Shown here: one piece after another, positions 1 through 32,000 of the stretch | Position numbering within the stretch: position 1 is the first letter of the stretch | How the letters are laid out: the number at the start of each line of letters is the position of its first letter | NCBI RefSeq assembly: GCF_001465295.1 | Contig: NZ_CP011035.1 | Coordinates: 725,206-757,205 of the forward strand | Length of the DNA stretch: 32,000 nucleotides | Direction of reading: 5' to 3' | DNA from: Pseudoalteromonas translucida KMM 520 | GTDB taxonomy: Bacteria; Pseudomonadota; Gammaproteobacteria; Enterobacterales; Alteromonadaceae | Position numbers and translations under genes: made by a program | Notes under the pieces: model-generated | What the model was told of the DNA's origin: nothing | The model's database searches: none | Seen by the model: only the letters and a program-made list of their open reading frames with translations

Positions 1-1178
1 TTGCCGACCGAGCGCGTATTTATAACACCTCTAGTTTTGCAGTAAATAACGGCACTGGCTTGGCGTTAACTGTGGCAGATAATCCGCTTGATGCGGGCAA
101 TTATTTAACCGATGAATTTATTGACGGCGAACGTATTTTACTCGACTTTAATGAACCCTCAGCCCCCGATGCAGATGACTATATTGCGGGGCAAAAAATA
201 TCAGCGGCGTATGGCTCGTTTGATGTTATTTATGATGACTTACTGCGCTTAAGTGGTGGGGTGCGTTATGAAGAATTTAAACAAACCTCTATCGGCACCT
301 CAAGCTTAATTTTTACTGCGGATGACTTAAATATTTACTATTCCCCAGAAAAAATAGCCGCAGGCAGTATTAATGAAGATGACTTTTTTTCGGCACTATC
401 GCTTACATATTTAGGCGGCGAAAACTACCAAGTACGTTTAGGGTATGGCGAAACAGTAGTGCGCCCCGACTTACGTGAAGTAGTGCCAGTGTCGTATTTT
501 GATCCGCTAACCGACATTCGTACTTTTGGCCGTGTGGGTTTGCAAAGTAGCCCAATTAAAAATTACGATTTACGCTATGAATATTATGGCAACACCGGAG
601 ATTCATTCTCTGTGGCTGCTTTTTATAAAGACATAGATAAACCGATTGAAACTGTATTACGCATTGGCGATGAAGATTACTCAGCCTCATTTGTAAATGG
701 TAAAACTGCGCAGGTATACGGTATAGAAACCGAATGGCTAAAAGATCTTACTTATTTAACCGAAGGGTTATTTACCAGCGGTAACATTACTTTAAGTGAC
801 TCAGAGGCAGATATCGATCCTGCACTTGCGAGTAACTTAACTAACCCGACTAAACGCATGACCGGGCATTCTAAATACGTGGTTAACTTACAGCTAAACT
901 ACGACTCTGTTGATGGCCAGCATAGTAGCTCGTTGGTGTATAATGTATTTGGCGAGCGTATATTGGCCGCCGGAATAGCCGGGCGTGATGATGCTTACGA
1001 GCAGCCTTTTCACTCACTCGATTTAATTTATACTTGGTATCCCGACTTTAACTCCAACGTTAAGTTTAAAGTGGCAAACTTACTTGATGAAGAGCAGCAA
1101 GTTACGCAGTCAGATATTGTAGTACGCTCTAAAGAAGTGGGAATGACCTTTGATGTGAGTTACAGCTACACATTTTAG
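1..1178 (+). CDS. TonB-dependent outer-membrane receptor, C-terminal part (5' end lies upstream of the window)
   Basis: The frame is open from base 3, upstream of the track's internal Met at 60, to the TAG at 1176-1178. The sequence has a beta-barrel-like alternating pattern and ends ...VSYSYTF, with the terminal aromatic residue typical of TonB-dependent receptors. A hairpin plus T-run follows. Confidence 0.75.
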   Translation, partial: ADRARIYNTSSFAVNNGTGLALTVADNPLDAGNYLTDEFIDGERILLDFNEPSAPDADDYIAGQKISAAYGSFDVIYDDLLRLSGGVRYEEFKQTSIGTSSLIFTADDLNIYYSPEKIAAGSINEDDFFSALSLTYLGGENYQVRLGYGETVVRPDLREVVPVSYFDPLTDIRTFGRVGLQSSPIKNYDLRYEYYGNTGDSFSVAAFYKDIDKPIETVLRIGDEDYSASFVNGKTAQVYGIETEWLKDLTYLTEGLFTSGNITLSDSEADIDPALASNLTNPTKRMTGHSKYVVNLQLNYDSVDGQHSSSLVYNVFGERILAAGIAGRDDAYEQPFHSLDLIYTWYPDFNSNVKFKVANLLDEEQQVTQSDIVVRSKEVGMTFDVSYSYTF

Positions 1179-1205
1179 CCACGCTAGCGTAAAGGTAATT
1201 ATTAT

Positions 1206-1240
1206 AGCCCCATGCTTTTGTATGGGGCTTTTGCTTTTTT
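1206..1240 (+). terminator. Rho-independent terminator after the receptor gene
   Basis: Stem AGCCCCAT (1206-1213) pairs with ATGGGGCT (1222-1229) around an 8-nt loop, followed by TTTGCTTTTTT. Confidence 0.7.
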
Positions 1241-1400
1241 ATGGCTTAGTATGAAATATATTTAAGTTGTAACTTATTAACTAGTTTTGTTAAACCACCA
1301 GTGTTAGCTTAAGCTTGATATGAAAATTAAATCTCACGCAATGAATTTTAATTTTTAATCTTTTCAGGCAACTTTTATGAATCAAATAATGGAACTCACA

Positions 1401-2516
1401 ATGAAAAAAGTAGGATTAGTCGGTTGGCGTGGCATGGTTGGCTCTGTGTTATTAGAGCGTATGAAGCAACAAAGTGATTTTGCACTTATCGACACCACCT
1501 TTTTCACCACCTCACAAGCGGGCCAATTAGGCCCAGATATTGCGGGCGAAGCAAAGCCGTTACTCGATGCCAGCAATATTTCCGAACTGGCTAAAATGGA
1601 TATTATTGTTACCTGCCAAGGTGGCGATTACACTAATGCTGTTTATCCACAATTGCGCGAGTCGGGTTGGGATGGTTATTGGATAGATGCAGCATCGGCA
1701 CTGCGTATGGCTAACGACAGCATTATAGTACTCGATCCGGTCAATAAAGACGTTATTGAGCAAGGTTTATCACAAGGTGTTAAAACCTTTGTAGGCGGTA
1801 ACTGTACGGTTTCTCTTATGTTGCTTGCACTGGGCGGTTTATTTGAGCAAGACTTAATAGAATGGGTAAGCCCCATGACCTACCAAGCTGCGTCGGGCGC
1901 GGGTGCGCGCAATATGAAAGAGTTAATTGCACAAATGGGCGCAATTCATCAAAGTGTTGCCGAGCAACTTGCAAATCCAAGCGCTGCTATTTTAGAAATA
2001 GATAAAATAGTCAGTGAAAAAATGGCATCAGATTCACTGCCGCAAGATCAGTTTGGTGTGCCACTCGCGGGAAGTTTAATTCCGTGGATTGATGTGCCTA
2101 TGCCAAGTGGCCAAAGTAAAGAAGAGTGGAAAGCGCAAGTTGAAGCGAATAAAATTTTAGGCTCGGCTAAGCAACCTATTCCAATAGATGGTTTATGTGT
2201 GCGTATTGGTGCTATGCGTTGTCATTCACAAGCAATGACCATTAAATTACGTGAAGATATTAGCGTTGCCAAAATAGAGCAAATTTTAGAATCGCATAAC
2301 GAGTGGGTAAAGGTTATTCCTAATGAGCGCGACATTAGCACTACCGACCTAACCCCAGTTAAAGTCACCGGTACACTGAGTATTCCAATTGGGCGTATTC
2401 GTAAATTAGCCATGGGGCCTAAATATATTAGCGCCTTTACTGTTGGCGATCAGCTGTTATGGGGTGCTGCAGAGCCGCTACGTCGTATGCTTCGCATAAT
2501 TGTTGATAGCGAATAA
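1401..2516 (+). CDS. asd: Aspartate-semialdehyde dehydrogenase
   Basis: From the internal Met at 1401 the protein reads [21 protein letters not shown], versus E. coli Asd [21 protein letters not shown]. It has the GGNCTVS active-site Cys motif and a length of about 371 aa. The track ORF start at 1377 adds 8 unlikely residues. Confidence 0.93.
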
Positions 2517-2560
2517 TAGCAATTTAATGTAACTGCTATAAACGCTTAAATTGTTTTATA

Positions 2561-2597
2561 AAAAAAGGGTTAGCGATTGGCTAACCCTTTTTATTTT
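2561..2597. terminator. Bidirectional terminator between convergent asd and channel genes
   Basis: AAAAAA-GGGTTAGC-gattg-GCTAACCC-TTTTTATTTT: an 8-bp GC-containing stem flanked by an A-run and a T-run. Confidence 0.75.
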
Positions 2598-2654
2598 AAA
2601 TGCTAAATTAATTATTTTTCAATTTAGAATTATTAAGCTGGTGGCTGTAAATAA

Positions 2655-3467
2655 TTAATACTCTTTTTCTTTGAGTAATGACTTTAGATCAGCAATTTGT
2701 GCTTGCAAGGCGTTTACTTGCCCTTGTGTTGCGGGCAGTGAATCGTTATCGGCCAGCTCATCGCGGGCATTTTTATGCTCTTGCGACATTACTTCTAAAA
2801 TGGCGCCAACCATCATATTTAAAAATACAAACGCGGTTAAAAATATAAAGGTTAAGTAGTAAATCCAGCTAAGTTTATAAACCAGCATGGTTTCGTACAT
2901 TACGTCGGTCCAATCTTCAAACGTGGCAATTCTGAACAAGGTCAACATAGATATTGATACATCACCCCACAATACGGGGTTTATATGTGCAAACATCATA
3001 CTGCCTATAGCGGCGTAAATATAAAAAATAACAAACATCAGCAGGGCTATGTAACCCATTTGCGGAATAGCTTTAAGTAAAGCGTTAACTAATAAACGCA
3101 GCTCGGGGACCATAGACACCAGCCGCAATACACGAAATATTCGTAATAAGCGTGCAATTAGCATACTTGAGCCAGCTGCGGGGTATAAGCTACCTAGTAC
3201 AATAAGGGTGTCGAAAATATTCCAACCTTTGGAGAAAAAATCTTTGATGCCTTTACTGGCAATAAAGCGAATTACGAGCTCAATTAAAAAGAACGCCGTA
3301 ATGCCTATATCCATCCAATTAAGGGCAGTTTCTACCGTTGGCGGAAGTGAATAGGTGTGAGCACCTACGGTAAGAGCAGAAACAACAATTACAGCAATAA
3401 CAAATGATTGAAATAGTTTGCTTTTATCTATACGCTGAAACTGCTTTTGCAACTGCGGCAACATCAT
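2655..3467 (-). CDS. Voltage-gated cation channel of the bacterial NaChBac/BacNav family (single 6-TM domain)
   Basis: The S4 segment has Arg at every third residue (ARLLRIFRVLRLV). The pore segment LTLFRIATFEDWTDVMY aligns with NaChBac LTLFQVVTLESWASGVM. The C-terminal heptad/coiled-coil tail (QVNALQAQIADLKSLLKEKE) is typical of BacNav channels. Confidence 0.8.
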   Translation of the reverse strand: MMLPQLQKQFQRIDKSKLFQSFVIAVIVVSALTVGAHTYSLPPTVETALNWMDIGITAFFLIELVIRFIASKGIKDFFSKGWNIFDTLIVLGSLYPAAGSSMLIARLLRIFRVLRLVSMVPELRLLVNALLKAIPQMGYIALLMFVIFYIYAAIGSMMFAHINPVLWGDVSISMLTLFRIATFEDWTDVMYETMLVYKLSWIYYLTFIFLTAFVFLNMMVGAILEVMSQEHKNARDELADNDSLPATQGQVNALQAQIADLKSLLKEKEY

Positions 3468-3544
3468 AATAAGTCCTGTACAAAGTAAGGTTTTTTGAGG
3501 CGCTTAATATACAGTTTTTACCTTCTAAAGTGTAAGGAATTTTA

Positions 3545-3757
3545 ATGATTATCAATAAACTAAACGCGAGTTTACTGTTTGTAACCGGTTTGTGTTTGCT
3601 GGCTGGCTGCAGCTCTGATGCACGTTTTCATGAAATACAGTCTGCTCGTCTTGATGAGTGTAACTACAAAGCAGACAAAGAATATTACGAATGCCTTAAA
3701 CTACAAGAGGCTAATTTTGAAGAGTTTAAAAAGCAACGAGCCGAAAACACTCAGTAA
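3545..3757 (+). CDS. Small lipoprotein, unknown function
   Basis: Signal peptide with lipobox LLAGC|SS. An AGGA sits upstream of the ATG. Confidence 0.55.
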   Translation: MIINKLNASLLFVTGLCLLAGCSSDARFHEIQSARLDECNYKADKEYYECLKLQEANFEEFKKQRAENTQ

Positions 3758-3864
3758 CGCTTATTCAATCACTCTTATTAAATAACGGCTATTAAGCGTT
3801 ATTACTATTTAATTACTATTTAATTTCAAATACTAATAAATTAAGAGGTTATGGCTAACACATT

Positions 3865-4146
3865 ATGACAAAAACTCAAAAACAGCGTGATAAGCAAATA
3901 CGCCAAGTACTTACCATTGCCTGTGAAAATATAAAACAAACCGATTTTGGCTTTGCTTACTTAACACATACCGTTGATTTAAATAACGAAGCTAACACCT
4001 TAAAAGTCCAATGCTATTTTAACGACGATTTAGCATATCAAAAAAGTGAGTTACATTTTGACGCACTTAAAAATGAGATAACGCAACAGCTTGCAACGAT
4101 TGGTTTGGCTATTAAAGCAGCGAATATTTCGTTTTTAGTCGATTAA
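3865..4146 (+). CDS. Hypothetical protein (93 aa)
   Basis: Clean ORF in an otherwise empty interval with GAGG upstream. No family recognised. Confidence 0.4.
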   Translation: MTKTQKQRDKQIRQVLTIACENIKQTDFGFAYLTHTVDLNNEANTLKVQCYFNDDLAYQKSELHFDALKNEITQQLATIGLAIKAANISFLVD

Positions 4147-4215
4147 TCTTTGTTTGGTTGGTTTGTGTATGCTTGGAGGCTATAATTGGCCAAATTATTT
4201 TTTAGAGTATAAATT

Positions 4216-4407
4216 ATGGCTGTTCCTACTCGTTCGCAAATCTCCCCTGGTACAAAAGTAAATATCGTATTAAAAGAAGATCAACGCAGCGGCACATTAA
4301 CACAAGGTGTGGTTGAGCGTTTATTAACAAAGTCACCAAACCATCCTCATGGTATTAAAGTACGTTTAGACGATGGCCAAGTAGGCCGAGTGAAAGAGAT
4401 TTTATAA
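4216..4407 (+). CDS. YwbE-family small protein (DUF2196-like)
   Basis: 63 aa. The segment GTKVNIVLKEDQRSGTLTQGVVERLLTKSPNHPHGIKVRLDDGQVGRVKEIL resembles the conserved YwbE family core. Its stop overlaps the next start (TAATG). Confidence 0.65.
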   Translation: MAVPTRSQISPGTKVNIVLKEDQRSGTLTQGVVERLLTKSPNHPHGIKVRLDDGQVGRVKEIL

Positions 4408-4925
4408 TGAGCACTTTAACAGAACAGGCTTTTTGGGATTTAGTAACCGCTCCTGATTTAGGGCTCGATCCGCAAAATGTGAGTGATAACTTAAAACTTA
4501 AACTGCACGATTTAACCGATCAGCAGTTAATTGAGTTTGATAAGTTCTTTGGTATTTGTATGCGTAAATGCTACACCTGGGATTTATTTGGCGCAGCATT
4601 TGTAATGGCCGGTTGTAACGACGAATATGGTTTTAGTGAGTTTAGATGCTGGTTAATATCGCGCGGTGCAGACGTGTTCGAAAACGCTTTACTCAACCCA
4701 GACTCAATTGCCGCCTGTACGCCTGTGTATCATGTTAACGAGCAGCCTTATCCGTACATAGATGAATACGACTTAATTGCAGGGTTACTTTACGAGGAGC
4801 GTAACGATGACGAACTGCCATTTATTCCCTCAGGAAGCGACGAGCCAAAAGGCAAACGCTTTAAAGACAAAGCTAAGTTTTTAAAACAAAGCTATCCGCT
4901 GTTATTTGCTAAGTACTGGCAGTAA
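4407..4925 (+). CDS. DUF4240-domain protein
   Basis: The FWDLV...LIEFDKFF...WDLFGAAFVMAGCNDEYGFSEFRCWLISRGADVFENAL pattern is characteristic of DUF4240. It is translationally coupled to the YwbE-like gene. Confidence 0.6.
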   Translation: MSTLTEQAFWDLVTAPDLGLDPQNVSDNLKLKLHDLTDQQLIEFDKFFGICMRKCYTWDLFGAAFVMAGCNDEYGFSEFRCWLISRGADVFENALLNPDSIAACTPVYHVNEQPYPYIDEYDLIAGLLYEERNDDELPFIPSGSDEPKGKRFKDKAKFLKQSYPLLFAKYWQ

Positions 4926-5106
4926 TATTTTCACGCCCTAATCGTTTTATTTTTAACTGCATATAAAAACGCTTAGGGTGTGTTGCTCCTTTTTAAAGCA
5001 ACACGACTTCTCTCCTTTTAAAGTAAATCTCTGTTATAGTTATAAAATTAAGCAACCAAGCATTTCGCTATTATTTAACCCACTAATTCGAGGATATAAC
5101 CACTTA

Positions 5107-5568
5107 ATGAAATACTTAACACTTGCTTTATTAGCTATTGCTTTTACCAGCGCTCATGCAGTTGCAACCCCAAGTAATAAAAGCCGGTTTATTCCGCTTT
5201 TAAAAACAAAACTGGGTGCTTATGAAGTGGTGTCGGCTAATTCAGCGTTATGCGTTAATAGCCAATTGAGTTTTGTAAATCCAGATAATGAAGATGCCGG
5301 TTTTACTTTAGGTGAGCAAATTATTTTTGACTCATTACATAACGGAACACAAACGGTTAAAAAACCCGATTTTTGTTTTGTTACTAGCTCATTAAAATAC
5401 AAAAGCGATGGCATTGAAAACGGCTTAAGAATGAGCCGCTGCGAAAACCCAGCTAACGAAAAAACAATTAGCCAAAGCATTTATTTTTTAGCTAACGACA
5501 CACTTAAATATACGTTAAGTCAGCCAAGCGTTGCATGCACATTTAAAAAAGTACCCGACAGTCAATAA
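5107..5568 (+). CDS. Secreted hypothetical protein (Cys-containing, signal peptide)
   Basis: The internal ATG at 5107 gives MKYLTLALLAIAFTSAHA|VATP, a classical Sec signal peptide. The track's GTG start at 4978 adds 43 non-signal residues and is unlikely. Confidence 0.55.
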   Translation: MKYLTLALLAIAFTSAHAVATPSNKSRFIPLLKTKLGAYEVVSANSALCVNSQLSFVNPDNEDAGFTLGEQIIFDSLHNGTQTVKKPDFCFVTSSLKYKSDGIENGLRMSRCENPANEKTISQSIYFLANDTLKYTLSQPSVACTFKKVPDSQ

Positions 5569-5589
5569 CGCATAAGTAAGCTGTACTTA

Positions 5590-6846
5590 CTAACAATATA
5601 TTTTGGGTATATCACGCCAGCGCGTGGTGTACTGCGGGGATAAAAAATTCCTGTTCATATGCCAACCTTCATTTAATTTACTGCTTGCTAAACTAAGCAT
5701 TCCTTTACCGTAGCGTTTATTTATAGCATCAAGACAATTCATTAATACTGGATTGTCGGTGCGTTTATTAAATAAATCGTCTTGTTGAAACTCCTGCGCA
5801 ATAAGCTCTAAAGCACCCACACCACATTTATAAAAGCGAATACCCGGCTGATATATTTGCTCAAACACTTGCGATACCGCATTAGCCATTACGCAGGTGT
5901 CGTTAGTGGGGCTGGCAAATGTATACATATACGACTTTTTATAAAAAACGTTTTCGTGAGACGAACTCGCCGCAAAAATATAAAGTTGTTTGCAAAGCGA
6001 TTTTTGCTTTCTTAATTTACTTGCAACCACAGTAACGTGATTAATTAACGCAGTTTTAAGTGCCGTTGGCTCGTATATACGCTCGCCAAAGCTTCGGGTC
6101 GAAAATACCTCGCGCTTATCTTGGCGTACGTCGTCCCAATTTAAGCAAGGTATGCCATTAAGCTCATTTACAGTGCGCTCTACCACCACACTAAATGCAC
6201 GGCGCATACTGTTAGGGTTTTGCTGCGCTAATTGCCATGCAGTGTGTATGTTCATTACTTTTAATTTTTTGGCTAAACGTTTACCAATACCCCATATATC
6301 TTGGCAACTCATTCTTTGTAAAATAGCTTTACGGCTTGCTTCGCAGTTAATAACAGCAACGCCATTAAATCCGGATAACTTTTTAGCGGCATGGTTTGCC
6401 GCTTTTGCTAAAGTAGCCGTAGGGCCAAAGCCAACACCAACGGGGAGCTTAGTTTCGCGCCATACGGTGCGCCTAATAGTGTGCCCATATGCAAACCAGT
6501 CATTAATAACAGGGGTGTAACCGTTAAAGTGTAAAAATGACTCGTCGATACTGTATACGTGTTGCACGTCGCAAAAACGGCCAATAACGTTCATCATTTT
6601 GTCGCTTAAATCAGCATATAACTCATAATTACTAGAGCGAATTACTACGTTATTTTGCGCAAGTAACTGCTTAACTTTAAAGTAAGGGGCAAATTTAGGA
6701 ATGTTTAAACGCCGAGCAATGGGACACACCGCGCATATGCAACCGTCGTTATTGGTAAGCACTACCACAGGTTTTGAGCGAATAGCCGGGTCGAATACTT
6801 TTTCGGCACTGGCATAAAAGGCCACCGCGTCTACTAGGGCATACAT
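5590..6846 (-). CDS. umuC: Translesion DNA polymerase V catalytic subunit UmuC (Y-family)
   Basis: The N-terminus MYALVDAVAFYASAEKVFDP compares with E. coli UmuC MFALCDVNAFYASCETVF. The SIDESF catalytic motif is present, the length is 418 aa, and the gene lies immediately downstream of and overlapping umuD. Confidence 0.9.
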   Translation of the reverse strand: MYALVDAVAFYASAEKVFDPAIRSKPVVVLTNNDGCICAVCPIARRLNIPKFAPYFKVKQLLAQNNVVIRSSNYELYADLSDKMMNVIGRFCDVQHVYSIDESFLHFNGYTPVINDWFAYGHTIRRTVWRETKLPVGVGFGPTATLAKAANHAAKKLSGFNGVAVINCEASRKAILQRMSCQDIWGIGKRLAKKLKVMNIHTAWQLAQQNPNSMRRAFSVVVERTVNELNGIPCLNWDDVRQDKREVFSTRSFGERIYEPTALKTALINHVTVVASKLRKQKSLCKQLYIFAASSSHENVFYKKSYMYTFASPTNDTCVMANAVSQVFEQIYQPGIRFYKCGVGALELIAQEFQQDDLFNKRTDNPVLMNCLDAINKRYGKGMLSLASSKLNEGWHMNRNFLSPQYTTRWRDIPKIYC

Positions 6847-7247
6847 AGCAGTAACTCAGGGCTTTGGCGATGCAGACGAATTGAGCGTGTAACTACGCCC
6901 TCAAGCTGAAACTCATCGCAGGATGTTAGTTGTACTGGTTTATACAAAGGTGATGCCGAGAGCAGCCGGGCATTGGTTTTATCAAGTAGCTTACACACAA
7001 ATAAGCCATTTAAATTAGCAACTATAACGTCGCCATTTTTAGCCTGTTCAGCGCGGTCTACTATTAGCAAGTCGCCTTCAAAAATACCCACATCTTGCAT
7101 TGAACTGCCAGAGGCAACGCCAATAAAAGTGGCGTCGGGGTGCTTTATTAATAGCTCATCAAGCGACACACCAAGCTCGCTATATGGCGCAGCAGGCGAT
7201 TCAAACCCGCACACACCCGCTTCTATATAAATGGGAATAACAAACAT
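6834..7247 (-). CDS. umuD: UmuD (LexA-like self-cleaving S24 peptidase, Pol V accessory subunit)
   Basis: It has a CGFESPAAPY N-terminal arm, a cleavage-region/S24 fold (ASGSSM with the Ser nucleophile, and a downstream Lys in VCKLL), and a LexA box upstream. The first ATG is at 7247. The track start at 7256 is a TTG. Confidence 0.85.
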   Translation of the reverse strand: MFVIPIYIEAGVCGFESPAAPYSELGVSLDELLIKHPDATFIGVASGSSMQDVGIFEGDLLIVDRAEQAKNGDVIVANLNGLFVCKLLDKTNARLLSASPLYKPVQLTSCDEFQLEGVVTRSIRLHRQSPELLLCMP

Positions 7248-7268
7248 AAAGATCAACCAAAACGCATA

Positions 7269-7288
7269 TACTGTACAAGTATACAGTA
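7269..7288. promoter_or_regulatory. LexA (SOS) box of the umuDC operon
   Basis: TACTGTACAAGTATACAGTA matches CTGT-N8-ACAG and the gammaproteobacterial consensus TACTGTATATATATACAGTA. It is embedded in a longer palindrome (7258-7298). Confidence 0.85.
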
Positions 7289-7314
7289 TATGCGTTTTGT
7301 TTTACTTTTGCCAA
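7285..7314 (-). promoter_or_regulatory. Putative sigma70 promoter of umuDC
   Basis: On the minus strand, TTGGCA (7314-7309) is followed by 18 nt and then TATACT (7290-7285). The -10 element overlaps the LexA box. Confidence 0.5.
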
Positions 7315-7329
7315 GTAATGAATGAAAGA

Positions 7330-7749
7330 TCACTGCATGTTTTTGATCATTGTTTGTGCGGTATTTAAGAAGTCTTTGATTTGCGTCGAGTTTAAATTTT
7401 TACACATTTGCTCGTTAACTTGGCGCTCGGCACTTAGTAATTTGTTAAAAAGCGCAGTGCCAGAGGCAGTAAAAGAAACAATAAAACAGCGTTTATCGTG
7501 CTCACTGGCACATTTGTTGATTAAATTTAATGCTAAAAGCTCCTTAATTAAACGGGCAATTTGTGCTTTGTCGCGTTGAGTTTGGGTAACAATATCGTTA
7601 GCAGTACATTGCGGCGTTGCTGCAATAATATGCAAGCAACGCACATGCATAGCGTTTAAACCAAGGTCGTTTGCATTAATCGCATCACGCGTTGTTACGC
7701 GGTAGCTTTGCATTAGCATAAAGAGTGTATTAGGCAGAGATGATTTCAT
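7330..7749 (-). CDS. MarR-family transcriptional regulator
   Basis: Winged-helix core: LHIIAATPQCTANDIVTQTQRDKAQIARLIKELLALNLINKCASEHDKRCFIVSFTASG. The start is set at the internal ATG at 7749 (MKSSLP..., 139 aa). The track's 183-aa version would overlap the divergent gene and leave no promoter space. Confidence 0.78.
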   Translation of the reverse strand: MKSSLPNTLFMLMQSYRVTTRDAINANDLGLNAMHVRCLHIIAATPQCTANDIVTQTQRDKAQIARLIKELLALNLINKCASEHDKRCFIVSFTASGTALFNKLLSAERQVNEQMCKNLNSTQIKDFLNTAQTMIKNMQ

Positions 7750-7765
7750 AGTAGTTACCAAATAG

Positions 7766-7806
7766 TTGACAATATCAATTAAATTGCTATAGTTGATTTT
7801 ATCAAC
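7766..7806. promoter_or_regulatory. Two pseudo-palindromes in the divergent MarR/SIP promoter region (candidate MarR operators)
   Basis: TTGAcaataTCAA (7766-7778) and GTTGATtttATCAAC (7792-7806) lie between the divergent starts. Confidence 0.4.
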
Positions 7807-7869
7807 CAATGGGGCGTTGTGCAAATGTTGCTGCATGCAATTTAAACTTTTTGTAAAACGAGGTAATAC

Positions 7870-8613
7870 ATGAGTAGACAAATACGCAAAGCACAGGTGC
7901 TAAGTACGAAGCAAATTACACCGCACTTACAACGCATTGTGGTGGGTTCTGATGAATTTAAAGATCTTACGCCAAGTTACATAGGCCACTATGTAAAAGT
8001 GTTACTGCCCCATAACGGTGAACTCGATTTAAACATAAAAACGGCGCTTATGCGCTCCTATACTATTAACCATGTTAATGAGCAAACGGGGGCGCTCACG
8101 CTCGACTTTGTAATTAATATGCACCAAGGTCCTGCTACAAATTGGGCGCAAACAGCAAAAGTGGGAGACAGCTTAGCCATAGCTGGCCCGGGCCCTAAAA
8201 AGCTCGATAATTTTAGCCATTCGCACTACGTACTCCTTGGCGACTTAACCTCAGTTAATGCAGTGAAAGGCTATGCTCAGCAGTTACCGCATAGCGCGAA
8301 AATTGATATGTTTATTCATGCCCCTAGCGAGCAAGACATTATTAGTTTAGATACGCCGCGCACTGTAAATTGGCTAGTTACCAATAGCCCAGATGAAAGC
8401 ATGCTAACGGCATTAAACAATTTAAAAGTAGGCGCACAATCCCCAATTGTTTTTATGGCGCTAGAGGCAGGCTTAGTGCGCAAAGTAAAAACTAAACTTA
8501 ATGAGCTATACGCCATACCACGTACGCATATTGTGGCATCGGGTTATTGGAAAAAAGGATTAAACTCAGAGAGCTATAAACAGCAACGCCAACAAGCGGC
8601 ACAACCCGCTTAA
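7870..8613 (+). CDS. Siderophore-interacting protein / ferric-siderophore reductase family (FAD-binding)
   Basis: It has the RSYTI FAD-binding motif, then GPATNWAQTAKVGDSLAIAGPGPKK, and an LLGDLTSVNAV NAD(P)H-lobe motif. GAGG sits 6 nt upstream of the ATG. Confidence 0.75.
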   Translation: MSRQIRKAQVLSTKQITPHLQRIVVGSDEFKDLTPSYIGHYVKVLLPHNGELDLNIKTALMRSYTINHVNEQTGALTLDFVINMHQGPATNWAQTAKVGDSLAIAGPGPKKLDNFSHSHYVLLGDLTSVNAVKGYAQQLPHSAKIDMFIHAPSEQDIISLDTPRTVNWLVTNSPDESMLTALNNLKVGAQSPIVFMALEAGLVRKVKTKLNELYAIPRTHIVASGYWKKGLNSESYKQQRQQAAQPA

Positions 8614-8741
8614 ATATACTCAGGTTATTTAGCGTTTAGCACCTTTAGTATCTTGAATTACAGGTAACGCACACCCATCTCTAGTTTTTATGCTTGTGGT
8701 TATAGCACACCATAAGCATACCATTTATAGGAGCTGCTATT

Positions 8742-9731
8742 TTGTTATCTAATATTCCTTTTTCGTTATTAGAGCTTGCCCCGATGCCCAAAGGGGCAAC
8801 GGTATCCGAAACGCTACATAAAAGTACTAAATATGCTCAAAGAGCCGACGAGCTAGGTTTTAATCGCTTTTGGTTAGCAGAGCACCATAATATGCCAGGC
8901 ATTATATGTGCAGCTACCTCTATTTTAGTGGGCCATATAGCCAGTAAAACCGATCGTATACGTGTAGGCTCGGGGGGGATTATGCTGCCAAATCACTCGC
9001 CATTAGTTGTAGCCGAACAATTTGGTACATTAGAGAGCTTATACCCAGGGCGTATTGATTTAGGGCTTGGCCGTGCACCAGGAAGCGATCCTATTACGAG
9101 TAGAGCTTTAAATTCAGACATGAGCCGAGCAGAGCGCTTCCCTCAAGAAGTAACCGAACTGCAAACCTTATTAGGGCCGTATAATGGCACTCACCCAATA
9201 CGCGCTATACCCGGTGAGGACACCAATATACCAATTTGGTTATTAGGCTCAAGCTTGTTTAGTGCGCAACTGGCAGCGCAAAAAGGGTTACCGTATGTGT
9301 TTGCAGGGCACTTTGCTCCGCGCTTTTTGTACGATGCCATAGAGCTGTATAAGCGCGAATTTAAACCTTCAAAGGTGCTTGATAAGCCATACATAATGCT
9401 GGCATTACCGCTGGTGGCAGCCGATACCGACGAAGAAGCACAATACCTATCGACCACTTCGCAACAACGAGTACTTGCGCTAATGCGTGGCAGCGAATTA
9501 TGGCTACAACCACCTGTTGACTCTATGGATGGCCTATGGAGTGAGCAAGAACGCGTACAAGTGGAAAACTTTTTAAGTTTAAGTGTAATAGGTGGGCATG
9601 TAAGTATAAGACACAAGTTAGAAATGATAGTAAAAGAGCTGGGCGTTGATGAATTTATATTTACCAACGATTTATACGACAGCGAAAAACGCCATAGAGC
9701 TATCGAAATTTTAATGGAATTAAAACGTTAA
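8742..9731 (+). CDS. Luciferase-like (LLM class) flavin-dependent oxidoreductase, YhbW-like group
   Basis: The FSLLELAP..., FNRFWLAEHHNMPGI, IRVGSGGIMLPNHSPLVVAEQFGTLESLYPGRIDLGLGRAPG pattern is typical of group-1 LLM proteins. The start codon is TTG. Confidence 0.82.
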   Translation: MLSNIPFSLLELAPMPKGATVSETLHKSTKYAQRADELGFNRFWLAEHHNMPGIICAATSILVGHIASKTDRIRVGSGGIMLPNHSPLVVAEQFGTLESLYPGRIDLGLGRAPGSDPITSRALNSDMSRAERFPQEVTELQTLLGPYNGTHPIRAIPGEDTNIPIWLLGSSLFSAQLAAQKGLPYVFAGHFAPRFLYDAIELYKREFKPSKVLDKPYIMLALPLVAADTDEEAQYLSTTSQQRVLALMRGSELWLQPPVDSMDGLWSEQERVQVENFLSLSVIGGHVSIRHKLEMIVKELGVDEFIFTNDLYDSEKRHRAIEILMELKR

Positions 9732-9745
9732 GTTTCATTTAGTTA

Positions 9746-9770
9746 AGCAGGCGTACACCTTACGCCTGCT
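9746..9770 (+). terminator. Hairpin after the LLM gene (weak T-tract)
   Basis: AGCAGGCGTA-cacct-TACGCCTGCT, a 10-bp perfect stem, followed by ATATTAT. Confidence 0.5.
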
Positions 9771-10001
9771 ATATTATAAGCGAAATCTAAACTAGTTTTG
9801 CTTATAGGCAACATCAATCTGTATTTTGGGTACTCATCTAAGCCACTCCCAAATAACAGCAAATAAATTATCCTACCGCATTCGCTTTAAGCGATTAAAC
9901 TAATAGATTTAATCAAATTTTATAGTGATTAATTACCCACTATAATTGAAACCACAAAACGTTATAACCCTATAACGCTACTTTTTACAGGAAGGTGTAC
10001 C

Positions 10002-11024
10002 GTGAACTCGCTAAATAATGTAATCCCTAATTCAGTTAACAAAGCTGCGCAGCCAAAAATTGCGCTGATTGCTGAAGGTGGCGGACAGCGAGGTATATTT
10101 ACAGCCGGTGTACTTGATGCGTGGTTAGAGCAAGACTACGACCCATTTGATTTATTTATTGGTACTTCTGCGGGCTCGCAAAACTTAACTAGCTTTTTAG
10201 CAAGGCAAAAAGGCTATGCAAAGCGTTTGATCAGAGGGCTGTCGCGTAATAAAAACTTTTTTCAATTAGGCCGTGGTTTAATTGGTAAGCACATAATGGA
10301 TTTAGACTGGTACTTTGATAAAACCACTGAGGTAAATCGGAGTTTAGATTTTAAAACAGCCAAAAATAACTTAGGGGATCGTGAACTGCTTATTACAGCA
10401 ACAAACTCACGAGACCGTAAACCGTACTTTTTAGCGCCTACAGGCGAGAGCAAGCAATGGCGTGAGCTATTAAAAGCATCAAGTGCGTTACCATTTTTGT
10501 ATAAGCAAGGTGTAAAACTAACACCTTGGATGAACACTTTAGCAGCTAACGAAGCGGAGCTTGCCTTAGAGCAAGTAGAGCCAGCAGTAGCCGACTTTTA
10601 TTTAGATGGCGGCCTTGCAGCACCTTTACCTGTACGTGAAGCCTATAACCGAGGCGCACGTAAAATAGTGGTGATCCGCACGGTCGATATTAACTTTCAA
10701 GTACAATCGGCATGGGTAAACAAACTAAGATCATTTGTGTGCGCATCAGGCTATTGTCCCAAAACCATAGATTATTTGCTACAGCACGAACAAGCATACC
10801 AAGAAGAGTTGGAATTTATTGCAAACCCACCGGAAGATGTTGAAATTATACAAATTTTTGCAACCGAAAAACTGCATAGCAAATTACTTGGCAGTTCAGA
10901 TAGCGATTTACGCTTTGATCACAAACTTGGTTTACAGGCAGGGCGCGCATATTTAGCTGAGCAAAATCCGCAAATTTGGGAGCATAGCCATAATCATCAA
11001 GTATTGCAGTACTGTTATAACTAA
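10002..11024 (+). CDS. Patatin-like phospholipase
   Basis: It has the GGGQRG oxyanion loop, the GTSAG (GxSxG) nucleophile and the DGG catalytic Asp motif (YLDGGL). The start codon is GTG. Confidence 0.8.
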   Translation: MNSLNNVIPNSVNKAAQPKIALIAEGGGQRGIFTAGVLDAWLEQDYDPFDLFIGTSAGSQNLTSFLARQKGYAKRLIRGLSRNKNFFQLGRGLIGKHIMDLDWYFDKTTEVNRSLDFKTAKNNLGDRELLITATNSRDRKPYFLAPTGESKQWRELLKASSALPFLYKQGVKLTPWMNTLAANEAELALEQVEPAVADFYLDGGLAAPLPVREAYNRGARKIVVIRTVDINFQVQSAWVNKLRSFVCASGYCPKTIDYLLQHEQAYQEELEFIANPPEDVEIIQIFATEKLHSKLLGSSDSDLRFDHKLGLQAGRAYLAEQNPQIWEHSHNHQVLQYCYN

Positions 11025-11079
11025 ATAGAACTAAGGGGCTTATTTACTCAATTGCATTGAGATAATAAATAACCCCTTT

Positions 11080-11104
11080 GCTGGCGTATATACTGCACGC
11101 CAGC
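11080..11104. terminator. Hairpin between convergent patatin and Lrp genes
   Basis: GCTGGCGT-atatactgc-ACGCCAGC, followed by ATTTAATTTT. Confidence 0.55.
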
Positions 11105-11112
11105 ATTTAATT

Positions 11113-11544
11113 TTAAGTAGACGAAAGCAAAATACTGGTTTCGCTATTTAAAATACCGTTTATTTCTCTTACTTGCCTAAGCACCCCATCAAACTCACTT
11201 AAGTTAGCCGCTTGAATTTCGGCTACTAAATCCCACGCACCATTAGTAGTGTGCAATTTAGTTAGCTCAGGAATACCGCGCATCGTTTTTATAACTTGCG
11301 AGGTTGACTTACCTACCACTTCTACCATCATAATTGCTCTAACTGCTTCGGTTTCAATGTGCTGATGTACACGCACGGTAAAACCTAAAATTGCCCCTGA
11401 TGACAGTAATCTATCTAACCTATTTTGTACTGTGCCCCGCGACACGTTTAATGTAGTGGCTAAAGTTGAAATAGAAGCGCGGCCGTCCTTTCTAAGTTCG
11501 GCTATTAGTGCTTTGTCGAGGACGTCGTAAATATAGGGAGTCAT
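11113..11544 (-). CDS. Lrp/AsnC-family transcriptional regulator
   Basis: It has an N-terminal HTH (LDKALIAELRKDGRASISTLATTLNVSRGTVQNRLDRL) plus a C-terminal RAM/ACT-like domain. It is 143 aa and divergent from the ocd operon. Confidence 0.85.
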   Translation of the reverse strand: MTPYIYDVLDKALIAELRKDGRASISTLATTLNVSRGTVQNRLDRLLSSGAILGFTVRVHQHIETEAVRAIMMVEVVGKSTSQVIKTMRGIPELTKLHTTNGAWDLVAEIQAANLSEFDGVLRQVREINGILNSETSILLSST

Positions 11545-11712
11545 AGGGTACGCCTTAGGTGAATTTTGATCAAAATACTAAATTTAATCATTACTGCCTA
11601 GCAAAATGATAAAAAATAATGCTATTTGTATAACTAATTGCCATTTTAACTGGCGCACCAGAGCGATAAACTGCCTGTAAATAATTGCACACACTTACTT
11701 ATAGAGGTTTTA

Positions 11713-12783
11713 ATGACGCATTTTATAGCACAGCCAAAACAAGGCGTTCCTTTTGTTAGCGTACAAACAATGGCACAGCTTATAAATAAACTCGGCATAG
11801 AAAATGTTTTACAACAGCTAACAAAGCGACTAGAAACAGACTTTGCTCGTTGGCAGCAGTTTGATAAATCCCCGCGTTATGCAGCGCATTCACCAGAGGG
11901 CGTAATAGAGCTTATGCCAGTGAGCGACGGCGAACTATTTAGCTGTAAGTATGTAAACGGGCATCCTAAAAATACCTTTAGAGAGCTGCAAACCGTTGCT
12001 GCATTTGGTATTTTAGCTGATGTAGATAGTGGTTATCCGGTTATGATCAGCGAAATGTGCCTACTTACCGCACTCAGAACTGCAGCGACTTCAGCATTAG
12101 TCGCCAAATATTTAGCCCCTAAAAATGCAACCACACTAACGCTAATTGGTAACGGTGCGCAGTCTGAGTTTCAGGCGTTGGCATTTAAAAGTGTACTGGG
12201 TATTACTCATATTCGTTTATACGATATAGACCCAAGTGCGTCGCAAAAAGCATTCAATAACCTCACTGCCTATGGCTTAAACGTCACTATTTGTAACAGT
12301 GCAGCAGAGGCTGTAAAAGGTGCGCATATAATAACAACCTGCACTGCAGATAAAACGAATGCCACAATTTTAACCAGCGAGATGATCCCACAAGGCGTGC
12401 ATATAAATGCCATTGGTGGCGACTGCCCAGGTAAAACAGAATTAGATGCAAAGCTGCTGGAACGCGCCGCTGTATTTGTAGAGTACGAGCCACAAACACG
12501 TATTGAAGGTGAAATTCAACAAATGAGTGCAGATTTTGCTGTAACTGAATTTCATCAAGTTATTAATGGGCAAGCTTGCGGGCGTGAAAGCCAGCAACAA
12601 CTGACTATTTTTGATGGCGTGGGCTTTGCCAGCGAAGACTTTACGGCATTAGCGTTTATTCGCGATCAGCTCATTGCAACGGGGCAGTACAGCTTGCTTG
12701 ATTTAATTACCCAGCAAGCCGATCCGCGTAATTTGTTTTCGGTTTTAACCGCTCAACATACGCAGCAAGAGAGTGTGGCATAA
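11713..12783 (+). CDS. ocd: Ornithine cyclodeaminase / mu-crystallin family
   Basis: It has the Rossmann motif LIGNGAQSEFQ and the TLTALRTAATSAL segment typical of OCD/mu-crystallin proteins. Length is 356 aa and GAGG lies upstream. Confidence 0.82.
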   Translation: MTHFIAQPKQGVPFVSVQTMAQLINKLGIENVLQQLTKRLETDFARWQQFDKSPRYAAHSPEGVIELMPVSDGELFSCKYVNGHPKNTFRELQTVAAFGILADVDSGYPVMISEMCLLTALRTAATSALVAKYLAPKNATTLTLIGNGAQSEFQALAFKSVLGITHIRLYDIDPSASQKAFNNLTAYGLNVTICNSAAEAVKGAHIITTCTADKTNATILTSEMIPQGVHINAIGGDCPGKTELDAKLLERAAVFVEYEPQTRIEGEIQQMSADFAVTEFHQVINGQACGRESQQQLTIFDGVGFASEDFTALAFIRDQLIATGQYSLLDLITQQADPRNLFSVLTAQHTQQESVA

Positions 12784-12785
12784 GT

Positions 12786-13691
12786 ATGGTAAACCAAGCG
12801 CCTAATAGTATTGTGATGGTTCGCCCACATCATTTTACCTCTAACCCGCAAACTATGCGTGATAACACATTTCAGCGCAGTTGTTTAACAACTGATCAAA
12901 GCTTACACGCGTATAACGAAGTAACAAATGCAGTAGAAGTGTTAAAGCAAGAAGGGATCTGCGTTCACCTTTTTGAAGACGAGCATAAAGGTACACCCGA
13001 CTCGGTATTTCCTAATAATTGGTTTACTACTCACCAAAGTGGCGAAATACTAACCTACCCAATGTACGCACAAAGCAGAAGAGCAGAATATCGCAAAGAT
13101 ATTATTGATTTTTTAACGGATCAATATAAAGTGTCTGCAGTGACTGATTATTCATTTTTAGCGAAAGAAAATTCATACTTAGAAGGCACTGGTTCACTGG
13201 TTATTGATCATCAATATAAGTTTGCTTATGCGGTTGAATCAAAGCGAACGACACAGTCAGTTGTTAACACAGTATGCGAGCAATTAAAGCTAACCCCGGT
13301 GGTTTTTAATGCCTACGATATGCAAGGCACAGCGGTTTACCATACCAATGTATTAATGTGTTTTGCTACAGAGTTTGCCATGATTGGCTTAGATATGGTG
13401 CCAAGCGAACAACGCAGGCAGTTAGTAAGCCATTTATTGCAAAGCTATCATCAAGTTATTGAGTTATCGGGCGATCAAATTAATAATTTTTGCGGCAATG
13501 CTATTGAGTTACAAGGTAAAAGCGGACGGATTTTAGCGTTATCAGCAACGGCTTTTAAAGCACTTACTGCAGCGCAAATTAAGGTAATAGAAAAAAGTGC
13601 CAAATTGGTGCCTTTGCCTATTCCTATCATTGAGTCTGCTGGTGGCTCAGTAAGGTGTATGATCGCAGGCATTCATTTACCAACAAAGTAA
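12786..13691 (+). CDS. Amidinotransferase-fold hydrolase (arginine deiminase-related / citrulline-utilisation CtlX-like)
   Basis: The N-terminus IVMVRPHHFTSNPQT and the C-terminal GGSVRCM catalytic Cys motif belong to the guanidino-group-modifying superfamily. It starts 3 nt after ocd, an arrangement I recall as the ocd-ctlX pairing. Confidence 0.68.
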   Translation: MVNQAPNSIVMVRPHHFTSNPQTMRDNTFQRSCLTTDQSLHAYNEVTNAVEVLKQEGICVHLFEDEHKGTPDSVFPNNWFTTHQSGEILTYPMYAQSRRAEYRKDIIDFLTDQYKVSAVTDYSFLAKENSYLEGTGSLVIDHQYKFAYAVESKRTTQSVVNTVCEQLKLTPVVFNAYDMQGTAVYHTNVLMCFATEFAMIGLDMVPSEQRRQLVSHLLQSYHQVIELSGDQINNFCGNAIELQGKSGRILALSATAFKALTAAQIKVIEKSAKLVPLPIPIIESAGGSVRCMIAGIHLPTK

Positions 13692-13712
13692 ATGTATAAA
13701 ATTTAATAGTAT

Positions 13713-13740
13713 AAGGCAGTATTACTGCCTTTATTATTTT
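13713..13740 (+). terminator. Rho-independent terminator
   Basis: AAGGCAGT-att-ACTGCCTT followed by TATTATTTT. Confidence 0.55.
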
Positions 13741-13803
13741 ATAACGTATATTTGTGTCGCTTACAGTGCCTATTTAAATAAGAAATATAACAAGGAATTA
13801 GCA

Positions 13804-15210
13804 ATGTTCGATACCGTAGTAAAAAGTGTAAATGGTATTTTATGGGGAGAGGGCCAAGTCCTCATTTACATTTTATTGTTTGCTGGTATTTGGTTTTCGG
13901 TGCGTTTAAAAGCCATTCAAATACTTAAATTTAAACATATGTTTAGTTTATTAAAAGGCAGCAGCAAATGTAAAAAAGGCGACATATCATCATTTCAAGC
14001 GCTGTGTACTGGTTTATGTGCGCGGGTAGGCACGGGTAACTTAGCAGGTGTTGCCGTTGCTATATCATTGGGTGGCAGTGGTGCCATTTTTTGGATGTGG
14101 GTTATTGCCATATTAGGCATGGCCACAGGCTTTGCCGAAAGTGTATTAGGTCAAGTATATAAAGTGCGCGACAGCCAAGGCGAGTTTAGAGGCGGCCCTG
14201 CGTATTATATTCAACAAGGATTAGGCAATCGAGCCTTCGCTATTACTTTTGCACTGTGCTTATTTTTAGGTTACGGCTTTACCTTTAGCGCCATGCAAAC
14301 CAACACCATTACCGATGCACTTAATTTTGCCTTCGAAATTCCCACTTTTTACTCTGGATTAGTGATCACTGTGTTAGCCGGCTCTATTATTGTGGGTGGC
14401 TTTAAAGCTATCGCCCGCTTTGCTGAGCGCGTGGTACCGGTAATGGGCATAGTGTTTGTGCTTGTTGCAGTTATTATTACCTTAATAAACTTTACTCAAG
14501 TGCCAGCCATGCTTAAAGATATATTTTTATCAGCATTTGGGCTGCAAGAAGCAGGTGCAGGCGCGATGGGCGCAGCAATAAAAAATGGTATTCAACGTGG
14601 CCTTTATTCAAACGAAGCGGGCGCGGGCAGTGTGCCACATGCTTCAGCCAGTGCAAGCCCATTGCCTAATCATCCGGTAACACAGGGCTACATTCAAATG
14701 TTAGGGGTGTTTTTCGACACTATAGTATTGTGTAGTTGTACTGCGGTTATTATTTTACTTGCCGACATAGACATAAGCGGCGAAATGGAAGGTATACGTT
14801 TAACGCAAAGCGCTATGACCGCTCATTTAGCGCAAGGGGGTGTGTACTTTGTAGCAGCCGCTATTACCTTGTTTGCCTTTACATCAGTTGTAGCCAACTA
14901 CGCTTATGCAGAGAGTAACTTACACTTATTTAAACTCGATAACAAAATGGGTCGTGGTATTTATACTTTGCTTTATTTATCAATGATGTTGTGGGGCGCG
15001 TCGGCCACATTAAAGCAAGTATGGGATTTAGCCGATATTGCTTTAGGTTTAATGACAGTGGTTAACGTTATCGCTATTATATTGCTAACCCCAACAATAT
15101 TAGCGGTTACTCGCGATTATCATACACAACGCGAAAAAGGCTTAGAGCCCGAATTTAAAGTAAATGATGTAAAAGTACAGGGCAAATGCGAAACCGGTAT
15201 TTGGGACTAG
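13804..15210 (+). CDS. Alanine/glycine:cation (sodium) symporter, AGCS family
   Basis: It is a multi-TM protein with the AGCS signatures SSFQALCTGLCARVGTGNLAGVA and GLYSNEAGAGS. AAGGA lies upstream. Confidence 0.88.
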   Translation: MFDTVVKSVNGILWGEGQVLIYILLFAGIWFSVRLKAIQILKFKHMFSLLKGSSKCKKGDISSFQALCTGLCARVGTGNLAGVAVAISLGGSGAIFWMWVIAILGMATGFAESVLGQVYKVRDSQGEFRGGPAYYIQQGLGNRAFAITFALCLFLGYGFTFSAMQTNTITDALNFAFEIPTFYSGLVITVLAGSIIVGGFKAIARFAERVVPVMGIVFVLVAVIITLINFTQVPAMLKDIFLSAFGLQEAGAGAMGAAIKNGIQRGLYSNEAGAGSVPHASASASPLPNHPVTQGYIQMLGVFFDTIVLCSCTAVIILLADIDISGEMEGIRLTQSAMTAHLAQGGVYFVAAAITLFAFTSVVANYAYAESNLHLFKLDNKMGRGIYTLLYLSMMLWGASATLKQVWDLADIALGLMTVVNVIAIILLTPTILAVTRDYHTQREKGLEPEFKVNDVKVQGKCETGIWD

Positions 15211-15242
15211 TTAACGTATTTTAAGTCACTTTTAGCATTAAT

Positions 15243-15280
15243 AAACGGTTTTATGGTAGCATAAAACCGTTTTTACTTTT
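15243..15280 (+). terminator. Rho-independent terminator
   Basis: AAACGGTTTTAT-ggtagc-ATAAAACCGTTT followed by TTACTTTT. Confidence 0.7.
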
Positions 15281-15394
15281 GCATAATTATGCTATTTCAA
15301 GCCTAGCAATATACAAAGTAAGTAATAAATATATGCCATTAAATAGTAAATAAGCAGCGCAATTAAACACAGATTTAATAGGTTGAATTTTTAG

Positions 15395-16420
15395 ATGATC
15401 AACATTTACGCAGGTAAAACTGCTGCAAAAGTAATAAATGAGCAGGGGTTTAAACCTGAATTATTCAGCTCATTTTTAGGTGCCAGCGGCGGGCCAAAAT
15501 GGTTTACCTTGTTTGGTTTAGACAAGTATATATTTGGCGAGTTTTTTAAAAACCATAGACAACCGCTTAACTTAATTGGCTCATCGGCCGGTGCATTTCG
15601 CTCAGCGTGTTTTGCCCAAAACGATCCGGTTGCAGCAATTGAGCGCTTAGCAAAATCGTATTCGCAAACGCGCTATTCTAGTAATAAACCCACGCCAGCG
15701 GAAATAACATTAAAAGCCCGCGCACTGCTTGAAGTTGTTTTTGGCAATAACGGCGTGGCCGAAATTATAAATAACCCCGTATTTAAAGCACATTTTATAG
15801 TGGCAAAATCGAATGGATTTATAGCCAGCGAAAATAAATTATTACAGCTTATGGGTTTATCAAAAAGTTATATGCTTAATCGAGTAAATCGAAAGTACTT
15901 AAGTTCACAATATGAGCGTTTTATATTTGGCCCAGCAACAAGCGACTTATCAATTACCGACAGCTATAATTTTAAAACACAAAAAATAGCGCTTACCCAA
16001 AATAATTTAAAAGATGCATTACTTGCATCGGGTTCTATACCTTTAGTTATGCAAGGGATTAAAAATATTTCCGGTTCACCGCTTGGCATGTATCGCGATG
16101 GCGGAATTATTGACTACCACTTTGATTTAAAAATTAACAACCCAGGACTCATTTTATATCCACACTTTAATAGCGACCCAAAAGCAGGGTGGTTTGATAA
16201 AAATTTAAAACGTAAAGTGTCACCACTTAATTACGATAACGTGGTGATGATCACGCCATCAAAAGAATTTATAGCAGGCTTACCGTACGGAAAAATTCCA
16301 GATAGAAATGATTTTACCGATCTAGATGCAGACACACGCATTAAATATTGGAATACAGTATTTAGTGAAACAGAAAAGTTGGCAGAGGCGTTTGATGCGA
16401 GATTAGCCGAAATGTATTAG
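15395..16420 (+). CDS. Patatin-like phospholipase (divergent)
   Basis: It has the GSSAG (GxSxG) nucleophile and the DGGIIDY catalytic Asp. The Gly-rich loop is atypical (GASGGPKW). Confidence 0.62.
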   Translation: MINIYAGKTAAKVINEQGFKPELFSSFLGASGGPKWFTLFGLDKYIFGEFFKNHRQPLNLIGSSAGAFRSACFAQNDPVAAIERLAKSYSQTRYSSNKPTPAEITLKARALLEVVFGNNGVAEIINNPVFKAHFIVAKSNGFIASENKLLQLMGLSKSYMLNRVNRKYLSSQYERFIFGPATSDLSITDSYNFKTQKIALTQNNLKDALLASGSIPLVMQGIKNISGSPLGMYRDGGIIDYHFDLKINNPGLILYPHFNSDPKAGWFDKNLKRKVSPLNYDNVVMITPSKEFIAGLPYGKIPDRNDFTDLDADTRIKYWNTVFSETEKLAEAFDARLAEMY

Positions 16421-16439
16421 CGATAGGAAGCTATAAATA

Positions 16440-16467
16440 ACAACCCATAAATTACGTTATGTTAAAT
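16440..16467 (+). other. dif-like Xer recombination site (11+6+11 architecture)
   Basis: ACAACCCATAA-ATTACG-TTATGTTAAAT compared with E. coli dif GGTGCGCATAA-TGTATA-TTATGTTAAAT. The XerD arm matches 11/11 and the XerC arm 6/11, with the inner CATAA conserved. The site is intergenic. Confidence 0.55.
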
Positions 16468-16482
16468 TGAGTGGTTTAAAAG

Positions 16483-16516
16483 AAAGCGAGGATGATTATT
16501 CAAATCAGCTCGCTTT
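16483..16516. terminator. Weak bidirectional hairpin between convergent genes
   Basis: AAAGCGAG ... CTCGCTTT with an 18-nt loop and T-rich flanks on both strands. Confidence 0.35.
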
Positions 16517-16535
16517 TAGGAGAGTAATTTAGGGG

Positions 16536-17099
16536 TTAATTAAGCTCAGAGTCGACCCAAAACTTAGTACCTTTTAATACTGCTTGTAGTGCAAGGCCGC
16601 TTTCGGTCAAAGAATAAACAGTAACTTGGTCTGCTATTGCTTCGGCAACTAATGCACCGCCTTTTTCTTTATATTTAGCTGCTGCATCTGCGTTTCCGCC
16701 AAATGCCCAACCGTGTTCAATAAATCTGTTTAGTGCCGCTTGGTTATGAAAAACCATAACAACGTTAAAGTCTTTAACACCTAAACCTAGGCCTAAACCG
16801 GCTTCGCCCATATTCATGTAAGTAGATTTGCCCGTTAGGTTATTTTTAATAACACCATAACCACCACCAAAACTAGCTAAAACAACATTGACGTTGGCAT
16901 TATCAAAAACAGCATAACCTGCAGAATTAGCAATTTGCTTTTTAACATCTGGTTTTATAGCGTAAAGTTTACTTAATGTATTTGATTCCATGCTATGTAC
17001 TAATGCACGTTTTTCGCTTGGTGAAGCGCTGCCTGTTGTTGCACAACCAGTGAGTGCGAGTGTAAATACGACCATGCTTAGCAAAATAAATCTTTTCAT
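16536..17099 (-). CDS. Lipoprotein with SYLF/Ysc84-like (DUF500) lipid-binding domain
   Basis: It has the lipobox LTGC|AT. The Gly-rich repeats FGGGYGVIKN...GEAGLGLGLGVKDFNVVMVF...GWAFGGNADAAA resemble SYLF domains. Confidence 0.55.
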   Translation of the reverse strand: MKRFILLSMVVFTLALTGCATTGSASPSEKRALVHSMESNTLSKLYAIKPDVKKQIANSAGYAVFDNANVNVVLASFGGGYGVIKNNLTGKSTYMNMGEAGLGLGLGVKDFNVVMVFHNQAALNRFIEHGWAFGGNADAAAKYKEKGGALVAEAIADQVTVYSLTESGLALQAVLKGTKFWVDSELN

Positions 17100-17237
17100 G
17101 AATTTTCCTTAAATAACATTTATAACTAGCAAGTATGCAATTACAAAATAATAGAATCTATTTATGTCCAATACTAGACAGTATCGGACTTTATGGTTAA
17201 TCTATAAGTCTATTATTTTATTGAATATTTTATTACT

Positions 17238-18449
17238 ATGCTAGTTGCTTTGGTTGATACGTTAAAACAATTGAGATATCAAATTGCTCATCTTGAAGAT
17301 AATACTTTAAATTCAGAATATCCAGAACTGGCTACCTTTATACAGCAAGTTGGCTTGACTGTAACTGAATCAAAACAAGATCTTACCTTCTTATACCAGT
17401 TTTTATATGTTTATGGTCGCAAATCGGAAGCAACCTATAGTCGATTTAGAAGTGAACTTGAACGTTTTTATTTATGGGCATGGTTAGTCGCTGAAAAGTC
17501 AGTATTTGATTTAAAGCGCGAAGATATTGAAGGTTATGTAGATTTTGTTGTTGAACCAGATAAAGCCTGGGCTACAACATCAGTACAATGGCGTTATAAA
17601 GACGAACAAGGTATTCGCCGCTTAAATACAAATTGGCGCCCTTTCATCCAAAAAGAATCAATTGCTAGCCAACAAACATTATCGGCAATGTTTACTGCAC
17701 TTAACGTATTTTATAAATTTGCTATTTTAGAAGAAAAAACCTTTGCAAATTTTGTGCCGGTAGTAAAAAAGAATAGCCCCTATTTGGTGGTTCAATCGCA
17801 AATACAGATCCCCGATACGCTAAGCGATATACAATGGGAATATGTGTTTGGGGTAACGCGCGACTTATGTGAGCAACAACCTGATCTAGAAAGAAATTTA
17901 TTTACTCTGGCATGTTTAAAAGGATTATATTTACGAATATCCGAATTGTCAGAGCGGCCACAATGGTCGCCCGTTATGTCGCATTTTTGGCAAGACAACG
18001 ATGGCTTTTGGTTTTTGCGTATTATGGGTAAGGGTAATAAATTACGAGATGTAACTCTAAGCGATGATTTTGTTGAATATTTAAAACGCTACCGACTTTA
18101 TCGTGGTTTACCTGCCCTACCACGCGTTGATGAATCTGATCCCTTAGTGCATAAAATTCGTGGCCAAGGTGGCATGACTGTTAGGCAAATACGACGTTTG
18201 GTACAACAAAGTTTTGACTTAGCTCAGCAATCTTTACTCGATGATGGTTTTAAAGATGATTCTGAACAACTTGAAGCTGCAACCGCACATTGGCTTAGAC
18301 ATACAGGTGCAACACACGATGCGCAAACACGACCACTCAAACATTTATCTGAAGATTTAGGACACGCAAAAATAGCAACTACAGACCAAATTTATATTCA
18401 AACAAATATAAAAGAACGTGCAAAATCTGGTTTAAAAAGGAAAATATAA
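17238..18449 (+). CDS. Tyrosine site-specific recombinase (phage-integrase family)
   Basis: The catalytic signature is GLYLRISEL (box I Arg), HWLRHTGATH (HxxR) and LGHAKIATTDQIY (His...Tyr nucleophile). There is an N-terminal SAM-like core-binding domain. Length is 403 aa. Confidence 0.85.
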   Translation: MLVALVDTLKQLRYQIAHLEDNTLNSEYPELATFIQQVGLTVTESKQDLTFLYQFLYVYGRKSEATYSRFRSELERFYLWAWLVAEKSVFDLKREDIEGYVDFVVEPDKAWATTSVQWRYKDEQGIRRLNTNWRPFIQKESIASQQTLSAMFTALNVFYKFAILEEKTFANFVPVVKKNSPYLVVQSQIQIPDTLSDIQWEYVFGVTRDLCEQQPDLERNLFTLACLKGLYLRISELSERPQWSPVMSHFWQDNDGFWFLRIMGKGNKLRDVTLSDDFVEYLKRYRLYRGLPALPRVDESDPLVHKIRGQGGMTVRQIRRLVQQSFDLAQQSLLDDGFKDDSEQLEAATAHWLRHTGATHDAQTRPLKHLSEDLGHAKIATTDQIYIQTNIKERAKSGLKRKI

Positions 18450-19642
18450 TGGAATATTTAGTCATTACTTTTATTGGCAGTTTGTTTTTAATTTATTCAT
18501 TAACAATCCGACAATTAGAAAGAACCGAAATCACTGGCCCAATGTTTTTTGTGATTGGAGGAATAGCACTAGCTTGGTTTATACCAGAGGAAGTTGAACA
18601 ATTAAAAAATGGTGGGGCTTATATATTACCTTTAATTGAATTAACTTTAAGTTTGTTTTTATTTACCGACGCTACAAAAACAAAACTGAGCGTTTTAAAG
18701 CACAGTTTTCAGTACCCGAGTTTATTGTTATTTGTTGCCCTCCCCCTTACCTTGTTGTTAGGTATTGGTACTGCATTATTTTTATTTGCAGAGTTAACAC
18801 TTATACAAGCTGCATTATTAGCAATTATTTTAACACCAACCGATGCAGCGCTCAGTAAAGGATTATTAGAAAGTACACAAGTACCTGAAAATATTCGCGA
18901 AGGAATAAATACTGAAAGTGGTTTAAATGATGGTTTATGTGTACCTGTATTTTTAATTTTTTTGTTATTAGCTAATAACCCCGAGCTTGGGATCACCGCT
19001 TCACAAACTATGATTATTTTTACTCGAGAACTAGGTATAGCACTATTTATAGCAATTGCGAGTGTTGCGATATTTATACCTACTTTAAACTTTGCCATGC
19101 AACGTCATTATTTTGCACAAAAAACCAGTCCTTTTTTGCTGGTAGGTTTTGCAATGGCGATATTTTCTGTGACACAGTACTTCCATAGTAGTGGTTTTAT
19201 TGCAGTGTTTGTAGCTGGTTTATTGTTTGACCGGTTTTCTCCAGAGTCGATACGTTGTGAAATTGTTGAAGACTCAGAGCACATAGCCGATTTTGCAGCA
19301 TTATTAATTTGGTGTTTATTTGGTTTTGTAAGTGCCTATTTGGTTTTACCAAAACTAAATTTTGAAATAATAATTTATGCTTTACTTAGTGCAACTTTGA
19401 TTAGAATAATTCCGGTTATGTTGTCACTGCAATTTACTGCGCTGAATATAAAAGAGCGATTTACTTTTGCTTGGTTTGGACCAAGAGGTCTAGCATCGAT
19501 AGTATTTACGTTAATGGTAATTGATACTCAAATAGAAAATAAATATCAGATTGCGACAATTGCCATGACTACTATTTTATTTAGTGTATTTATTCATGGC
19601 ATAAGTACTAAGCCAATTGCAGATAGTTTTGCTAAAAAGTAA
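18449..19642 (+). CDS. Cation:proton antiporter (Na+/H+ exchanger family, CPA1-like)
   Basis: It has about 11 TM segments, a TPTDAA motif (ILTPTDAALS) and ESGLNDG, both typical of Na+/H+ exchangers. Its start overlaps the integrase stop (TAATG). Confidence 0.82.
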   Translation: MEYLVITFIGSLFLIYSLTIRQLERTEITGPMFFVIGGIALAWFIPEEVEQLKNGGAYILPLIELTLSLFLFTDATKTKLSVLKHSFQYPSLLLFVALPLTLLLGIGTALFLFAELTLIQAALLAIILTPTDAALSKGLLESTQVPENIREGINTESGLNDGLCVPVFLIFLLLANNPELGITASQTMIIFTRELGIALFIAIASVAIFIPTLNFAMQRHYFAQKTSPFLLVGFAMAIFSVTQYFHSSGFIAVFVAGLLFDRFSPESIRCEIVEDSEHIADFAALLIWCLFGFVSAYLVLPKLNFEIIIYALLSATLIRIIPVMLSLQFTALNIKERFTFAWFGPRGLASIVFTLMVIDTQIENKYQIATIAMTTILFSVFIHGISTKPIADSFAKK

Positions 19643-19658
19643 AAAGTAAAAAGTAAAA

Positions 19659-19691
19659 ATGCGTAACTTTATTTATAAAGTTACGCATTTT
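19659..19691. terminator. Bidirectional terminator between antiporter and ydiJ-like genes
   Basis: ATGCGTAACTTTA-ttta-TAAAGTTACGCAT, a 13-bp perfect stem with A-rich and T-rich flanks. Confidence 0.75.
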
Positions 19692-19709
19692 TAATCTGTC
19701 TAATAAAGT

Positions 19710-22700
19710 TTAATCGCTAAGTAGGTGTGCAAGTAACTCAATTGGATGTTTAGGTTTAAATTTTTCATAGCGTTTAACTTGGCTACGACAAGAAAACCCC
19801 GTTGATAATAGTTGCTCGGGTTTATTTTTATCTACAATAGGTTTCCAACTCATTTCGTATAGTGCGCGCGAGTTGTTTTGGTTTTGTGCTTCGTGACCAT
19901 AAGTACCCGCCATACCGCAACAACCAGTACTGGTTTTTTTTAATGTTAAGCCAATATCGGTAAAAATATTTTGCCAAACACTCGCAGCTTTTGGTAATGC
20001 GGTAGTTTCGGTACAGTGGCTTAATAAAGTAAATTCAGTATTAGTATTTTGTTTAGCTTTTAATTGCGTAAACGATTGAGTTTGCAACCACTCGTGGGCA
20101 AGTTGCACATGAAAGTCACCTCGGTTATTTTCTAAAATTGTATTGTACTCATCGCGGTAACACATAACTAATGAAGCATCTAAACCAACCATTGGTGCAT
20201 TAATGTCGTTAAGTTTATTTAAAAACTCCGCGGCGTTTTTTGCTGTTACTTTAAACTCATGCAAAAAACCTTTTACATGCTGCGGTTTTCCATTGGGTTT
20301 AAAAGGCAATAGCATTGGCTTTTTGCCAAGCTGAGTAATAAGCGTAATAAAACTCTCTACTAATTCTGCTTCATAAAAACTAGTGAATGGGTCTTGTACT
20401 ATTAATACATATTCGTTTTGTTGCTCAGCACTGAGTTTATTTAGTAATTCAAAATTAAAAGTGTGAGTTTTGTTTACCCGATTAGTTAGTGCGGGAATAC
20501 TTAATTGTGGTGTATTTACATAACCCACGGTTTTTTTAATAATGTTACTAACTAGGTTTGTACTTACTATAGGATTAATAATACGTGCAAATTTAGCCAT
20601 TAATGGCGCACTAACTTCTATATTGCCAACTAGGTAATCTTTAAGAGGACGTGCGTAGTAACTATGATAATAATTTAAAAAACGCGAACGAAAAGTAGGT
20701 ACATCTACTTTAATTGGGCAAGCAGTAGTACATGCTTTACAGGCTAAACATTCGTCCATTGAAGCTTTAACCTCGTGAGAAAAGTCGTAAACGCCTTTGT
20801 TTTTTTCACGACTATGAACAAAACGTTCCCACCAGGTAATTACTTCGCCTTTATTCAGTTGCTTTTCGACCTCAAGTAAATCTATATCTTTTGCTTCTTG
20901 TAGGCGCAACCATTCACGCATTAAACTTGCGCGACCTTTAGGTGAATGTCGGCGATCACCGGTTACTTTATACGACGGACACATTGGTGAGTTTTCATCG
21001 TAGTTAAAGCATATACCGTTACCGTTACAGGTCATGGCATTATTAAAACTTGTTTTTACATCAATAGATATTTGTTTATCGAACCATGATCGTTTTTGTC
21101 CATCAACACTAACTAGTGAGTCTTCACTATCGATAGGTGTGCATATTTTACCTGGGTTTATTCGGTTGTTTGGATCAAACGCAGTTTTTATTTTACGTAA
21201 CTGAGTAAATAAATGTTCGCCAAAAAAAGCTGGGCCATATTCGCTACGATACCCTTTACCGTGTTCGCCCCACATTAAACCACCGTATTTAGCGGTGAGT
21301 TTGACCACTTCATCTGAAATAACACGCAATAGTTTTTCTTGTTCTGGATCGCACATATCGAGCGCGGGCCTAACATGTAAAACTCCAGCGTCAACATGGC
21401 CGAACATTCCATATTGTAAATTATGGCTGTCGAGTAATGCTCTAAACTCTACTATATAATCAGCTAAGTTTTCAGGTGGTACAGCGGTGTCTTCTGCAAA
21501 AGCGAGTGGTTTTTGGCTGCCTTTTACATTACCTAAAAGCCCGACTGATTTTTTACGCATGGCATAAATTTTTAAAATATCACTTTTATTACTGGTTAGC
21601 TGATAACCAATAACACCATTAGTTTGCTGTGCCACGCACTGATCTAATAGGTTGCACAAAGTGTCTACTTTGTCTTTTATATCCTCTGGCGATACAGCAT
21701 TAAACTCAACCATGTTGAGCCCTTGCATATCTTTATTAGGAATGTCGGTTATTAAGTCCGATACTGAATGCCAAATAATATCTTGGCGTGCTAAGTTTAA
21801 AACTTTGCTATCGACGGTTTCAACCGAAGTTGCTCGCGCAGCTACCAAAAATGGTGAATGACGTAGTGCCGAATCAAAACTATCATACTTAATATTAATC
21901 AGGGTTTTAAATTCAGCAATGGGGGTTAGCTTTAATTTAGCCTCGGTAACTATACCTAATGACCCTTCAGAACCGGTAATTAAACGGCTCATATCAAAAG
22001 TGTGTAAGTCATCACTTAGCACATGCTCTAGGTCATACCCGGTTAAAAAGCGGTTTAATCTAGGAAATTTAGCTAATACAGCTTCGCGCTCATTTAGTGC
22101 AATATCTAAAACGGTTTTATATAAATGACCAACAAATGTTTCTTGCTCTGCGATTACTTTTGCTTTTTCTGTATCAATAGCTGCAGTACACATAGGTGTA
22201 CCATCGACCAAATAAGTTGTTAGCCCTAAAACATGGTCACTCGTTTTACCGTAAACTAGCGAGCCTTGACCCGATGCATCAGTGCTGATCATACCGCCAA
22301 TGGTTGCTCTATTACTGGTAGATAAGTCGGGAGAAAAGAAAAAACCATACGGTTTTAAAAAGTCATTAAGCTGATCTTTTATTACCCCAGTTTGTACACG
22401 TACCCAGCCTTCTTGCGTGTTTATTTCGAGTATTTCACGCATGTATCGTGATAAATCGACAATAATGCCTGGGGTTAATGATTGCCCGTTAGTCCCAGTG
22501 CCGCCGCCGCGCGGACCAAATGTTAACGATAAAAAGGGGTCGCGAGATGCTGTTTGCAACGCAAGTTGAATATCTTTTTCGGTTTTAGGAAAAATAACAC
22601 CTTGCGGTAGCTCTTGGTAAATACTGTTATCGGTTGAAGCTGTTATGCGGGTTGCATAACTTGCGTCAGTGTCTCCAGTAAACCCTTGATTTTTAATGGT

Positions 22701-22760
22701 ACTTAAGTAATTTGCGACAACTTCTGTCGCGGCATCTTGCTGTGTAATAGTTGCTATCAT
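19710..22760 (-). CDS. ydiJ: FAD-binding and (Fe-S)-binding oxidoreductase, YdiJ-like (D-2-hydroxyglutarate/D-lactate dehydrogenase-type fused to cysteine-rich domains)
   Basis: It is 1016 aa, versus about 1018 aa for E. coli YdiJ. It has an N-terminal FAD-binding PCMH domain (GGGTGTNGQS), a central 4Fe-4S motif (CLACKACTTACP) and C-terminal CCG-type Cys-rich repeats (CCGMAGTYG). Confidence 0.85.
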   Translation of the reverse strand: MIATITQQDAATEVVANYLSTIKNQGFTGDTDASYATRITASTDNSIYQELPQGVIFPKTEKDIQLALQTASRDPFLSLTFGPRGGGTGTNGQSLTPGIIVDLSRYMREILEINTQEGWVRVQTGVIKDQLNDFLKPYGFFFSPDLSTSNRATIGGMISTDASGQGSLVYGKTSDHVLGLTTYLVDGTPMCTAAIDTEKAKVIAEQETFVGHLYKTVLDIALNEREAVLAKFPRLNRFLTGYDLEHVLSDDLHTFDMSRLITGSEGSLGIVTEAKLKLTPIAEFKTLINIKYDSFDSALRHSPFLVAARATSVETVDSKVLNLARQDIIWHSVSDLITDIPNKDMQGLNMVEFNAVSPEDIKDKVDTLCNLLDQCVAQQTNGVIGYQLTSNKSDILKIYAMRKKSVGLLGNVKGSQKPLAFAEDTAVPPENLADYIVEFRALLDSHNLQYGMFGHVDAGVLHVRPALDMCDPEQEKLLRVISDEVVKLTAKYGGLMWGEHGKGYRSEYGPAFFGEHLFTQLRKIKTAFDPNNRINPGKICTPIDSEDSLVSVDGQKRSWFDKQISIDVKTSFNNAMTCNGNGICFNYDENSPMCPSYKVTGDRRHSPKGRASLMREWLRLQEAKDIDLLEVEKQLNKGEVITWWERFVHSREKNKGVYDFSHEVKASMDECLACKACTTACPIKVDVPTFRSRFLNYYHSYYARPLKDYLVGNIEVSAPLMAKFARIINPIVSTNLVSNIIKKTVGYVNTPQLSIPALTNRVNKTHTFNFELLNKLSAEQQNEYVLIVQDPFTSFYEAELVESFITLITQLGKKPMLLPFKPNGKPQHVKGFLHEFKVTAKNAAEFLNKLNDINAPMVGLDASLVMCYRDEYNTILENNRGDFHVQLAHEWLQTQSFTQLKAKQNTNTEFTLLSHCTETTALPKAASVWQNIFTDIGLTLKKTSTGCCGMAGTYGHEAQNQNNSRALYEMSWKPIVDKNKPEQLLSTGFSCRSQVKRYEKFKPKHPIELLAHLLSD

Positions 22761-22907
22761 GACGGCGATATTTTAAGGCATTTGGTCAATTATATCATGC
22801 TGTGGGGTAATAGAAATTGAAGATTTTACAGTTTGTAACACTCTTTTAATCGATTTTATTCGCACTGCAATTATACTCAAGTTAACAGTTACTAGGGGGC
22901 TTTAACT

Positions 22908-23117
22908 ATGAAAAAAATACTATTACTTTTAGCCGGTGTATTGTGCATGTTACTGGGTTTATTTTTTGCGATTGTACCTGGACCATCGTTAATATTTATT
23001 ATGGCGGGATTATTGTGCTTTTCTTTTGACTACCCAAAAGCAAGGCATTATTTGGGGCTTTGTCAAAAAGCGTTAACTAAATCTTGCCGATATTTAGATA
23101 AAAAATTAGCACGTTAA
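22908..23117 (+). CDS. Small two-TM membrane protein, PGPGW-like
   Basis: It is 69 aa. The LGLFFAIVPGPSLIFIMAGLLCF hairpin resembles the PGPGW family. A GGGGG motif precedes the ATG. Confidence 0.45.
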   Translation: MKKILLLLAGVLCMLLGLFFAIVPGPSLIFIMAGLLCFSFDYPKARHYLGLCQKALTKSCRYLDKKLAR

Positions 23118-23141
23118 AACTTTGTTTTAAATTACACAAAC

Positions 23142-23170
23142 AAAAATGCCAGCAAAAGCTGGCATTTTTA
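23142..23170. terminator. Bidirectional terminator
   Basis: AAAAATGCCAGC-aaaa-GCTGGCATTTTT. Confidence 0.8.
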
Positions 23171-23183
23171 TTACACAAAGTAA

Positions 23184-25559
23184 TTATTTAGCTAGTTTTT
23201 CAGCTAAGTATAACCATGTTTCTAGTACTGTATCTGGGTTTAATGAAACAGAGTCGATGCCCTGCTCTACTAACCATGCTGCAAAGTCTTCATGATCAGA
23301 AGGACCTTGACCACAAATACCTACATACTTGCCTTTTTCTTTAGCTGTTTTAATTGCCATAGAAAGTAGCTTTTTGATTGCAGGGTCGCGTTCATCAAAT
23401 AAATGTGCGATTAAACCTGAGTCACGGTCTAAACCAAGCGTTAGCTGAGTTAAGTCGTTTGAACCGATAGAAAAACCATCAAAATGCTCTAAAAACTCTT
23501 CAGCTAATAGTGCGTTTGAAGGCAGTTCACACATCATAATTACTTTTAGACCATTATCGCCACGTTTAAGGCCATGCTCTTCAAGTAGTTCAATAACACG
23601 CTTACCTTCTTCAACGGTACGTACGAATGGGATCATGATTTCGATATTAGTCATGTCCATGCCGTTTCTTACGCGTTTAATTGCTTCACACTCTAGTGCA
23701 AAACAGTCGCGGAAAGCTTCTGACACATAACGAGCGGCGCCACGAAAACCTATCATAGGGTTTTCTTCTTCCGGTTCGTATTGTTGGCCGCCAACTAAGT
23801 TTGCGTATTCGTTTGATTTAAAATCAGACATACGAACAATTACACGCTCTGGTGCAAATGCACACGCAAGAGTAGAAATACCTTCAACCAATTTAGAGAT
23901 ATAAAACTCTACCGGAGATTCATAACCGGCCATCATGTCGGTAATCTCTGCTTTTAACGCATCACTTTGTGCATCAAAATTAAGTAGTGCTTTAGGGTGA
24001 ACGCCAATCATACGGTTGATAATAAATTCAACACGGGCTAGGCCAACACCTGAATGCGGTAAACGAGCAAAATCGAATGCACGATCTGGATTACCTACGT
24101 TCATCATTACTTTAATTGGTAGCTCAGGCATTTCGTCAACACGAGAAGTAAGCACTTCAAAGTCTAAAATACCTTCGTAAATGAAACCTGTATCGCCTTC
24201 GGCACATGATACGGTAACTTCTTGACCAGCTTTAATTAAATCAGTTGCGTTACCACAACCAACAACGGCTGGAATACCAAGTTCACGTGCAATAATTGCA
24301 GCATGACAAGTACGGCCACCACGATTTGTAACAATCGCTGCAGCACGTTTCATGATAGGTTCCCAATCTGGGTCGGTCATGTCGGTAACTAAAATGTCGC
24401 CTACTTGAACCTGATCCATCTCTTTGATTGAGTTAAGAACACGAACAACACCGCTACCAATTTTATGACCAATTGCACGGCCTTCAACAACAACCTTGCT
24501 GGTGCCATTTAATTGAAAACGTTCCATTACGTTGGCATCTTCGTTTGAGCGAACCGTTTCTGGACGAGCTTGAACTATATATAGTTTGCCGTCGTTACCG
24601 TCTTTTGCCCATTCGATGTCCATTGGACGACCGTAATGTTTTTCGATGATTACAGCTTGCTTGGCAAGTTCTTGCACTTCTTCATCTGTAATCGAAAATT
24701 TATTTGAAAGCGCAGGCTCTACGTCAATAATTTCTACTTGCTTGCCGTGTGCTTTGTCTTCTGAGTAAATCATTTGGATGGCTTTAGAGCCAATGTTACG
24801 ACGTACTACAGAAGGCTTGTTTTTAAGTAATGTTGGTTTATGAACATAAAATTCATCAGGGTTTACTGCGCCCTGTACAACCATTTCGCCTAGCCCGTAG
24901 CTTGATGTGATAAATACAACATCTTCAAAACCAGACTCGGTATCAATACTAAACATAACGCCAGATGCTGATTTATCTGAACGAACCATGCGTTGTACAC
25001 CAGCAGACAGTGCAACACCACGGTGATCGTACCCTTGGTGAACACGGTAAGAGATAGCGCGGTCGTTAAATAATGAAGCAAATACGTGTTTAATAGCGAC
25101 CATTACTGAGTCAATACCAACAACGTTTAAGAAAGTTTCTTGCTGGCCTGCGAATGATGCGTCTGGCATGTCTTCAGCGGTAGCTGATGAACGTACTGCA
25201 AATGAAACATCGGCTGCTGTGTCGCCGTGGAGTTGGCTGTATGCTTCGCGAATGGCTTTATCTAGATTAGGTTGGAATGGTGTATCGATTATCCATTGGC
25301 GGATATCGGCACCGACTTTAGCGAGTGTATTCACATCTTCAACATCAAGTGTATCTAGAATGTCGTGAATTTTTGCGGTGAGTCCTGATTGATCTAAAAA
25401 CTCATTAAAAGCATCAGCGGTAGTTGCAAAACCACCCGGCACTTGTACACCTGCGTTTGCTAGGTTTGAAATCATTTCGCCAAGTGAAGCGTTTTTACCG
25501 CCAACACGAGGAACATCTTGCATACCAAGCTCTTGATACCAGAGAACGTATTCTTGCAC
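23184..25559 (-). CDS. ppsA: Phosphoenolpyruvate synthase
   Basis: From the GTG at 25559 the protein reads [29 protein letters not shown], versus E. coli ...[26 protein letters not shown]. It has the phosphohistidine motif [22 protein letters not shown] lies 8 nt upstream of the GTG. Length is 791 aa (E. coli 792). The track's 14 additional N-terminal residues are unlikely. Confidence 0.95.
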
Positions 25560-25872
25560 GGATCTTTCTCCAAAAAAACAAATTGTAGTACTAAATACCA
25601 ACTAATTAACATTTAATCATTTTAGCGAGTTAGACATTGTATTAACAAGTTAAAAATTTTCATGTAGAACAACTACCTGTTAATTTTTATGTTGCTAATA
25701 AAGCGCTTCCTATCGCTATAATTGACTATTTACTTAATACAATCGATATAACTGTGAGAGTTAAGAAAGAAAACCTTTTATAAAGGTCACACCCATTCTA
25801 CACTGGCAACAGTCCTCACGTAAACCGTGAGAAACTTAATTTTAAAATTAAAAGTAATAAAAAAGAGGATTT

Positions 25873-26682
25873 ATGAGAACTGCTTTTTATATTTCAGATG
25901 GCACAGCAATTACTTCTGAGGTTTTTGGCCATGCTACTTTGTCACTGTTCCCTGTTGAATTTAATCATAAAACCATTCCCTTTGTAGAAACAGAAGAGAA
26001 AGCGCATCAAATTAAAGAGTTAATTAACGCAACGGCAAAAAGAGATGGTGAAAAGCCTTTAATATTTTTTACCTTTGTAAATTACAACTTAACTGAAATT
26101 ATTAGCTCTGCTAATGCAGTGTGTTATGACTTTTTGACAACCTATAGCGAAAAAATAGAAAAAGAACTAAATGTAGCGCCAGTACCAAAAATTCATCGCA
26201 CTCACTCTATTCATGAAAAAAGCTATGACTTTAGAATTGATGCGGTTAACTACGCGTTGATGAATGATGATGGCGGTAATATTAAAAACTATGGCGAAGC
26301 CGATATTATTTTAATTGGTGTGAGCCGCAGTGGTAAAACTCCAACAAGTTTATATTTAGCACTACAATATGGGATTAAAGCGGCTAACTACCCAATCACC
26401 GAAGACGACCTTGAAACCGAAGGCTTGCCTAAATGCTTAATACCTTTTAAACATAAATTATTTGGTTTAACTATTGATCCTGAGCGCCTTGCTGCCATTA
26501 GAGACCGACGCATGGCTAACTCTAAATATGCTTCTATTCGTCAATGTCGTATTGAAGTACGCGAAGTAGAAATGCTGTACAAGCGCAATAGAATCCCATT
26601 TTTAAACTCTACTCATCACTCAGTAGAAGAAATATCGGCGAAGATTATATCTGATACTGATTTAGAGCGCCGTAAGTACTAA
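25873..26682 (+). CDS. ppsR: PEP synthase regulatory protein (bifunctional kinase/pyrophosphorylase, DUF299)
   Basis: FYISDGTAITSEVFGHA matches the E. coli PpsR N-terminus. It has the P-loop GVSRSGKTPTSLYLA. It is divergent from ppsA, as in enterics. Confidence 0.9.
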   Translation: MRTAFYISDGTAITSEVFGHATLSLFPVEFNHKTIPFVETEEKAHQIKELINATAKRDGEKPLIFFTFVNYNLTEIISSANAVCYDFLTTYSEKIEKELNVAPVPKIHRTHSIHEKSYDFRIDAVNYALMNDDGGNIKNYGEADIILIGVSRSGKTPTSLYLALQYGIKAANYPITEDDLETEGLPKCLIPFKHKLFGLTIDPERLAAIRDRRMANSKYASIRQCRIEVREVEMLYKRNRIPFLNSTHHSVEEISAKIISDTDLERRKY

Positions 26683-26719
26683 CTTATATTTGTGGTTAGC
26701 TTAACTAGAAAGTATAAAA

Positions 26720-26747
26720 AACGCCGCTTAATTAGCGGCGTTTGTAT
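26720..26747. terminator. Bidirectional terminator between ppsR and the DAHP synthase gene
   Basis: AACGCCGCT-taatt-AGCGGCGTT with A-run and T-rich flanks. Confidence 0.8.
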
Positions 26748-26765
26748 TTAGGGGATTCATTTTAC

Positions 26766-28115
26766 TTATTTGCGTGCGTCTTTTAATAAATCGGCAACTA
26801 AAAAGCCTAGTTCTAATACTTGATCGGCATTTAAACGTGGGTCGCACTGGGTTTTATAACGCTGTGCTAAATCGTCATCAGACAGCCCATACGCACCGCC
26901 AGTACACTCAGTAACATGTTGCCCGGTCATTTCTAAATGCACGCCACCTGCATAGCTGCCCTCGGCTTTATGCACTGCGAAAAACTGGCTGATCTCACGC
27001 ATGATATTGTCAAAGCTACGTGTTTTGTATCCTGAACTCGCCTTTTCGGTGTTACCGTGCATTGGATCAGAACTCCAAATAACTTTACGGCCTTCTTGTT
27101 GTACTTTACGTACCAGTGCCGGTAGTTTTTCAGGGAGTATATCTGCGCCCATACGGGTAATTAATGTTAATCGACCTGGAATGTTATCTGGGTTTAATGC
27201 ATCAATTAAGCGTATTAAATCATCTGGGTCCATACCTGGGCCAACTTTAACGCCGATTGGATTTTTAATTCCTTTAAAAAATTCAATATGCGCGTGGTCT
27301 AGCTGACGCGTACGCTCGCCAATCCACACAAAGTGCGCAGAACAATCGTACCAATCGCCAGATAAATGGTCACGGCGAGTTAGTGCTTCTTCGTAGCCTA
27401 GTAATAGCGCCTCGTGAGAGGTGTATAAATCGGTTTCTTTTAAGCTTGGTGCGATAGTAGAATTAATACCACACACTTCCATAAACTCAAGCGCATCTTG
27501 AATTTTATCAGCTAGCTGTTGATACTTTTCTTTTTGTGGATTGGCTGCAACAAAGCCCATATTCCAACGGTTTACTTGGTGTAAGTCAGCTAGGCCACCT
27601 TGTGCAAATGCACGCAGTAAGTTTAACGTAGCGGCACTGTGGTGATACGCTGTCATTAAGCGTTGTGGATCTGGGATACGCGCTTGTTCGGTAAACTCAA
27701 AATTATTAACAATGTCGCCACGGTATGACGGTAATGATACGCCATCAATCGTTTCTAAATCTGCTGAACGTGGTTTTGCATACTGCCCTGCCATACGCGC
27801 TATTTTAACTACTGGGCATTTACCGCCGTAAGTTAATACCACGGCCATTTGTAAAATTGTTTTAAAAGTATCGCGAATGTTAGCGGCATTAAAGTCACTA
27901 AACGACTCAGCACAATCACCACCTTGTAGTAAAAAAGCGCGCCCTTCGCATACATCTTCTAGCTGCTTAAATAAACTTCTGGTCTCTTCAGCGAATACTA
28001 AAGGCGGAGCACTCTTTAATTGCGCTTCTACTGATTTAAGTGATTCTTGATCTGGGTAGTTTGGCTGCTGTAATATTGGCAGTTCTCTCCAGCTATTTGG
28101 GTTCCACGTTTGCAT
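26766..28115 (-). CDS. 3-deoxy-7-phosphoheptulonate (DAHP) synthase, class II (plant/actinobacterial type)
   Basis: It is about 450 aa. The N-terminus is [21 protein letters not shown], and the [12 protein letters not shown], HEALLL and IGERTRQ motifs are characteristic of class II DAHPS. GAGGA abuts the ATG at 28121 but sits 6 nt from the ATG at 28115, so the second Met is preferred. Confidence 0.88.
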
Positions 28116-28386
28116 ATTCATTCCTCATTCCTATTTACCTGATACAACGAAATTAACGTATGCAGGGCTGTTTGTTCAAGGACTAAATTCACTATTTACT
28201 AATTATTTAGTTATGGGTTAGGTAATTAATATATTTAGCCGTATATGTTGGGCCCTTAGCGCAAGTATAAAATGGTAAATAGAAAACATATAATCAATAT
28301 AAAACATATAGTTAAGTTAGATCATGGTTACTTTTGAGTTGTTGACCTACATTCAATCTGAGTTAATTGTTATAACAGACTAAATT

Positions 28387-28403
28387 AGGAACACATCATA
28401 CTT
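28387..28403 (-). other. Ter-like motif copy a (candidate Tus-binding site)
   Basis: The minus strand reads AAGTATGATGTGTTCCT. It is one of three near-identical 17-mers. Its first 11 nt match E. coli Ter positions 4-14 (AAGTATGTTGT) at 10/11. Confidence 0.45.
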
Positions 28404-29111
28404 TAAATGCATCAGGTGTATCATTAGCTTTACAGCAAACTTAAATAATAATTAACCAATGACTATGCGCTTTTAAAAATACATGCTATGTCGCGTTTTA
28501 TTTGCCACAACAACACATATAAGAGGTTTATATACAGCGGCTAATGCTCAACCTGGTTAAGGTTAAAGTACTCATTTTTAGTTCGGTACTAAGTTTTATA
28601 AAAATGTGAATACTGGTAGTTATTATCGAGGTTAAAATTTATTACAACACGTTTAGTTTTTACGCTTAATAATCTTATGCAGTTAAGCGTAATAGATATA
28701 ACAACGTAAGTATTACCCCTTTGGTATAATACTATACGTAAAGCTTATATCAGCTATGTATTCAAGTCACCCGTTTTGAACGGCGCTAATTTATACCACT
28801 AGCCTCTTCATTAGTTCAGTTACAGGGCAACTCAAAACGGTTTGCGCTCTACTGTAATTAATAAATGTATATTCAGCGCTCACAAACTAAATACTTCAAG
28901 CACCCTAAAGTATGACCCGGTTAATAATATCAAGCTCACTTAAAAGCCTAGCTACAAATTATGGCTAAAGTTAAATTACACTGAGAAGCTAATAGACCGT
29001 TTTTTGCTGTAACTTATATCGGTATACAAATGTGAATATTGGGGAATTATTATTAATATCCAACCTACTCAAATGCATAAACACGAGTTATTAAGTTTAA
29101 CAAAAGAGATA

Positions 29112-29128
29112 AAGAACACATCGTACTT
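29112..29128 (-). other. Ter-like motif copy b (candidate Tus-binding site)
   Basis: The minus strand reads AAGTACGATGTGTTCTT. It is the inverted partner of copy c, with 18-bp arms (29111-29128 and 29211-29228) complementary at 17/18. Confidence 0.45.
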
Positions 29129-29210
29129 AATTAAGTATAAGGTTATCTAAGCACTGAGTAAAATTAAATTATTAGTTAAACAAAGATAAGGTTATGTGCG
29201 ATAATTAGTT

Positions 29211-29227
29211 AAGTAAGATGTGTTCTT
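29211..29227 (+). other. Ter-like motif copy c, abutting the tus ribosome-binding site
   Basis: The plus strand reads AAGTAAGATGTGTTCTT, followed by tGGAGGttgcATG (the tus start). The position is analogous to TerB upstream of E. coli tus. Confidence 0.45.
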
Positions 29228-29237
29228 TGGAGGTTGC

Positions 29238-30113
29238 ATGGTAACTAAAGTACAAATAAGAAGTCAGTTTGATTTAATGAGCGAACTAACATTAAGGCTA
29301 ATAGAAGAGCTTAACCTGTGTGAATATACAAAAGCCGAATATTATCAACTTCCCGATATAAGCACAGTTGATGAAAATAAAGTAGCCGAATCGATTAAGG
29401 TTACTAAAATATCAGGCGAACTAGCACATAAAGCTATATTAAATTCCTTTACTGATATTTATAAAAAACAAGGGCTAAGTAGCCGGGTTTTAAAGCGTCA
29501 CCCTGGCCTATTGGTTATAAAAAATGCTGACAAACAAGCATTAATTAATCGAATTGCTCAAGTAAATAAAGCAAAAGCAGCGTTTAAAGAGTGCATTTTA
29601 GCTATTGATAACAACGATGCTCGTTTTGAAGCGGTACATAATGCAGTACCCAACTTAATTACTTTGGCTGCTTATCGAAAAATTCATAGTGAACATGAAT
29701 CGCCTTTTTCAGTACGATTTACCTGGATGCACAAACATGCAACTAAAACACTGACCAAAAAAATGGCCCTCGAAATGTTACAAAAGTCAGCTAGTTATAG
29801 AAACCCCAGAATGATCGATCAGCAAAAATGGCAGGCGCTAGTAGCACAAGAGCAATTACGGGTAGCAAGTTTAGGTGAAAAAGAAAAACTTAGAATTAGG
29901 CGCCCTACTCGGGTTAGCCCTCAGGTAAATGTGCGTTATACCGCGCAAAACCGTTATCACGTAAGTGCGGCGCTACCTTTTATTTTAATAAACCCAGAAC
30001 CAGACGTAAAACTGGGGTTATTACCAAATTACGAAAAGCCATTAAGTCATCCACGAAAACGTGACTATGATTTTTTAGTAGATCGACTTTATTTAGAACA
30101 AGTAGAAAAGTGA
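29238..30113 (+). CDS. tus: DNA replication terminus site-binding protein (Tus homologue)
   Basis: By-eye alignment to E. coli Tus: [22 protein letters not shown] / [31 protein letters not shown] / [26 protein letters not shown] / LKIKRPVKVQPIARVWY; LPFILIN / TPLIALIN. The ATG at 29238 has a GGAGG 4 nt upstream. The track's GTG at 29220 is unlikely. Confidence 0.82.
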   Translation: [291 protein letters not shown]

Positions 30114-30122
30114 TTATGTTAA

Positions 30123-30145
30123 AAAGGTCACGCTAGGTGACCTTT
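30123..30145. terminator. Bidirectional terminator between convergent tus and rep genes
   Basis: AAAGGTCAC-gctag-GTGACCTTT with A-run and T-rich flanks. Confidence 0.75.
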
Positions 30146-30172
30146 GTTATTATTGGACTCTGCAATAAAAAA

Positions 30173-31402
30173 TTACTTATCTACTATTTCAACAAGTTTG
30201 TCTTCATCAATAAGCACAGCATTTTCTACAATACGCTTACCGCCTTGTATTTCAATACGTTTATTGTGTTTATTCAGAGTAAGTATTTCATCACAAAATT
30301 GATCTGATGGATGCATTTCGTAAGTGTAGTCAATAATATTACCGGTTTTATCGTCTTTAACATTGGTAATACTGTACTCAGAGATAGCCCCTTTTTCGAT
30401 CAAATCTTTCATTGTTGTGGTCATATCACGACGCAGCGCTTTTAATTTATTTTCGGTAATATTATCCGTTGAATAAATTGAGCCGTACTTTTCCATAATA
30501 GACAATAATCTAAAATGGTATGTTTTTCCCGGAGCTGCATAACGCCAAAGGTGATATAAGCGCAGCATCATCCAACGCGATAATCCGCGTTTTAATTCTT
30601 GGGCGCTGTTAAAGTAATATCCTTTGTATTCAAGGTTATCAATCATGTTATGTACAAATGCATTTAAACACGCAACACATTTAACATTACCGCCTTGCCC
30701 TTTTTTTCCACTAAAATGCAGTGACGATAAAAAGTTCATATTCGATTCGTAAAACGAATCATCAATGTTTGTATTTTTTGTATCTGTTGCTGAATATTTA
30801 AACGAAAGTTTTGAGCCTTGTAATGCTTCAAGTGATTCTTTAATTTGTGGATATGGCATAGATTGGCCAACGGTTTTCAGCTCTTGTGCTAATTCGTTCA
30901 TCGAAAAAACAACAGCATATTGAATACCGGACTTAAAATTTATTTTTACTATTTTGCCTTTAGAAGCTAAACGGATCAGCGCACGCTCTACTTTTTCTTC
31001 TCTATCTGACGGCCAAACCAAATATTCTACGTCTTCACCATCTTTGCGTGTGCTAACAACCGCCGGCGTTATTTTTAATTCGCCGTCGTACAAAATACCA
31101 TCTATTTTTTCAGATATTTTGCGTGTAATTATTGTTTTTTTAGGTGCTTCTTCTAATGGTAATTTTTTATGCCCCGAACGGACAAAGCGTCCCCATAAAT
31201 CATAATGGTTAAAAGTATTCGAATAAGCACGTAATCCATGAGCTGCATTTTCTATCGAAATCCGCACATCTTTATTATCTGTAAACAGTGCTAAGCTTTC
31301 ATTATCAATTGCACTTTCCACCCCGTGAATTTGGCCCCTTAGTGTATCGGGCAAGTTATCTACCGAGATGTTGACCTTTCGGCTCATTGTTGTTATTTCC
31401 AT
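30173..31402 (-). CDS. Plasmid-type replication initiator (Rep; possibly TrfA-like), family not resolved
   Basis: This large ORF (about 405-410 aa) is very AT-rich and lies directly adjacent to 19-bp iterons, with inverted iterons over its upstream region. The segment LSRWMMLRLYHLWRYAAPGKTYHFRLLSIMEKYGS loosely recalls the TrfA motif LAQWLHGYYSSHAKPFPVKVETLRELSGS. The start is ambiguous (ATG at 31402 or 31387; the track's start at 31429 is a GTG). Confidence 0.6.
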   Translation of the reverse strand: MEITTMSRKVNISVDNLPDTLRGQIHGVESAIDNESLALFTDNKDVRISIENAAHGLRAYSNTFNHYDLWGRFVRSGHKKLPLEEAPKKTIITRKISEKIDGILYDGELKITPAVVSTRKDGEDVEYLVWPSDREEKVERALIRLASKGKIVKINFKSGIQYAVVFSMNELAQELKTVGQSMPYPQIKESLEALQGSKLSFKYSATDTKNTNIDDSFYESNMNFLSSLHFSGKKGQGGNVKCVACLNAFVHNMIDNLEYKGYYFNSAQELKRGLSRWMMLRLYHLWRYAAPGKTYHFRLLSIMEKYGSIYSTDNITENKLKALRRDMTTTMKDLIEKGAISEYSITNVKDDKTGNIIDYTYEMHPSDQFCDEILTLNKHNKRIEIQGGKRIVENAVLIDEDKLVEIVDK

Positions 31403-31457
31403 TTTTATTGCGACAGCTAATAACAACACATAAAGACAAAAAAGTTAAATGTTTAAG

Positions 31458-31476
31458 TTAGTATAAAAGTGATCTG
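31458..31476 (+). repeat. Iteron 1
   Basis: TTAGTATAAAAGTGATCTG; consensus TTAGTAWAAARNTGATCTG. Confidence 0.75.
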
Positions 31477-31493
31477 AGCTAAAATAAAACCTT

Positions 31494-31512
31494 CGGATCA
31501 CTATTATACTAA
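31494..31512 (-). repeat. Iteron 2 (inverted)
   Basis: The minus strand reads TTAGTATAATAGTGATCCG. Confidence 0.7.
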
Positions 31513-31535
31513 GCGGATGCTAATTAACTTAATTT

Positions 31536-31554
31536 CAGATCATTATTTTACTAA
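31536..31554 (-). repeat. Iteron 3 (inverted)
   Basis: The minus strand reads TTAGTAAAATAATGATCTG. Confidence 0.7.
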
Positions 31555-31565
31555 CTAGGCGGTTA

Positions 31566-31584
31566 CAAATCTCATTTTTACTAA
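31566..31584 (-). repeat. Iteron 4 (inverted, degenerate, lacks GATC)
   Basis: The minus strand reads TTAGTAAAAATGAGATTTG. Confidence 0.45.
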
Positions 31585-31662
31585 CTCAGTGAGATTTTTG
31601 TCCATTACAAAGCTAAATTTTTAATATTTAACACGACAAATTAACTAAAAAACTAAAAGCCC

Positions 31663-31671
31663 TGTTGATAA
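31663..31671 (-). promoter_or_regulatory. DnaA-box-like 9-mer (one mismatch)
   Basis: TGTTGATAA equals TTATCAACA on the minus strand, versus the consensus TTATCCACA. It lies in the AT-rich spacer between the iteron groups. Confidence 0.3.
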
Positions 31672-31688
31672 GCATATATTGAGTTAGC

Positions 31689-31725
31689 ATAGATCTGATC
31701 TGTACCTACTACAGATCAGATCTAT
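31689..31725. repeat. Perfect 16-bp-arm palindrome carrying four GATC sites
   Basis: ATAGATCTGATCTGTA-cctac-TACAGATCAGATCTAT. The half-site AGATCTGATCT recurs at 31893-31903. Confidence 0.9.
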
Positions 31726-31779
31726 ACTAATTAAAAGCCTTCTTTTACTACAGAGTCGGTGTATAACTTTATAATTTAC

Positions 31780-31798
31780 TTAGTATAAAACTGATCTA
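31780..31798 (+). repeat. Iteron 5
   Basis: TTAGTATAAAACTGATCTA. Confidence 0.75.
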
Positions 31799-31862
31799 AC
31801 AGACCTTTTTTGTGCACAACTTAATGATTAACCTGTGTGTAACTATTGTTTTAATTTACAGC

Positions 31863-31881
31863 TTAGTAAAAAGCTGATCTG
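31863..31881 (+). repeat. Iteron 6
   Basis: TTAGTAAAAAGCTGATCTG. Confidence 0.75.
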
Positions 31882-31907
31882 CAAGTAGATAAAGATCTGA
31901 TCTTAAC

Positions 31908-31926
31908 CAAGTATAAAGTTGATCTG
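31908..31926 (+). repeat. Iteron 7
   Basis: CAAGTATAAAGTTGATCTG. Confidence 0.7.
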
Positions 31927-32000
31927 CTTATTTTATTATTATTCATATAAATCATGTGTTTATCACCTATATTTAAGCCTCTATCCTTTAATACCTTATA

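Follow-up and report, generated by a model that had tools for sequence, protein, structure and literature searches.

Where does a secondary chromosome that is copied almost entirely by a single replication fork keep its dimer-resolution site, and does a 28-bp sequence close to the origin of a Pseudoalteromonas chromid qualify as that site, given that one of its two recombinase arms departs from the E. coli pattern? The sequence lies within a 115-bp gap separating two convergent genes, which encode a patatin-like protein and a YSC84/SYLF lipoprotein, in the window, by which we mean the whole 32-kb stretch of DNA that was analysed (Table 1). On the forward strand, its letters read ACAACCCATAA-ATTACG-TTATGTTAAAT, so that the 11+6+11 dif architecture proposed by an earlier, sequence-only reading of this DNA is found in exactly that register. 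The comparative evidence set out below makes it very probable that the 28-mer represents dif2, at which dimers of the Pseudoalteromonas chromid are resolved.

Table 1. Features of the window discussed in the text, in window coordinates.
Feature	Position	Strand	Basis or remark
Predicted dif2 28-mer, ACAACCCATAA-ATTACG-TTATGTTAAAT	16440-16467	+	11+6+11 register
Predicted XerC-binding arm of dif2, ACAACCCATAA	16440..16450	+	Conservation; match to TAC125 dif1 and dif2
Central region ATTACG, 6 bp, predicted strand-exchange region	16451..16456	+	Conservation
Predicted XerD-binding arm, TTATGTTAAAT	16457..16467	+	Consensus match; conservation
Patatin-like gene	15395-16420	+	Left neighbour of the site
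YSC84/SYLF lipoprotein gene	16536-17099	-	Right neighbour of the site
Intrinsic terminator hairpin of the YSC84-like gene	16482..16516	-	14 nt from the XerD arm; not part of dif
Orphan Xer-like tyrosine recombinase, 403 aa	17238-18449	+	Pfam Phage_integrase; 770 bp from dif2, XerD side
Sole KOPS-like motif in the window, GGGGAGGG	18738..18745	-	2.3 kb right of dif2, pointing at the site
tus (context)	29220..30113	+	Pfam Ter, E = 1e-96
Chromid repA (context)	30173..31429	-	Annotation of the orthologous gene in relatives
Start of ori2 (context)	31430..32000	.	AT-rich, GATC-rich, adjoins repA

The same reading had compared the 28-mer with E. coli dif, and that comparison was correct. The two sites share the 11-6-11 architecture, the inner CATAA of their XerC arms, and an XerD arm that is identical at 11/11 positions and also fully matches the strongly conserved consensus TTATGTTAAAT; they differ in the outer six bases of the XerC arm (ACAACC in the window, GGTGCG in E. 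coli) and in the central region (ATTACG against TGTATA). The 11/11 match of the XerD arms agrees with the known E. coli dif sequence. Between the arms of the window site, the inner ATAA/TTAT palindrome is present. The XerD arm occurs as a single exact copy in the 32-kb window, and the combined pattern CATAA-N6-TTATGTTAAAT was found once in the window and in 0/100 dinucleotide-preserving shuffles; therefore, the earlier estimate that well below 0.01 such matches would be expected by chance was fair.

The position of the site within its replicon can be established from the genes around it. The presence of Tus, of a RepA-like gene and of an AT-rich, GATC-rich stretch, together with the chromid matches in PLSDB, identifies the window as the ori2-proximal part of a Pseudoalteromonas chromid. 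A megablast search against PLSDB returned only Pseudoalteromonas megaplasmids (chromids), the best match being HL-AS2 at 96-97% identity. The gene at the repA position has no Pfam match; the records of HL-AS1, THAF3 and A316 call it replication protein A, and the other records a hypothetical protein. The stretch next to it has a G+C content of 27.7% and contains 12 GATC within its 571 bp, compared with a window-wide density of 2.5 per kb, and its location adjoining repA matches the description of ori2 in Xie 2021 (PMC7858055). Paired GATCnGATC motifs are also present in this stretch. From the predicted dif2, the start of tus is 12.75 kb away, the end of repA 15 kb, and ori2 approximately 15 kb. 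Matches to the E. coli-type Ter sequence ATGTTGTAACTA occur in the window at chance level only, and Ter sites of this type were likewise not found by Xie 2021 (PMC7858055).

A dimer-resolution site at this place is already known by prediction, and no new kind of biology is involved. A replicon-wide search by Kono 2011 (PMC3025954) picked the dif2 position on chromosome II of P. haloplanktis TAC125, reporting the site as ACAGCCCATAAATTACGTTATGTTAAAT at 619751 (Additional file 2) and the dif1 site of chromosome I as ACAACCTATAATTTATATTATGTTAAAT. Xie 2021 (PMC7858055, Table S3b) placed TAC125 dif2 at 619752-619779 and ori2 at 634716-635328, and the resulting spacing of about 15 kb is common to TAC125 and the window. 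TAC125 dif2 occupies the same locus and agrees with the window site at 27/28 bases, with identical central regions and XerD arms, the one difference being at position 4 of the XerC arm (ACAGCCC... in TAC125, ACAACCC... in the window). According to Kono 2011 (PMC3025954), Carnoy and Roten 2009 predicted another site on TAC125 chromosome II, a replicon that was omitted from the skew analysis of Carnoy and Roten 2009. More broadly, Xie 2021 (PMC7858055) annotated dif2 in the Pseudoalteromonas chromids analysed, at 4-27 kb from ori2 in most of them, argued from this proximity that these replicons are replicated unidirectionally, and reported the lowest sequencing coverage near dif2. The sequence-only reading had expected a dimer-resolution site beside the origin of a unidirectionally replicating molecule, and this expectation agrees with both studies as well as with the conservation, skew, KOPS and IMEX data from relatives presented here. 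These data confirm that the window covers the interval between ori2 and the predicted dif2, a site that would mark the terminus in a secondary chromosome whose replication is almost unidirectional.

The feature of the site that had seemed anomalous is its XerC arm, which the sequence-only reading described as degenerate. This label is misleading. TAC125 dif1 has the sequence ACAACCTATAA-TTTATA-TTATGTTAAAT, and its XerC arm shares the outer ACAACC with the window site. The window arm matches the XerC arms of both TAC125 dif1 and TAC125 dif2 at 10/11 positions (Kono 2011 supplement), and both Pseudoalteromonas dif sites fit the pattern A-n-n-n-C-C-Y-ATAA. By this comparison, the XerC arm is the native arm of the genus, common to dif1 and dif2, a finding that we add to the earlier predictions and that removes the apparent anomaly. 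Since ACAACC is also the outer XerC arm of TAC125 dif1, neither the scar of an IMEX element nor another partner recombinase is needed to account for it. The XerD arms of the window site and of TAC125 dif1, a site from a close relative, are identical, and a single XerC/XerD pair is presumed to serve both. The central regions, in contrast, are different (TTTATA in dif1, ATTACG in the window), and this difference should prevent replicon fusion and make IMEX elements replicon-specific, as in V. cholerae.

XerC arms of the CCYATAA type are widespread. A pattern scan of genome contigs with CCYATAA-N6-TTATGTTAAAT gave, among the matches listed, mostly Bacteroidota and at least four Pseudoalteromonas loci; one Bacteroidota example among those matches is TTGTCCTATAA-TTAATA-TTATGTTAAAT. 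The Bacteroidota dif sites among them (L009-L128) have the exact XerD arm TTATGTTAAAT and an inner CCTATAA, with a consensus of approximately TTGTCCTATAA-TTWATA-TTATGTTAAAT. The XerD arm itself is found in Bacteroidota and in other phyla.

Across related loci, the site stands out from its surroundings. In 8/8 PLSDB chromids, it occupies the orthologous position downstream of the YSC84 gene, and a metagenome and genome scan seeded with the neighbouring recombinase recovered approximately 37 more Pseudoalteromonas loci that carry it. The reading had named absence of the 28-mer from close relatives as grounds for abandoning its call, and the site was present in all the relatives examined. An alignment of the intergenic region has 21/28 invariant columns within the site, and the 40 nt to its left cannot be aligned; dif2 is thus an island of conservation whose XerC-side flank is not alignable among strains. 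Only one related locus departs from the XerD arm, with G in place of A at position 10, and the central ATTACG is identical in 7/9 chromid loci (the window and the 8 from PLSDB) and in most metagenome loci. The XerC arm keeps its inner CC-Y-ATAA in the approximately 45 related loci, with variation in the outer four bases.

A second intact dif on the same replicon would also have spoken against the assignment. A BLAST search with a 32-mer hit one place in each of 12 Pseudoalteromonas chromids, with two hits in CuT4-3 that correspond to the attL and attR of a prophage, so that the only additional site is a prophage attL; this count holds for 12 related complete chromids at the sensitivity of BLAST, and for the window's own replicon it covers 32 kb.

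The loss of alignment on the XerC side has a clear cause in several relatives. Bsw20308, CuT4-3 and CF6-2 each carry, between the patatin gene and the site, an 8-9 kb filamentous prophage that encodes Zot, a replication protein and a DUF3693 protein and has no integrase. The far end of each prophage is marked by an XerC arm and ATTACG followed by a degenerate XerD arm (GTACGTAAYAT or GTATGTAGTTA), and the near end by the intact 28-mer. This attachment layout of IMEX elements was found in L003, L005 and L006, and likewise in L141, L145, L149, L158 and L167; the central regions of attL and attR covary, both being GTTATG in L145. In 12 of the approximately 45 loci, one of two phage-end sequences abuts the XerC arm, which there reads ATAG, ATAA or ATAT followed by CCCATAA, and at loci with other flanks, the window included, the arm begins with ACAAC or ACAGC. 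When the attB of CuT4-3 is reconstructed, the resulting ACAACCCATAA-ATTACG-TTATGTTAAAT is identical to the 28-mer of the window. In the window itself, neither phage genes nor another att-like site were found over 16 kb on the XerC side. In the comparison with related strains, which had been proposed as a search for an empty site, the window holds the empty site, prophages are present at the site in about one quarter of the related loci, and the XerC side is an integration hot spot.

This arrangement is that of the IMEX phages of V. cholerae, of the CTXphi and VGJphi types. Integrase-less filamentous phages there integrate by means of an XerC arm and a matching central region next to a degenerate XerD arm, and the junction on the XerD side then restores a functional dif (Val 2008 and Das 2013, as cited by Xie 2021, PMC7858055). 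The shared layout is indirect evidence that host Xer recombinases act on the Pseudoalteromonas site. V. cholerae also has a plasmid-derived secondary chromosome with its own dif, whose XerD arm is identical to that of the window; unlike the chromid, chromosome II is replicated bidirectionally and its dif2 lies opposite ori2 and not 15 kb from it, and the V. cholerae XerC arm is given as AnTGCGCATTA, against AnnnCCYATAA in Pseudoalteromonas. Xie 2021 (PMC7858055) reported no prophage at the dif2 of unidirectionally replicating chromids, and it is probable that the prophage predictions used in that study missed small inoviruses at this position. Our results thus add that the dif2 of unidirectional chromids is a frequent landing site of small integrase-less filamentous prophages. 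As to the identity of these phages, a search for known phages resembling the Bsw20308 prophage gave no match by megablast and, by blastn, only a 167-nt match to Shewanella phage Dolos.

Since the prophages of relatives integrate at dif2 and bring their own XerC arm (ATAG, ATAA or ATAT-CCCATAA), the suggestion that the window's 28-mer is a hybrid scar, left by an IMEX element that integrated at dif and gave the site a foreign XerC arm, has to be weighed at this point. No counterpart is found in relatives for 16401-16439, which comprises the final 20 nt of the patatin gene and the next 19 nt, and this indicates a deletion or rearrangement with its end point at the XerC arm. Over 16 kb to the left of the site, however, the window contains no phage genes, attL-like second site or phage-end sequence, and its arm is of the ACAAC type, as at flanks without phage, at the chromosomal attL of CuT4-3 and in TAC125 dif1. 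We therefore regard a scar as highly improbable in the window; moreover, even with an exchanged arm, the site would still be a functional dif2. The native arm shared with dif1 is the reading that we retain. A resemblance over 13 nt between the left flank of the window, GTATTAGCGATAG, and a phage end, GTAATAGCGATAG, was not supported by blastn-short and is attributed to chance.

Further variation is seen in the same interval. Homology between the window and HL-AS2 ends at 16400 and restarts at 16442, with 8.66 kb in HL-AS2 replacing 41 bp of the window, and the comparison of window positions 16401-16441 with positions 3347-12007 of the HL-AS2 locus (L001) marks this as a hypervariable interval. 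Measured from the patatin gene to the site, it spans 39 bp in the window, 106-176 bp in other loci, and up to 9.5 kb; its cargo in relatives consists of a glp/FBA/FBPase cluster, IS30, MCP plus kinase genes, or inoviruses. The window comes from a close relative of TAC125 and not from TAC125 itself, and the cargo present between the patatin gene and the site in TAC125 is absent from it.

Smaller features were also observed at the XerC arm of individual loci. In L155, L156 and L157, where 70 nt to the left of the site were inspected, heptamer repeats of the form (ACAACTG)n run straight into ACAACCCATAA, and in L148 tandem (GCTGATA)n heptamers abut the XerC arm; the heptamer repeat unit at the XerC arm resembles the outer part of the arm. 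HL-AS2 has an attL-like site, ACAGCCCATAA-ATTACG-GTACGTAACAT, at L001 11048-11075, 960 bp from its dif2 (12006-12033), with one hypothetical gene enclosed, and this 960-bp unit could be a mini-IMEX or a remnant. In HL-AS1, ATTACGTTATATTAATA is directly fused to the XerC arm (L002 11991-12008).

Replication polarity provides a line of evidence that comes from outside the site. GC skew stays positive through the left flank and approximately 4 kb past the site, and is then negative up to ori2, both in the window and in 8/8 PLSDB chromids; the cumulative maximum in the window is at 20,728, which is 4.3 kb from the site and not on it. Genes are mostly on the forward strand to the left of the site and on the reverse strand between 19.7 and 28 kb. 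In 9/9 chromids, the change in skew sign and the switch in gene strand (19700-20730 in the window) both lie approximately 3-4 kb to the right of dif2, which suggests that the short leftward arm from ori2 stops slightly before dif2. The distance of only 15 kb between dif2 and ori2 is explained if one fork copies almost the whole chromid. In addition to the single motif of the window, KOPS-like GGGNAGGG motifs over the related loci are on the forward strand in 9/10 cases to the left of the site and on the reverse strand in 55/55 cases to its right, with the caveat that four or five positions, counted in orthologous copies, make up most of the right-side total and the effective sample is therefore small. 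The polarity check suggested by the earlier reading thus places the skew change about 4 kb away and has the KOPS motifs converging on the site. This convergence, which is added here, argues for FtsK-dependent, chromosome-like resolution on a plasmid-derived replicon.

Xer sites of the cer and psi type, by comparison, require a conserved stretch of accessory DNA, approximately 180 bp long, beside the XerC arm. The 28-mer could in principle be such a plasmid-type site, FtsK-independent, dependent on accessory sequences or proteins and inherited from the plasmid ancestor of the chromid. The plasmid descent of the chromid (Xie 2021, PMC7858055) would be in keeping with this origin, as would the finding in PLSDB of a 23/26-base match to the site in approximately 370 Klebsiella plasmids, mostly conjugative, in which the matching sequences are presumably plasmid Xer multimer-resolution sites. 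We give this possibility next to no weight: the XerC-side flank is wholly unconserved, with 39 bp to 9.5 kb of differing cargo, the KOPS motifs converge on the site, and the XerD arm is of the perfect chromosomal type.

For a chromosomal dif2, a mechanism can be proposed that builds on the observed sequence, conservation, position, polarity signals and IMEX use in relatives; binding and catalysis by XerC and XerD, and the dependence on FtsK, would follow from analogy with the E. coli and V. cholerae model. XerC encoded on chromosome I would bind ACAACCCATAA, and XerD would bind TTATGTTAAAT. On a chromid dimer caught at the septum, FtsK would translocate along the KOPS motifs to the site and activate XerD for the first strand exchange, and XerC would then resolve the Holliday junction across the 6-bp central region to give monomers. 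The location of the site would suit a replicon in which the single main fork meets a very short opposite arm near dif2. The xerC, xerD and ftsK genes lie outside the 32-kb window, and their presence in the host is taken from the literature; Kono 2011 (PMC3025954) analysed only strains with XerCD orthologues, TAC125 among them.

The last question that the locus raises concerns the tyrosine recombinase encoded on the XerD side of the site, which the earlier reading considered as an alternative partner. Its catalytic motifs are complete (LRISEL, HWLRHT and the tyrosine in DQIY), and its family comprises 2039 matches at E < 1e-10, in Pseudoalteromonas, Psychrobium, Thalassotalea, Porticoccaceae and others. 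As a candidate for XerC or XerD itself the protein was rejected, since it scores 62 and 49 bits against these families, far below the cut-offs of 335 and 330. It might nevertheless act on the site wholly or in part, in the manner of XerH/difH or XerS/difSL, in which the recombinase gene adjoins its site, or by replacing XerC at dif2. Proximity is the main point in favour of such a role: in most Pseudoalteromonas loci, 73-800 bp separate the gene from dif2 (approximately 770 bp in the clade of the window, 90-200 bp in a clade of 72-78% identity, and 73 bp in P. piscicida, where the orientation is inverted); it lies 144 bp downstream of a canonical dif, AGTGCGCATAA-TCTATA-TTATGTTAAAT, in two Psychrobium-like contigs; and one Pseudomonas MAG has it approximately 650 bp from a dif-like site.

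This linkage, however, is not general across the family, and the arms of the window site are of the XerC/XerD type, the XerD arm being that of E. coli and the XerC arm resembling that of dif1, in contrast to the XerH and XerS systems. In P. rubra and P. fenneropenaei, the recombinase is 8.6 kb and 9.3 kb away from dif2, respectively, and lineages differ in how the site is oriented with respect to the gene. In other genera, most homologues lack a nearby dif: none was found near the recombinase in five other Psychrobium-like loci, none within 10 kb (or the shorter contig flank) of the Thalassotalea, Psychrobium and Porticoccaceae homologues or of those in 34 loci of a clade of 44% identity, and no motif with fewer than 3-4 mismatches to dif upstream of the homologues in that clade. 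In addition, IMEX elements insert on the XerC side only, and genes on the XerD side therefore stay neighbours of dif by simple synteny. This synteny, together with the XerC/XerD-type arms, makes a functional partnership between recombinase and dif2 unlikely. Accordingly, we consider it very doubtful that the recombinase acts on the site, and the proposal of another partner was not borne out. Slightly less improbable, and still not something we would expect, is a looser functional coupling to dif, as a third replicon-specific Xer component or as a controller of IMEX traffic, in which case adjacency would be functional instead of inherited gene order. XerC and XerD of the host remain the predicted partners of dif2. 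Coordinates of recombinase homologues include L134 9901-11209, L176 2352-3782 and L124 2890-4901.

Two minor observations concern the surroundings of the site. The terminator hairpin of the YSC84-like gene was found by RNA folding, and its loop is larger than a simple terminator scan allows. It folds with -13.1 kcal/mol (z = -4.9) and is followed by a U tract, and its stem has compensatory changes in relatives, with AAAGCGAG/CTCGCTTT against AAAGTGGG/CCCACTTT, and GCGAG/CTCGC against GTGGG/CCCAC between clades. Approximately 10 kb from dif2, at 5590-7256 on the reverse strand, the chromid also carries a umuD/umuC-like pair, consisting of a Y-family polymerase and a LexA-like peptidase.

Follow-up and report, generated by a model that had tools for sequence, protein, structure and literature searches.

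A candidate Tus-Ter fork trap beside ori2 of a Pseudoalteromonas chromid

Known fork traps and the chromid terminus

The fork trap of Escherichia coli spans hundreds of kb opposite oriC, whereas the one considered here, beside the tus gene of a Pseudoalteromonas chromid, would measure 82 bp and lie 2.3 kb from the origin. In E. coli, TerB is also the operator of tus (PMC10331603). Type I traps, found in Enterobacterales outside the Enterobacteriaceae and exemplified by Ter1 and Ter2 of Edwardsiella tarda (Toft et al. 2021, PMC8707476), resemble the present locus in their few sites, minimal trap and innermost tus-adjacent Ter. They differ in being 18-56 kb wide and in lying opposite oriC on a bidirectionally replicated chromosome, and their Ter sites, unlike those described here, are 74-83% identical to TerB (PMC8707476).

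The closest functional analogue is plasmid R1, whose terRL and terRR are two oppositely oriented Ter sites beside the origin (Hill 1988; Krabbe 1997; PMC10331603). One of the two blocks a fork almost at once, so that replication becomes unidirectional, and the other stops the remaining fork after one round; R1 has already been proposed as a model for Pseudoalteromonas (PMC10331603). Its layout of opposed sites within a few kb of the origin of a unidirectional replicon recurs here, the two inner sites, b and c, being 2.2-2.3 kb from ori2. Unlike R1, the replicon is a chromid (0.6-1.4 Mb) with its own tus, a putative Ter sequence family of its own, and back-up sites confined to one side. The Ter sites of R1 are of the E. 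coli type, and the plasmid depends on the Tus of its host. The terminus of plasmid R6K likewise has a closely spaced inverted Ter pair on a plasmid-type replicon and uses host Tus with E. coli-type Ter, but it does not lie beside a single origin and has no tus gene. The RTP/Ter system of Bacillus subtilis is similar in being a polar fork trap whose terminator protein regulates its own gene; its protein is an unrelated dimer and its sites are unrelated, which makes the likeness an analogy only.

Pseudoalteromonas chromids are the only bacterial chromosome-class replicons with experimentally shown unidirectional replication, as seen by marker-frequency analysis (Xie 2021). How unidirectionality is enforced is an open question in print. 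The ter sites of these chromids were not found with the E. coli consensus, and the same study asked whether one or two forks leave the origin (Xie 2021); in a 2023 review, a question mark stands at the ter site (PMC10331603). Both sources agree with the remark in a preliminary description of this locus that no definition of the cis sites at such resolution was known, and a search of literature text for the motif string matched only unrelated primer sequences. In clade I (P. spongiae, SAO4-4 and P. piratica), the chromids replicate bidirectionally, with tus still adjoining ori2 and dif2 at 48-50% of the replicon (Xie 2021); on the 1,598,238-bp chromid of P. spongiae JCM 12884, tus occupies 1,595,454-1,596,317 and dif2 is at 819,264. 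Candidate sites of 13-17 bp whose positions and polarity are known allow the question of enforcement to be tested directly.

Sites, genes and origin in the window

The window, a 32-kb stretch (32,000 nucleotides) of Pseudoalteromonas translucida KMM 520, matches the ori2-proximal end of the Pseudoalteromonas haloplanktis TAC125-type chromid. It contains three matches to the 17-bp motif AAGTANGATGTGTTCYT, at 28387-28403 (-), 29112-29128 (-) and 29211-29227 (+). All three are exact, at the coordinates and on the strands given in the preliminary description. There is no fourth match in the 32-kb window even with three mismatches, at which the chance expectation is a mean of 0.54. The features of the region are listed below, with motif positions numbered in the register of E. 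coli TerB.

16440..16467, plus strand: dif2-like site ACAACCCATAAATTACGTTATGTTAAAT, located from the TAC125 dif2 coordinates (Xie 2021 Table S3) and then read in the window
28387..28403, minus strand: Ter-like site a, exact match, with core GTATGATGTGTTC on the minus strand
28404..29111, no strand: a-b spacer, non-conserved and ORF-free (no ORF of at least 40 aa)
29112..29128, minus strand: Ter-like site b, exact match, in the same orientation in all loci
29177..29205, plus strand: promoter-like element for tus from a consensus scan (-35 TAAACA, 17-nt spacer, TG-extended -10 GATAAT)
29211..29227, plus strand: Ter-like site c, exact match, adjoining tus with its G6 end away from the gene
29238..30113, plus strand: tus, with matches to PF05472, 1ECR and NF002810
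30123..30145, plus strand: terminator-like hairpin between tus and repA
30173..31429, minus strand: repA, chromid replication initiator, an ORF annotated as replication protein A in related chromids
31430..32000, no strand: ori2 as far as the window extends, with iterons TTAGTAWAAA-N2-3-TGATC facing either way and 12 GATC sites

Sites b and c form an inverted pair, with 18-nt arms that are complementary at 17/18 positions and 82 bp apart. Site c ends 1 nt before a GGAGG (29229-29233), and the ATG of tus follows at 29238; read from the sequence, the arms and the 1-nt spacing are as first reported. With the promoter-like element, transcription would begin where site c has its left edge. The assignment is weak, because promoter-like matches in the region are at chance level and the -35 and -10 hexamers are without conservation. 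Within the a-b spacer, 28.52-29.07 kb has no similarity to any compared related locus, and an Rfam scan of the whole window found no family at threshold, and hence no known RNA in the 1.1-kb intergenic region.

The preliminary description had aligned CDS 29238-30113 with E. coli Tus by eye, and profile searches bear out the homology. The CDS matches Pfam PF05472 with E=1e-96 and 324 bits (cut-off 22) over profile positions 1-295 of 296, a full-length match above the curated cut-off, and NCBIfam NF002810 with 360 bits, above its cut-off of 323. A phmmer search against the PDB aligned residues 29-255 with the Tus structures 1ECR/2I06 (E=6e-27). On these matches the CDS is a true Tus. The enterobacterial model TIGR02648 is not reached by this CDS (122 bits against a cut-off of 178).

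In every locus long enough to show it, repA lies downstream of tus on the opposite strand. Its true start is probably near 31387, since the annotated homologue has 404 aa. RepA has no match in Pfam or NCBIfam, and its conservation (95-97%) exceeds that of Tus (75-90%). The iteron origin that had been placed at 31.4-32 kb is indeed rich in iterons and GATC, and its position agrees with the published TAC125 ori2 coordinates (Xie 2021 Table S3). The iteron differs from the Ter-like motif and the Ter core is absent from ori2, so RepA iterons were rejected as the source of the motif.

Over the chromid record, G-C is -8884 and the cumulative GC skew is monotonic, with no V shape. Such a skew implies unidirectional replication, in which the long fork leaves ori2 via parAB and arrives at the sites from the a side. 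A GC-skew plot had been proposed as a check on the fork-trap idea; the fork direction is the one that the idea needs, and the unidirectional replication predicted with it agrees with both the skew and the published marker-frequency data (Xie 2021). The dif2-like site lies 12.7 kb from site b on the late-replicating side and, like the skew and the marker-frequency analysis, places the sites at the replication terminus. A query with E. coli dif gave no match with up to eight mismatches in the window or up to seven in the 680-kb chromid.

Conservation of the sites and comparison with E. coli Ter

Some 50 species-level loci, with Tus identity as low as 47%, share an unvarying core GTAWGATGTGTTC around tus, and nothing else in the intergenic DNA is conserved. 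When three mismatches to the 17-mer are allowed, the same three sites are present in 42/42 species-level loci, and the mismatches are confined to the outer two positions on either side. Among 46 loci scored for the exact core, 42 have the pattern '--+', three have '-+' (two of these on truncated contigs) and one has '----+'. Across 38 loci, 29114-29126 (site b) and 29213-29225 (site c) are at least 98% conserved and their flanks are not; within 200 bp upstream of tus, conservation at this level is limited to the two sites. The core is mostly kept in deeper lineages, where Tus is 45-58% identical. Protein searches for the tus locus of clade I led to other deep lineages, none of them assignable to that clade.

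The order of the sites is constant, with between one and four (-) sites followed by no more than one (+) site and then by repA/ori2, and holds even in a clade with tus between the sites. The (+) site is always the nearer to ori2, with the (-) sites on its far side. This inward-facing arrangement is seen in 46/46 loci and in L061, L066, L067 and L074; the non-permissive faces point inward, such that forks could enter but not leave. Both the sites and their polarity relative to ori2, as proposed from the single window, recur across the genus. The (-) sites are near-universal, and a distal one lies 110-1400 bp from site b in nearly all loci; one distal site falls within a FecCD coding sequence. 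In some lineages the (+) site is displaced or absent: two deep lineages have (-) sites only, and in lineage L069 no (+) site was found within 10 kb. In the window (site c) and in most loci, the upstream site next to tus has its non-permissive face away from the gene. The exceptions, with the tus-adjacent site inverted, are two deep lineages and the P. piscicida clade. In that clade the tus ATG directly adjoins a (-) site, and the (+) site is found on the downstream side of the gene, with polarity toward ori2 kept. The b-c gap ranges from 17 bp to ~1 kb, which implies that the sites act independently, as expected of a monomeric binder. In one deep lineage, tus is intact and the synteny unchanged, but the 10 kb to each side contain no such motif, which counts against the Ter reading.

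A scan of the whole replicon had also been suggested, and on the complete 680,547-bp chromid the core occurs at these three sites alone. There are three exact cores, all upstream of tus, none with one mismatch and 22 with two, where shuffling leads one to expect 0.2, 2.4 and 54. The 22 two-mismatch matches were rejected as pseudo-Ter sites, being fewer than expected by chance and having a 16:6 strand bias that follows from the G+T-richness of the motif on the leading strand. It is this rarity and the conservation, rather than similarity to E. coli Ter, that mark the sites as more than chance.

The left 11 nt of site a match TerB of MG1655 (AATAAGTATGTTGTAACTAAAGT) at 10/11 positions, and E. 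coli TerA would be matched at 9/11. The 10/11 match was part of the preliminary description and holds for MG1655 TerB, but it fails as evidence, since overall similarity is at chance level: the motif matches TerB at 10/17 positions, and 17.6% of shuffled motifs score as high in some register. The TerB resemblance alone is not significant. The conserved span reads (TTAA)G6 T7 A8 W9 G10 A11 T12 G13 T14 G15 T16 T17 C18 T19 T20 between random flanks, and is asymmetric; in the register taken from TerB, position 6 is a G·C pair close to the non-permissive end. The only site without G6 is a distal one in L061, which has T instead. Variation is seen at positions 7 and 9, as it is in E. coli Ter. Positions 6-10 and 12-14 are identical to TerB (GTATG.TGT), while positions 11 and 15-20 are A and GTTCTT here against T and AACTAA in E. 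coli. The E. coli-type Ter core (GTTGTAAC, positions 10-17) is not matched, and at positions 11 and 15-20 the motif departs from all E. coli Ter sites. We therefore rejected the E. coli-type consensus GNRNGTTGTAAYKA, TerB similarity being non-significant by the shuffle test, as a description of the sites; they are not E. coli-type Ter and form at best a separate Ter sequence family. The chance-level similarity to TerB and the divergence at positions 11 and 15-20 count against reading them as Ter.

Homology with E. coli Ter in the TerB register is argued from context. In both systems, a Tus protein of the same family (PF05472) is encoded directly downstream of an asymmetric site whose G6 end faces away from the gene, and the distance from G6 to the ATG is 25 nt for site c and 28 nt for E. 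coli TerB. Site c therefore has the position and orientation of TerB that had been ascribed to it, as checked against MG1655. The two Tus proteins are only ~30% identical. The pocket of the Tus C6 lock reportedly consists of I79, F140, H144, G149 and L150, and E49 and R198 are important for arrest. In an alignment of E. coli Tus with eight Pseudoalteromonas Tus proteins, E49, F140, H144, L150 and R198 of this list are invariant. I79 is replaced by K, L, T or F, and G149 is often N and otherwise G; these two positions count against the Ter reading. A Glaciecola plasmid and an Aeromonas chromosome have no Ter of either type near tus, and no series of intermediates between the E. coli and Pseudoalteromonas motifs was found on them.

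A fork-trap model and its alternatives

From these comparisons, we consider it highly probable that the three motifs are Ter sites, each bound by one Tus monomer, and that they form a narrow polar fork trap ~2.3 kb from ori2. The fork-trap reading put forward in the preliminary description is supported in that every part testable in silico came out as predicted. With E. coli polarity, the trap would be 17 bp to 1 kb wide across loci, again ~2.3 kb from ori2; with reversed polarity, the a-c segment would be impossible to replicate.

In the proposed model, RepA bound to the iterons would initiate at ori2 and set up forks both ways. The tus-ward fork would cross site c from its permissive side, replicate through tus and be arrested at site b, which has its G6/C6 end toward ori2. 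Site a, likewise with its G6 (non-permissive) end toward ori2, would serve as the distal back-up barrier. The arrest at site b would have to persist through the whole replication period, and such long-lasting arrest would account for the presence of two to four (-) sites against no more than one (+) site. The other fork would exit via parAB, copy the remaining ~630 kb, cross dif2 and site a from the permissive side and fuse with the stalled fork at b. Termination had previously been assigned to the ~80-bp interval between b and c. The narrow trap stands, but fusion is expected at copy b itself and not anywhere in the 82-bp gap. Two deep lineages with (-) sites only fit termination by fusion with a stalled second fork. 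Should there be no stalled fork, the long fork would, after its full circuit of the replicon, be halted at site c before it could re-enter tus, repA and ori2 and over-replicate them, a role like that of terRR in plasmid R1. We infer the binding of Tus to the sites, the operation of the C6 lock and the actual second fork. Tus on site c, between the likely promoter and the ribosome-binding site, may also repress tus, making this site its operator; we infer this autoregulation from the position of copy c and the weak promoter-like match.

If the Ter assignment is true, the sites would provide a second Ter sequence family in which to study the evolution of Tus specificity and of the C6 lock, would support the idea that fork traps originated as origin-proximal devices of plasmids, and would offer a compact, orthogonal Tus-Ter pair usable as a tool. 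The two-fork reading taken whole is more tentative, and we put it slightly short of an even chance. Were it true, one fork would be held at Ter b, with a as back-up, while the other copies 0.6-1.4 Mb, and the replication mode of the chromid would be set after initiation by a 13-bp site and a private Tus. The change of clade I from unidirectional to bidirectional replication, the one such change known, would then have come about by loss or relocation of (-) sites. The tus/vicinal-Ter/ori module, with its own Ter sequence family, would be a living example of the plasmid ancestor of the enterobacterial fork trap.

The likeliest of the alternatives has a single fork leaving ori2 away from tus, with site c as the real terminator and the (-) sites catching only forks that go astray through over-replication or restart. 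Unidirectional initiation is known from many theta plasmids (Xie 2021 discussion), R1 without Tus gives rolling-circle products and multimers, and site c has the right orientation for a terminator. We nevertheless regard this as unlikely, because it is the (-) sites that are near-universal and multiplied, while the (+) site is single, moves and was not found within 10 kb in L069, where without a stalled fork or a (+) site nothing would end the round. Less likely still is that the sites bind Tus purely as operators of tus, and perhaps of its neighbours, with no fork arrest and with unidirectionality set at initiation. Some site always lies within ~60 nt of the tus start codon, in either orientation, E. 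coli TerB is also an operator (PMC10331603), and Xie 2021 left open whether there are one or two forks. Against this stand the distal sites, which lie up to 1.4 kb from tus, one of them within the FecCD coding sequence, and the two to four (-) sites, since an operator needs neither polarity nor back-up copies. Moreover, orientation to ori2 survived a rearrangement that altered orientation to tus.

The motif could instead be bound by RepA or another maintenance protein, unrelated to Tus, for example in handcuffing copy-number control or as a centromere, which we judge very improbable. RepA is extremely conserved, more so than Tus, and an invariant motif would also suit a binder of the RepA type; tus, repA and ori2 are always linked, so that position alone cannot separate the candidates. 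The iterons and the motif do share a short AGTA(T/A) stretch, but beyond it the iteron TTAGTAWAAA-N2-3-TGATC differs from the motif, and ori2 never contains the Ter core. In its asymmetry and free spacing the motif does not resemble parS sites or dimer operators, site c reproduces the position, orientation and start-codon distance of TerB, and the left half GTATG-TGT has G6 as in Ter. Practically negligible, finally, is the probability that the three copies arose as chance repeats or were left behind by a mobile element. Although 3/100 shuffles of the window also gave three matches at three mismatches, the comparative data refute such an origin: the actual matches are exact, are conserved in ~50 lineages amid unconserved flanks and are unique on the 680-kb replicon.

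The tus region and its protein

The window is the ori2-proximal end of a chromid of the P. haloplanktis TAC125 type. This follows from the Pseudoalteromonas HL-AS2 chromid (NZ_CP133572.1, filed as a plasmid), which has the same gene order and a Tus 99.3% identical to that of the window, and from the ori2 and dif2 positions published for TAC125 chromosome II, which fit if the window is placed at the end of the replicon.

Features of the window (coordinates, strand, description)
16440-16467, +, dif2-like site ACAACCCATAAATTACGTTATGTTAAAT, XerD arm intact
17238-18449, +, chromid-encoded tyrosine recombinase gene (PF00589, E=1e-9)
28387-28403, -, Ter-like motif AAGTANGATGTGTTCYT, copy a, exact match
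29112-29128, -, Ter-like motif AAGTANGATGTGTTCYT, copy b, exact match
29211-29227, +, Ter-like motif AAGTANGATGTGTTCYT, copy c, exact match
29238-30113, +, Tus (PF05472, 1ECR, NF002810)
30173-31429, -, repA, divergent, 3′ of tus
~31.43 kb to window end, iteron- and GATC-rich region

The three motif copies of the preliminary description were recovered exactly, and no further match with up to three mismatches occurs in the 32-kb window. Its account of the geometry also holds: b and c are inverted with 82 bp between them, and the 3′ end of c lies 1 nt from GGAGG, with the ATG of tus at 29238. On its 3′ side, tus is followed by a hairpin terminator, the divergent repA and then the iteron region. 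At the other end of the large intergenic region, its first 100 bp (28122-28221) are conserved in ∼30 related loci and adjoin the start of a class II DAHP synthase gene; they probably serve that gene as promoter or leader and have no connection with the Ter sites.

The proposed tus homologue covers the whole Pfam profile PF05472 (E=1e-96), matches the solved E. coli Tus 1ECR (E=6e-27) and scores above the cut-off of NCBIfam NF002810, and judged by these matches its membership of the Tus family is beyond doubt. In an alignment of E. coli Tus with eight diverse Pseudoalteromonas Tus proteins, E49, F140, H144, L150, K175, H176, R198, and R232 are kept, residue 149 is either G or N, and I79 is not conserved; Mulcair et al. 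(2006) reportedly assigned these residues to the C6 pocket. C6 is essential for the Tus-Ter lock (PMC4499146).

Conservation, rarity and anatomy of the motif

The same layout is present in 42 of 42 Pseudoalteromonas tus loci, sampled at species level, whose Tus is 52-90% identical to that of the window, and differences in the 17-mer are confined to the outer two positions on each side. The exact 13-nt core GTANGATGTGTTC is arranged as '--+' in 42 of 46 loci, as '-+' in three (two of them on incomplete contigs) and as '----+' in one, and it occurs nowhere else in ∼330 kb of DNA flanking these 46 loci. Across the 200 bp upstream of tus, an alignment of 38 loci is conserved at 98% or more only at 29114-29126 and 29213-29225, while promoter-like hexamers fall below that level. 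No relative compared shows detectable similarity to the spacer between a and b (28.52-29.07 kb), whose length ranges from about 110 to 1400 bp.

The complete HL-AS2 chromid (680,547 bp) contains the core three times, always upstream of tus, where 0.2 copies are expected; one-mismatch copies number 0 against 2.4, and two-mismatch copies 22 against 54, all expectations coming from mononucleotide shuffles only. Scatter over many unrelated loci, which the preliminary description had named as fatal to its proposal, is clearly not the pattern on this chromid. The deficit of near matches may, tentatively, reflect avoidance of spurious Tus sites. The motif copies are beyond chance, and the decisive evidence is comparative rather than their likeness to E. 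coli Ter.

That likeness is partial. Numbered as in TerB, the conserved sequence runs (T T A A) G6 T7 A8 W9 G10 A11 T12 G13 T14 G15 T16 T17 C18 T19 T20, with random flanks. The resemblance to E. coli Ter first noted, including G6 and a differing right part, stands for positions 6-10 and 12-14, which are identical to TerB, with differences at 11 and 15-20; but the overall match to the real MG1655 TerB is 10/17, which 17.6% of shuffled motifs equal in some register. Variation is seen at position 9 (T/A/C) and, among deep lineages, at position 7 (T to C in locus L066, T to G in L074); both are likewise variable in the E. coli Ter consensus. The ter sites of Pseudoalteromonas have been described as unknown, and a search with the E. 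coli Ter consensus found nothing (Xie et al., 2021), probably because the likeness is so slight. Site c is placed as TerB is, directly upstream of tus, in the same orientation and with the G6 end distal, at 25 nt from the tus ATG (28 nt for E. coli TerB). The candidate sites appear Ter-like in every structural respect tested. They lack the E. coli-type Ter core, and E. coli-type Ter identity was rejected for that reason.

An exceptional lineage, found on five contigs including TARA and other marine metagenomes (L068 1-11262, L070 1-11207, and L071-L073), has an intact Tus of 290 aa, 45% identical to that of the window, in the same chromid synteny. Within 10 kb either side of its tus the core is absent, even with two mismatches allowed, and so is any other repeated motif; either Ter has changed, or the sites lie elsewhere.

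Polarity of the sites and fork direction

Wherever a locus extends far enough to show it, tus is followed by repA on the opposite strand. Assuming the polarity of E. coli, under which a fork is stopped when it runs into the G6 end, the (-) sites would block forks from the ori2 side and the (+) site those from the far side, and the inward-facing non-permissive ends would form a proper trap. The gap between b and c is 17 bp in strain T1lg65, 80-135 bp in others and up to about 1 kb, as expected of independent monomer sites rather than of a dimer operator. In T1lg65 (L067 7928-7940 and 7958-7970), where the 17 bp separate the inward G6 ends of the (-) and (+) sites, two bound Tus monomers would almost touch.

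The P. piscicida group has tus inside the trap (sites L046 5987-5999 and 6974-6986; L061 9984-9996 and 10942-10954), with a (-) site ending 1-4 nt before the tus ATG and the only (+) site on the downstream side of the gene. Pseudoalteromonas sp. NC201 of this group and a related 875-kb contig have a (-) site directly adjoining the tus ATG, and their single (+) site falls in the interval that separates tus from repA; the placement relative to tus is altered, and the order (-)...(-), (+), repA/ori2 is not. The last-but-one distal site of L061 (9242-9254) carries T in place of G6 and may be decaying. We argue that polarity relative to ori2 is what selection preserves, because rearranged lineages keep the order, spacing is free, and the opposite polarity would make the a-c segment impossible to replicate and hence not be viable.

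GC skew serves as an independent check: the HL-AS2 record has a G-C of -8884, and its cumulative skew is monotonic, without a V shape; skew is weak over the first 120 kb of the record (1-120 kb), where IS elements abound. The long fork therefore runs from ori2 through parAB and round the replicon to reach the sites from the a side, the direction that the unidirectional replication first proposed needs. Marker-frequency analysis found unidirectional replication in eight strains, while clade I chromids replicate bidirectionally, with tus still adjoining ori2 and dif2 at 48-50% of the replicon (Xie et al., 2021). If the model is true, the ori2-facing (-) sites should be gone from the tus region of clade I chromids.

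Most likely, we infer, two forks meet in a stepwise trap. ori2 would fire forks both ways; the tus-ward fork would pass through c and tus and be locked at b, for which a is the back-up, and the other would copy the rest, pass dif2 and a, and fuse with the stalled fork at b. When the stalled partner is absent, c would stop the long fork and prevent re-replication of ori2, like terRR of plasmid R1, and it could double as the tus operator. The (-) sites number two to four and the (+) site never more than one, an asymmetry that fits a barrier holding through the whole replication period. Autoregulation of tus is suggested by site position and one promoter-like match, of a kind found at chance frequency there.

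That initiation launches a single fork, with c the only real terminator, is unlikely. One of two deep lineages, a sister of the one lacking the core, has near tus no sites other than (-) ones, two in number (L069 9557-9569 and 9942-9954; L064 1131-1143 and 1516-1528), one of which lies in the CDS of a FecCD-type permease whose gene is an insertion upstream of tus; no (+) site occurs within 10 kb either side on a 921-kb contig. Such an arrangement can close a round solely by fusion with a stalled fork, which bears on the question of Xie et al. (2021), one fork or two. The idea that the sites are operators and nothing else is decidedly improbable, as it leaves unexplained why distal sites lie as far off as 1.4 kb, with one inside coding sequence, why there are back-up copies and why polarity is kept relative to ori2. 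We give hardly any credence to the idea that the motif is bound by RepA or by a partition protein. RepA, which has no match in Pfam or NCBIfam, is indeed far more conserved across species (95-97% identity where Tus has 75-90%, and 87-91% where Tus has about 50%), so that the initiator evolves far slower than the terminator protein. However, ori2 (31430-32000; it contains 12 GATC sites and, at 31679-31735, a 26-nt palindrome) has iterons of a different form, TTAGTAWAAA-N2-3-TGATC in both orientations, a type kept across the genus; the core never occurs in ori2, and the TerB-like placement of c indicates Tus.

Known systems and neighboring elements

Closest in function to the proposed two-fork trap is the origin-adjacent pair terRL/terRR of plasmid R1, which enforces unidirectional replication, and an R1-like mode has already been suggested for Pseudoalteromonas (PMC10331603); because that analogy predicted something similar, the trap is no conceptual surprise. 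In the 'type I' trap the tus-adjacent Ter is innermost (Toft et al., 2021, PMC8707476), and the Pseudoalteromonas layout resembles an extreme form of it. Literature searches by topic and motif string, with subscription journals outside their coverage, returned no later definition of these sites. We rate as new the apparently separate Ter sequence family, the putative trap of 17 bp to 1 kb with back-ups on one side only, and its location on a chromid with its own tus, at 2.3 kb from the origin. A question named as open in the literature can now be tested directly, which matters to the fields of replication termination and multipartite genomes.

The dif2-like site is too diverged for a search with E. 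coli dif, which misses it at 8 mismatches. The tyrosine recombinase gene lies ∼0.8 kb from it, and its scores as a XerC/XerD-like protein fall well short of the NCBIfam cut-offs. On the Glaciecola plasmid pGLAAG01 (L062 ∼2955-2985), no Ter-like site precedes the tus homologue (29% identical); a LexA-box-like palindrome, ACTGTATTTAAATACAGT, does, a hint that this mobile tus may be under SOS regulation.

What the first reader, a model, noticed from the sequence alone, without database searches (positions are those of the whole stretch)
30173..32000. Plasmid-type origin: Rep gene plus seven 19-bp iterons (four as an operator-like direct/inverted cluster over the rep upstream region, three direct) in a strongly GATC-enriched field
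The 19-mer TTAGTAWAAARNTGATCTG occurs at 31458 (+), 31494 (-), 31536 (-), 31566 (-, degenerate), 31780 (+), 31863 (+) and 31908 (+). The cluster of one direct and three inverted copies lies within about 60-180 bp of the rep start. That is the classic arrangement for initiator autorepression. The three direct copies, together with AT-rich tracts, look like the origin proper.

Six of the seven iterons embed GATC. I count 12 GATC in 31440-32000, against roughly 2 expected from base composition (a rough estimate). This suggests Dam/SeqA-type methylation control, as in oriC, P1 oriR or Vibrio ori2. The Rep protein is larger than Rep_3/RepA-type initiators and I could not place it confidently; there is a faint TrfA-like motif. 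Core-metabolism genes (asd, ppsA, DAHP synthase) sit on the same molecule, so this would be a chromid rather than a dispensable plasmid. The origin is cut by the window end, so parAB and further iterons may lie beyond 32000.
Basis: partly seen in the sequence, partly recalled or inferred. Interest (0 to 1): 0.7.

Follow-up and report, generated by a model that had tools for sequence, protein, structure and literature searches.

The report
Known Pseudoalteromonas chromid replication origin

Summary
That gives nine copies against 0.2 expected, none elsewhere in the window. There are 12 GATC in 31440-32000 against about 1.4 expected.

The window is the last 32 kb of P. haloplanktis TAC125 chromosome II. 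The published ori2 (634716..159, 1 DnaA box, 12 GATC, between repA and parA) maps exactly onto 31388-32000, so the record end cuts the origin. repA plus ori2 was shown to be the minimal replicon in two congeners (Xie 2021). The finding is therefore already known.

Added here:
- An iteron map whose TTAGTA and GATC cores are conserved across about 80 species.
- Iteron half-sites that co-vary with RepA, not with ParB.
- RepA has no Pfam hit. It is a distant homologue of IncC and IncP-2 RepA, with a predicted double winged-helix fold like RctB, pi and RepE.

Outside the given coordinates I found a conserved 13-mer, GTATGATGTGTTC, similar to E. coli TerB. It occurs three times upstream of the adjacent tus gene, in opposed orientations. 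It is present in all unidirectional chromids examined and absent near tus in the bidirectional P. spongiae clade. These are candidate ter sites that published searches did not find.

The parts
30173..31387 (-). repA, the chromid replication initiator (404 aa from the ATG at 31387)
   Evidence: 100% aa identity to the HL-AS2 chromid protein, and 84-98% to RepA of about 80 Pseudoalteromonas chromids. 27% identity over 344 aa to IncC RepA, E 7e-34. AF2 model with pLDDT 90; the best PDB matches are RctB domains 2-3, pi and RepE.
31420..31448 (-). Candidate repA promoter: -35 TTAACT (31443-31448), 17-nt spacer, -10 TGTTAT (31420-31425)
   Evidence: My reading of blocks that are invariant in the 14-species alignment. 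It is below the threshold of the promoter scan. Inference only.
31458..31476 (+). Iteron 1, TTAGTATAAAAGTGATCTG (promoter-proximal; inverted pair with iteron 2)
   Evidence: (I8)
31494..31512 (-). Iteron 2
31536..31554 (-). Iteron 3
31566..31584 (-). Iteron 4, degenerate, without GATC; absent in several clades
31663..31671 (-). DnaA box: TTATCAACA here, the perfect TTATCCACA in most relatives
   Evidence: Xie 2021 Table S3b lists 1 DnaA box for TAC125 ori2.
31684..31730 (.). Palindromic iteron pair (31684-31702 + and 31712-31730 -) carrying four GATC
   Evidence: I2, 88% complementary. All four GATC are invariant in 14 species.
31780..31798 (+). Iteron 7 (direct)
31811..31842 (.). Degenerate DnaA-box-like 9-mers (TGTGCACAA at 31811-31819, TGTGTGTAA at 31834-31842); closer to TGTGnATAA in other species
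   Evidence: Consensus line of the 14-species alignment. Weak in this strain.
31863..31881 (+). Iteron 8 (direct)
31888..31906 (.). Half-iteron with a GATCTGATC doublet
   Evidence: (D2)
31908..31926 (+). Iteron 9 (direct)
31927..31960 (.). AT-rich stretch next to the last iteron; candidate DNA unwinding element
   Evidence: 83% A+T in 31920-31949. AT-richness is kept in 14 species. Function is inferred.
31388..32000 (.). ori2 as published for TAC125 (634716..159). The window holds 613 of its 772 bp; the last 159 bp and parA2 lie at the start of the record.
30123..30145 (.). GC-rich hairpin between the convergent repA and tus genes (terminator-like)
29238..30113 (+). [quoted passage not shown]
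   Evidence: Pfam Ter 1e-96, NCBIfam NF002810 7e-108. PDB 1ecr E 6e-27, with F140 and H144 conserved.
29212..29226 (+). Candidate ter site, TerB-like: AGTAAGATGTGTTCT. Same strand as tus; AAGTA starts 27 nt before the ATG.
   Evidence: E. coli TerB has the same orientation, 30 nt before the tus ATG.
29113..29127 (-). Candidate ter site in the opposite orientation (AGTACGATGTGTTCT)
28388..28402 (-). Candidate ter site, same orientation as 29113 (AGTATGATGTGTTCC)
16440..16467 (+). dif2-like XerCD site: ACAACCCATAA ATTACG TTATGTTAAAT
   Evidence: The published TAC125 dif2 (619752-619779) maps to window 16424-16451 and overlaps it.

Best explanation

Shown here or in the literature:
- The location matches the published ori2.
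- repA plus ori2 is the minimal replicon in two congeners.
- RepA has a double winged-helix initiator fold (predicted).
- Nine 19-bp repeats with two conserved half-sites, TTAGTA and GATCTG about 12 bp apart, fill the origin.
- The left half-site changes together with RepA in relatives.

Inferred mechanism:
1. RepA monomers bind the iterons, one winged helix per half-site.
2. Host DnaA, at the conserved DnaA box, helps open the AT-rich stretch at 31927-31960.
3. The inverted iterons beside the repA promoter, and the central palindrome, bind RepA for autorepression and/or pairing.
4. Every functional iteron carries a GATC, so firing leaves the origin hemimethylated. This delays RepA rebinding and/or allows SeqA sequestration, as in Vibrio ori2. 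The result is one round per cell cycle.
5. Tus is encoded next to repA. Bound to the conserved TerB-like 13-mers upstream of tus, it stops the fork that leaves through repA at 29113 and 28388. It also stops the fork that has travelled round the chromid, at 29212. The net result is unidirectional replication through parA2 that ends beside the origin, 13 kb past dif2.
For: Identity:
- RepA is 100% identical to the HL-AS2 chromid protein, and the synteny is rmuC-helicase-parB2-parA2-ori2-repA-tus-DAHP synthase-ppsA.
- TAC125 Table S3b coordinates, 12 GATC and 1 DnaA box fit 31388-32000 exactly.
- The minimal-replicon experiment is in Xie 2021, PMC7858055.

Iterons:
- 9 copies against 0.2 expected, all in ori2.
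- Positions and the TTAGTA/GATC cores are conserved in 80 species.
- Relatives with RepA at 63-66% identity keep the design, but with TTAGAGA or TTAGATA half-sites. One of them has a different ParAB family, so the repeats follow RepA and not ParB.

Fold:
- pLDDT 90.3. The top 45 PDB matches are all iteron initiators: RctB 3.4e-9, pi 2e-6, RepE 5e-6.
- 9 of 64 distant family members weakly hit Rep3_N.

GATC:
- 12 against 1.4 expected.
- 10 of the 12 are invariant in 14 species; the other two are kept in 12 of 14.
- 12-17 GATC per origin in nearly all 80 species.

ter:
- 223 sites with at most 1 mismatch in 502 kb of loci. All but 3 lie beyond tus as seen from ori2.
- The layout is conserved.
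- The 8-mer TAAGTATG is shared with TerB, and the geometry relative to tus matches E. coli.
- P. tunicata and P. ulvae (unidirectional) have three perfect copies. The P. spongiae clade (bidirectional) has none within 10 kb.
Against: - No binding or replication data exist for this strain.
- The iterons are irregularly spaced and of mixed orientation, not a tandem array.
- The DnaA box has one mismatch here, and the other DnaA-like boxes have two.
- The promoter scan found no repA promoter.
- dam and seqA were not checked in this genome. SeqA pairing rules were not tested.
- The ter polarity is assumed from E. coli.
- Two of the four C6-pocket residues of E. coli Tus (I79, G149) differ in this Tus.
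- The absence of the 13-mer in the P. spongiae clade could reflect a changed Tus specificity rather than loss of sites.
- GC skew in the window does not show direction.
Confidence: 0.88

Rival explanations
1. The 19-mers are centromere (parS) or par-operator sites bound by ParB2 or ParA2, not RepA iterons. They lie between repA and parA2, and a second cluster sits directly after the parB2 stop codon, which is where P1 and F keep their centromeres.
For: A second cluster of five copies lies immediately downstream of parB2 in HL-AS2 and P. donghaensis. parA2 is divergent from repA across the same intergenic region.
Against: The second cluster is absent in P. xiamenensis and NC201, which keep the same parA2B2. 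The same iteron design occurs in a contig whose ParAB is of a different family (PF08775 ParB, HTH_54 ParA), while its RepA is homologous. A plasmid with 50%-identical RepA has the motif downstream of repA. The copies interleave with the DnaA box and the AT-rich stretch.
Confidence: 0.06
2. The GATC in each iteron is only part of the RepA recognition sequence. Dam methylation and SeqA play no regulatory role at ori2.
For: GATC sits at a fixed place in the right half-site, as a recognition element would. Related plasmid iterons also carry it. IncC iterons of the same protein family lack it, which shows the family can work without GATC.
Against: Extra GATC lie outside the half-site proper and are also invariant: the GATCTGATC doublets at 31692/31697, 31714/31719 and 31894/31899. 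The count of 12-17 per origin is kept across the genus. Many pairs are about 22 bp apart. The analogous Vibrio ori2 uses methylation-dependent initiator binding (PMC8826520).
Confidence: 0.25
3. ori2 fires a single fork by itself (intrinsically unidirectional). The conserved 13-mers are only tus autoregulatory operators, or sites for another factor, and not fork barriers that set direction.
For: Xie 2021 leave open whether one or two forks form. One copy overlaps the tus ribosome-binding region, like the autoregulatory TerB. The P. rubra-group arrays have T where E. coli has the lock-forming G6.
Against: At least two conserved copies point the way that would stop a fork leaving ori2, some up to 1.5 kb from tus and even inside a coding gene in P. 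tunicata. That placement is unnecessary for autoregulation. The orientation bias is strict: 162 plus against 61 minus, the latter tus-proximal. The sites are missing exactly in the bidirectional clade.
Confidence: 0.3

Closest known systems
Pseudoalteromonas chromid ori2/RepA (Medigue 2005; Xie et al. 2021, mBio, PMC7858055)
   Same: It is the same element. The intergenic position between repA and parA, the 772-bp length, the 12 GATC, the 1 DnaA box, the adjacent tus, and dif2 15 kb away all match.
   Different: Nothing differs in kind. The papers I could read do not describe the iterons or a ter sequence, and they state that RepA has no relatives outside the genus.
IncC (IncA/C) and IncP-2 plasmid RepA replicons
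   Same: Homologous initiator: 27% identity over 344 aa with IncC RepA, E 7e-34; about 25% with IncP-2 RepA. Iterons are 19-20 bp.
   Different: IncC iterons (ATATGTGGGAACGCTGCACG, about 12 direct copies) lie downstream of repA and lack GATC. Here the iterons are upstream, of mixed orientation, of different sequence, and each carries GATC.
Vibrio cholerae Chr2 RctB/ori2
   Same: Chromid origin next to parA2B2. The initiator has a WH fold; RctB domains 2-3 are the best structural match. GATC lies inside the initiator sites, with a conserved DnaA box.
   Different: RepA has 404 aa and no detectable sequence similarity to RctB. No 39-mer-type sites or crtS were looked for or seen. Replication here is unidirectional, with tus beside the origin.
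Mini-F RepE and R6K pi iteron replicons
   Same: Predicted WH1-WH2 fold. 19-bp iterons with two half-sites one helical turn apart. Inverted copies near the rep promoter, a DnaA box and an AT-rich element.
   Different: No Rep_3 HMM hit. RepA has an extra beta-rich N-terminal region of about 125 aa. The iterons are dispersed rather than tandem.
Tus-Ter: E. coli TerB-tus, and the origin-proximal ter sites of plasmid R1
   Same: A tus homologue. A Ter-like site in the same orientation about 30 nt before the tus ATG. The 8-mer TAAGTATG, which includes the G6 position, is shared. Opposed sites form a trap. Being next to a plasmid-type origin matches the R1 arrangement discussed in PMC10331603.
   Different: The right half of the site differs: ATGTGTTC against TTGTAAC. 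The trap is only about 100 bp wide and 2.2 kb from the origin. Binding and arrest are untested.

Membership tests
Pseudoalteromonas chromid ori2/repA replicon | Intergenic origin between repA and parA2, in the conserved cluster rmuC-helicase-parB2-parA2-ori2-repA-tus | tested here: met
   Annotated neighbourhood of the 100%-identical HL-AS2 locus. tus lies next to repA in 74 of 81 loci.
Pseudoalteromonas chromid ori2/repA replicon | RepA orthologous to the experimentally tested RepA of P. tunicata and P. spongiae | tested here: met
   87% identity to P. tunicata RepA (P0005). 84% to the cluster that holds P. spongiae RepA (P0020/P0203).
Pseudoalteromonas chromid ori2/repA replicon | Published coordinates and content of TAC125 ori2 (772 bp, 12 GATC, 1 DnaA box) | tested here: met
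   613 bp in the window plus 159 bp beyond it gives 772 bp. 12 GATC and one DnaA box.
Pseudoalteromonas chromid ori2/repA replicon | Autonomous replication of repA+ori2 | not testable with these tools
Iteron-type theta replicons (WH1-WH2 Rep initiators) | Initiator with two winged-helix domains | tested here: met
   AF2 pLDDT 90.3. Foldseek hits to RctB domains 2-3, pi and RepE with probability 1.00, TM (target-normalised) 0.5-0.6. This is a prediction, not a solved structure.
Iteron-type theta replicons (WH1-WH2 Rep initiators) | Several 17-22-bp repeats next to rep that co-vary with the Rep protein | tested here: met
Iteron-type theta replicons (WH1-WH2 Rep initiators) | DnaA box and AT-rich unwinding element beside the iterons | tested here: met
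   The box has one mismatch in this strain.
Iteron-type theta replicons (WH1-WH2 Rep initiators) | Rep binds the iterons; dimers repress the rep promoter | not testable with these tools
   Inverted pair 31458/31494 lies 10 bp upstream of the candidate -35. This is inference.
Pfam Rep_3 (PF01051) / TrfA (PF07042) | HMM match above the gathering score | tested here: not met
   No Pfam or NCBIfam hit for RepA at E<=1. There are only weak Rep3_N hits in 9 of 64 distant relatives, and one TrfA hit at 9e-4.
IncC (IncA/C) replicon | RepA of the IncC type, with its 19-bp direct iterons downstream of repA | tested here: not met
   The protein is only 27% identical. The iterons differ in sequence, position and orientation. 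The two share a protein family, not a replicon group.
Vibrio-type RctB/ori2 | RctB orthologue (four domains, about 658 aa) | tested here: not met
   404 aa. The similarity is at fold level to domains 2-3 only, at 11-12% identity.
Dam/SeqA-controlled origins | Conserved cluster of GATC in the origin | tested here: met
Dam/SeqA-controlled origins | Host encodes Dam and SeqA; the origin stays hemimethylated after firing | not tested
   The genes are not in the window. I recall from the 'Dam cohort' literature (cited in PMC8826520) that Alteromonadales have them; that is memory, not a test.
Tus-Ter fork barrier | tus gene | tested here: met
Tus-Ter fork barrier | Ter-like site upstream of tus in TerB orientation, with oppositely oriented partners | tested here: met
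Tus-Ter fork barrier | Cytosine-lock pocket residues of Tus (I79, F140, H144, G149) | tested here: inconclusive
   F140 and H144 are kept. I79 is K and G149 is N in the alignment to 1ecr.
Tus-Ter fork barrier | Tus binding and polar fork arrest | not testable with these tools
   Supported only by the natural comparison: sites are present in unidirectional clades and absent near tus in the bidirectional clade.

The most novel reading that the evidence does not exclude
The conserved 13-mers GTATGATGTGTTC upstream of tus are the ter sites of the Pseudoalteromonas chromid, which published searches did not find. With Tus they would form a fork trap about 100 bp wide, 2.2 kb from ori2. The trap would catch one of two forks started at an ordinary iteron origin, and it would end the round of replication. 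Loss of these origin-proximal sites, rather than a change in initiation, would then be what made the P. spongiae-clade chromids bidirectional. Separately, RepA binding to its GATC-containing iterons may depend on methylation, as with Vibrio RctB, but arrived at independently in an IncC-family initiator.
Probability: 0.5. Interest if true: 0.6.

Novelty: already known. Interest (0 to 1): 0.35.

Why it matters
The origin itself adds nothing new. It is the published ori2 of the reference Pseudoalteromonas genome.

Three details would interest people who study multi-chromosome bacteria:
1. A concrete iteron map, with an invariant GATC in each iteron. This makes methylation-gated initiation testable in a second chromid lineage that is independent of Vibrio.
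2. RepA can be placed in the IncC/IncP-2 initiator family. This corrects the published statement that it has no relatives outside the genus, and it points to the kind of plasmid the chromid came from.
3. Candidate ter sites. How these chromids replicate in one direction, and how some became bidirectional, is stated as open in the 2021 and 2023 literature. Defined 13-mers with a clear orientation pattern turn that question into a simple deletion and marker-frequency experiment.

Tried and rejected
- Pfam and NCBIfam on RepA gave nothing.
- A profile search of PDB sequences gave only chance hits. The family placement came from tblastn against plasmids, an all-against-library HMM search and structure prediction.
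- Rfam on the whole window found no family, so there is no sign of an R1-like antisense RNA.
- The promoter scan found no repA promoter above its threshold.
- GC skew over the window does not show direction.
- A search with the E. coli dif 25-mer found nothing. A pattern anchored on the XerD arm was needed.
- My first Tus translation was out of frame and was redone.
- The TAC125 genome paper (PMC1240074) and the P. spongiae chromid record (NZ_CP011040.1) are not held. I therefore could not read the 2005 description, nor scan the P. spongiae terminus for relocated ter sites.
- A literature search for Pseudoalteromonas methylomes gave nothing useful.
- The tus-upstream region of a more distant relative (L087) shows no recognisable Ter-like site.
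- I considered that RepA is specifically closer to RctB than to RepE or pi, and rejected it. The TM-scores are similar, and the better E-value reflects a longer alignment.
Full report
**1. Observation**

The degenerate 19-mer TTAGTAWAAARNTGATCTG, allowing up to three mismatches, matches nine times in the 32-kb window. All matches lie between 31458 and 31926. Dinucleotide-preserving shuffles give 0.2.

Two further copies, at 31684 (+) and 31712 (-), form a palindrome with 26-nt arms that are 88% complementary.

A weight matrix built from the nine copies scores them at 21-28.5 bits. The next best site anywhere in the window scores 10.9 bits.

There are 12 GATC in 31440-32000. Base composition predicts 1.39, and the rest of the window has 69 in 31.4 kb. 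The Poisson probability is 8e-9. Eight of the nine iterons contain GATC.

**2. Where the window comes from**

The Rep ORF, read from the ATG at 31387 (404 aa), is 100% identical to a protein of the 680-kb 'plasmid' of Pseudoalteromonas sp. HL-AS2. It is 84-98% identical to proteins on chromids of many Pseudoalteromonas species.

The annotated neighbourhood is rmuC, a DEAD/DEAH helicase, a parB-like gene, parA, the intergenic origin, repA, tus, class II DAHP synthase, the PEP synthase regulator and ppsA.

Xie et al. 2021 (PMC7858055), Table S3b, lists ori2 for P. haloplanktis TAC125 chromosome II (635,328 bp) as follows:
- ori2 at 634716..159, 772 bp, 71.9% A+T
- 1 DnaA box and 12 GATC
- between repA and parA
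- dif2 at 619752-619779

The stretch from the base after the repA ATG to the window end is 613 bp, exactly 635328-634716+1. In HL-AS2 the intergenic region continues for another 159 bp to parA.

The window is therefore, almost certainly, the last 32 kb of that record. The origin is 'cut' only because the record was linearised inside ori2.

The same paper shows by truncation experiments that repA plus ori2 is necessary and sufficient for replication in P. spongiae and P. tunicata. The core of the finding, including the GATC count, is thus already published.

**3. The origin in detail**

I fetched 80 loci from different Pseudoalteromonas species and scanned them with the iteron matrix.

- *Positions.* Sites recur at fixed distances from the repA ATG: about -89, -125, -167, the -315/-343 palindrome, -411, -494 and -539. 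Only two weak hits lie outside the origin in about 500 kb of flanks.
- *GATC count.* The 800 bp upstream of repA hold 12-17 GATC in nearly every species, against 2-8 per kb in the flanks.
- *Conserved cores.* In an alignment of ori2 from 14 divergent species (mean column identity 60%), the TTAGTA and GATC cores of the iterons are invariant. The spacer between them varies.
- *Individual GATC.* Ten of the twelve GATC are invariant. The other two are kept in 12 of 14 species.
- *DnaA boxes.* The alignment shows a conserved DnaA box, TGTGGATAA, just left of the palindrome. This strain has TGTTGATAA at 31663-31671. Further TGTGnATAA-like boxes lie between the direct iterons, but they are degenerate in this strain.
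- *Other conserved elements.* An AT-rich stretch follows the last iteron (31927-31960). Beyond the window end come conserved TTAACC blocks and a clear parA2 promoter.
- *repA promoter.* A plausible promoter (-35 TTAACT, 17 nt, -10 TGTTAT, 31420-31448 on the minus strand) falls on invariant columns. It is my reading only. The promoter scan did not report it.

**4. Are the repeats iterons or partition sites?**

A second cluster of five full copies lies directly after the parB2 stop codon in HL-AS2, and four copies in P. donghaensis. That is where P1 and F keep their centromeres, so the partition reading deserved a test. Three results argue against it.

- The second cluster is absent from P. xiamenensis and strain NC201, which have the same parA2B2.
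- Two contigs have RepA only 66% and 63% identical. Their upstream regions carry many repeats of the same design, but with a changed left half-site (TTAGAGA or TTAGATA instead of TTAGTA). They still carry the embedded GATC and the GATCTGATC palindromes. One of these contigs has a ParA/ParB pair of a different family.
- A 144-kb P. carrageenovora plasmid with 50%-identical RepA carries TTAGTAAAAnnnTGATCT sites downstream of its repA.

The repeats follow RepA, not ParB.

**5. The initiator**

It is not an orphan, however.

- *Plasmid relatives.* tblastn finds it in 1,263 plasmid records. These include more than 1,000 conjugative plasmids of Klebsiella, Salmonella and Escherichia, and the IncP-2 megaplasmids of Pseudomonas aeruginosa.
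- *IncC RepA.* Against the RepA of the IncC plasmid pNDM-1_Dok01, identity is 27% over 344 residues, E 7e-34.
- *Contrast with the literature.* Xie et al. stated that RepA has no significant hits outside Pseudoalteromonas. A later paper mentions Aeromonas plasmid hits.
- *Family size.* A profile search of 1.8 billion representatives gives 849 family members at E<=0.001.
- *IncC origin differs.* About 12 direct copies of ATATGTGGGAACGCTGCACG lie downstream of repA, without GATC. The relationship is one of protein family, not of replicon type.
- *Predicted structure.* An AlphaFold2 model built on 63 family members has mean pLDDT 90.3 and pTM 0.89. Its 45 best PDB matches are all iteron-binding initiators: RctB domains 2-3 of Vibrio cholerae (E 3.4e-9), pi of R6K, and RepE of mini-F.
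- *Weak HMM hits.* A few distant members weakly hit Rep3_N, RPA or TrfA.

The two conserved half-sites about 12 bp apart fit one winged helix per half-site, as in RepE. This last point is inference.

**6. GATC and cell-cycle control**

The conservation of the GATC goes beyond the half-site. The doublets GATCTGATC in the palindrome and at 31894/31899 are also conserved, and many pairs are about 22 bp apart.

In Vibrio cholerae the affinity of RctB for its iterons depends on Dam methylation, and SeqA may sequester ori2 (as summarised in PMC8826520). The same logic is the most economical reading here.

It remains untested. I could not check dam or seqA in this genome. A rival reading, in which GATC is merely part of the RepA site, stays open at about one in four.

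**7. tus and candidate ter sites (outside the given coordinates)**

*What was known.* The gene convergent with repA is tus (Pfam Ter 1e-96). That tus sits beside ori2 is known. So is the unidirectional replication of most Pseudoalteromonas chromids, with dif2 4-27 kb from ori2.

No ter site has been reported in the papers I could read:
- Xie et al. searched with the E. coli consensus and found none. [quoted passage not shown]
- A 2023 review marks the ter site with a question mark.

*The motif.* Comparing the region upstream of tus across species shows a strikingly conserved 13-mer, GTATGATGTGTTC. In the window it occurs three times with at most one mismatch, all in the 1.1-kb non-coding region upstream of tus:
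- 29212-29226 (+)
- 29113-29127 (-)
- 28388-28402 (-)

Across the loci there are 223 sites with at most one mismatch in 502 kb, where about 0.6 would be expected. All but three lie beyond tus as seen from ori2.

*Layout.* In loci oriented with repA on the plus strand, the layout is conserved:
- one copy immediately upstream of the tus start, on the tus sense strand
- one copy in the opposite orientation about 105-140 bp further on
- a third copy, in that same opposite orientation, 0.2-1.5 kb away

*Comparison with E. coli.* The extended consensus TTAAGTATGATGTGTTCTTT shares the 8-mer TAAGTATG with E. coli TerB (AATAAGTATGTTGTAACTAAAGT). That 8-mer includes the G6 position, whose partner cytosine forms the Tus lock.

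In E. coli, TerB lies on the tus sense strand with AAGTATG starting 30 nt before the ATG. Here the distance is 27 nt.

The window Tus keeps F140 and H144 of the cytosine pocket, but not I79 or G149.

*Predicted polarity.* Assume polarity is as in E. coli, where a fork travelling in the direction of tus transcription is stopped at TerB (established knowledge). Then:
- The site at 29212 stops forks arriving from the left, that is, after a full round.
- The sites at 29113 and 28388 stop a fork that leaves ori2 through repA and tus.
- Replication would then proceed only through parA2 and would end beside the origin.

This agrees with dif2 lying 15 kb to the left of ori2.

**8. A natural test of the ter reading**

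- P. tunicata was shown by marker frequency to replicate its chromid unidirectionally. It has three perfect copies in the canonical layout, and so does P. ulvae.
- Chromids of the P. spongiae clade were shown to replicate bidirectionally, with dif2 opposite ori2. They have no copy, even allowing two mismatches, within 10 kb either side of repA and tus.
- Tus of that clade is 42-45% identical to the others. Tus proteins of P. tunicata or P. ulvae and P. xiamenensis differ from each other by a similar amount (44-46% identical), and all three keep the perfect motif.

This fits the trap model.

It does not prove it. The specificity of Tus may have changed in that clade, and I could not scan its terminus region.

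The P. rubra group has arrays of 11-17 same-orientation copies of T[TA]ATGATGTGTTC between repA and tus. These copies lack the G6 equivalent. I cannot explain them.

**9. Verdict**

But the element is the already described ori2/repA of the TAC125 chromid, so novelty is 'already known'.

- the iteron map and its conservation
- the co-variation of the iterons with RepA
- the family and fold placement of RepA
- the candidate ter sites

The ter sites lie outside the given coordinates and are not proven. They address a question the literature states as open, so I score interest above what a known origin alone would deserve.

Noticed in passing
window 28388-28402 (-), 29113-29127 (-), 29212-29226 (+): Three copies of a conserved 13-mer, GTATGATGTGTTC, resembling E. 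coli TerB, lie upstream of tus in opposed orientations. The motif is present in about 70 unidirectional chromids and absent within 10 kb of tus in the bidirectional P. spongiae clade. They are candidate ter sites, not reported in the papers I could read.
   Followed up: yes
L054, L058-L062 (P. rubra group), about 4400-7100 in each locus: Arrays of 11-17 same-orientation copies of T[TA]ATGATGTGTTC, spaced 110-190 bp, lie between repA and tus, partly as 176- and 309-bp tandem units. The base equivalent to Ter G6 is T in these copies. Their role is unknown; Tus titration or weak barriers are possibilities.
   Followed up: partly
L001 5808-6011 (HL-AS2, beyond the window end); L085 1818-2014: A second cluster of four or five full iterons with GATC lies directly after the parB2 stop codon. 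It is present in HL-AS2 and P. donghaensis and absent in P. xiamenensis and NC201. It could be a copy-control (pairing) locus like P1 incA.
   Followed up: partly
window 16440-16467 (+); ORF 17238-18449 (+): A dif-like XerCD site, ACAACCCATAA-ATTACG-TTATGTTAAAT, lies in a non-coding gap. It overlaps the published dif2 coordinates with a 16-bp offset. A tyrosine recombinase gene lies 0.8 kb away, which may indicate an integrated element at dif.
   Followed up: partly
L083 1906, 2154, 2410 (P. carrageenovora plasmid pKCTC22325): A 144-kb plasmid whose RepA is only 50% identical carries the same iteron type as the chromid (TTAGTAAAAnnnTGATCT), downstream of its repA. This raises the question of cross-talk or incompatibility between such plasmids and the chromid.
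   Followed up: no
L091 2158 (+), 17469 (+) (P. spongiae-clade chromid): Isolated iteron-like sites scoring 25 bits lie 7-8 kb on either side of ori2. No such outliers occur in the window.
   Followed up: no
window 30173-31387 (-): The published statement that chromid RepA has no significant relatives outside Pseudoalteromonas does not hold. It is homologous to RepA of IncC and IncP-2 plasmids, and the family has 849 representatives at E<=0.001.
   Followed up: yes
window 28122-29219: This 1.1-kb stretch between the DAHP synthase gene and tus has no ORF of 40 aa or more and no Rfam match. Its length varies greatly between species. Apart from the ter-like sites, its content is unexplained.
   Followed up: no
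window 5590-7256 (-): A umuC-like gene (NF002955, 1e-110), with an overlapping upstream ORF that is probably umuD, lies on the chromid about 25 kb from ori2.
   Followed up: no
window 31388-31397 and 31419-31428: A perfect 10-bp inverted repeat (TGTTGTTATT / AATAACAACA) spans the repA start and the candidate -10 region. The left arm is not conserved in other species, so it is probably not functional.
   Followed up: partly
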